Shown here: in pieces, positions 1 to 34,427 of the stretch
Position numbering within the stretch: position 1 is the stretch's first letter
Layout of the letters: each line of letters begins with the position of its first letter
Origin: a virus
Taxonomy: Duplodnaviria > Caudoviricetes
Strand: one strand, 5' to 3'
Virus record (IMG/VR): IMGVR_UViG_3300020400_000019
Coordinates: 1 to 34,427 of that record
Length of the DNA stretch: 34,427 bases
Translations under genes and position numbers: made by a program
Notes under the pieces: model-generated
Databases searched by the model: none
Told to the model about the DNA's origin: nothing
What the model saw: the letters and a program-made list of their open reading frames with translations, nothing else

Positions 1-2
1 TG

Positions 3-410
3 TTGGGAGTTATAAGAAATGGATTTGAAGCACAAGAAGTATCTATTGGGTTGAGTACACAAATAGAAGATGCTGACTCTATACATTTTAGGAGCGTTAG
101 AACTCCTGTGTATTACTATGATAATGGAACAATTGTAATTAAACCAGATCCTACAAATACTGAAAAAGCACAAATCAAAACTATAGCATATCCTACTGTA
201 ACGCATAGTGGAACAGCTATAACAGGGTTTCCAGACACAGCAGAATATGCAGTAGTGTTAGGTGCTTGTGTTAAGTATTTATATGATGTATTAAATACTG
301 CAGTTAACATAGATGAAGACATTGAAATAACACAGGCTATTAAACTGCAAATAGATTCATTAATGCAGTTATATCAACAAGAATTAAAAAGGATTAGTGA
401 GATAAAATGA
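3..410 (+). CDS. Head-tail adaptor / tail ring protein (P22 gp4 / T7 gp11-like), 5'-truncated by the window edge
   Basis: C-terminal pattern PVYY..NGTIVIKPDP...YP...FP..AEYAVVLGA followed by a helical hairpin, typical of podoviral adaptor proteins; first gene of the structural arm; no real start visible. Confidence 0.55.
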   Translation: MGVIRNGFEAQEVSIGLSTQIEDADSIHFRSVRTPVYYYDNGTIVIKPDPTNTEKAQIKTIAYPTVTHSGTAITGFPDTAEYAVVLGACVKYLYDVLNTAVNIDEDIEITQAIKLQIDSLMQLYQQELKRISEIK

Positions 411-670
411 AACAAAAGCAGTTACACGAACTAATTCAATCACACCATCCTGAAATGAAAGAAGGTGAAATAAGGCTACGCCTGAATAATGCATTAAAAG
501 AGTTTTGTAGAAAAACAAGAATATTACAAGGTGCATTCAAGTTTACAACTGTATCTGGTCAAAGATATTATGGGTTAGATGAAAAAATTATAGAAATAAC
601 AAGTGTTGACTATGATGGTGAGTCTATAGAAAGACTATCAGGCAGACCTGACAAAAGAGATTTAACATGA
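407..670 (+). CDS. Adaptor/ring-like protein, N-terminal-half type
   Basis: RLNNALKEFCRKTRIL...TTVSGQRYYGL resembles the N-terminal half of gp4-like adaptors; overlaps the previous stop and has an ATGA overlap with the next ORF. Confidence 0.5.
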   Translation: MKQKQLHELIQSHHPEMKEGEIRLRLNNALKEFCRKTRILQGAFKFTTVSGQRYYGLDEKIIEITSVDYDGESIERLSGRPDKRDLT

Positions 671-1032
671 AGATTTATTTTATTGAACGTGATGCAATTG
701 CTATTGCAGAAACAAGTGATAGGGTAACATTTACGAGTGTTACTGAGGCAAAAGAAGTTACTTTATTTTGTGTAAAAGAAGATGAAGAGTTTGTATCTGA
801 CAATACATCTGCTAGTGGAATAGGCATGAACGAAGAACCAAATATAGCAGATGAGTTTCACGAAGCATTAGCATACAGAGTTATACAACAAGGTTACGAA
901 AGAAAACCTGAAGAAATACAATTAGCAGCATACTTTAAACAACAGTTTAATGAAACAGTTAGAGAAGCTAAAAAGTCTGCTAATAAAAACTATGATGGAA
1001 GTGGTTATGCAATAAGAGGCTATGATTACTAA
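667..1032 (+). CDS. Adaptor/ring-like protein, C-terminal-half type
   Basis: EPNIADEFHEALAYRV...AAYFKQQF resembles the C-terminal helices of gp4-like adaptors. Confidence 0.5.
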   Translation: MKIYFIERDAIAIAETSDRVTFTSVTEAKEVTLFCVKEDEEFVSDNTSASGIGMNEEPNIADEFHEALAYRVIQQGYERKPEEIQLAAYFKQQFNETVREAKKSANKNYDGSGYAIRGYDY

Positions 1033-1280
1033 TGAGTTATGTTTCTAGAAAACCAAAAACAAACAATAGTATTGGAGATTCTTTTTGGCAAAACGTTTCA
1101 CAAGAATGGCGTTTTATTGATGCTATAACAAAGAATGGTCTTGATTTTAAAATAGATCAATATGCATTAACTCAGAAACTATTAAAATACTCAAAGCCTA
1201 CTTACACAGTTCCATCTGATTATGTTGCTCCAGCAAGAAATGAAGTATCAATACCAACAACAACAATGACGAGTGTATAA
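1032..1280 (+). CDS. Small hypothetical virion-module protein
   Basis: 82-aa ORF coupled by TAATG overlaps on both sides. Confidence 0.6.
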   Translation: MSYVSRKPKTNNSIGDSFWQNVSQEWRFIDAITKNGLDFKIDQYALTQKLLKYSKPTYTVPSDYVAPARNEVSIPTTTMTSV

Positions 1281-1543
1281 TGTCTAGTTTATATAATAAA
1301 AAAGTAAGAGAAACCTTTCCAGATTTATTAACTGTATTAGGCAGTTCTGTTGGAGAAGGATTAACCACATCTGCTAAAAGAATATTTGATGGAGATGGCA
1401 CAGGTAGTGCATTATTGTTAAGCACAACTACACTTCAAGTAGATGGAACACTTAATTTAAAAGAGCAATCATCGGAACCAAGTAATCCTAGCGTTGGAGA
1501 TTTGGCTTTTATAAATGATGATTTGTATATAGCCAAGCAATAG
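1280..1543 (+). CDS. Small tail-fibre base/adaptor protein
   Basis: DGDGTGSAL.LST and C-terminal PSNPSVGDLAF...LYI patterns typical of fibre-anchoring proteins; TAATG coupling. Confidence 0.5.
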   Translation: MSSLYNKKVRETFPDLLTVLGSSVGEGLTTSAKRIFDGDGTGSALLLSTTTLQVDGTLNLKEQSSEPSNPSVGDLAFINDDLYIAKQ

Positions 1544-1552
1544 GAGATCATT

Positions 1553-2458
1553 ATGGCAACATGGAAAAAAGTCATTACAGTAGATGATGACGCTAATTAT
1601 AAAAATGAATCAATAACACTAGCACAACTAGATGCAGGATTAGATGGTGAATCTGGTTATGGTGCTAATAAAGTACTAAAAGTTAATAGCTCTGGTAATG
1701 CTATTGAATGGGCAGATGATAATGCTACTACAACTATAGGAGCATTAACAGATGTAAGTATATCTAGTGTAGCAGATAATGAAGTATTAGCATATGATAA
1801 TAGCTCTAGTGAATTTATAAACCAGACTGCTGCTGAAGCAGGGTTACAAACTGCACTTACGTTTGGGGCCTCTAGTGGGAATGCAGTAAAAGTTGTTACT
1901 GGAATAGGTGCAGATATAGATGCGAATGATTTTGCTGTGTTTACACACGATGCAGGAAATGCTTCTGCAGGATTAAAAGGTCTTAGTGCACAAGAAGTTA
2001 GAACAGCTATTAGTGCTCATGCAAGTGGCGGTGGTTCAAGTCTTGATTTTCAAGCACAAAATTTAACAGTCTCTGGAGATTTAACAGTAACTGGCACTAC
2101 AATAAGTACAGCTACAGAAAATATTAAAATAGAAGATTCTGTAATGACTGTTAATAGTGGTGTTGCAAGTGGTAACACTGCTGCAGATGGTGGTTTTATT
2201 GTTGAAAGAGGAACAGATGGAGATACAGCAGGTTTGGTTGGAACTAATGGTCACAATGTAGGTATAGGATTTGATGAGTCTGCAGGATACTTTAGGTTTA
2301 GTTCTGGTAGTTCTACTAGTGCATTTAATTTTGTAGCAGATATTCCCTCAGCAACAAATCATGCAACAAATACAGCACCATCTAATGACGATATAGGACC
2401 AATAGGTTCAATACACGTTGCTACAGATTCTGATTCTGTATATATCAGAGTTGATTAA
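1553..2458 (+). CDS. Proximal tail-fibre protein
   Basis: AGGAG RBS; G/S/T/A/D-rich; fibre motifs LTDVSI....VLAYD and GDLTVTGT...IED...N...DGG..VERG. Confidence 0.7.
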   Translation: MATWKKVITVDDDANYKNESITLAQLDAGLDGESGYGANKVLKVNSSGNAIEWADDNATTTIGALTDVSISSVADNEVLAYDNSSSEFINQTAAEAGLQTALTFGASSGNAVKVVTGIGADIDANDFAVFTHDAGNASAGLKGLSAQEVRTAISAHASGGGSSLDFQAQNLTVSGDLTVTGTTISTATENIKIEDSVMTVNSGVASGNTAADGGFIVERGTDGDTAGLVGTNGHNVGIGFDESAGYFRFSSGSSTSAFNFVADIPSATNHATNTAPSNDDIGPIGSIHVATDSDSVYIRVD

Positions 2459-2628
2459 TGTCAAAGATAACAACTGTTAAAAACAATAAAGAATCGTTTA
2501 CTGTTAAAGATACAGACTTTTTATTAAAGCTTATTATGAGGTCAACCTTTGACGGTGCTGATATAGACATAGCGTACAATGTTCTTAAAAAACTAACTGA
2601 ACTACATAGGTCTAAACTTGAAAGTTGA
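2458..2628 (+). CDS. Small helical protein, possible fibre chaperone (56 aa, absent from ORF track)
   Basis: Hand translation MSKITTVKNN...LHRSKLES; ATG overlaps the previous TAA. Confidence 0.65.
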   Translation: MSKITTVKNNKESFTVKDTDFLLKLIMRSTFDGADIDIAYNVLKKLTELHRSKLES

Positions 2629-2770
2629 TTTATCAATAGATGATTTAAGCATTCTTAAACAAGCATTAGAAACCATGACAATACGAGGTAAGGATGCCAT
2701 GTTTGTAGGAAAGTTATTAGAAAAGATTACAACTTGTTTTGATAAAGAGTTAGCCAAGGAATCTAAATAA
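2618..2770 (+). CDS. Small helical protein, possible fibre chaperone (50 aa, TTG start, absent from ORF track)
   Basis: Hand translation MKVDLSIDDL...ELAKESK; its TAA overlaps the ATG of the long fibre gene. Confidence 0.6.
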   Translation: MKVDLSIDDLSILKQALETMTIRGKDAMFVGKLLEKITTCFDKELAKESK

Positions 2771-5700
2771 TGCCTAGTTGGAAAAAAGTAGCGTTAGCTG
2801 ATGTAACTAATACATTTACTTCTGACCAAATAGTTGATGGTGGAACTACATCAAGATTAATTATAAATAGTTCTACCCACAATGCAAGTGTAGCTAATGA
2901 AGCAAGACTGCAACTTGGATTTGGTCATTCTGGTGCACCTGATGCTGTAGGCTATGTTAAACTAACCGAGAATGCTACCAATTCATTTGATGGTACAATA
3001 ACTATAGGTGTACCATATAATAATGGTTCTGGTGGTAGTGCTACAAGAGATGCACTTACTATAAGACAAACAGGTGATGTTACTTTTTTTCAACACGCTA
3101 ATTTTCCTGATAATGGTAAAGCTTTGTTTGGAGCATCAAACGATTTACAGATATACCATACTGGAACACATAGTTATATAAATGAAGGCGGTACTGGTAA
3201 CCTAATTATTTATCAAGGTTCAAATACAGCAGTATTTAGTCCAACTGCAGTTACTATTAATCGTAATGCTACTTTTTCTGGAAATATAAATATAGGCGAT
3301 GACAAAGCATTATCGCTTGGAGCAAGTGACAGTTCTCAAATATTTAATACTGGTTCACATTTATTTATAAGAAATAATACCTCTGACCAAGATATAATAT
3401 TCCAAGTTAATGATGGTGGCTCTACTCAAACAGAGGTAATGAGAATAGATGCTTCTTCATCATCGGTTGGCATCGGAACAGATAATCCAAGAAAGATATT
3501 TCATAGCTACAGTGGTTCTGGCGTTAATATTGTAGGTTTGTTTGAAAGTTCAGATAATCAAGCATTAATTGCTTTTAGAGATAACACTACTGGTGATGAT
3601 AACCATGTAATGATTGGAGCAAATGGAACATCATTTCAAGTATCAACTGATAATACAACTGCACTCACCATAGACTCCAGTCAACGCATTGGTATTGGAA
3701 CGTCAAGTCCTTCTGATTACCATTCATTGGCAGATAATTTAGTTGTAGCAAGTTCAGGAGATACTGGAATTAGTATTGTATCTGGCACAAGCAGTGATGG
3801 TAGGATATTTTTTGCAGATGGCACAAGTGGTGGTGACGAGTCAAGAGGCCACATAAGATATAATCATGATGATAACAGTATGCACCTTGTTACTAATGAT
3901 GCTGGTTCTGCACTCACCATAGACTCAAGCCAACGAGTTGGTATAGGTACAACAAGTCCTTCAAAAAAATTAGAAGTAGATGGCAGTTATAACTTAGGCT
4001 CAAATGCTTTTATTAATTACAATGCTACTTATCCATATACAATTAATGTAGAAAACACTGCAGGAGTTGGAAACTTAACATTTCAAGCAGGAACTGGGTC
4101 TACTGGTTTTAAATCTAAAATAGAATTACAAGGTGGCAATACAGCCACTGATGCATCTATTACACTTACTACCGCTGATAGTGCTAGAATGACTATTTTG
4201 AACAACGGTAAAGTTGGTATTGGTACAAATATTCCTGATACAAAATTGCAGATTAGAGGAGATTTTGATGGCTCAAGTGGGTTTCCTAATACAAATCCAA
4301 ATAAGGGATTAAATATATCAAAACACACAGGAGTTCAATCAGATTATGGTCTTAACGATAAATTTGGAATAACATTTACATCTGCATCTAATTTAGATAC
4401 AGATTACGCAATTGCTGGTATTTATGGTCAAGTTTCAGGTGTTTCTAGTTATGTCGGTGGTAATATAGTATTTGCAAGTAGATTAGAAACAGAAGCTACT
4501 CTTAGTGAAAAAATGATTATTACCAGTGATGGTAAGGTCGGCATAGGGACTACAAGTCCTTCAGAATTATTAGAAGTAAAACACGCCAGTAATACTAATA
4601 AAACAAGACTTAAAATTGTTGGTGGTACTAAAGGTTTTACACTTGGCAAGACTGGTCAAGCACAAAGCTATGCTCATTTAAGACCTATGAGCGATGGTCA
4701 AGTTATGGCAATGAGACTAATGCCACATACAAGTGACCAAGATACTTTTCTAGAACTATGGGGTCACGATTACGAAACAGATACAACTAATTTTGCTAGA
4801 GGTATGCTTATTTTAAAGCAGTCAGATGGAAATGCATTTCAAATAGTATCTGATAGTAATGGTTCTGAAAGTGTAGGCCCTATTGAATTTATTATAGAAA
4901 ATGGTCAAGAGCCTTCTATGTCAGTTAAGGCTGATGGTACTGTAGCAATAAATAAGAATACTGATGGTGTTACTGGTGCATTGACAATATCCAATAATCA
5001 AGCTGCAGCATCAAGCAGTACCAACGAAGCAGTACAAATGTTATTTGGTTTGTCTGGTCAAGCTGATTCAGGAGTTATTAGAGTTGGCAAAGATGAAGAT
5101 TATACTTCTGTTGGTGCAACTAGTTCTTTTATGTCTTTTTATACAAAAGCAGACGGAACTACTAGTGAAGTTATGCGATTTAAAAAACACATTGGGTTAG
5201 GAATAGGAACAACTAATCCATCTGAAAAATTACACGTTGTAGGCACTATAAAAGCTCAACATAGTTCAGATACTGCTGATTATGTTAAAATGCTTCACGA
5301 TGGAACTGATGGTCATTTATTATCCAATAGAGGTCAATTAAGGCTTAGTAGTCAAAGTGGTATAGATGCTTTAAAAATTGATTCTTCTGGTAACGTTAGC
5401 CTTACAAACAATTTGTCATTGACAAATGGAAGTCCAGTAATGTACATGAGTGGTAGCTCAGGTGACCACATGAGGTTTGGATGGGCAGAAGGAGACCCTG
5501 ATGTTGCTTATTGGAGATTCTATCAAAACTCTGGATTGACTGCATCTATTACTATGGATGCTATTACAGAAAACACTGCAGGTGGTAGAATAGAATTTAA
5601 TAGCGGTGCATCAGAAGTAGCTATGGCATCTATAGGTACTTATGGTGTTTTTTTAGGAAGGGATGCAGTTGGTCAACAAACAACTACAGAACTTGGTGGC

Positions 5701-7527
5701 TTCGGAGTTTTATCTGTAAATGGTCAAAGGTACGGTAATTACGGTTGGCTAACATTTAATGCACCTACAACTAACTTTACAGCCAGTTCAAGAGGTTGGG
5801 CATTAACTAATGGTTATAAAGCACATAGTTTCGCAATATTAAAATCTAGTACTGCAAGTACCGAGCCTAGCTTGACTACTAACGGTGAGGTAGATAGTGG
5901 CACTACTGCACCTTTAGTTATTAATAATGCTGGAAACATTGGCATAGGAACAGGTGCACCAGATTCAAGTCATATGTTGACTATTAAGACATCTTTAACT
6001 GGTGGAGACTGGATTTTAGGTCAGCAATCAGATGGCGGTCAAGGTTTTAGAATTTTAGCCGATAGTGGCGATGATGCTGTTTTTGAATTAGGCAGTGCAT
6101 CTACAAGTGATATGGTTGTATTACGAGCAGATGGAGACAGTCATTTTATGGGTGGAAATGTTGCTATAGGTACAAAAAGTCCTGATTCTCAATTTCATCT
6201 TCATGGTTCAACTGGTATAAGATTAACAGATAGTAATCAAAATGCTAACGAATATGCAGAAATAAAATACGATAATGCAGGGAATACAAATTTATATATA
6301 AACAATGATTGGACTAATTCAAATGCATTAATCAACTTTCAGTTAGCAGGTTCAACAAAAATGGTAGTTAGGGGTGACGGGAATATTGGAGTTGGAACAA
6401 CAAGTCCTGCACACCTTCTACATGTAGAAGGTGCATATAGCAGTGCTTGGTTAGCAAAGTTTAAAAATACAGGAGCTACGAATGCTTATGGATTGCAAAT
6501 AGATACAACTGCTAATACAACTGCAGGTGAGTTTTCTCTTGGAGTTTATACAGGTACAGGCACTGGAATGTTTGTAACTAGCGATGGTAAGGTCGGTATT
6601 GGTACAACAAGTCCTTCATATAAACTAGATATTACTGGCCCTGCTACAGAAAATGGTTCTACACTTAGACTTAATGATGTAGTAGCAAGTAAAAACTCAA
6701 AGCACTTATTAATACAAAGGTCTAGTTCTACTGCTAGTATAGGGATAGCAGGTTCTCAACCTAATGACCCACTATGGATTTCAAGAAGTGGTGGTTATGA
6801 TTTAATGGTTGCAAGTGGAGGGAATGTTGGTATAGGGACAACTCAGCCTGATAAAACACTTCATGTTTCTAGTTCTGATAATGTGCTTACTACAATAGAA
6901 AGTACAACTACTCACGCTACTGTTAGATTAATTGACCCAGATACAAGCAATGAGGCTACGCTAACTAGGGTAGGAGACAATCTGGAAATAGTAAAAGATG
7001 GTGGTAATGTTAGTATTGGTAAAGACAATCCTACACAAGCACTTGATGTACAGGGTAGCATTATATCTAGTGGTGTACTTCTTGCACCAACCTATGCAAC
7101 ATTTATTCACAGTTTTACAGATGACATGGGAACATCAGGACATTTTATACCTTGGAATAGTAGTGCTGAAACAACAGGAAATGATTTTAGTTCTACCTCA
7201 TTTGTTGTGCCAATGAATATGACATTAGTGAAATTATATGTAAGAATTGAAACTATTTCAAACCTTGGCTCTCATACTCTTACTGCTACTTTAATTAGTA
7301 AACCAGATGGTAGCATTACAAACACTACAGTGGCAAGTGCTAGTAAATCAGTTAACGCTGCTAGTAGTGGCAGAAATCAAATATTTACAGAGGCAAATTT
7401 TAGTAACCCACCTAATTTAACAAAAGGGCAAATGGGTTCAATAAAACTCAAATTCGGTAGTGATATAGGTGGAAGCACTGACTTTTTTATTACTAGCGTA
7501 TGGGAAATGGATAACAATACAATATAG
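2770..7527 (+). CDS. Long modular tail fibre / receptor-binding protein
   Basis: 1585 aa with 12 copies of a GxVGIGTxxP-type motif separating variable beta-rich modules; distinct C-terminal domain; no recognisable S74 chaperone. Confidence 0.85.
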   Translation: MPSWKKVALADVTNTFTSDQIVDGGTTSRLIINSSTHNASVANEARLQLGFGHSGAPDAVGYVKLTENATNSFDGTITIGVPYNNGSGGSATRDALTIRQTGDVTFFQHANFPDNGKALFGASNDLQIYHTGTHSYINEGGTGNLIIYQGSNTAVFSPTAVTINRNATFSGNINIGDDKALSLGASDSSQIFNTGSHLFIRNNTSDQDIIFQVNDGGSTQTEVMRIDASSSSVGIGTDNPRKIFHSYSGSGVNIVGLFESSDNQALIAFRDNTTGDDNHVMIGANGTSFQVSTDNTTALTIDSSQRIGIGTSSPSDYHSLADNLVVASSGDTGISIVSGTSSDGRIFFADGTSGGDESRGHIRYNHDDNSMHLVTNDAGSALTIDSSQRVGIGTTSPSKKLEVDGSYNLGSNAFINYNATYPYTINVENTAGVGNLTFQAGTGSTGFKSKIELQGGNTATDASITLTTADSARMTILNNGKVGIGTNIPDTKLQIRGDFDGSSGFPNTNPNKGLNISKHTGVQSDYGLNDKFGITFTSASNLDTDYAIAGIYGQVSGVSSYVGGNIVFASRLETEATLSEKMIITSDGKVGIGTTSPSELLEVKHASNTNKTRLKIVGGTKGFTLGKTGQAQSYAHLRPMSDGQVMAMRLMPHTSDQDTFLELWGHDYETDTTNFARGMLILKQSDGNAFQIVSDSNGSESVGPIEFIIENGQEPSMSVKADGTVAINKNTDGVTGALTISNNQAAASSSTNEAVQMLFGLSGQADSGVIRVGKDEDYTSVGATSSFMSFYTKADGTTSEVMRFKKHIGLGIGTTNPSEKLHVVGTIKAQHSSDTADYVKMLHDGTDGHLLSNRGQLRLSSQSGIDALKIDSSGNVSLTNNLSLTNGSPVMYMSGSSGDHMRFGWAEGDPDVAYWRFYQNSGLTASITMDAITENTAGGRIEFNSGASEVAMASIGTYGVFLGRDAVGQQTTTELGGFGVLSVNGQRYGNYGWLTFNAPTTNFTASSRGWALTNGYKAHSFAILKSSTASTEPSLTTNGEVDSGTTAPLVINNAGNIGIGTGAPDSSHMLTIKTSLTGGDWILGQQSDGGQGFRILADSGDDAVFELGSASTSDMVVLRADGDSHFMGGNVAIGTKSPDSQFHLHGSTGIRLTDSNQNANEYAEIKYDNAGNTNLYINNDWTNSNALINFQLAGSTKMVVRGDGNIGVGTTSPAHLLHVEGAYSSAWLAKFKNTGATNAYGLQIDTTANTTAGEFSLGVYTGTGTGMFVTSDGKVGIGTTSPSYKLDITGPATENGSTLRLNDVVASKNSKHLLIQRSSSTASIGIAGSQPNDPLWISRSGGYDLMVASGGNVGIGTTQPDKTLHVSSSDNVLTTIESTTTHATVRLIDPDTSNEATLTRVGDNLEIVKDGGNVSIGKDNPTQALDVQGSIISSGVLLAPTYATFIHSFTDDMGTSGHFIPWNSSAETTGNDFSSTSFVVPMNMTLVKLYVRIETISNLGSHTLTATLISKPDGSITNTTVASASKSVNAASSGRNQIFTEANFSNPPNLTKGQMGSIKLKFGSDIGGSTDFFITSVWEMDNNTI

Positions 7528-7537
7528 GAGTAAAACC

Positions 7538-7864
7538 ATGAAAGGTTATGCACAAAAAAAGAAAGACAAAAAGTGGTCTGTTGGAAAAACCAAAGAAGTG
7601 GTTTCTCCTGCAGTATCAGAAGTAAAAGACGAAAAGGGCGTTGTAGTTCGTGAAGCGAAAGCTGAAGAATCTAGAGAGCTCATTCAATTAAGTAAGAAAC
7701 GCTATGACCCAGAAACAGGTAAAGCACTTGAAGATTATAAAGAAGTAGTATCTGAAGGTGTTTGTGATAATGCTGTTGCTGACATAGATAATCAGATTGC
7801 TGAATTAACTGCACAAAAAGAAGGTTGGGAAGCCTTGAAAGCAGATATTAAAGCACTTAAATAA
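7538..7864 (+). CDS. Hypothetical protein, possible fibre assembly factor
   Basis: Start moved to ATG 7538 behind an AGGAG RBS; C-terminal coiled coil. Confidence 0.65.
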   Translation: MKGYAQKKKDKKWSVGKTKEVVSPAVSEVKDEKGVVVREAKAEESRELIQLSKKRYDPETGKALEDYKEVVSEGVCDNAVADIDNQIAELTAQKEGWEALKADIKALK

Positions 7865-7876
7865 AAGGATAACATA

Positions 7877-8116
7877 ATGCCAGATAAAAAAGAAAAAGAA
7901 AGTCAGGTAGTTGTCATTAACGATGTGGAATACAAAGTAGATGACCTAACGGAACCTCAAGTAATGTTAGTAAACCATGTATGGGATTTAGATAGAAAAC
8001 TTGCAAGTAGCAAGTTTAATCTTGACCAATTGCAAGGTGGTCGTGAACATTTTATGAAAAAGTTAGAAGCGGAGTTAGAGAATGGCAAGAGTGATGATGC
8101 TGTTGAATCTAGCTAA
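7877..8116 (+). CDS. Small coiled-coil protein, possible fibre chaperone
   Basis: AAGGA RBS; INDVEY.VDDL + coiled-coil pattern common downstream of marine phage fibre genes. Confidence 0.6.
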   Translation: MPDKKEKESQVVVINDVEYKVDDLTEPQVMLVNHVWDLDRKLASSKFNLDQLQGGREHFMKKLEAELENGKSDDAVESS

Positions 8117-8309
8117 CATTAGTTGTAGTGGTGGTTGGTCAGTGGGTGGGTATGAACTCACCCCTGCCGACACAAGTAATCCTAGTGTATTTATAGAAAT
8201 AATGGATAAAGATTCAGTAATTCATTATTATCATGGAAATTTATATGAATCATCTAATTGGTGTTGGTTACATCAAAAATTTGAAATAGTAAAAAGAGTA
8301 GATGAGTGA
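8082..8309 (+). CDS. Hypothetical protein, weak lipoprotein-like N-terminus
   Basis: Fills the gap between coupled genes; ..NISC-SGG after a short, only modestly hydrophobic leader. Confidence 0.45.
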   Translation: MARVMMLLNLANISCSGGWSVGGYELTPADTSNPSVFIEIMDKDSVIHYYHGNLYESSNWCWLHQKFEIVKRVDE

Positions 8310-8622
8310 AAAACCAAATACCGCCAGAAGCTATCGCACTACCATTCTTGATGATAATGCCATTGTTTCTATTAATCTTAAATGGCTTGCCCAAGGTCTC
8401 GTTTTGGTTGCAGCTTTGGTATATGGTTATTTACAGATTGAAGGTAGGATTAAGACATTGGAAAATAAACTGGTGGAAGCTGATAGCACGATTAGGAGTT
8501 TACTTGATAAACACAGCATCGAAGAAGAACGAAAACGGGCCGAATTGGAAAGTAAGCTTTCATTCTATGAAAAGGAATTGAATCTTAACCCTTTTAGTTG
8601 GGGTAAAAAGAAACGGAAATAA
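8302..8622 (+). CDS. Single-TM coiled-coil membrane protein (lysis region)
   Basis: Hydrophobic segment WLAQGLVLVAALVYGYL followed by a coiled coil. Confidence 0.6.
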   Translation: MSEKPNTARSYRTTILDDNAIVSINLKWLAQGLVLVAALVYGYLQIEGRIKTLENKLVEADSTIRSLLDKHSIEEERKRAELESKLSFYEKELNLNPFSWGKKKRK

Positions 8623-8624
8623 TT

Positions 8625-8942
8625 ATGGATTTTATGGCAGTATATGGTGAAGCAGGAATGATAGGCGTAGTAGGCGTTATGTTCGTTTATTTAGTTATGT
8701 CTTTAAGTAAAAAGTCTGAAGCTCAACAAGAAGCTTTAGAAAATCTTAAAGTAGAAAACAAAGGTCAATCTGAAACTCTTGAAAATATGGAAGGTATGGT
8801 TATTAAATTAATTGCAAGATGGAACCAGTCTGACGACAAACTCGATAGGAAGTTTGACGGACTTACTAAAGAAATAAATGATTTAGATAATCAAGTGTCT
8901 AGAATAGAAGGCTCACTTAGTAGAATAAATGGAAAACATTAA
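8625..8942 (+). CDS. Putative holin-like protein (N-terminal TM + coiled coil)
   Basis: TM GMIGVVGVMFVYLVM, then heptad repeats; located upstream of the endolysin. Confidence 0.5.
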   Translation: MDFMAVYGEAGMIGVVGVMFVYLVMSLSKKSEAQQEALENLKVENKGQSETLENMEGMVIKLIARWNQSDDKLDRKFDGLTKEINDLDNQVSRIEGSLSRINGKH

Positions 8943-9157
8943 TGGCACACGATAAAGATATATTGGCAATGATGGTAAAGTTTAACGAAAGGCAACGAAC
9001 CATATTTAATACTTTACATAGAATTGAAAAGCATTTAGAAAAGTTAAATGGAAAGGTAGCTAACCACGAAACTTCTATAGCCAAGTTACAAACAGTTGGT
9101 GCAGTAGCTGTAGTTAGTATACCAATAATCGTAAACGTAATAATGAGGATAGTGTAA
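8942..9157 (+). CDS. Coiled-coil + C-terminal TM protein (XhlA-like architecture)
   Basis: IEKHLEKLNGKV coiled coil then hydrophobic VGAVAVVSIPIIVNVIM. Confidence 0.55.
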   Translation: MAHDKDILAMMVKFNERQRTIFNTLHRIEKHLEKLNGKVANHETSIAKLQTVGAVAVVSIPIIVNVIMRIV

Positions 9158-9333
9158 TGTTAGCAAAGTTAATAGCAGATGATCTGTTGTCAGATGAAAA
9201 TGGTGCAGAGGTTATTGCTGAAATAAATAAAGCAGTAGATATACCCATCATATCAGAAAAAACAGAACAAAAAATATTAGAAGCACTTTGGAAAGTAATT
9301 AAAGGTGTTCTTCTAAAAAAGATTGGTGTCTAA
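9157..9333 (+). CDS. Hypothetical protein (58 aa, absent from ORF track)
   Basis: Hand translation MLAKLIADDL...INKAVDIPIISEKTEQKILEAL...KIGV; TAATG overlaps at both ends. Confidence 0.7.
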   Translation: MLAKLIADDLLSDENGAEVIAEINKAVDIPIISEKTEQKILEALWKVIKGVLLKKIGV

Positions 9334-9656
9334 TGCCTGCCAAAAGAAAATCTACTAAAAGGTCTTATAAGACTCCTGCATGGCAAAGAAAAGCAGGTAA
9401 GAATCCTAAAGGTGGATTAAATGCTAAAGGTAGAGCATCTGCTAAGAGGCAAGGTAGTAATTTAAAACCACCTCTTAGCAAAGGCACTAGTCCAAGAAGA
9501 GTAAGTTTTGCTGCAAGGTTTGCAGGAATGAAAGGCCCTATGAAAGACTCAAAGGGTAGACCTACAAGAAAAGCATTAGCTTTAAAAAAGTGGGGATTTA
9601 GTTCTGTTGCTGCAGCAAGAGCATTTGCAAATAGACATAAAAAGAAAAAAAAGTAG
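9333..9656 (+). CDS. Highly basic small phage protein (probably DUF6321-like)
   Basis: AWQRKAGKNPKGGLNAKGR...RRVSFAARF.GMK...ALKKW pattern recalled from aquatic phages; K/R-rich. Confidence 0.65.
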   Translation: MPAKRKSTKRSYKTPAWQRKAGKNPKGGLNAKGRASAKRQGSNLKPPLSKGTSPRRVSFAARFAGMKGPMKDSKGRPTRKALALKKWGFSSVAAARAFANRHKKKKK

Positions 9657-9663
9657 GAATACT

Positions 9664-9843
9664 ATGCCAAGAAAAAAGAAAAAGAAAGGCTTGTATGCAA
9701 ACATACATGCAAAACGTAAACGAATCAAAGCTGGTAGTGGTGAAAAAATGAGAAAACCCGGATCTAAGGGTGCACCAACTGCAGCAAATTTTAAACGAGC
9801 TGCTAAAACAGCTAAGAAAAGAAAGCCAAGGAAAAGGAGATAA
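9664..9843 (+). CDS. Highly basic small phage protein
   Basis: Start moved to ATG 9664 behind AGGA; GLYANIHAKRKRIKAGSGEKMRKPGSKGAPT motif recalled from marine phages. Confidence 0.7.
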   Translation: MPRKKKKKGLYANIHAKRKRIKAGSGEKMRKPGSKGAPTAANFKRAAKTAKKRKPRKRR

Positions 9844-9845
9844 TT

Positions 9846-10007
9846 ATGCCTTACGGAAAAGGAACATATGGTTCTAAAAAAGGTAGACCACCAAAGAAAA
9901 AGAAACCGGCTAAAAAGAAAGGTAAGTCAATGCTTACTAAAAAGCAAAAGACATTGCCTAAAAAACTTCAACGTATGATTGTTAAATCAAAAAAGAAGAA
10001 GAAATAA
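9846..10007 (+). CDS. Lysine-rich small protein (53 aa, absent from ORF track)
   Basis: AGGAG RBS; hand translation MPYGKGTYGSKKGRPPKKKK...KSKKKKK. Confidence 0.7.
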   Translation: MPYGKGTYGSKKGRPPKKKKPAKKKGKSMLTKKQKTLPKKLQRMIVKSKKKKK

Positions 10008-10009
10008 TA

Positions 10010-10408
10010 ATGCCTAGGTTTGGAAGAAGAAGTAAACAAAGATTGCAAGGTGTTGATGCTAGACTTGTTAATGTTCTTAATGAAGTTGTTAAATACTTTG
10101 ACATTACTGTAATAGAAGGTCTTAGGAGTCAGGAAAGACAAAATGAACTGGTTGCTAAAGGTCTAAGTAAAACAAAGTATGGTAAGCATGTACAAGGCAA
10201 AGCAGTTGATATTTCGCCATATCCGATAGATTGGGATGCTAGGGATGACTTCCATTACCTTGGTGGTTTTGTGCTTGCTACAGCAGCTTCTATGGGCATT
10301 AAGATACGTTGGGGTGGAGATTGGAACGCTAGTTCTTTGTATAAAGGTAAACGTACAACAAAAGATAATAAGTTTGACGATCTTGTACATTTTGAATTGT
10401 TGGATTAA
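10010..10408 (+). CDS. Endolysin, peptidase M15 (L-Ala-D-Glu peptidase type)
   Basis: EGLRS.ERQ, KH..GKAVD, RWGGDW and D..HFE zinc-peptidase motifs. Confidence 0.9.
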   Translation: MPRFGRRSKQRLQGVDARLVNVLNEVVKYFDITVIEGLRSQERQNELVAKGLSKTKYGKHVQGKAVDISPYPIDWDARDDFHYLGGFVLATAASMGIKIRWGGDWNASSLYKGKRTTKDNKFDDLVHFELLD

Positions 10409-11170
10409 ATGAAAAGAGCAATAGTTATACCAGATCAACATTTTCCTATACATGACGAAGATGCAGTCAATGTAACTCTTCAAGCTATAGAATACATAAA
10501 ACCAGAAATATTTATTAATCTTGGTGACGTAGGAGAATGGAATAGTGTATCTGCATGGAGATTTAAAGGTAAGCGGTTACCTAATCTTGAACATCAGCTT
10601 ATAGATGTAGATAAAGAAATTGAAGCTGTTAATGCTGGTATAGATATGTTTGACAAATCCTTAGATAAAATAAAGTGTGAGGAGCGATACATTCTTGCAG
10701 GAAACCATGATGAATGGCTAGATCATTTTGTTGATAAACATCCATACTTAAAAGGTTACAGATTTAGAGATGCATGTAAATGGAAAGAACGTGGTTATAA
10801 ATATTATGCATATAATAAACCTTTAAAGTTGGGTAAAGTAAACTTTATACATGGAGCTTACGCTACAACATACCATGCTAAAAAACATCTAGAAGCTTAT
10901 GGATCAAACATAGTCTATGGACACACTCACGATATTCAGAGACATAGTTTGACTAAATTAGATTCTGGTACAATTGCAGCATGGTCTATGGGTTGTTTAA
11001 AAGATATGTCACCGGGTAAAAACAAATGGTTAAAAGGTAGATTGCATAACTGGAATCATTGTTTTGGTATTGTAACATTCTTTGATAGACCAAAAGGTAA
11101 CTTTCAGATAGAACAGATAGAAATTGTAAAAGGTCAATGTACGCTATGGGGAGAACAGTTTAATGCCTAA
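10409..11170 (+). CDS. Calcineurin-like metallophosphoesterase
   Basis: DQH, LGD, GNHD, HG and GHTH motifs in canonical order. Confidence 0.9.
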   Translation: MKRAIVIPDQHFPIHDEDAVNVTLQAIEYIKPEIFINLGDVGEWNSVSAWRFKGKRLPNLEHQLIDVDKEIEAVNAGIDMFDKSLDKIKCEERYILAGNHDEWLDHFVDKHPYLKGYRFRDACKWKERGYKYYAYNKPLKLGKVNFIHGAYATTYHAKKHLEAYGSNIVYGHTHDIQRHSLTKLDSGTIAAWSMGCLKDMSPGKNKWLKGRLHNWNHCFGIVTFFDRPKGNFQIEQIEIVKGQCTLWGEQFNA

Positions 11171-13727
11171 ACGAATTTTACAATTAAATGATTTTAGTGG
11201 CGGTCTTAATGTGGAAAGAGATATAGCTGATATTGCAAACAATGAAGTAGGTGTAGCTGAAAATGTTATGTTCAATATCTATGGAGGTGTGCAACCATCT
11301 TACAGTATGAATCAAACTGCTAATAAGGTTACTGCATATCAAAGCTCAAATATACAAACAGTAGAACCCGGATATGGTCTTGGTTACTTTGAAACAGATA
11401 GAGTTAGAGATGCTCAAACTATTGCAGTAACAACTAACATACAAGGTGTAGTAAACATTACAGATGGTTCTGTAACTGGAACTCCTAATGGTTTTGTTGG
11501 ATTAAAGCATAATACAGGTGGAGAGTATAAAGAGTTAATGCATTATGCTAGTGGTTCACAAGTAAATCTAACAACCAGTTTTTCAATAGGAACTATTATA
11601 AAAATAGTAGGTGTTAGTTTTACTGGTGCTGTTATGACACAACAAGGACAAGGTTTGTATACTGTTGTAGAACACAATGGTAATAATTTAATATTAAATA
11701 GAAAAATAAGAATAACCCCCGGAGAACCTCCTAATAATAATAACCAAACATTTTGGGGAGCTACTATTACAGGTCACAAAATGGGTGACAACTTAATATT
11801 CTTAGCACATCCTTCTGTACATAAAGTAGATGTGTTTTCTACAGATGCTAGTGCTTGGCAAACTAATGCGATAACATTAAGAAATAGTGCTAGTGGTACT
11901 AATTCTAAAATGTTATTTATAAAAGGTGGAGACAATATACGTTCTATAGACACTGCAGATAAAAATGACAGCACTATTCAATGGTATGGTTTTATACAAA
12001 AAGAACATTTTAGAGATTTATCTAATACAAAAACATCTGATACTCAATCAATTACAGGGTATTTTGCAAGAAATAATAAATTAAGTAGACCAACAGAAAC
12101 TACTCTTAGTTCTGCTATAGCTGCTAATACTAATGCTATAGGTAATAACACTAGTTATCCATCAGCAGATGCAGGTTTTAGACTAAAGGTAACTACTGTA
12201 CAACAAGATGGAGCTATACCTAAAGGAACTAAAGTAGACCCAGATGGAAGTAGTGATACATATGAGTATGAATTTGCATCATCATTTATATATGATGGTA
12301 ATCAAGAATCATTACTAACAAAATATTCTACTACACATAATACAGGAGATAATGATTTAAAACAATTAGCAATAAACATTACTGTTAAAGCACCTTTTAC
12401 TGAAGGAAGAAGAGTAACAGGTGGTAGGATATATGCAAGACCTGTAGATAGTGATGATGAATTTATTATGGTATTAGACATACATTTAACTAAAGGGTGT
12501 AGAACAAAATTATCTGATGATTATACTAAATGGCATGATGCAGGAAGCAATCAATACAATTGTCCTACTGCTACAGGGTCAGGTGACTTTATAATATCTG
12601 AGTTTGGTTTACTTACGTATGAAGTGTTAAATGGTTTTTCATCAAGTATATATAGTAATTATATAGGCGAAGCAGGTGAACATTTTAAAGATGCAGTTGT
12701 TGCAAACAACAGAGTTTTTGTATGCAATGTAACTATGGCAGATGAAGATACAGGTATAGACAAAGCAAACTCTTTTGATAATTCAATATTAAAGTCTTTT
12801 CCTGATAGGATTATGTATTCGATGCCTAATCGTTTTGATACGTTTCCGTATCATAATTTTATAGAAGCTGCTAAAGCAGATGCAGATGTGTACGTAGCGT
12901 TAGAAGCATATGCAGATAGGTTGTTAGCATATAAAAATAAAAGTTTAGATATAATTAATATATCAGGAGATGATCGTAATTGGTTTCTAGAAGACAGTAA
13001 ACAGTATCAAGGTGTATTACATCCAGAAGCTGTAAAGAAAACACAATATGGAGTTATATGGGTAAACAAGCAAGGACTTCATATGTACAATGGTCAAACA
13101 ATAGTTAATCTAAAAGATAACAAAATAAGTGACACTGTATGGGAAGCTCATGTAACAAACCTTTCTAGTATTATATATGATGAACAAGAGTCTATGGCAT
13201 TTGTTATAAAGAACATGAGCAATAATGGCGATGCTTATATGGTTGATTTACGTAAAGGCAACTTTACTTTAATTAAAAACTTTGTAAATGTTGCTAATGA
13301 TGGAGTAACAAACTCTGTAGATACAGATAGTAATAACACACTTCTTGCTGCAGATACTGGAAACAATGTAGATGTTTATCAGTTTAATAGACAGGTAGTT
13401 GCAGCAGTTAGCAAACTAACAACAAAGGCATTTGATTTTGGTAGTGTGCATCAAGTTAAAAAAGTATATGCAATACATGTTACTTACAAATCAGATCAGG
13501 TATTAACAGGTAAGTTTTCTCTATTAGAAGAAGATGGTACTAGTACACCTTTAAGTGGTACAGTTGCATCTGCTACAAGCAATTGGGCAAAAGTAAAACT
13601 TACTCCGTCAGCACCAGTTGTATGTAATAAACTATCAGTAAAATTAGATAGTACATCAACAAGTGCTAAAGTGTATATTAATGATATTGGAATAGAGTAC
13701 AGAATCATTCATAAGAAAGGTTCATAA
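11163..13727 (+). CDS. Tail nozzle / stabilisation protein (P22 gp10 / T7 gp12-like)
   Basis: N-terminal DFSGGLN...I..NE...AENV; beta-propeller-like C-terminal half; TKAFDFG...KK near the end; precedes the ejection-type genes. Confidence 0.7.
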   Translation: MPKRILQLNDFSGGLNVERDIADIANNEVGVAENVMFNIYGGVQPSYSMNQTANKVTAYQSSNIQTVEPGYGLGYFETDRVRDAQTIAVTTNIQGVVNITDGSVTGTPNGFVGLKHNTGGEYKELMHYASGSQVNLTTSFSIGTIIKIVGVSFTGAVMTQQGQGLYTVVEHNGNNLILNRKIRITPGEPPNNNNQTFWGATITGHKMGDNLIFLAHPSVHKVDVFSTDASAWQTNAITLRNSASGTNSKMLFIKGGDNIRSIDTADKNDSTIQWYGFIQKEHFRDLSNTKTSDTQSITGYFARNNKLSRPTETTLSSAIAANTNAIGNNTSYPSADAGFRLKVTTVQQDGAIPKGTKVDPDGSSDTYEYEFASSFIYDGNQESLLTKYSTTHNTGDNDLKQLAINITVKAPFTEGRRVTGGRIYARPVDSDDEFIMVLDIHLTKGCRTKLSDDYTKWHDAGSNQYNCPTATGSGDFIISEFGLLTYEVLNGFSSSIYSNYIGEAGEHFKDAVVANNRVFVCNVTMADEDTGIDKANSFDNSILKSFPDRIMYSMPNRFDTFPYHNFIEAAKADADVYVALEAYADRLLAYKNKSLDIINISGDDRNWFLEDSKQYQGVLHPEAVKKTQYGVIWVNKQGLHMYNGQTIVNLKDNKISDTVWEAHVTNLSSIIYDEQESMAFVIKNMSNNGDAYMVDLRKGNFTLIKNFVNVANDGVTNSVDTDSNNTLLAADTGNNVDVYQFNRQVVAAVSKLTTKAFDFGSVHQVKKVYAIHVTYKSDQVLTGKFSLLEEDGTSTPLSGTVASATSNWAKVKLTPSAPVVCNKLSVKLDSTSTSAKVYINDIGIEYRIIHKKGS

Positions 13728-13915
13728 TGGATAGAGTATCAAGATTTATTAACAATAAAAAACAAGATAAGATACGTGTAGTAAACTCACAACCATCTAT
13801 ACAGTCTATGAGAGAAGGTGAAGAAGTATTGTTCTTTACTAAAGATGGAAAGCTTTCTAGGTATAGAAAAGAACGTGGTCAGCTATGGCGATCAGATATG
13901 GTTAAAGCAGGATAA
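13727..13915 (+). CDS. Small virion-module protein
   Basis: 62 aa, TAATG-coupled to the nozzle gene. Confidence 0.6.
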   Translation: MDRVSRFINNKKQDKIRVVNSQPSIQSMREGEEVLFFTKDGKLSRYRKERGQLWRSDMVKAG

Positions 13916-13924
13916 GAGGTAGTT

Positions 13925-14845
13925 ATGTCAATAGAAAATTTATTTTTAACACAACAAATGAGAGAAACTCAAAGAAATCTTGAGAATCGTTTAGAAGAAG
14001 AAGAAGCTAGACAAAGAAAAGGTGGTCTTTTCAGTTCTGTTGGAAGTGGTTTAGGCGGATTTTTAGGAGGCATTGGTGGAACAATGTTAGGTGCAGCACT
14101 AGCTCCTATAACTGGTGGTTTAAGCTTAGCTGCTACTGCTGGTTTAACAGGGCTAGGTGCTACAGCAGGGTCACTTGCAGGTTCTAGAGTAGGATTAGAA
14201 TTAGGAGATGGCAAGCGATCTGATGCTGTTGATTTAGGAATGAATAGAAGTGCTGTAACAGGTGAAGAAAGAGAATTTGGTCAAGACATAAAAGATAGAT
14301 ACAGAAGAGGAATAAATGATTTTCAAGACTCTCTAAATAATAGAATACTATCAAGTGCTTTACAAACAGGTATTAAAGCAGCAGCATTTGCTTATGGTGG
14401 TGGAGCGTTAAATAAACCTACAATGGCAGAAGGCACTGTTGTAGATGCATCAGGTAATGTAGTGGATATTCCTAAAGCTAATATAGCTGGTGCACAAGCA
14501 TATCAACCTGCAAGTATGGGTGGTTCAGCAAGGATTAATGCTAGTCAATTGCCTGCACCTAGTGTAGCTCCTAGAGTTAATCCTTCACTTACTACTACCA
14601 CTGCTCCTGCAATAACTACAGCAAAACCACAACCAACTAATTTATTTGATCAGGCTATGATATCTCAACCTGATTTACCTGCAATGTCTAATCCTACTGT
14701 AGGTCAAGTTTTTGATAACTTTTCTAGACAAGCAGAATTAGCTCAGTTTCCTAATTCATTTACTGGGCCTTTAGCTAATAACATTCTACCTAATCAAAAC
14801 AATCAACTTTTTAATTATATAACAGATTTTAGAGGGAGACCCTAA
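13925..14845 (+). CDS. Ejection / DNA-pilot protein
   Basis: GAGG RBS; long Gly/Ala-rich hydrophobic segment plus low-complexity P/T/Q tail, typical of podoviral internal proteins. Confidence 0.6.
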   Translation: MSIENLFLTQQMRETQRNLENRLEEEEARQRKGGLFSSVGSGLGGFLGGIGGTMLGAALAPITGGLSLAATAGLTGLGATAGSLAGSRVGLELGDGKRSDAVDLGMNRSAVTGEEREFGQDIKDRYRRGINDFQDSLNNRILSSALQTGIKAAAFAYGGGALNKPTMAEGTVVDASGNVVDIPKANIAGAQAYQPASMGGSARINASQLPAPSVAPRVNPSLTTTTAPAITTAKPQPTNLFDQAMISQPDLPAMSNPTVGQVFDNFSRQAELAQFPNSFTGPLANNILPNQNNQLFNYITDFRGRP

Positions 14846-15486
14846 TGGCACATTCACCATATCATTTTGACTGGAACGTTACACCGTCAGGTTTAGAACC
14901 ACCTGCTAGCACAGAATCACCTGAACAATTTTTAGAAGAGTTTTCTAATATTACTGTAGATGGATTAAGAGACGAAGATCGAATATTTTTACCAAATATG
15001 GGTCAGATGAAACAAAACATAGCTATGTCTAGATTTGGATTAGGAAATGCTATGGCTGCACAAAAATTAGCTGGCACAAATAACCTTATAAATATGACTG
15101 CTGGAATTGGTGTTAATAGTATGGGGGAAGGTTTTGGTAGAAGACAGTCAGCTTTAACACAGGGGTTTAGAGACTTTAATCAACAACAACAAGCACAGCT
15201 TCAACAAAATATAGCAAGTTTTAGATCAGATGTTTTAGGTGAACAATTTCGTACTCAAGATGCATTAACTACAGCTTTAGGCAACTTAATACAAAGCGGT
15301 GAAAATGATGATTTAACCGTTACACCTTCTGGGCCACCTCTTCCTTCCTTTACTACAGTTCCTACAGATTATCAAGGAGATTCAATTCTTGTAAATGGAA
15401 CTAGATTACTTTGGACAGGATCAGGGTATGCTCTTGCTAATATGCCAAACGTAAATAGACCGATTTATTCGGGTACTGGTGGTTAA
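14845..15486 (+). CDS. Putative ejection protein
   Basis: Q/G/N-rich, Cys-free, helical; within the internal-protein cluster. Confidence 0.5.
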   Translation: MAHSPYHFDWNVTPSGLEPPASTESPEQFLEEFSNITVDGLRDEDRIFLPNMGQMKQNIAMSRFGLGNAMAAQKLAGTNNLINMTAGIGVNSMGEGFGRRQSALTQGFRDFNQQQQAQLQQNIASFRSDVLGEQFRTQDALTTALGNLIQSGENDDLTVTPSGPPLPSFTTVPTDYQGDSILVNGTRLLWTGSGYALANMPNVNRPIYSGTGG

Positions 15487-15512
15487 ACAATAAAATTAAA
15501 TAGGAGTTAATT

Positions 15513-16052
15513 ATGGCAGTAGATCCAGCATTAGTAGGCTTTGATGTAGTAAATACATTACAAGATACATTACTTAATTATGTAATGGCTAATAGAAGAA
15601 TGCAACAACAAGACAGACAGTTCAGAACTCAAATGGATTTTCAACGAGATCAATTAAAAGATAGTAGAGAAAGATTTGATATTACTACTGCTTTTAGAAC
15701 TAGAGCAGAACAAGATGCTTTAAATGCTCGTAAAGCTGATAAGGCTTTTGCATCTAGTTTATTAAGAGAAAAACAAAGTAAAGAAGAGTTTGCTGATTAT
15801 CAAAGAAAAATGAAAGAATATGCAAATATTAGAGAAGAAGGAGATTTTAATCCTTTTAAAAATGAAGAAGATTATATGGAAGAATTTAGGGAAATAACTC
15901 CTGAGTTTCCTGTTTATAGAGCAAATAAACTTCCTTCTTTTTATAGTGGTTTACCTAGCTTTGGCTTAGACTATTTATTACGCAGTGAAACTAATCCTGA
16001 GCAAATACTTTTTAATGCTCAGATGCAAAACTTAATACAAAAAGGACAATAA
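15513..16052 (+). CDS. Putative ejection protein (coiled coil)
   Basis: AGGAG RBS; Q/R/E-rich coiled coil, Cys-free. Confidence 0.5.
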   Translation: MAVDPALVGFDVVNTLQDTLLNYVMANRRMQQQDRQFRTQMDFQRDQLKDSRERFDITTAFRTRAEQDALNARKADKAFASSLLREKQSKEEFADYQRKMKEYANIREEGDFNPFKNEEDYMEEFREITPEFPVYRANKLPSFYSGLPSFGLDYLLRSETNPEQILFNAQMQNLIQKGQ

Positions 16053-16053
16053 A

Positions 16054-16494
16054 ATGGATCCAATGTTAGTACTACAATTAATAGATAATTATAATAGAAA
16101 CCCTCAAAGATACACAGATGAAGAAGCAGAGTTTATAGCTATGCTATCTAAACAAATGGGTGCAAGTTTTAAAAGAGAAGATAAATCTATTCGCAAAGGT
16201 TTGTTTGATCTTGTTGATACTGCTGTATTAGGTGCTATACCTAATACTTTAAGACCACGTTCTAGGGGTGAATCTGTTTATGGTGAAACAGGTATGGAAA
16301 AGTTTACTAGTGGTGCAGGTTCTTTACTTGGGTTAGCAGGTGGCTTAATAGGTGGATATGGTGCAGCAAGAGGAATTATAGGTTCTGGTGTACCACAACG
16401 TGCAGGTAGAGGTATCATCAATTATGGAAGAAATACTATGGGTAGAATGAATCCATTTTTAGGCATAGGTAATGTAGGTACTATTATAGGATAA
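16054..16494 (+). CDS. Putative ejection protein, paralogous to the N-terminus of the giant protein
   Basis: Shares V..L...Y...P...TD, G..FKR and PR..GE with aa ~9-85 of the next ORF; Gly-rich hydrophobic segment. Confidence 0.55.
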   Translation: MDPMLVLQLIDNYNRNPQRYTDEEAEFIAMLSKQMGASFKREDKSIRKGLFDLVDTAVLGAIPNTLRPRSRGESVYGETGMEKFTSGAGSLLGLAGGLIGGYGAARGIIGSGVPQRAGRGIINYGRNTMGRMNPFLGIGNVGTIIG

Positions 16495-19400
16495 TGGCAT
16501 CTCCTTATGAATCTTATAAAGTACGTGAGTTAGTAACAGCGTACCGATCAGATCCTACTATGTTTACAGATGATCAATTAGATCAACTGGAAGCATTAGC
16601 TTACGATAATGGAATAAACTTTAAACGTATTAATAGTGAGTTTAATCTAAATAGAGCTGTAAGACAGGCACAAGCAGGTTTTATAGAAGGGTTTAGTACC
16701 TTTGATTTAATACCTGAATCTCCTAGAAACACAGGAGAAGCTATCTTTAGACAGTTAGGACACCTTGCAGGATTTGCACCGGGTATATTAAAAGCTCCTG
16801 TAATGGGTCTATCTAAAATAGCACAAAGAGTAACTGGAAAGAAAACACGTAACCAGTTTACTGAATCTGTCTTAGAAGGTATTGGTGTTTTAGATAGATA
16901 TGCTGCACCTATGATAGCTAGTAGAGGAGCTAAGACTGCATTTAATGCTACAATAGATAAGGTGGGTGGAAGAACGTTAGAGTTTATGAAAAGAGGTTCT
17001 TCTGGTAGAGCTATTGCAGAAGAAGCTATTGGTTTAGGTACTGCAAGTGCCTTAAGCAACATTTGGAAAGGTGAAGATGCTATTATAGATGGGTTTATTG
17101 GTGGAGCAATAGCAGGTGGAGCGTTTGGCACTATAGGTAATTTTGCATCTATAGGTAATCGGTTAAGTGCTGGTAGAACACCCCAACAAATAGAAAGTGC
17201 TAATCAAGCATTACGTGGATTATTGGGTAGTGCCTTTCAAGGACTACCTTCTACATTAAGAAATGAACCTACAGAAATGCAGATATATAATTATTTGTTA
17301 GGTGGATTTTTTGGTTACAATGCTAGACCAGCAAAAGATATAGAAGCATCAAAGTGGTTATCTAAGAATAGAGACCCATCAGAAAGTTTTACTCCAGAAA
17401 GATCAAGTGATTGGAATACTATTAATAAAGAAGCTAGAGACTATATTACCTATGAGCACCCTATGGGATTCCAAAGATCTAATAATGAAACAGGTGGTAG
17501 CTCTGGAATAGCTCTTGGTTATTTAAAAAATCAGAATCCTAATCGTAATTATAGACAAGATGCTGAAACTCATTTTAAAAGGAATAATATAAATTATACT
17601 GAAAAAGACATTAATGACTTTTACAGAAACAAAGCAACTGAAGTATATCAAGCTAATGTAGAACGAGTACAAGATTCTATAGTGCTTTCTAAAAGCATAC
17701 CCAATCAAGAAATGGTAGACATGATGGATCCTGCTATCAAGCCTATTGTAGATTTAAACAACATTTCTAGAAACATTTTAAAGGCTAACAAAGACTACAA
17801 AACAAACTTAGAAGTTGGCGATATAATTGTAAAGACTGGTCAGTCTATAAATAAAGACGTTAATCAATTTATTAGTCAAATAAAGCAAAACTTTACTATA
17901 AATAAAAATATCGAAAAGAAACTAAAGAATTGGTATCATGAGTCTAGTAAAGTATTTCAACCAATGCCTTTAATGACTATTGATGGTAATAATATATCTG
18001 TAAAAGAAATAACTAAAGAAAGAATTAATAATGTAAGTATAGGTGAAAAAACTCCTGAACTTTTGCCAATACAAATAATACATCCTAAAGGTAATATTCA
18101 AATGATAACTCATGTTATCAAGGATAACATACCTGTTAAAATATTTAAACAGTCTAAAAATCCTGTTGAGCAAATAGAGTATGCATTGAATAAAAAAGAT
18201 TTAGGATTAATTAATTCTAAACTAGGTGAATTAGACTCGTATATATTTAGTGGAAATAAAGATAAGTTAACTGCAGTAAAAGCAAATTTTAGAGATGGTA
18301 ATTACACTATAAATGAAGTATTGGATGTATTAAGTAGAGGTAACGTAAGTAGATCAGAACTTCAAAATAAGTATGATAACTATGTTGCAAGAGAAAAAGA
18401 AATATTTGGTGACACACCTGCTACAGTAGAGTTAGCTCCAAGAAAGTTTATATCTAATATAATATATAGATTAGAACAGTCTAATTTACCATTTGAACAA
18501 GCATATAGGTTAATTGAGAAAGATAGTCCTTATGCTATTGATCCTGTAAACTTTAATAAACGTATACAATTATTATTGTCCAGAATGGAACCAATGCATA
18601 TATCTAGTTTTAAAGATGTACCTTTTAGTAATGAAGGTAAGGTTCAAAGAATATTAATTGTAAAAGATCCAGAAGTACCTTTTGAAGGTGGTTCTACTAT
18701 AAATAAAACTGACGGATCTCAAATGGTGTTGCCAGAAGTTTTAAAAGCAGAAGCAGAATTTATAGGATTAGATCCTAAAGTAACAGGTTCTAATAAGCCT
18801 GTTATTGTATTTAGAACAGAAAATGGTTTACTGGCAACTAAATCCAATGGTCAAGAAATGTTACCTGCTATGGAAAAGTTTGCTAGAGATAATAATATAC
18901 ATAGAATCTTTTTTGAGTCTTCTGTGAAACTTATGGACAACAATCGTCAGTTTATTACTGATTTAAAATACGATCCTAAAAAAGGAAGTTATTCAGCAGA
19001 TAATATAAGAACTATTGAGGTTCCTACAGAGGCTGTACAAATAAGTAGAAGCACCTATGAAAACTTACCTAAAGATGTAAATGGTACAACTATAGCGTTA
19101 CAAGCATATAATAATATGAATCTTGTACAAGGAGATAGAACGTTTTCAAAGCTATGGTTTGAACAGGTTATTGAACCTTCATTAAAAGGAACTACAGGTG
19201 CTAATGAATTAACATCTATTAAAGATTCTAAAGAGTTTATAAAAAAGTATGATGAACTAAATATGAACATAGAACATATGCCATATGAGTTCATGAAGCA
19301 AAAGCTATTAAAACAAAGACCAGATGATATATCCATATTTTTAGCAGATAGAATAATGAAGGCTGAACGTGAAGGACAGCTTAATGATCCAATGTCTGAA

Positions 19401-22400
19401 CGTATTGAATACGATAACGATAGTAATTTTAAAGATTTACATATACAAAATAATGAAATAGCAAAAGCTGTAGCTAATACATATATAGCTAGAAATACAT
19501 TGTCATTTGCTAACACAAACTATCATAATACATTACGTAAGTATTTTACTAGAAGAATTACTAATCCATTTATAGAAACAGGAATGAAAAGCTGGTTTAA
19601 AGGATTTATTGAACCAGAAGCTACACAATATATAGAGTTTGATCCGTTTAAAAGAGGTAATAGAACCATAGAAGAAGGAGAAGTATATCTTGACACAACT
19701 GTTAAACAAATGCCTGTGGTATTTGGGAACAAGAAATACAGTCTTGGCGAACTTTGGAACAAATATACTAGGGAATACTCCGATGGACTTTCCAAAGAAG
19801 TTCTTAAGCAGTATGATGATGCATTTACTTTCCTTGTTATACGTACACCTGCTGATTCAGTTAGTGGTGTGCGTGCATTACGTTTTCGTGGATGGACAGG
19901 ACAAAAAGGAGCTGGATCACTTATACATCCCAAAGACAAAGAAATGCTTGGAGGAGGAGATAATGATTCAGATAGTATGAAGATATTTCAAGGATTTAAA
20001 CCTGATCTATTAGAATACTATAAAAAGAACAAAGATGAACGTGCTAGATGGAGTACAGACAAACCTTATGTAGATAGATTAAATGAATTAGTACGTAATA
20101 AAAATATATCCAAAGAACTAGGAGAAGAACTATTAGATCCTTTTTATTTAATGTCTAGTGCACATAGAGTACATGCAGGGAGATATTCAAGCACTGGTAA
20201 AGATGGTTTAGGACTGGGATTAGCTAACGCTAATTATATGTTAAACTACTATGATTACATTAATTCTATTGGTGGTACATATAAATATCAGGGATTAGTT
20301 GTTAAGACTAAAGATAAATTTTCTCATAGATTTGCTTTAGATTTAAAAACTATGATTGTTAACAAGTCAGCAGATGCTAGTAAAGATCCTACTAAATCTG
20401 ATTATACTAAAGATCCTGATTTATTATTTGATGCTTTGTTTGAAGTGTCTTATAAAGGTAAACCATTAAATAGTGTAAAACTAAAAGGTCAAAACCCTAA
20501 TCAAAATCCATATACAAAATTTAATATGCTTATTAGTGGTAGCAATTTAGATGCAATAAAAAAGTCTATAAGACTAACTAAGCCTAATATTACAACATAT
20601 GAAACTGGCGAACCTGCTGCGATAGATATATTTCAGTACAAAAGAAATCTAAATGAAGTTAAGCAGCAAATGGATTCTATTAAAAAGGGTCAGGTTAATT
20701 TAGATATATATAGAAAACTGCAAGAGTCATTTGGTGACTCAATAGAGTTTGGTGGTATTAATAAAGTTCAACAAGCATTATACAGAAAGTCTAGAGACAA
20801 CTATATAAATAATCTTAGACAACAATATGAAGAGTTTCCTAAACAGTTTTTGGTAAAAAGTAATACATCTAAGTATTTAGAAAAACACTTTGATATACTG
20901 GCTAAAGAGTTGTCGTTTGAAACAACTAGTAACCATCAAAAGAATATGGCTACTGATCCTAATAAAGCATTGGATATTTTTGGTAAAGACATAGGACAGT
21001 ATGCAACTATTGAGCTATTAACAAAACAGTTTGGTGATATACAAAAGGCATTTTTAAATAAAGGTAAGAAAGTAAACTTAGTAGATGATGTTTATCCTAA
21101 GTTAAAAGAAGAAGCATTTGCTATAAAGGATACATTAAAAGTAAGAGACAATAAAGTAAGTAATGATTTAGATGGTCGTATAATGAATACAAGAACAAAG
21201 TTATCTAATATAGAAAAGTCTAATGGATTACAAGAAGGGTTACTTCAGGATTATTTTTCTTATTGGTTGTTAAGTCCTATACAAAGAAATCCTTCTCCAA
21301 CTAAAGTTGCTAGAACTGGTTATAGTAAAGATATACATGCTTCTAGAGCAATACCTATACAGGTAAAGAGAAACTTTTATAAAAAATTAGATGAGATATA
21401 CTTTGATGTATTAGGTGATAAACCACCGATAACAATAAAGTCTAAGAAGTTTAAAGACAGTGAGCTGTCAAATAATGTAGAAATAAATGAAGTATTAGAT
21501 ACTTCAGTAAATACAGGTGTATTAAAAGGATTAGCACTTACTAAAAAAGATTTAGCAGAAGTAAATGAGTTTAGTAAGTATATAAAAGATCATCCAATAT
21601 CTAAAGAAAACTTTAATGATTGGTTTACGCAAATGACGAGTCCTATTTTAGAAAGTAGAATCTTAGAAGGGCCTACTAGAGATGCTACAACTATTACATT
21701 GAAAGATGTTAAAGCATTAAACAATTATTTTAGGGAGTTACAGACTAAGAAGGGTTTGGGTGTAGGTCTTATTGATTATTACAGTTCTCCGATTACTACT
21801 AGTAGAAAACTAGAAGCTATGAATTTTCAAACTAAAGCCTTTAACATTAAGCAAAAGGTGTTAACAAAAGATGGATTAAAAGAAAAAAATGTACAGTATG
21901 TACTTAGTCCTATACTGTCTATAGCAAACTATATAAGAATGTCTGAAGCTGGTATTAATAAATACGAAGGTCGTAGAAAAGACATGCGTTTTAATCTTGA
22001 GAAAGAGTTAAATGAATTAGATACCAAGAAAGAAAAAATCTATATGGACAATATTATAGAGTTTAGAGAAGGCAGAAAAACGTTAGATCAATTAGATAAA
22101 TCTATTAATAAAGAAAAGTTTATTAAGCTTAATGAAGCTGTAACTGAGTTTAATAAAAACATGTGGGAATTTTGGGTTCCTACAAAAAATGCTGCAGGAA
22201 AAGAATATAATTGGAACACTATAGATGTAAATAATAATTATGGTGTGGTTAATAAATATATCAGGTATGATAAAAATGGCAGATTTAATCTAGAAAAATT
22301 TGAACAAGAAGTCATTATGGCTAAAAACCAAAGTGACAATATTATAAGACAAATAGGTATTGATGGTATTATGCGATATAGGTATGAATATCTATTAGAA

Positions 22401-24461
22401 AAGTCTATTGCTGGAAGCAAAAACAAAAAAGAAGCTAGAGAATTAGCTAGAAAGGAAAGTCCATTCTATCCTAGACGTAAACGTGATTATAATACGTATA
22501 TTCATCATAGCATACGTAATGTTCCAAAAAATATAAGAATAGAACAAGTAGAATGGATTAATAGAAATGCAGGTAAAATACCTAATAGAGTTCTAAGAGA
22601 ACTAACTATGGATAATGAGTTTTTTGAAATGAACGATAGAATAACTATTGATGCAGATTATAAAACTGCTTTTGAAAATTCTTCAACATCAATACCGGGT
22701 TCATTAAAAAAACGTGGAAATGATCCTATTCCATTTAAACGAGGTAGAGATTTATTTGACGATTATCAAAACTCATTGATAAAAGGTTATTTTAGAAATC
22801 TTATGAAGGTAAAAGCACAAAGTGATATAGATGCTTTGATGTCTAATATGAAAAATTATAAACCTTCAAAAAATGAAACTGCTCGTTTTAATAAAATGTA
22901 TAAAGGTCAAAGTATACCAGATAAATTAAGATACAAAAATTATTTAGATGTATGGGCAGACTTTGTAAGAAACTATGCAGAGTATAGCATGGGTTATCAA
23001 ACAAAGTTTAGTGATAAGATGATGACAGAACAAGGCAGAGACTTGTTGGCTTTGAATAAAAAGAACTTATTTTATACAACATCTGATCAAGTTATTGCCA
23101 ATCAATTAGAAAAACTATATCGTAGTAAACTTGGCGGTAGAGATAGTTTACCATTTGTAAACAACCTGCCTAAAGATCCTGCTGCTAGGCAGCCTTATTT
23201 ATATAATTTAATTAGGAATTTAGGAGCATCTGAGGCTAAGTATCAGCTATTGTCATTACTTGCTAATACAGGGTCATTTACTACTAATATATTTGGAGGT
23301 GGTACACTAGCAATAGGAAGTGCAGGTGTACGTAATTTTGTTGATTCATTTAACAATAAAACACTTGAAGCTGTTCTATTAAAAAATAGTAAAGGTGAAT
23401 ACACTACATTTTTAAATAATGGTAAACCTGTAAAAAATAGAAAAGGCATAGATAAATGGCTTGAAGAAAACGGATTCTTTGACAATTACATACAAAATGA
23501 ATTTGAATATAGACCTGAAGTAACAGCAAGATTAAAGAATGCTGGGGTAAATATAAAGAACTTATCTAGAGATTTAGTCGTAGCATTAAAATCTAAAAGA
23601 ACTGATAAGCAAGAAAGTGTTAATGATGTATTTAAAAGATATGGTATAAATGATATAATGCTAGAAGCAGGTGGTTTTTTTATGAAATCATCTGAACGTA
23701 TTAACAGAAAAAATGCATTTATTGCTCATGCACTACAAGCTGTTAGAGGTTTTGGAAAACAAGGTAGGGAAATGACACTAAATGACCCTTATGTATTTCA
23801 ACAAGCTATGAAAGGTATAGAAATGACACAGTTTTTATATCAAAATGCTTTTAGACCACCATTTATGGCTACAACAACTGGTAAGGTTTTAAACAGGTTT
23901 AAGTTATTTGCTTTTAACAGTGTACGAATACGTAAAGAGTTTTTTAGGCAAGCTAAAATGCAAGGCTTAAGACCTAATACAGAAGAGTATAAAAGATTTC
24001 AAGATACATTTCTTATTGATATAATGATGTATGGATTAGGTGCAGCATTTATGTTTAGTTTATTTGATACTACGTTACCACCACCATATGATTGGGTGCA
24101 GGCGTTAGCTGATTATACATTTGGAACAAAGCAGCAAAAAGAATTAGCATACTTTGGAGATCCTTTAGGCCCATTAAATGTTTTAAAACCACCCATTGCT
24201 AGAGTTCCTGAAGCATTTGGTGAACTAATTACTGGTAACTTTGATGATTTTACTGGATACACTATGTATACATTGTTGCCATTTGGTAGAGGTATACGAC
24301 AAGCTGTGCAATTATCCGATGACAGAGTAGGCAGAGGTCTTGAACGTGCTCCAGAAATACTGTTTAGGATACCCTACAATAAGTTTTTAAATAGACTTGA
24401 AAGAGCAAAAACAAAAAGAGAACGATTATCTTTTATAGATGAGCTACTAGAAGAATCCTAA
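16494..24461 (+). CDS. Giant internal virion protein containing a two-barrel RNA polymerase domain (putative virion RNAP)
   Basis: Ordered motifs TD740G, K768..K783, S810VK812, R1117TP, GGGD1156ND1158SD1160, G1235KDGLG, D1294ASKDP; Gly-rich hydrophobic N-terminus; C-terminal ERINR..AF...TQFLY....RP...G.....FK.F region like other large ejection proteins. Confidence 0.8.
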   Translation: MASPYESYKVRELVTAYRSDPTMFTDDQLDQLEALAYDNGINFKRINSEFNLNRAVRQAQAGFIEGFSTFDLIPESPRNTGEAIFRQLGHLAGFAPGILKAPVMGLSKIAQRVTGKKTRNQFTESVLEGIGVLDRYAAPMIASRGAKTAFNATIDKVGGRTLEFMKRGSSGRAIAEEAIGLGTASALSNIWKGEDAIIDGFIGGAIAGGAFGTIGNFASIGNRLSAGRTPQQIESANQALRGLLGSAFQGLPSTLRNEPTEMQIYNYLLGGFFGYNARPAKDIEASKWLSKNRDPSESFTPERSSDWNTINKEARDYITYEHPMGFQRSNNETGGSSGIALGYLKNQNPNRNYRQDAETHFKRNNINYTEKDINDFYRNKATEVYQANVERVQDSIVLSKSIPNQEMVDMMDPAIKPIVDLNNISRNILKANKDYKTNLEVGDIIVKTGQSINKDVNQFISQIKQNFTINKNIEKKLKNWYHESSKVFQPMPLMTIDGNNISVKEITKERINNVSIGEKTPELLPIQIIHPKGNIQMITHVIKDNIPVKIFKQSKNPVEQIEYALNKKDLGLINSKLGELDSYIFSGNKDKLTAVKANFRDGNYTINEVLDVLSRGNVSRSELQNKYDNYVAREKEIFGDTPATVELAPRKFISNIIYRLEQSNLPFEQAYRLIEKDSPYAIDPVNFNKRIQLLLSRMEPMHISSFKDVPFSNEGKVQRILIVKDPEVPFEGGSTINKTDGSQMVLPEVLKAEAEFIGLDPKVTGSNKPVIVFRTENGLLATKSNGQEMLPAMEKFARDNNIHRIFFESSVKLMDNNRQFITDLKYDPKKGSYSADNIRTIEVPTEAVQISRSTYENLPKDVNGTTIALQAYNNMNLVQGDRTFSKLWFEQVIEPSLKGTTGANELTSIKDSKEFIKKYDELNMNIEHMPYEFMKQKLLKQRPDDISIFLADRIMKAEREGQLNDPMSERIEYDNDSNFKDLHIQNNEIAKAVANTYIARNTLSFANTNYHNTLRKYFTRRITNPFIETGMKSWFKGFIEPEATQYIEFDPFKRGNRTIEEGEVYLDTTVKQMPVVFGNKKYSLGELWNKYTREYSDGLSKEVLKQYDDAFTFLVIRTPADSVSGVRALRFRGWTGQKGAGSLIHPKDKEMLGGGDNDSDSMKIFQGFKPDLLEYYKKNKDERARWSTDKPYVDRLNELVRNKNISKELGEELLDPFYLMSSAHRVHAGRYSSTGKDGLGLGLANANYMLNYYDYINSIGGTYKYQGLVVKTKDKFSHRFALDLKTMIVNKSADASKDPTKSDYTKDPDLLFDALFEVSYKGKPLNSVKLKGQNPNQNPYTKFNMLISGSNLDAIKKSIRLTKPNITTYETGEPAAIDIFQYKRNLNEVKQQMDSIKKGQVNLDIYRKLQESFGDSIEFGGINKVQQALYRKSRDNYINNLRQQYEEFPKQFLVKSNTSKYLEKHFDILAKELSFETTSNHQKNMATDPNKALDIFGKDIGQYATIELLTKQFGDIQKAFLNKGKKVNLVDDVYPKLKEEAFAIKDTLKVRDNKVSNDLDGRIMNTRTKLSNIEKSNGLQEGLLQDYFSYWLLSPIQRNPSPTKVARTGYSKDIHASRAIPIQVKRNFYKKLDEIYFDVLGDKPPITIKSKKFKDSELSNNVEINEVLDTSVNTGVLKGLALTKKDLAEVNEFSKYIKDHPISKENFNDWFTQMTSPILESRILEGPTRDATTITLKDVKALNNYFRELQTKKGLGVGLIDYYSSPITTSRKLEAMNFQTKAFNIKQKVLTKDGLKEKNVQYVLSPILSIANYIRMSEAGINKYEGRRKDMRFNLEKELNELDTKKEKIYMDNIIEFREGRKTLDQLDKSINKEKFIKLNEAVTEFNKNMWEFWVPTKNAAGKEYNWNTIDVNNNYGVVNKYIRYDKNGRFNLEKFEQEVIMAKNQSDNIIRQIGIDGIMRYRYEYLLEKSIAGSKNKKEARELARKESPFYPRRKRDYNTYIHHSIRNVPKNIRIEQVEWINRNAGKIPNRVLRELTMDNEFFEMNDRITIDADYKTAFENSSTSIPGSLKKRGNDPIPFKRGRDLFDDYQNSLIKGYFRNLMKVKAQSDIDALMSNMKNYKPSKNETARFNKMYKGQSIPDKLRYKNYLDVWADFVRNYAEYSMGYQTKFSDKMMTEQGRDLLALNKKNLFYTTSDQVIANQLEKLYRSKLGGRDSLPFVNNLPKDPAARQPYLYNLIRNLGASEAKYQLLSLLANTGSFTTNIFGGGTLAIGSAGVRNFVDSFNNKTLEAVLLKNSKGEYTTFLNNGKPVKNRKGIDKWLEENGFFDNYIQNEFEYRPEVTARLKNAGVNIKNLSRDLVVALKSKRTDKQESVNDVFKRYGINDIMLEAGGFFMKSSERINRKNAFIAHALQAVRGFGKQGREMTLNDPYVFQQAMKGIEMTQFLYQNAFRPPFMATTTGKVLNRFKLFAFNSVRIRKEFFRQAKMQGLRPNTEEYKRFQDTFLIDIMMYGLGAAFMFSLFDTTLPPPYDWVQALADYTFGTKQQKELAYFGDPLGPLNVLKPPIARVPEAFGELITGNFDDFTGYTMYTLLPFGRGIRQAVQLSDDRVGRGLERAPEILFRIPYNKFLNRLERAKTKRERLSFIDELLEES

Positions 24462-24495
24462 AAAAAACCCACGTAGGATAGACCTACGCAGGTTT
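24460..24495 (-). terminator. Intrinsic terminator ending the early arm at the convergence point
   Basis: - strand AAACCUGCGUAGG-UCUAU-CCUACGUGGGUUUUUUUU: 13-bp stem whose two G-U pairs form only on this strand, running into an 8-U tract. Confidence 0.85.
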
Positions 24496-24577
24496 AATAT
24501 TCTGGCTCAATGATTTGTTGTTTTTAATTTCACGTCAATATTTTGAAACATCAATCCAAACAAGTATTGAGCCATTT

Positions 24578-24706
24578 CTAAGATGGCTTATCTTTTGATA
24601 TGTAATAAGCACCTATTATAATTATAGCTGTCATTACAAACATAAATAAACCAATACCATATAATATAAAGTTAATAGCTGTTTCTGCTAAATCTATGAT
24701 AATCAT
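24578..24706 (-). CDS. Small membrane protein (42 aa, absent from ORF track)
   Basis: Hand translation MIIIDLAETAINFILYGIGLFMFVMTAIIIIGAYYISKDKPS; ATGA overlap with the upstream gene. Confidence 0.6.
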   Translation of the reverse strand: MIIIDLAETAINFILYGIGLFMFVMTAIIIIGAYYISKDKPS

Positions 24707-24843
24707 TGTTTAAACTCTTTACGAAACCAGTTTATCCAGAACCACCTATCAATAAACTTATCTACGATTAAGTAGATAATTAGAACAGGTATCATTATAT
24801 CGTGTCTATGCTGCACGATTGTTTCCCAATAGTATTCTATCAT
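24703..24843 (-). CDS. Small putative membrane protein (46 aa, absent from ORF track)
   Basis: AGGAG RBS; hand translation MIEYYWETIVQHRHDIMIPVLIIYLIVDKF... Confidence 0.6.
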   Translation of the reverse strand: MIEYYWETIVQHRHDIMIPVLIIYLIVDKFIDRWFWINWFRKEFKQ

Positions 24844-24851
24844 AATAACTC

Positions 24852-25211
24852 CTACATTATATTAATAAATGGTTTTAAGTACCATTTTGATTGCAAATAC
24901 TCTAAAGTAGACTCTAATAAAACAATCTGTTTCTTTTTAATAGTGTTTTCTCTACGTAATGACTTTTTAGTATTTTCACTTAATTTTAATTTATGTTCTA
25001 AATCATCAATACGTTTTTGAAGTTCTTTATCTTGTTTTAAAGACTTTTGTTTTAGTTTGTTAAAGTCCTTTATTAGATTGCTATGTGTTTCTCTTAGATC
25101 AATTAATTCTTCTGAAGGCAATCTAGGAACACCATAATGATCAAATACGTATTGAAATCCTTTTCGATACATTGGGTGTTCCATATTTTTTTCGTGTTCT
25201 AATAACTTCAT
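24852..25211 (-). CDS. Hypothetical coiled-coil protein
   Basis: 119 aa, heptad-rich; ATGA-coupled to the upstream gene. Confidence 0.65.
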   Translation of the reverse strand: MKLLEHEKNMEHPMYRKGFQYVFDHYGVPRLPSEELIDLRETHSNLIKDFNKLKQKSLKQDKELQKRIDDLEHKLKLSENTKKSLRRENTIKKKQIVLLESTLEYLQSKWYLKPFINIM

Positions 25212-25492
25212 GTTTGCTTTTTTCCAATTTTATAATAACTATCTGTATGATCCCATCCTGCATAATCGTAATATAAGTGATCAAGAGGTAAGTTATCTGA
25301 TTCTAAGTTTTCATGTGCATAATAATACTTCTGCATATAAAACTTTAGTTCATCAAATCCATTGTCGTTTTCTATAATATCTACAACAATTTGATCTAAC
25401 AAATTATTAAATGAGTTTAAGTACTCATCTGAATGTACCCTTATTTTTGTTATATCATTTGTTTTAGATCCATCAGGTTTTGTGTATTGCAT
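25208..25492 (-). CDS. Hypothetical protein
   Basis: AAGGAG RBS. Confidence 0.65.
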   Translation of the reverse strand: MQYTKPDGSKTNDITKIRVHSDEYLNSFNNLLDQIVVDIIENDNGFDELKFYMQKYYYAHENLESDNLPLDHLYYDYAGWDHTDSYYKIGKKQT

Positions 25493-25586
25493 TATTTCTC
25501 CTTAGACGTCAGCAGGGAAGGTCGAGGCGGTATGCTTGTGCACTAGCCCTCTACACTCTACTGTTCCCTGCATCGGTTTACTTAAG

Positions 25587-25826
25587 TTATTTACATCTTG
25601 GGCATATTTCTTTTTTTTTACCATACTTTGGGAAATCTTTGTAGTGATGATATATACCTCTTTTAGCTTTTTGGTTATTACCTTGTTTGCTTAGATATTT
25701 ATCTTTTTCCCAACAACTATCACAGAGTTTGCAGTATTTTATAGTTTCATCAGTACGTTTGCCTTCAGCAACAGCACCGTCATATCCTTTAGTAGTCGGT
25801 TCCCCAAACACCCAGTCTTCTAGCAT
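25587..25826 (-). CDS. Small zinc-binding protein
   Basis: CKLCDSC and CPRC; start probably ATG 25826 behind AAGGA. Confidence 0.6.
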   Translation of the reverse strand: MLEDWVFGEPTTKGYDGAVAEGKRTDETIKYCKLCDSCWEKDKYLSKQGNNQKAKRGIYHHYKDFPKYGKKKEICPRCK

Positions 25827-25989
25827 GTTGTAGTTCCTTGTCCATTTTATCAACTAACTGTTTTATTTTCTTAATGTCCTCGTAACTATGAAATGCAACA
25901 ATACTGTCAGCATTACTTATCATGTCTTTCATAATAGTAATCCTTTTAGTTAAATCATCTAATATCTTATCTATTTTATTAGCACTCAT
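25789..25989 (-). CDS. Hypothetical helical protein
   Basis: AGGA RBS; 66 aa. Confidence 0.55.
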   Translation of the reverse strand: MSANKIDKILDDLTKRITIMKDMISNADSIVAFHSYEDIKKIKQLVDKMDKELQHARRLGVWGTDY

Positions 25990-26120
25990 TACATTTCCTA
26001 CTATATACCCTTTTTAATTTTTGTAGTGGTCTAACGCCAACCAGACCACTACATCACTTATCAACCAATTTCAATAATATTTAACGATGACTTAACATCA
26101 CTTTCTGTTATTGTTATTGA

Positions 26121-26453
26121 TTATCCTGCTAACATCTTAAAGATGTTTAACAAGTCTTTGTATCGTAATACAACTAACGCTTCTTTACGATCTTCTTTTA
26201 ATATTTGTCCAAACACTTCATCGCATGGTTTTAAGTAGTCAGCTATAGACTTACGACCTTTAACCTGAAACTTCATAGGATTAAGGTCTTCCATGTTATT
26301 ACATTCTATAATCATGTCTACTTCTTCATGCCAACCTAATGATCTACCATCAGATCCCCAAGCACGTTTGGATACAAATCCATAACCTTTAGCAAGGTTT
26401 ACACATTCTCTTTCGATTCTGTTACCTTTTTGTTTTGGTGCTTTGCCACTCAT
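26121..26453 (-). CDS. Holliday-junction resolvase (Hjc-type PD-(D/E)XK nuclease)
   Basis: KQKGNRIERE...R...S...D...QVK pattern; downstream of the replication genes. Confidence 0.75.
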   Translation of the reverse strand: MSGKAPKQKGNRIERECVNLAKGYGFVSKRAWGSDGRSLGWHEEVDMIIECNNMEDLNPMKFQVKGRKSIADYLKPCDEVFGQILKEDRKEALVVLRYKDLLNIFKMLAG

Positions 26454-26662
26454 TCTGTTTCCTCTGAGTTTATATTACCTATAGCAACATTTACATTTCC
26501 AAGAATTACTTTTGTGCCATTTTTGTCTTTACCGTATACCGGATAACACCAATCAAAAACATTACCTTCTAAAATGTAATGTGCATCTTCTTGTGTAATG
26601 TCTATAATAATGTCGCCTATATTATTATCAGAATGTATCCAATCTTTTTTATTGTTATTCAT
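26450..26662 (-). CDS. Hypothetical protein
   Basis: ATGA overlaps on both sides; GGAG upstream. Confidence 0.6.
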   Translation of the reverse strand: MNNNKKDWIHSDNNIGDIIIDITQEDAHYILEGNVFDWCYPVYGKDKNGTKVILGNVNVAIGNINSEETE

Positions 26663-26862
26663 TCTTCTTCCTCCTGTGAGTGCATTCCTCCTATTTCATG
26701 GTATGTTGGCAAGCCTAACAATTTCCATATTTCATCTAAATAGTATTTACCATCTGACGACATCCTTTGTCTGTCAACATGTTCTAAGTCAGATAGATGC
26801 TCTATTAGTTTTTTAGTTTTATTAGTTGCTATGTTTAATGATACTTTTTTCATAATACCCAC
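26659..26862 (-). CDS. Hypothetical protein
   Basis: Coupled small ORF; start codon uncertain. Confidence 0.55.
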   Translation of the reverse strand: MGIMKKVSLNIATNKTKKLIEHLSDLEHVDRQRMSSDGKYYLDEIWKLLGLPTYHEIGGMHSQEEEE

Positions 26863-27071
26863 CTATTTGCTACGTTAAATCCTATAAACAATCTTAATGG
26901 CATAAAACCTATATGAAACGCTATAGCATTTCTCATTGATTTTTCTTGCTGTATTGCTATACTAAACATGTTTATCAGAATTATCCTGTAACCTGTTACT
27001 GATTTTGTTGTGTCCTTCTTCTTGCTTAATAGTGTCATAGACAGTATGTCTAGAATCCTTACTGTTATCAT
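26850..27071 (-). CDS. Hypothetical protein
   Basis: AAGGA upstream; fills the gap but overlaps the upstream ORF by 110 nt. Confidence 0.4.
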   Translation of the reverse strand: MITVRILDILSMTLLSKKKDTTKSVTGYRIILINMFSIAIQQEKSMRNAIAFHIGFMPLRLFIGFNVANRWVL

Positions 27072-27204
27072 ACTCTTCCTTCTGATGCTTAAATATCATC
27101 GTAGTTGTTTCATTTATGTCATGATCATGCACAAAAACATAGGCTCCGTTACCTTCTATTTTTTGTACTTTATCATCTTTAATATGTATTTCTACTATTG
27201 CCAT
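26962..27204 (-). CDS. Hypothetical protein
   Basis: GGAGG RBS; starts 29 nt downstream of a 19-bp motif copy. Confidence 0.6.
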   Translation of the reverse strand: MAIVEIHIKDDKVQKIEGNGAYVFVHDHDINETTTMIFKHQKEEYDNSKDSRHTVYDTIKQEEGHNKISNRLQDNSDKHV

Positions 27205-27232
27205 AAAACCTCCGATATGTGGTTTATAGGGG

Positions 27233-27251
27233 CAAAGATAAAGGAATCAGT
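27233..27251 (-). promoter_or_regulatory. 19-bp conserved motif, copy 4 (ACTGATTCCTTTATCTTTG)
   Basis: 16/19 positions invariant among four intergenic copies; occupies the loop of a 10-bp inverted repeat (27225-27260). Confidence 0.75.
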
Positions 27252-27261
27252 GCCCCTATAA

Positions 27262-29106
27262 TTAGTTTCTCTTTGAGAATGTGAATGTCTCATAGTCGAA
27301 TTGCAATGCTAATTCAAACATAGATTCGTCACGTGCCTTCAAAGACGATACTGTTCTTAGTTTTGACTTTGGATTTCTAATAATATCAGGGTTCTCGAAT
27401 GCAATATACTGATCTGATTTCTGTTCTATTGCTGAATTACCTTTACCGCTATGCACATCAAGTTTCTGACCTTCGCTCAACCTTGTTGATGAATATTTAG
27501 AAATGTGATGTATTGCGATAACAATAATATCTAGATCCATAGCCATGTCTTTTAAGGCATTAGCTATTGTTTCCTGTCTTACAAGATCATCATTACGTAC
27601 ATACTTAGCAGGTACTCTGTCTATTGTGTCTACTACAACTATTTTTGCTTCAGAATCTTGTACTACATTAGGTAAATCCTGAATGTCTGGTGACTTGCAA
27701 GTAAGTTGTAAATGCTCAACAGATTTCTTGGCAGCTTCTTTAAGTTCTATATCTCGATTTTGGAATCCAAGCTCGATTTCGTATTTAGTCATACCAAGAC
27801 CTGCTTGTACAAAACGCCTGTTAATCGTATCCTCATCTACTTCTAGCGACATAAATAAACACTTCATATTTGTAATCCTTGATATAAGATATTGTACAAA
27901 TGCAGTTTTACCTAAACCAGTGTCACCTATAATTGTAACAAGCTGACCTGTCGTAAAGTAATGAGACTTTTTCATAAATGGAAATACTTCCTTAAGATCA
28001 AAGGAACGGTCTTCCCAGTCTGTTTCATAGTATTTAGCAAGATTGTCAATCATGCTCTCAGCATTAAGAATGTCAGCAGTATCATCTAAATCTTTGTAAC
28101 GATACTTAAAACATTTATTATCGCAGTAAGGCACAAGCGTAGGATGATTACAACCATGATTGTATTCTCTACGCATTTGATCTACTACGATACGATTAAC
28201 TTCTTCCATTGGTAATGGGTTATCCATCTGTTCCATGTATGCTCTAGCATTGTGTAAACATTGTTGTTTATTCATACCTAGCTTTTTATTCCAGATAGCT
28301 ACCAAAGCTTGAAGATGTAAGTGACGTTTCTTTTCTACGTACCCAGCATTGTATATATGCTGTGCACATGTAATGATTCTTGTAGTGGATGCATTAGTAT
28401 TTTCAAATACTTTACGTACTTCATTAGTATTCTTTCTACTTACATCCATTGGTTCCAAACCAACAATCATTTCATGATGTATCTTTCTGACTGTTTTGTT
28501 TTGTACAGTTTTAGCATAGTAAACAATATCATCATAGGACATACTGTCCAGTTGCTCCTCTGTAACTGGTACTTTGTATGTTCTTGATTTATTGTTAAAA
28601 CTAAAACCTGCACGTATTAGTCTTCTTGAGTCATAAATATGATCTATGGTTGTACCAAAATCACGCTGCATTGTACTACGAACTTGATAAGCAAGATCTT
28701 TACTCTTTTGTTCTTTAAATCCGTAGACATTTGCTAGATGTATGTGAAAACCAGTACCTGAAAACCATATATTGTAATGTTGTTTATCAATTCCTAGTTC
28801 TGTCAAAACAGATAAAACATCATTAACATTATTGATTGTCATTTGGTCTGCAGTCAATCTATCAGGTGATTTAGCATGGTCTATGTCGATAACCAGCTTA
28901 TCAACAGCTTGTATACCATCGTATCCGACAACAGTTTTATGTTCTTCTATATATGGTACAATATCCTCACCGTACAAATACATACTACGATAAATCTCTT
29001 TGCCGATATTGTCCATTACAAGCTGATTGAAAAGCGGTTCTTCTATAACTTGATTACGGTTACTAACATTAGCAATGGCATACTCTACGTACCATTTACT
29101 ATCCAT
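27262..29106 (-). CDS. AEP primase(-polymerase) fused to a DnaB-like SF4 helicase
   Basis: AEP motifs VIDID, FSGTGFHIH, D.IYD.RRL.R; Walker A GDTGLGKT, SLE, Walker B VVVD, GNSAIEQKSD, KAR. Confidence 0.88.
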   Translation of the reverse strand: MDSKWYVEYAIANVSNRNQVIEEPLFNQLVMDNIGKEIYRSMYLYGEDIVPYIEEHKTVVGYDGIQAVDKLVIDIDHAKSPDRLTADQMTINNVNDVLSVLTELGIDKQHYNIWFSGTGFHIHLANVYGFKEQKSKDLAYQVRSTMQRDFGTTIDHIYDSRRLIRAGFSFNNKSRTYKVPVTEEQLDSMSYDDIVYYAKTVQNKTVRKIHHEMIVGLEPMDVSRKNTNEVRKVFENTNASTTRIITCAQHIYNAGYVEKKRHLHLQALVAIWNKKLGMNKQQCLHNARAYMEQMDNPLPMEEVNRIVVDQMRREYNHGCNHPTLVPYCDNKCFKYRYKDLDDTADILNAESMIDNLAKYYETDWEDRSFDLKEVFPFMKKSHYFTTGQLVTIIGDTGLGKTAFVQYLISRITNMKCLFMSLEVDEDTINRRFVQAGLGMTKYEIELGFQNRDIELKEAAKKSVEHLQLTCKSPDIQDLPNVVQDSEAKIVVVDTIDRVPAKYVRNDDLVRQETIANALKDMAMDLDIIVIAIHHISKYSSTRLSEGQKLDVHSGKGNSAIEQKSDQYIAFENPDIIRNPKSKLRTVSSLKARDESMFELALQFDYETFTFSKRN

Positions 29107-29110
29107 ATTA

Positions 29111-29671
29111 TTACAGCTCTATTCCGTCAAGTTGTACTTCAGGCTTTGATTCTTTCTTTTTGACGTTTTCGCCAAAGTTAAAGTCTTCATCACTGCCATC
29201 TGAATCACTGTAGTTCTTGATATAGCCTTTATTTACACTGTCCATAACCATCTTTTTAAGTATACCATCTGCTGAACCAGCTTGTGCAACACGATCAAAG
29301 TTATTCCAGTAAGGTTTACCTGAATCTTTGAGCTTGTTTGTAGGATAAGAACACATCTTAATTTGCCTACCAAGACAATCTCTTAGCCATTCTTCTGGAA
29401 TACCATAGTCTGCTTGTACTGGTAGACCTCTTTTACCAAGTGCACACTCAAAGAACTCAGCAATCTTAAAAGCACTACCCCATGATTTACGATCATCAAG
29501 TGGTACTGTTTTATTAAAACTACCGAATATAGTTATCTGGTCTTCCCAGTCGTGTCTTACATTTGCAGTCAAGAACAAGTCTGGTACAAACTTCATCCAG
29601 TCTTGTTTTGCTTCGTATTGAACATCAACGCTAATAATTGTTGCTGTTCGTTCCATACCTCCTGCCATCAT
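29111..29671 (-). CDS. Putative single-stranded DNA-binding protein
   Basis: GGAG RBS; between the SSAP and the primase-helicase; beta-rich core with acidic tail (DSDGSDEDF). Confidence 0.55.
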   Translation of the reverse strand: MMAGGMERTATIISVDVQYEAKQDWMKFVPDLFLTANVRHDWEDQITIFGSFNKTVPLDDRKSWGSAFKIAEFFECALGKRGLPVQADYGIPEEWLRDCLGRQIKMCSYPTNKLKDSGKPYWNNFDRVAQAGSADGILKKMVMDSVNKGYIKNYSDSDGSDEDFNFGENVKKKESKPEVQLDGIEL

Positions 29672-30333
29672 TTAGTCTCCTTTACTTTTTTGTTTGTAGA
29701 TTCAGCTTTAAGTGTTTCTTCTAACACTTTTAACTGTGCATATTTTCCGACAACTTCATCATTAGATCTGTCTTTTTCTGCTAACCATTTATCTACTCCA
29801 GCATTTATTGACAAACCTGTTTTGGTTTTATGATTCTTAAACCATTTTGAGTTAGATAAACGTTTTAGCTTTACAGTATCTTCTGATAATGTTTTTACTT
29901 CACCTTTAGTGTTTTTTCTTAACTCACTAATGTGATTACGATTATCCATGCTGTCAGCATCTGCAGTATCGTCAATAGCAAATAAACCGTTACACGCATA
30001 CTTGCGTGCATATGATGACGTAGCACCTGTGATTTGACTATCATCCATACCTTTCTTAGATACAGATTCTCTAGCATAGCCATTAACTGATACTTCGTCA
30101 TTACCATCACCAAATGTTGCTGTAGCTTTGATGTAGTTACTACCACCAATGTTTACAATCTCATCTGAAACAATAAGATAACAACCAGTTTCATTGAGTA
30201 ATTGTTTTACACCTTGAAAAATGTCTGCAAGATTGCGATAGTTGTATTTACCGAAATCATTTCTATGACCTTTTTCGACTTTTAGTGATGTCTGAACTAT
30301 GTTCAGCTTTTCATGTATGTTCATATCTTTCAT
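29668..30333 (-). CDS. erf: ERF-family single-strand annealing protein
   Basis: NDFGKYNYR..DI and KKGMDDSQITGATSSYARKYA.NGLF.IDD signature; start moved to ATG 30333 behind AAGGGA. Confidence 0.88.
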   Translation of the reverse strand: MKDMNIHEKLNIVQTSLKVEKGHRNDFGKYNYRNLADIFQGVKQLLNETGCYLIVSDEIVNIGGSNYIKATATFGDGNDEVSVNGYARESVSKKGMDDSQITGATSSYARKYACNGLFAIDDTADADSMDNRNHISELRKNTKGEVKTLSEDTVKLKRLSNSKWFKNHKTKTGLSINAGVDKWLAEKDRSNDEVVGKYAQLKVLEETLKAESTNKKVKETK

Positions 30334-30454
30334 ATATTTCCCTTTTGTTATTATTAAATCTTCTGGGATGTTCATGGCGACCGTAATATCCATGTTTACG
30401 ACAAGTTGCGATCTTGCTCTGGCCTAGTCCATCCCAGTTTCTCTTATAAGTCTT

Positions 30455-30473
30455 CATAGATAAAGGAAGCAGT
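30455..30473 (-). promoter_or_regulatory. 19-bp conserved motif, copy 3 (ACTGCTTCCTTTATCTATG)
   Basis: Intergenic, upstream of the ERF-SSB-primase/helicase block. Confidence 0.75.
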
Positions 30474-30549
30474 GCCAATTATGGAGAATGAATGCGGAGT
30501 TCATACCTTTTCGAGAAGATACCTAACCGACACTGCTGTCCTATTTTAT

Positions 30550-31278
30550 TTAGCTAATACCAAACTCCTTTAGTGTCCTATTATGTAAAGTAATATGACG
30601 TTCAAGTATTTTGTTTGGTGGCGTGCTCTTCAGAGCTTCTGTACATGCATTGTATAATGACCACACATTCTGATCCATAAACTCAGAATAAGGTGGGTTA
30701 TTCCAATGACGTATAGCATCTGTAGCTTGTCTAGCACCAAAAGCTTGATAACCTAATGCTCTACCTATAAAGCTGTATGCATCATCATTGCTGATTTCTA
30801 CATCTTTCATAGATTCTGCATCTTTGATGATGTTTGCAAACTTATCTTTACTTTTGTAAAGAACACTAACCAGTTTGTCTTGTAAGTCATCAAAGACATT
30901 TTTGGTGTGTTTTCTCATGTAAGTAACCTCACCTGTGAAAGCCATGTTATCGCAAACAAATACACTAGCACCTGCACAAAAACCAATTGACATGCTTTTG
31001 TCATGACTGCTACGTATGCCTATTGCCTTACCCATTTCTTCGTTGCTTGGGTCTTTGTATTGCAGTAAGCCAAAGAATCGTTGCTCGTTTTTACTTACTG
31101 CTAGTTTTTGATCTACAAAATCTAAATCAAGTAGATCGTCACAGATACGTCTTGTATTCATTAGTAGATCTGTAAAAGCTACTGGTTCGTATGTATCTGT
31201 TTTTTCTGGTAATGGTATAGCTGTTAATTCAGCAATGTTTACTTCTTTACCACCACAATGTATCATCATACTACTCAT
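30550..31278 (-). CDS. DUF932/DUF945-like phage/plasmid protein
   Basis: RSSHDKSMS...GA.VFVCDN...RKHT and N.WSLYNA.TE motifs. Confidence 0.75.
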   Translation of the reverse strand: MSSMMIHCGGKEVNIAELTAIPLPEKTDTYEPVAFTDLLMNTRRICDDLLDLDFVDQKLAVSKNEQRFFGLLQYKDPSNEEMGKAIGIRSSHDKSMSIGFCAGASVFVCDNMAFTGEVTYMRKHTKNVFDDLQDKLVSVLYKSKDKFANIIKDAESMKDVEISNDDAYSFIGRALGYQAFGARQATDAIRHWNNPPYSEFMDQNVWSLYNACTEALKSTPPNKILERHITLHNRTLKEFGIS

Positions 31279-31550
31279 GTTAATTCCCCTTTTTGTTCTA
31301 ACATTATTTTATTATGATTATCTTCAAGTTGATCGCATAAATATACATATGCTTCACCCCAATGAAATCGCTCAATGCTATGAGCTTCATCAGGAGATAT
31401 GAAATATTTATTAGGGTACATTCTGTTACCGTATTTGTCTTCCTGTAGAATTTCTACAAAAGCACCATTAGGTGGTACTCTATTTGTTTTGACACTTATA
31501 CTACGTTGTCCAAACTGTCCCCAATTTATTTTATTAATCTTAATGCTCAT
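31275..31550 (-). CDS. Hypothetical protein
   Basis: ATGA overlaps on both sides. Confidence 0.65.
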   Translation of the reverse strand: MSIKINKINWGQFGQRSISVKTNRVPPNGAFVEILQEDKYGNRMYPNKYFISPDEAHSIERFHWGEAYVYLCDQLEDNHNKIMLEQKGELT

Positions 31551-31873
31551 GTTGGTTTTACATTCTCTTTTAGCCTTTCAGCTATTTCATCAAATTGCAA
31601 TAACTCATCATCGTTCATAGCTATTATCCAGTTTCTAAATCTCCCATCGTGTAATGAACCGGGTAAATTTCTATAACCAACTACTTCTGTTAAGTCACCT
31701 TGCAGATCTAAAACTTCATTATCTACCTCGTAATAAGAATGTGCAAGTACTCCTAATGCACAATAACCATTACAATTTTTATCATACATAGTTCCGTCAG
31801 TAGGTTCATAAGATCCATCTGTAAGTGCTGTTGTCCATGTGTCTAACAGATCTTTAGGTAAGTTGTATTCCAT
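31547..31873 (-). CDS. Phage hypothetical protein
   Basis: AGGAG RBS; W..AL..G.Y...YC.LGV...MND....F.EIA pattern recalled from phage early proteins. Confidence 0.7.
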   Translation of the reverse strand: MEYNLPKDLLDTWTTALTDGSYEPTDGTMYDKNCNGYCALGVLAHSYYEVDNEVLDLQGDLTEVVGYRNLPGSLHDGRFRNWIIAMNDDELLQFDEIAERLKENVKPT

Positions 31874-31882
31874 TTTATTCTC

Positions 31883-32083
31883 CTATGATTTTTTAAGACT
31901 TATATTGAACATGTTTAATACTTTCTCATGCTCATCTTCTAGTTTTCTAATATACTCTTTTTCTTGTTCATCAGTTACTTCATAGACTCTATATGCACGT
32001 AATGCATCCATTACAGTTTTTACTTCAATAGCTGTATCAAATGCTATAGCTGGTCTAGTATCTGGTGCAGTAGTTTGTTTCAT
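31883..32083 (-). CDS. Hypothetical protein
   Basis: AAGGA RBS. Confidence 0.65.
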   Translation of the reverse strand: MKQTTAPDTRPAIAFDTAIEVKTVMDALRAYRVYEVTDEQEKEYIRKLEDEHEKVLNMFNISLKKS

Positions 32084-32100
32084 ATTTTCCTTTATGTTAC

Positions 32101-32216
32101 GTGATTACCAGAGCCACTTTGTTTTGTCTTTGTCGCATGCTATCCACGCAGACCCTCGGTGTGTTCCGAGATACCCTTAACGCACATGTTAAGTTGTTGG
32201 CGACTCTGGTTCTCAC
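32101..32216 (-). ncRNA. Candidate structured RNA (closing stem plus three hairpins)
   Basis: 11-bp closing stem ACCAGAGUCGC/GUGGCUCUGGU enclosing CUUAAC/GUUAAG, CUCGG/CCGAG and GUC-GCGUG/CAUGC-GAC hairpins; G-U pairs favour the - strand. Confidence 0.55.
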
Positions 32217-32381
32217 TGTTTTATTAGTACAAGTATAGATAACGCACTTGACTAATGACTACTGACCAAGCCACGTTTTAGGTGACGATGTTCAGCCATC
32301 TTTTTCAACCTCTAAACCCCTGTCGTATTTCTACGCTTTAGGAGATACTTTTTTACTAGAGGGTTTTACTAACCAATGGAG

Positions 32382-32645
32382 TTATTCCATCTCTGTAACG
32401 ATTAACTGTGATATGCCTAACTTACTGCTTGCATTCATGATTGTTTGTACCTTTGCTGTGCTGCAGTTGTCATGAGTACGTATTGTTGCACCGTCTACGA
32501 TAACTTCGACCTTGTATCGTCTACGATCCAGTACTACGTCTGTAGCTTTGCTTGCTATTTTTGATGATATATTTAGTATACCATTAGCAGTCATAGTTAC
32601 ATAACTCAATAATCGTGTGAATTTTAGTGCTGATGTTGTGTTCAT
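32382..32645 (-). CDS. Hypothetical protein
   Basis: Start moved to ATG 32645 (ATGA overlap with the upstream stop). Confidence 0.6.
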   Translation of the reverse strand: MNTTSALKFTRLLSYVTMTANGILNISSKIASKATDVVLDRRRYKVEVIVDGATIRTHDNCSTAKVQTIMNASSKLGISQLIVTEME

Positions 32646-32860
32646 TCGTTGATAGCCTCTTGTAATTTGTAGTAATTTAATTTCATTAACCAACTATCTA
32701 TAAGTTTATGTACCATACTATCCGACAGTTTGTGTTCTTCTTGAATATGAATTAAACCTTGAGCTACAAGATCATCCAAAAATGGATGTATTAACTCTGC
32801 CATTTGGTCAAAATAGCCATCGTTATCATATTCTTCAATGTTATCTAATTCTGAATGCAT
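32642..32860 (-). CDS. Hypothetical acidic protein
   Basis: GGAGG RBS. Confidence 0.65.
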   Translation of the reverse strand: MHSELDNIEEYDNDGYFDQMAELIHPFLDDLVAQGLIHIQEEHKLSDSMVHKLIDSWLMKLNYYKLQEAINE

Positions 32861-33041
32861 TGATACCCTCCGTTATTATAAGACTCTTATGTATTTCACT
32901 AAGTTTTTTTTGTATTTCATTAAGCCACATCAACGATGTTTTGTTTAAGTTGTAATCATTTCTTAGATCCGTATCTACATCATCAATCATCATCATAACT
33001 TGCTCAAGATCGCTGACTGCTTTATTACTTTTTACTGGCAT
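32841..33041 (-). CDS. Hypothetical helical protein
   Basis: Start moved to ATG 33041 behind AAGGAG. Confidence 0.6.
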   Translation of the reverse strand: MPVKSNKAVSDLEQVMMMIDDVDTDLRNDYNLNKTSLMWLNEIQKKLSEIHKSLIITEGINAFRIR

Positions 33042-33282
33042 AAGTTCTCCTTTCTGCAATTTGTGAATCAATGTATGATTCTACTTTAGATTCTAAATCA
33101 TCTAATTCACAACGCTCTATTGATGGTTTGTAAATACCTGTTTCTTCATAACTTACAAAACAGTCAGGACAAACTGGCATTTCACGATGTACACGTACCA
33201 GTTCTCCTGATAGTGGATGTTTTTTGTAGTCTGTGACTTCCTCAAAATGAATCACAGCATTCGGATGATGAACGCATTTCAT
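33025..33282 (-). CDS. Small putative zinc-ribbon protein
   Basis: AGGAG RBS; CVHH...CPDC. Confidence 0.65.
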   Translation of the reverse strand: MKCVHHPNAVIHFEEVTDYKKHPLSGELVRVHREMPVCPDCFVSYEETGIYKPSIERCELDDLESKVESYIDSQIAERRTYASKK

Positions 33283-33310
33283 AGTAAACTCCTACGTTAA
33301 TTATAAATAG

Positions 33311-33329
33311 CAGAGATTAAGGAAACAGT
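33311..33329 (-). promoter_or_regulatory. 19-bp conserved motif, copy 2 (ACTGTTTCCTTAATCTCTG)
   Basis: Intergenic; terminal G is 29 nt before the next ATG. Confidence 0.75.
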
Positions 33330-33331
33330 AG

Positions 33332-33461
33332 ACTGTTGAAGTGCTTGTTGTTACGTTGTTTTACCCTCTCGAATGGTCATAAACTATGAATATTTATCCA
33401 CATAATCAAGCCATAAGACTGTCTATTTGTTTGTATTACACAACTGTTACAGTGCTTGTTG
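33332..33461. repeat. Direct repeat ACTGTT(GA/AC)AGTGCTTGTTG at 33332-33350 and 33443-33461
   Basis: 17/19 identical, 111 bp apart, non-coding. Confidence 0.7.
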
Positions 33462-33531
33462 CTCCACTTTAAAAAATAAAGTTAGTTGACCTACTTAAAA
33501 ATATAATGGATGCGAAGCATTCCTTTTTAGT

Positions 33532-33563
33532 AAAAGACTACCCAAGATATACTCAGGTAGTCT
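33532..33563 (-). terminator. Intrinsic terminator after the 110-aa early gene
   Basis: - strand AGACUACCUGAG-UAUAU-CUUGGGUAGUCU-UUU; 12-bp stem with G-U pairs and a short U tract. Confidence 0.65.
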
Positions 33564-33577
33564 AATACTATCAAACG

Positions 33578-33910
33578 TTAGTCGTTCAATGGTCTTGCGA
33601 TCATGAACCGTACTGAGTTCTTATCCTTAGAAGGCATTTCAGTGTCTTCAAGAATACGCAAACCGTTTGGAATCAGTTGTTCTTCTATGAGGGTGTCTAG
33701 CTCTTCAGCAGATCCCTCTTCTAGTTTAACCCAGACGTTGAAGAACATCTCATCATCTGTGCAGTTTACGATGTCCGATATTGTGGCATTATGATTATGC
33801 CAAACACCATCTTTGTCCTGCTTAGATGATTGAAGCCAAAGAAATGATTCTTTAGCATTATCCTGTATGGTTTGACGAACGCTCTTTAATATGTTGTTCA
33901 GTTTCTTCAT
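33578..33910 (-). CDS. Hypothetical early protein
   Basis: AAGGGG RBS; alone between motif copy 1 and a terminator. Confidence 0.7.
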   Translation of the reverse strand: MKKLNNILKSVRQTIQDNAKESFLWLQSSKQDKDGVWHNHNATISDIVNCTDDEMFFNVWVKLEEGSAEELDTLIEEQLIPNGLRILEDTEMPSKDKNSVRFMIARPLND

Positions 33911-33953
33911 GATTAACCCCTTTTAGGTTATTGGTTAGTATTGGCAGAGTTGC

Positions 33954-33972
33954 CAAAGATTAAGGAAGCAGT
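33954..33972 (-). promoter_or_regulatory. 19-bp conserved motif, copy 1 (ACTGCTTCCTTAATCTTTG)
   Basis: Begins at the last base of the nuclease stop codon; its end overlaps a TTGGCA-ACTC-TGCCAA hairpin. Confidence 0.75.
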
Positions 33973-34400
33973 TACTTAGGCAGTATGTAGTAGTCTGTAG
34001 CAAATCTTCTTTTGTTCTGATTCTTAAAACTACCATTACTTTCTGCTTTTATTGGATCTACGAAGGCAAACTCTTTAGAATAAAGCTTACCTTTTAGTTC
34101 TTCAGGTTGTGGGTAGAATATTACATTATCTCCACTACCTTCAAGTGGTACAGCTATATAATCACAATGATTAGGTGTTACTTTTACCTTCAAAGAATGA
34201 CCATATGATGTGTCTGACATCCTTGTGCTGTACTTTACTTGTATAGACTTCCAATTATTGATTAGGGTTCTCTTGCCCCATTTCTTGGGTTTGCAGACAA
34301 CCATGTCTATTCCTAGATCTACGTCTGGTCTGCTAACAATGTACCCATTCTTTAAGAATAGATTGGCTACTTTGTTTTCTCCTATCATACCTTGTACCAT
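33972..34400 (-). CDS. PD-(D/E)XK nuclease (homing-endonuclease-like)
   Basis: G.IGE..VA..FL..GY.VS.P..D.G.D.V....IQVK; frame stays open to the window end, so the true start may lie outside. Confidence 0.7.
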   Translation of the reverse strand: MVQGMIGENKVANLFLKNGYIVSRPDVDLGIDMVVCKPKKWGKRTLINNWKSIQVKYSTRMSDTSYGHSLKVKVTPNHCDYIAVPLEGSGDNVIFYPQPEELKGKLYSKEFAFVDPIKAESNGSFKNQNKRRFATDYYILPK

Positions 34401-34427
34401 TGTTCCTACATCTAATGTAGTGGTACT

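Follow-up and report, generated by a model that had tools for sequence, protein, structure and literature searches.

What is the giant protein encoded as the last of the virion genes in this uncultured phage, and does the genome hold a site that it could read? The DNA analysed here (the window) is an entire viral record of 34,427 bp, with a completeness of 77%. A near-identical record, G001 (44,357 bp, 99% complete), supplies the terminase, the P22-type portal and the SU10-type capsid; SU10-type adaptors come from both records. The ORF at positions 16494–24461 closes the plus-strand virion arm, and the minus-strand arm converges on it. A sequence-only reading of the window had proposed that this ORF conceals a two-barrel RNA polymerase inside an ejection protein. 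We found a single intact open frame of 2655 amino acids with no Cys. The features discussed below are listed in Table 1.

Most of the motifs in that reading are where it placed them. The R1117-T-P motif is at nt 19842, D740 of the TDG motif is at nt 18711, and both Lys residues, K768 and K783, were found. The start of FESSVK is at nt 18912, that of GKDGLG at nt 20196 and ADASKDP at nt 20370. DNDSD occupies residues 1156–1160 (nt 19959–19973), 39 residues past R1117, but the HP dipeptide quoted with it lies upstream of that span (residue 1145, nt 19926). The protein had no match in Pfam, PHROGs, PDB sequences or GenBank phages.

Table 1. Features of the window and their positions.
Feature	Position	Strand	Remarks
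Four Cys-free ORFs (306, 213, 179 and 146 aa)	13925..16494	+	Between 854-aa tail gene and polymerase
2655-aa protein: N-terminal module, single-chain two-barrel RNA polymerase core, helical C-terminal domain	16494..24461	+	Last virion-arm gene
N-terminal module, aa 1–280	16494..17333	+	aa 10–89 paralogous to upstream 146-aa ORF
Folded polymerase core, aa 651–1360	18444..20573	+	Predicted model, pLDDT 87, pTM 0.86
First (beta-type) double-psi barrel, ~aa 710–855	18621..19058	+	D740, K768, K783, K812
Catalytic (beta-prime-type) double-psi barrel, ~aa 1021–1184	19554..20045	+	R1117-x-P1119, D1156/D1158/D1160
Long helix aa 1222–1258, at the bridge-helix position, and a helix with D1294 at its end, at the trigger-loop position	20157..20375	+	Assigned by order
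Conserved helical C-terminal domain, aa 1900–2655	22191..24458	+	Weak PLxRFG (NF032893) match, aa 2388–2502
Intrinsic-terminator-like hairpin with T run, end of minus arm	24465..24495	-	Repeated box absent from hairpin
Repeated box after primase-helicase gene	27233..27251	-	In loop of 9-bp inverted repeat
Core of presumed early/replication arm: primase-DnaB fusion, 186-aa ORF, ERF recombinase	27262..30393	-	
Repeated box upstream of ERF gene	30455..30473	-	
Repeated box	33311..33329	-	28 nt upstream of SD-led 85-aa ORF
Repeated box, then small GGCA/TGCC hairpin	33954..33972	-	~43 nt upstream of SD-led 110-aa ORF

The predicted model of the core contains both of the double-psi-barrel regions that the polymerase reading called for. 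The best whole-core matches in Foldseek searches were gp66, QDE-1, RDR2 and the single-chain RNAPs of P74 and P23-45. Equivalence of residues to those of known polymerases was assigned by order and spacing. The bridge-helix and trigger-loop positions follow from the secondary structure of the model and from residue D1116 of QDE-1, as given in the available part of the QDE-1 source. Judged from the predicted model, the middle part of the protein almost certainly folds as a single-chain two-barrel RNA polymerase. Fold, structural matches and invariant Asp residues all support this reading, and the protein is very probably an active polymerase.

The core query retrieved 58 proteins in a word-indexed search. 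Against representatives at 50% identity it matched 200 clusters at E 0.001 or better, of which 150 were listed. The R-x-P...DxDxD signature was present in 199 of the 206 proteins collected; six of the seven exceptions are fragments shorter than 310 aa. Using a corrected pattern, the signature was found in all 153 homologues of at least 2500 aa. Residues R1117, P1119, D1156, D1158 and D1160 are invariant in the alignment of these long homologues, and D740 (149 of the 153), K768 (150), K783 (150) and K812 (151) are nearly so. Hence, a chance motif is excluded, with the caveat of some selection, since these homologues were gathered by similarity to a region containing the motif. The DxxK motif proposed further downstream was half right: D1294 is kept in 144 of the 153 homologues but K1297, found in 37, is not conserved. 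Calling DNDSD an unusual variant was an overstatement. The fourth position of DxDxD is G in 54 of the long homologues, I in 37, S in 33 and A in 29, and DNDSD, with Ser in the window protein, is a local spelling, one of 25 among the 199 of 206 proteins that match the search pattern. The family is absent by name from the profile libraries searched. We found no description of it in those parts of the literature consulted; the supplements of PMC7886860 and PMC5512222 may hold members.

The core is flanked by two further conserved regions. The N-terminal profile matches 151 of 154 long proteins and the C-terminal profile matches 152; thus, the three-part layout is family-wide. As first described, the N-terminus is Gly-rich and hydrophobic (12% Gly in residues 1–280, one hydrophobic segment near residues 196–220). 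Residues 10–89 resemble the adjoining upstream 146-aa ORF (E 2e-6), and in over 30 related loci the N-terminal profile also picks up ORFs from the upstream block. The head that these two adjacent Cys-free proteins have in common may be a joint signal for packing or ejection. From their position, the four Cys-free ORFs of Table 1 are likely to be ejection proteins. Lack of Cys extends to 145 of the 153 homologues and is not specific to ejection proteins, since the endolysin and the two fibre-like proteins encoded in the window have none either. The C-terminal 756 residues are predicted to be helical (pLDDT 72), and the model of this domain matched no solved fold. Against the viral library this region had strong matches to unnamed entries and weak ones to polyvalent proteins and internal virion protein D. 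NF032893 (PLxRFG) matches weakly in 47 of 53 members, with E values from 3e-6 to 8e-10; for the window protein the score is 26–28 bits, against a curated cut-off of 100, over ~105 of 681 positions.

A scan of viral contigs confirmed 275 related stretches, and most of the best 80 of these share the layout of the window. The SU10-type capsid was found in 36 of 39 records searched. Near-complete relatives are mostly 42–53 kb, short of the 90–100 kb of the Crassvirales, whose hosts are Bacteroidota; G006, of 47,090 bp, has terminal repeats. Two records are longer, one of 73 kb and one of 89 kb that carries two capsid genes. The family terminase profile matches Vibrio phage VS-ABTNL-3 (1e-48), Microcystis phage Mel-JY34 (7e-42) and N4 gp68 (3e-29). 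The large proteins in the ejection slot of VS-ABTNL-3 and Mel-JY34, both small isolates, did not match the core profile.

The sequence-only reading had also suggested a lineage apart from classical crAss-like phages, and comparison of head genes with phi14:2 agrees. The family TerL and portal profiles, and a single MCP, matched no phi14:2 protein. The reciprocal search with phi14:2 TerL returned nothing at E<10 in 38 related stretches; the same query finds 113 GenBank records at 1e-20. On the markers tested, with phi14:2 as the direct reference, the phage therefore does not belong to the Crassvirales. Members of the Schitoviridae (N4-like phages) have a T7-like virion RNAP, RNAP II and a genome of ~75 kb. 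Membership of that family was rejected on the two-barrel core, a portal and capsid with no N4 match, and RNAP II, for which no match was found among the ORFs scanned.

We searched the minus arm for repeats and found one repeat family, located in intergenic gaps. Its pattern, the box, has four copies in the window, against 0.19 expected by chance, and six in G001; every copy lies on the minus arm's coding strand. An unbiased intergenic search of 38 related stretches recovered a pyrimidine-rich box with 5–15 copies in 15 of them (shuffled sequences gave 2–4). Three more had four copies and L129 had seven in an initial search; in all others the counts did not exceed chance. In a quick tree, box variants loosely track the polymerase: the near clade has GCTTCCTTTATYTNTG, and CTCTCCCTTTTTTATG, TGCTCTTTTTTTATG or TACCCTTTTTTTTG occur farther out. 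No box was detected in the ten distant-clade rows of the same tree. When whole genomes were searched, 33 of the 34 hits from five genomes, and all 12 from G028, fell on the coding strand of the minus arm; the virion arm has no copy. Exact matching across 2.9 million viral contigs found the box 39 times, on 36 contigs. Nineteen of the 31 searchable box contigs carry a terminase or helicase of the lineage and 12 have no marker; all six near-complete ones carry the polymerase C-terminus. With sites on the late-gene side excluded, the box ends 17–54 nt before an SD-led ATG in 88 of 120 copies. It is thus repeated, intergenic, one-stranded and confined to the presumed early region, as are phage-RNAP promoters of the N4 and P23-45 type. 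We consider the box a phage-specific signal, most likely a promoter, and hold this view with middling confidence.

Could the polymerase be real and injected but the box be a terminator, made of a hairpin and a conserved U-rich tail, perhaps enzyme-specific or part of a terminator-promoter cassette? Hairpins with z below −2 are indeed enriched upstream of the box, at 59 of 120 copies (24/59 and 35/61) against 37 of 190 controls, in a set from which sites on the late-gene side are excluded. Several copies in L125, L109 and L111 are textbook hairpins followed by T6, and 66 of 127 copies lie within 64 nt after a stop codon. Terminators of the P23-45 vRNAP have a conserved 26-nt motif in common, according to the sections available of that study (10.1101/2022.12.01.518664). 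Conversely, in 13 of 18 genomes the arm begins with a box copy (one such stretch starts at a contig end), and there is scant space for a separate promoter ahead of the next SD. The terminator at the end of the window's arm has no box, nor do 16 of 17 arm ends in a rough test. The box is kept while the hairpin arms vary, and is conserved even where a hairpin is absent. G-U pairs favour neither strand (188/1713 for the RNA strand, 181/1768 for the template strand). We regard a terminator as unlikely.

The box could also be read by the host, as a promoter for host RNAP resembling the Bacteroidota −7 element (consensus TAnnTTTG), or as a site within a long early message at which RNase III or RNase E-type enzymes cut or translation is controlled. 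The long early message of T7 has processing sites. Several copies (27233 in the window; others in L104 and L130) end in TATCTTTG, and the box holds the anti-SD-like CTTCCT/CTCCCT close to hairpins. However, any base can stand where TTTG has its middle T (A14 C20 G9 T16), TA is absent in other lineages, and a −7 element would leave ten more conserved upstream bases over. Strong SD sites are unexpected for Bacteroidota; those of the window fit such a host poorly. The exact box is, moreover, largely confined to the lineage among the 2.9 million contigs and missing from the virion arm. A host-read box is accordingly rather improbable.

Our preferred reading, that the polymerase is delivered in the virion as the early enzyme, draws on gene position, domain context and the precedents of gp66 and N4; we think it has a good chance of being correct. 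Much the same holds for the fuller sequence of events, in which the chain is packed in the head, ejected with its neighbours and transcribes the replication arm on the opposite strand, probably from the repeated box. The polymerase, encoded with the virion genes, would be made late. Packing would use the N-terminal head common to the upstream ejection ORF. The chain may then thread the short tail partly unfolded, with the Gly-rich N-terminus and PLxRFG-like C-terminus acting at the membrane or channel, like the third ejection protein of T7 and N4. After refolding, D1156/D1158/D1160 and D740 would bind Mg, R1117 would select ribose, and K768 and K783 would hold RNA; these roles are transferred from QDE-1 by order and spacing, as far as the available QDE-1 text describes them. 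Finally, the enzyme may recognise the box, often exposed beside an inverted repeat that possibly extrudes, and may start near the terminal TG of the box to give short SD-led early messages. Taken alone, this last step has an even chance.

Alternatively, the enzyme might act without delivery by the particle, as a non-virion polymerase of the late genes, or the core might be mainly a DNA-pulling motor. The gene ends the virion arm, away from the early genes; the protein is Cys-free with ejection-type domains on both sides; and the opposite arm holds the sole repeated box specific to the phage. A motor role would not conflict with our preferred reading. Either alternative would surprise us. The genome has no recognisable DNA polymerase, but repurposing of the core for replication (priming or PolD-like DNA synthesis) is highly improbable, as R1117, the counterpart of the 2′-OH-binding R962 in the QDE-1 text available, is invariant, the phage encodes its own primase-helicase and RNA polymerases are the best structural matches.

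That phages inject two-barrel polymerases is well documented in crAss-like phages, jumbo phages and Thermus phage P23-45. The present family, which comprises 200 or more clusters at 50% identity, places a two-barrel polymerase, probably injected, in small podoviruses with different head genes, and widens the pool of phage relatives of the eukaryotic RNAi polymerases. Enzyme and candidate start site come from one genome and are jointly testable in vitro without phage culture. How a sigma-less single-chain two-barrel enzyme chooses its start site is also a question for gp66, for which the available sections report no upstream motif. Tentatively, we propose an undescribed large group of 44–53-kb aquatic podoviruses in which one chain, ~18% of the genome, may be both third ejection protein and two-barrel RNA polymerase, reading its own hairpin-exposed pyrimidine-box promoters. 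If so, a cell-type enzyme occupies here the same ejection slot as the T7-type enzyme of N4, and injected polymerases would be exchangeable on a shared scaffold. The box would then be the first sequence-defined promoter for an enzyme of the gp66/RNAi type, in a family structurally as near QDE-1 as gp66.

The best Foldseek match of the core is gp66 of Cellulophaga phage phi14:2 (Crassvirales, PDB 6VR4). Both have two double-psi barrels in one chain, RxP 39 residues before DxDxD and a K-K spacing of 15, and in both phages the gene closes the virion module, beside ejection-type genes. Sequence similarity is not detectable. The core described here lies near residue 1160 of 2655, with a Gly-rich N-terminal module and a 750-residue PLxRFG-like C-terminus, whereas gp66 has 2180 residues and separate giant neighbours, gp65 and gp67. 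The fourth DxDxD position is G, I, S or A here and I or V in gp66 (Crassvirales). The genomes are 44–53 kb, against 100 kb for phi14:2, and the head genes differ. In the sections available, no upstream motif was detected for early transcripts of phi14:2, in contrast to the repeated upstream box found here, and gp66 prefers single-stranded DNA (10.1101/2020.03.07.982082). The part consulted of PMC10172136 reports that crAss001 packs its polymerase proteins as cargo.

The eukaryotic RNAi polymerases QDE-1 and RDR2 (PDB 7Y7P, 2J7N, 7W84) share ~12% identity with the core and have an R-D spacing of 45, rather than 39; the present enzyme is phage-encoded and lies inside a virion-type protein. Thermus phage P23-45 gp96 and gp64, and P74 gp62, are single-chain two-barrel RNAPs with which no sequence similarity was found. 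The fusion partner of P23-45 gp96 is a siphovirus tape measure rather than a podovirus ejection protein, and the P23-45 vRNAP has a promoter motif besides its terminator motif (same study, same sections). The C-terminus links the protein weakly, through PLxRFG, to phage polyvalent proteins (PLxRFG/LPD). Homologues carry swapped-in AlkB, NADAR, YpsA/SLOG, DUF4326, SF1 helicase and HhH modules; the window copy has no detected accessory module. A search of the main text of the polyvalent-protein paper PMC5512222 turned up no passage on a two-barrel polymerase.

The third ejection protein, gp16 in T7, is the vRNAP in N4-like phages, and early promoters of N4 are hairpin-associated, as is the box described here (PMC13434306, sections available). 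N4 gp50 (Schitoviridae) is likewise described there as a giant chain with an N-terminal domain, a polymerase and a C-terminal domain. The catalytic domain of gp50 is T7-like, whereas ours is two-barrel, and our genomes are smaller. Like the portal and capsid, the N- and C-terminal profiles gave no significant match to N4, in their case to the part of gp50 compared. The polymerase would work in the manner of gp66 and has the gene position of N4 gp50, but belongs to neither phage group.

The replication arms of the window and of a related genome, G005, are closely similar. When stretches L020 and L095 of that genome were aligned with window positions 16494–34427, the DNA of the replication arm was 93–97% identical. 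Conversely, identity across most of the aligned length of the polymerase gene was just 68–75% at the DNA level, and the polymerase core was 47% identical as protein. Hence, judged from these alignments, the pair is a mosaic in which the polymerase and ejection block has been exchanged.

No recognisable DNA polymerase was found in window 24462–34427 or in positions 4300–6433 of L011, a stretch of the near-identical record G001. The largest replication gene in these regions encodes a 614-amino-acid primase-DnaB fusion, which is possibly a primase-polymerase.

In G001, immediately upstream of the small terminase gene, the divergent gap separating the two arms holds nested, AT-rich repeats of ACTAATTAGT in both inverted and direct orientation. 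This region may be an origin, a packaging site or a site of late control. In the near clade, a conserved extended leader, AACGTAGGAG(T), stands ahead of many minus-arm start codons. There are seven copies in L094 and five in L117, both from related genomes, and the leader also occurs in the window. The copy of the pyrimidine-rich box downstream of the primase-helicase gene differs from the other copies; it sits within its own conserved inverted repeat. The same enclosure was seen after this gene in four related stretches (L097, L100, L123 and L129). A 300-nt minus-arm gap without a sizeable minus-strand ORF was covered by contigs from three RNA libraries and had no Rfam match.

Positions of features in the window and in related stretches
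Feature	Stretch	Position
Two small, very basic ORFs	window	9333–9843
Box copy in inverted repeat	window	27224–27260
Gap with RNA-library contigs	window	32084–32381
Extended leader	window	near 33290
ACTAATTAGT repeats	L011	6346–6444
Polymerase C-terminal-domain piece	L133	8540–9325

The two small basic ORFs are flanked by lysis genes; one is a DUF6321 protein and its neighbour is Lys/Arg-rich.

Two of the related stretches come from bacterial assemblies. L133, from an Ignavibacteriae MAG (53% GC), carries a 262-codon piece of the polymerase C-terminal domain amid bacterial genes, possibly a decayed phage remnant. L131 is a complete relative of 46,061 bp, present as a separate contig in a Prochlorococcus single-cell assembly. 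Prochlorococcus may be the host of this phage, or L131 may be a hitch-hiker.

Accessory modules were found inside polymerase homologues. Six (P0026, P0028, P0029, P0033, P0034 and P0037) contain an AlkB-type 2OG-Fe(II) dioxygenase (PF13532), inserted at two distinct sites among the three mapped: directly after the catalytic barrel, or at approximately aa 1820–1980. P0026 and P0029 also have a weak DUF4326 match ahead of the catalytic motif. The distant homologues P0094, P0095, P0082, P0147, P0103 and P0174, two of which reach 5249 and 5818 aa, carry NADAR with DUF7831 and YpsA/SLOG, an SF1 helicase, or HhH.

Follow-up and report, generated by a model that had tools for sequence, protein, structure and literature searches.

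This locus raises the question of which enzyme, if any, reads a short sequence that is repeated ahead of the early genes of a phage, and whether it is read in DNA or in RNA. The window, that is, the whole stretch of 34,427 nucleotides that was analysed, carries four copies of this 19-base motif. The explanation that best accounts for them, to which we assign a probability of roughly 0.7, is that they are promoters of the phage's own two-barrel RNA polymerase and that many internal copies also supply a terminator with its 3′ arm and U-tract.

Distribution of the motif in the window and in related phages

Exact searches and shuffles established that the four same-strand copies of ACTGnTTCCTTwATCTnTG proposed by the first-pass annotation are real (Table 1). 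Shuffled versions of the window yielded a mean of 0.51 matches at up to three mismatches, and at least five matches in 0 of 100 shuffles. As had been claimed, 16 of the 19 positions are invariant, the variable ones being 5, 12 and 17. A fifth match with three mismatches, at 941-959 within a structural gene, is at chance level, and scanning the window with a weight matrix (≥12 bits) recovered the four copies and nothing else, confirming that the structural arm is devoid of them. All copies strictly share one orientation, and the motif is not a palindrome. They had been described as intergenic, which holds except for 33954-33972, which overlaps the final base of the stop codon upstream. The spacings between the terminal G and the following start codon (44, 29, 122 and 29 nt, from the 33954 copy to the 27233 copy) were reproduced; the 122 nt of the 30455 copy are counted to the ATG that homologues use, at 30333, and the longest-ORF start at 30393 would give 62 nt instead.

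Table 1. Coordinates of the motif copies, polymerase features and RNA structures in the window
Feature	Position	Strand	Remark
Motif copy, putative promoter of ORF 33578-33910	33954..33972	-	Copy 3 of 6 in complete relatives
Motif copy, putative promoter of ORF 33025-33282	33311..33329	-	
Motif copy, 3′ of DUF932 gene, ahead of ERF / 186-aa ORF / primase-helicase block	30455..30473	-	
Motif copy, 3′ of primase-helicase stop	27233..27251	-	Candidate promoter for ORF 26962-27204 and later genes
Single-chain two-barrel RNA polymerase, 2655 aa	16494..24461	+	Last structural-module gene
Catalytic region, R1117-x-P1119 to D1156-x-D1158-x-D1160 (DNDSD)	19842..19973	+	Family-invariant
Polymerase residues 833-861, candidate promoter-specificity segment	18990..19076	+	Post hoc covariation with motif type
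Hairpin, outer G-C pair at motif G19, reaching position 17	33941..33956	-	Candidate 5′ stem-loop
Conserved RNA stem, 3′ arm formed by motif positions 1-9	30460..30545	-	Followed by U-rich tail
Structured module of ~105 nt immediately 3′ of motif	30346..30454	-	Candidate ncRNA
GC-rich stem around the 27233 copy	27225..27260	-	
Ordinary terminator hairpin at convergence of early and structural arms	24465..24495	.	Without motif

The same confinement is seen in related phages. Each of the four complete relatives has 5-6 copies, which lie without exception on the early strand and in the early arm, with 0 in the structural arm; in one of these genomes (G024) the copy furthest upstream stands ahead of the first real early ORF, opposite a divergent late gene. 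Moreover, non-redundant sites in 184 related loci numbered 134 on the early strand versus 2 on the opposite strand. Exact matches were found in 62 IMG/VR loci, 24 of which were set aside as chance (single copy, no window-protein homology).

An SD-like sequence plus ATG followed within 80 nt in 52 of 77 representative contexts, at a median of 30 nt, and the usual distance from the motif to an SD-led start is 17-49 nt, which leaves little space for a separate promoter. Across the 77 contexts, A13 was present in all 77, T16 in 76, T18 in 73, G19 in 61 and T17 in 23. Over the 45 nt preceding each of 63 sites, no conserved block was seen at –33 or elsewhere, and a scan for σ70 promoters gave 30 sites versus 48 expected. 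The RNA data consist of contigs from three metatranscriptome runs of one study, with small word shares; one X1 contig spans 27010-27213 and ends 20 nt past the 27233 copy, but as such contigs show no starts, strand or level, it is given no weight here.

The polymerase ORF and lineage variants of the motif

The sole polymerase candidate found is ORF 16494-24461. No T7-type single-subunit RNAP was detected among the scanned proteins, the complete G024 genome has no unassigned ORF of such size, and no second polymerase was found in the phage. A core model of residues 721-1350 reached a pLDDT of 89 and places both double-psi barrels in one chain (an earlier fold from 6 sequences, with a pLDDT of 34, was unusable). 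Its top Foldseek match was phi14:2 gp66 (6VR4, E 7.8e-7), and it was aligned along its length with QDE-1, RDR2, gp64 and 6VR4. VIA gave Z 18.5 for QDE-1 (rmsd 5.6, 406 aligned), Z 10.5 for 6VR4 (rmsd 5.3, 497 aligned) and Z 9.9 for P23-45 gp96 (8H2M). R1117, P1119, D1156, D1158 and D1160 were invariant in 38 sequences and in a 64-row core alignment. The polymerase part of the earlier proposal was supported, fold and catalytic motif indicating a two-barrel enzyme of the gp66/QDE-1 type.

Sequence searches with the polymerase gave no PDB placement (phmmer, hmmsearch) and no match in Pfam, in PHROG or, by tblastn, in 50,697 phage records. The catalytic motif is DNDSD in the window, DKDSD/DKDAD in most of the family and DxDID in a minority, and the DNDSD of the window falls outside the crAss-like pattern DFDxD with Ile/Val at the fourth position; it would be through the fold alone that the enzyme is linked to the described crAss-like RNAPs. 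From its place as the last structural-module gene, the protein is likely to travel in the particle and to be injected. A GTDB scan returned a single locus, a MAG contig of phage-like character whose polymerase is 27% identical, which is uninformative on the host of this phage.

In distant relatives (about 26-37% polymerase identity), the motif takes lineage-specific forms that keep the T-n-T-n-T-purine end: in 72 anchored sites from 11 distant genomes, T14 and T16 were each found in 67, T18 in 69 and a purine at position 19 in 56, with A13 in 20. De novo discovery was run under a ZOOPS model, unconstrained EM having converged on base composition; in G001, G014, G017, G007 and G012 its motifs did not clearly exceed those from shuffles, and in G003 it returned the SD. 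The elements of G008-G010 largely resemble ordinary terminators and have opposite-strand matches too (G008: 4 vs 6).

Within one quartet (G014-G018), the motif change accompanies a polymerase swap. For example, G015 and G016 share 99% primase and 48% polymerase identity and their motifs differ, whereas G015 and G018, with 92% primase and 93% polymerase identity, have the same motif. Further genes also co-segregate with motif type in this quartet, among them the orthologue of ORF 33578-33910 (91% vs 33% and 51%). Globally, co-evolution of motif and polymerase was not supported and the primase was tracked better: in a partial Mantel test over 24 genomes, motif distance gave r = 0.41 (p = 0.001) for the primase and r = 0.18 (p = 0.054) for the polymerase, and the pairs G024/G025, G027/L159 and G010/G009 have 45-55% polymerase identity yet a nearly identical motif.

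That the motif follows the descent of the early arm, and that the ORF 33578-33910 orthologue co-segregates with it, would also be expected if it were the site of another phage protein (an early-arm repressor, activator or specificity factor) and the polymerase did not itself read it; gp66 reportedly had no promoter motif and transcribed denatured DNA. We regard this as improbable, given the non-palindromic, strictly co-oriented motif and the lack of any HTH or sigma domain in the 33 window proteins and 20 further proteins scanned. Moreover, the first copy has to function before any early protein exists, and homologues of ORF 33578-33910 range from 37% to 100% identity among phages sharing one motif.

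RNA structures at the motif and the site of initiation

Many copies are associated with RNA structure. In 24 of the 77 contexts, the motif has a strong complementary arm upstream, with a variable loop, and in 53 it has none; a GC-containing stem followed by a U-rich tract, as in an intrinsic terminator, is present in this subset (24/77). At the DUF932 site, this holds for 17/17 variants, with positions 1-5 paired and compensatory changes; the stem there has an inner hairpin with the loop CUCCGCA. The module 3′ of this copy recurs at other early-arm locations in distant relatives and has no Rfam match; at gathering level, Rfam gave nothing apart from one tRNA in G027. At the 33311 site, the upstream complementary arm is degenerate in the window and full (terminator-like) in many orthologous copies, and at the 27233 site the motif of relatives itself folds into a terminator-like hairpin followed by T's.

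The first-pass annotation had set RNA-level action against a promoter; many copies are indeed terminator-like, and this is still compatible with a promoter. A role in RNA only, as a sequence-conserved terminator, pause or processing site in transcripts starting near the genome end, has little likelihood in our view. It would accord with the paired contexts and the compensatory changes described above, with the classic hairpin and U-run frequent in distant-clade copies and with the existence of a 26-nt sequence-conserved terminator motif in P23-45. Such a role is at odds with the contexts that have no strong upstream arm, with the little pairing at most first copies (though those of G009 pair), with the absence of a co-directional gene upstream of the first copy and with the early-arm end, where an ordinary terminator stands without the motif. 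In addition, a terminator 20-40 nt ahead of each start would leave no space for a promoter. One motif sequence is kept in a hairpin loop, in a 3′ arm or unpaired, and this constancy across differing RNA contexts favours a reading at the DNA level.

Downstream of the motif, a hairpin was found in 33 of the 77 contexts, with its outer G-C pair at G19 in 20 (shuffle control: mean 2.2, maximum 6 in 200 shuffles); in the 33954 example of the window, stem and loop vary among relatives. Position 18 was also paired in 16 of these 20 hairpins and position 17 in 9, for which reason G19 is one of three candidates for +1. G19 is the foremost of them at somewhat under even odds, A13 is a possible but less likely start, and N17/T18 is a little less likely still. 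Of the earlier proposal of a T7-style promoter read by the injected polymerase with the final G as +1, the promoter part agrees with the confinement to early strand and arm, the SD spacing and the polymerase type, and the +1 is the part that stays among several candidates.

In the promoter model, the two-barrel polymerase, packaged and injected, would read the motif directly at the early gene blocks. Positions about 6-13 may constitute a lineage-specific recognition box and the conserved T14-n-T16-n-T18-purine19 end a melting and initiation region, with transcription presumably beginning at G19 or slightly before. At many internal copies, the upstream complementary arm would make the transcribed motif the 3′ stem and U-tract of an intrinsic terminator, so that upstream RNA would end where the next begins. 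A boxA-like reading was dropped, as matching the boxA consensus takes a 2-nt insertion and the match is not retained across clades.

Comparison with known promoters and polymerases

In phage N4, each copy of the virion-RNAP promoter contains an invariable inverted repeat immediately 5′ of +1, unlike the present motif, whose upstream arm is limited to about a third of the contexts and has a variable loop. T7-class phage promoters are contiguous, ~20 bp long, strand-specific and lineage-specific and have no –35 box, all of which applies here; the differences are that the candidate reader is a two-barrel and not a right-hand T7-type enzyme, and that the motif occurs solely at early and replication genes.

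Bacteroidota σA promoters have a –33 box, TTTG. Their –7 box is TAnnTTTG (PMC9723704), and the claim that the motif is unlike Bacteroidetes promoters does not wholly hold for positions 12-19 (T/A-A-T-Y-T-N-T-G), which fit this box at A13, T16, T18 and G19 and depart from it at position 17; the 27233 copy is an exact match. It is nevertheless unlikely that the motif is a host-polymerase promoter, with positions 1-11 as an upstream element or phage-activator site, even if the motif follows the early arm more closely than it does the polymerase. T17 is infrequent, no –33 block is conserved, ten more bases are conserved directly upstream, A13 is lost in distant clades and the late arm has no copies. 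Moreover, a –7 box occupies –12 to –5 (PMC9723704), so that transcription would begin near motif position 24, within the loop of the G19 hairpins, and strong SD sequences such as those of the phage are not characteristic of Bacteroidota (PMC9723704).

The polymerase itself resembles gp66 of the crAss-like phage phi14:2, a giant single-chain two-barrel enzyme encoded at the end of the structural module and converging on the opposite replication arm. It differs in having no detectable sequence similarity, in its catalytic motif (DNDSD/DKDSD vs DFDID) and in belonging to genomes of about 45 kb. The phi14:2 early transcripts are reported to have no detectable common upstream motif (bioRxiv 10.1101/2020.03.07.982082). 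In the openly accessible literature that was searched, no promoter was described for crAss-like polymerases or this phage group beyond the P23-45 and phi14:2 systems.

Polymerases of the gp66 type are structural relatives of eukaryotic RNAi polymerases, and what is at stake is how they find a start site. This phage group offers a concrete 19-mer with several natural variants, a putative specificity segment and a design that fuses terminator and promoter, which make the question testable in vitro on synthetic templates, with no host. Tentatively, and with considerable doubt, a gp66-type injected polymerase may alone recognise a short sequence-defined promoter that also terminates the transcript before it, in a natural orthogonal polymerase-promoter series with specificity at residues about 833-861. 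If the enzyme initiates alone, it would constitute an orthogonal transcription system independent of sigma and of T7.

The closest precedent is the Thermus phage P23-45. A sequence-defined promoter for the vRNAP class had been held not to be well established, but AT-rich pre-early promoters have already been assigned to the virion two-barrel RNAP gp96 of this phage (PMC10770324). These are also contiguous, pyrimidine-rich, non-sigma motifs, co-oriented before each first gene, and several overlap terminators (PMC10770324). The TTATTCCTTTA-type core of P23-45 and the window motif have the 8-mer TTCCTTTA in common, and the TTA upstream of it is not conserved here. In P23-45, the upstream sequences mostly end in ...TTCCTTTA and many mRNAs are leaderless (PMC10770324), whereas the motif here has six extra conserved bases after TTCCTTTA and SD-led leaders of ~30 nt. 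Finally, unlike gp96, the polymerase of this podovirus-like phage is a free-standing protein of 2655 aa and is not fused to the tape measure.

Occurrence of the motif in the window and its relatives

In this 34.4-kb phage record, the plus-strand structural module ends with a 2655-aa ORF, and the minus-strand arm carries genes for a primase-helicase, an ERF protein, DUF932, a resolvase-like protein and small ORFs. The first-pass annotation had described four same-strand copies of the 19-bp motif ACTGnTTCCTTwATCTnTG, nearly invariant and absent from the structural arm, and this description was borne out: all four were exact and on the minus strand (shuffle mean of 0.51 matches even allowing 3 mismatches), only positions 5, 12 and 17 varied, and a weight matrix at ≥12 bits recovered only these copies in the window.

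Features located in the window
Feature	Coordinates	Strand	Remarks
Polymerase ORF	16494-24461	+
Ordinary terminator	24465-24495		structural module and minus-strand arm converge here
Motif copies	27233-27251, 30455-30473, 33311-33329, 33954-33972	-
Module of ~105 nt	30346-30454	-	directly after motif copy; candidate new ncRNA
Multi-stem RNA	30460-30545	-	after DUF932 gene; inner loop CUCCGCA conserved in 22 variants
Intergenic stretch of ~300 nt	32084-32381	-	predicted highly structured; possible small RNA
ORF	33972-34427	-	weak DUF4365 match in relative G024; might encode a nuclease, as an insertion separating copies of the motif; missing from several relatives

The motif is a real cis-element, found family-wide. 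An exact-pattern scan of IMG/VR retrieved 62 loci, which overlap and so are not genome counts: 38 encoded homologues of window proteins, 36 of them with at least two copies, and the remaining 24 had a single copy and no such homologue. Four complete relatives held 6, 6, 6 and 5 sites at ≥14 bits, every one in the early arm and on its early strand, and the most upstream copy in G024 sits before the first early ORF and faces a divergent late gene, setting aside a 43-codon ORF-caller prediction overlapping that copy. When 184 loci were oriented according to early-gene direction, non-redundant sites scoring ≥18 bits numbered 134 on the early strand versus 2 on the opposite one, a count that is partly circular, since the matrix was built from close-clade sites, although the strand asymmetry is not. 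T7, C9, T10, A13 and T14 were invariant in 77 representative contexts, and C8 and T16 were retained in 76; an SD-like sequence and ATG lay at most 80 nt away in 52 (median 30 nt), and several of the others head structured non-coding modules.

The comparison also covered 23 records from more distant phages, for which the early arm was retrieved. ZOOPS motifs were clearly above three shuffles in G002, G004, G005, G006, G013, G015, G016, G018, G019, G020, G022 and G023a, marginal in G023b, and not clearly above three shuffles in G001, G007, G012, G014 and G017; in G003 the motif picked was the SD. Each lineage possessed its own upstream box. The 72 box-anchored sites from 11 genomes, whose anchors were picked after inspection (two include A13), preserved T14 in 67, T16 in 67, T18 in 69 and a purine at 19 in 56, with weaker T15 (45), T17 (27) and A13 (20); in G008-G010 there were opposite-strand matches too.

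Additionally, beyond the window's own sequence, AATCC(T/C/A)TAC occurs twice where early and late genes diverge (38467 and 38917 in G024), the copies being separated by ~450-500 bp. Most relatives have the pair at the corresponding position, and it is conserved also in those with a different version of the 19-bp motif; it is a candidate genome-end, terminal-repeat or packaging signal.

Terminator-like stems and predicted RNA structures around the motif

The motif paired with an upstream arm in 24 of the 77 contexts. At the post-DUF932 site, positions 1-5 were paired in 17/17 variants and positions 6-9 in 14-16 of them; compensatory changes occur, and the stem leaves a U-rich tail; at the post-primase site the motif is enclosed in a GC stem. 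Such armed copies resemble intrinsic terminators into which the motif has been incorporated. A role as terminator alone does not account for first copies or for those lacking an arm, and the motif is missing at the end of the early arm.

A downstream hairpin was found in 33/77 contexts, with an outer G-C pair at G19 in 20 (shuffle mean 2.2), among which T18 was also paired in 16 and position 17 in 9; two more hairpins had a C17-G pair. Distant relatives carry the 30346-30454 module at other places in their early arm (70-100% identity), 4 of its 15 predicted pairs show compensatory changes (8 sequences), and it had no match in Rfam. Contigs from metatranscriptome runs X1 and X4 cover 32084-32381, and close relatives conserve the portion of it that adjoins the downstream gene. 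Some motif copies are followed by modules (L138 after 8252, L155, G013) that contain CCGATGA...GAAA, a sequence reminiscent of a hammerhead core, with no Rfam hit at gathering level. A tRNA gene ends directly before a motif copy (locus L251 17861-17939 (-), G027).

The polymerase and its relation to the motif

The 2655-aa ORF had no match in Pfam, PHROG, PDB sequences or phage records. Its family comprises proteins of 2.6-3.2 kaa (39 hits in one search, 171 representatives in another), in which R-x-P and D-x-D-x-D are invariant. Residues 721-1350, modelled from 64 sequences (pLDDT 89), retrieved the virion RNAP phi14:2 gp66 (6VR4) as top Foldseek match, followed mainly by QDE-1 and RDR2, with VIA Z scores of 18.5 for QDE-1, 12.3 for gp64, 10.5 for 6VR4 and 9.9 for gp96. 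The invariant motifs and modelled fold thus identify a single-chain two-barrel polymerase, for which we infer virion packaging and activity. The homologues P0011, P0017, P0018 and P0037 bear a precomputed PF13532 domain, which we take to be an AlkB-type 2OG-Fe(II) oxygenase. In the complete G024 (45.6 kb), with primase-helicase and ERF, no ORF of DNA polymerase size was seen.

In the G014-G018 quartet the motif follows the polymerase: at orthologous sites it differs between G015 and G016, whose identity is 99% in the primase and 48% in the polymerase, G015 and G018 (92% and 93%) share it, and that of G014 is unlike either; several other genes co-segregate with motif type. The motif was kept despite polymerase divergence in G024/G025 (primase 99%, polymerase 55%), G027/L159 and G010/G009. 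Between the phage of the window and G024, otherwise near-identical (primase 99%), the polymerase (53%) and adjacent putative ejection genes, at 15513-24461 in the window, were swapped. Over 24 hand-curated genomes, the partial correlation of the motif was 0.18 with the polymerase (p 0.054) versus 0.41 with the primase (p 0.001), which could mean that specificity resides in a small segment or that something else reads the motif. Conservation across 13 same-motif lineages held for 358 columns of the polymerase; of these, 9 differed in three or more of the 4 switched lineages, 4 of the 9 falling within residues 833-861 (p 0.013; 2/300 random sets as good), a post hoc test that makes this segment only a lead.

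Candidate readers and start sites of the motif, and known systems

Most likely the motif serves as promoter for the two-barrel polymerase, which is presumably injected, and it is often combined with a terminator. A separate phage protein is a possible reader; no second polymerase or sigma-like protein was found among the proteins scanned. A host promoter of Bacteroidota type matches positions 12-19, but its box at -12 to -5 (PMC9723704) would place +1 near position 24, within hairpin loops, and it is at odds with SD use and the distant variants.

For the polymerase promoter, +1 may be G19, A13 or N17. Conservation stops at G19, where distant clades retain a purine and hairpin cores start; A13 is invariant in near clades, and hairpins reach upstream of G19, an extension that could be read-through RNA; N17 coincides with a hairpin boundary, yet is often a pyrimidine.

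Neither a promoter of a gp66-type enzyme nor an account of the present phage group turned up in our literature search, which also took in PMC8375218; according to bioRxiv 10.1101/2020.03.07.982082, common upstream motifs were not detectable for early transcripts of gp66. For gp96, the virion two-barrel RNAP of Thermus phage P23-45, AT-rich promoters were proposed from cappable-seq and ChIP-seq (bioRxiv 10.1101/2022.12.01.518664 and PMC10770324). Upstream sequences in P23-45 mostly terminate with TTCCTTTA, a likeness pointing to A13, and terminator ends of this phage likewise overlap promoters (PMC10770324, Supplementary Data 1).
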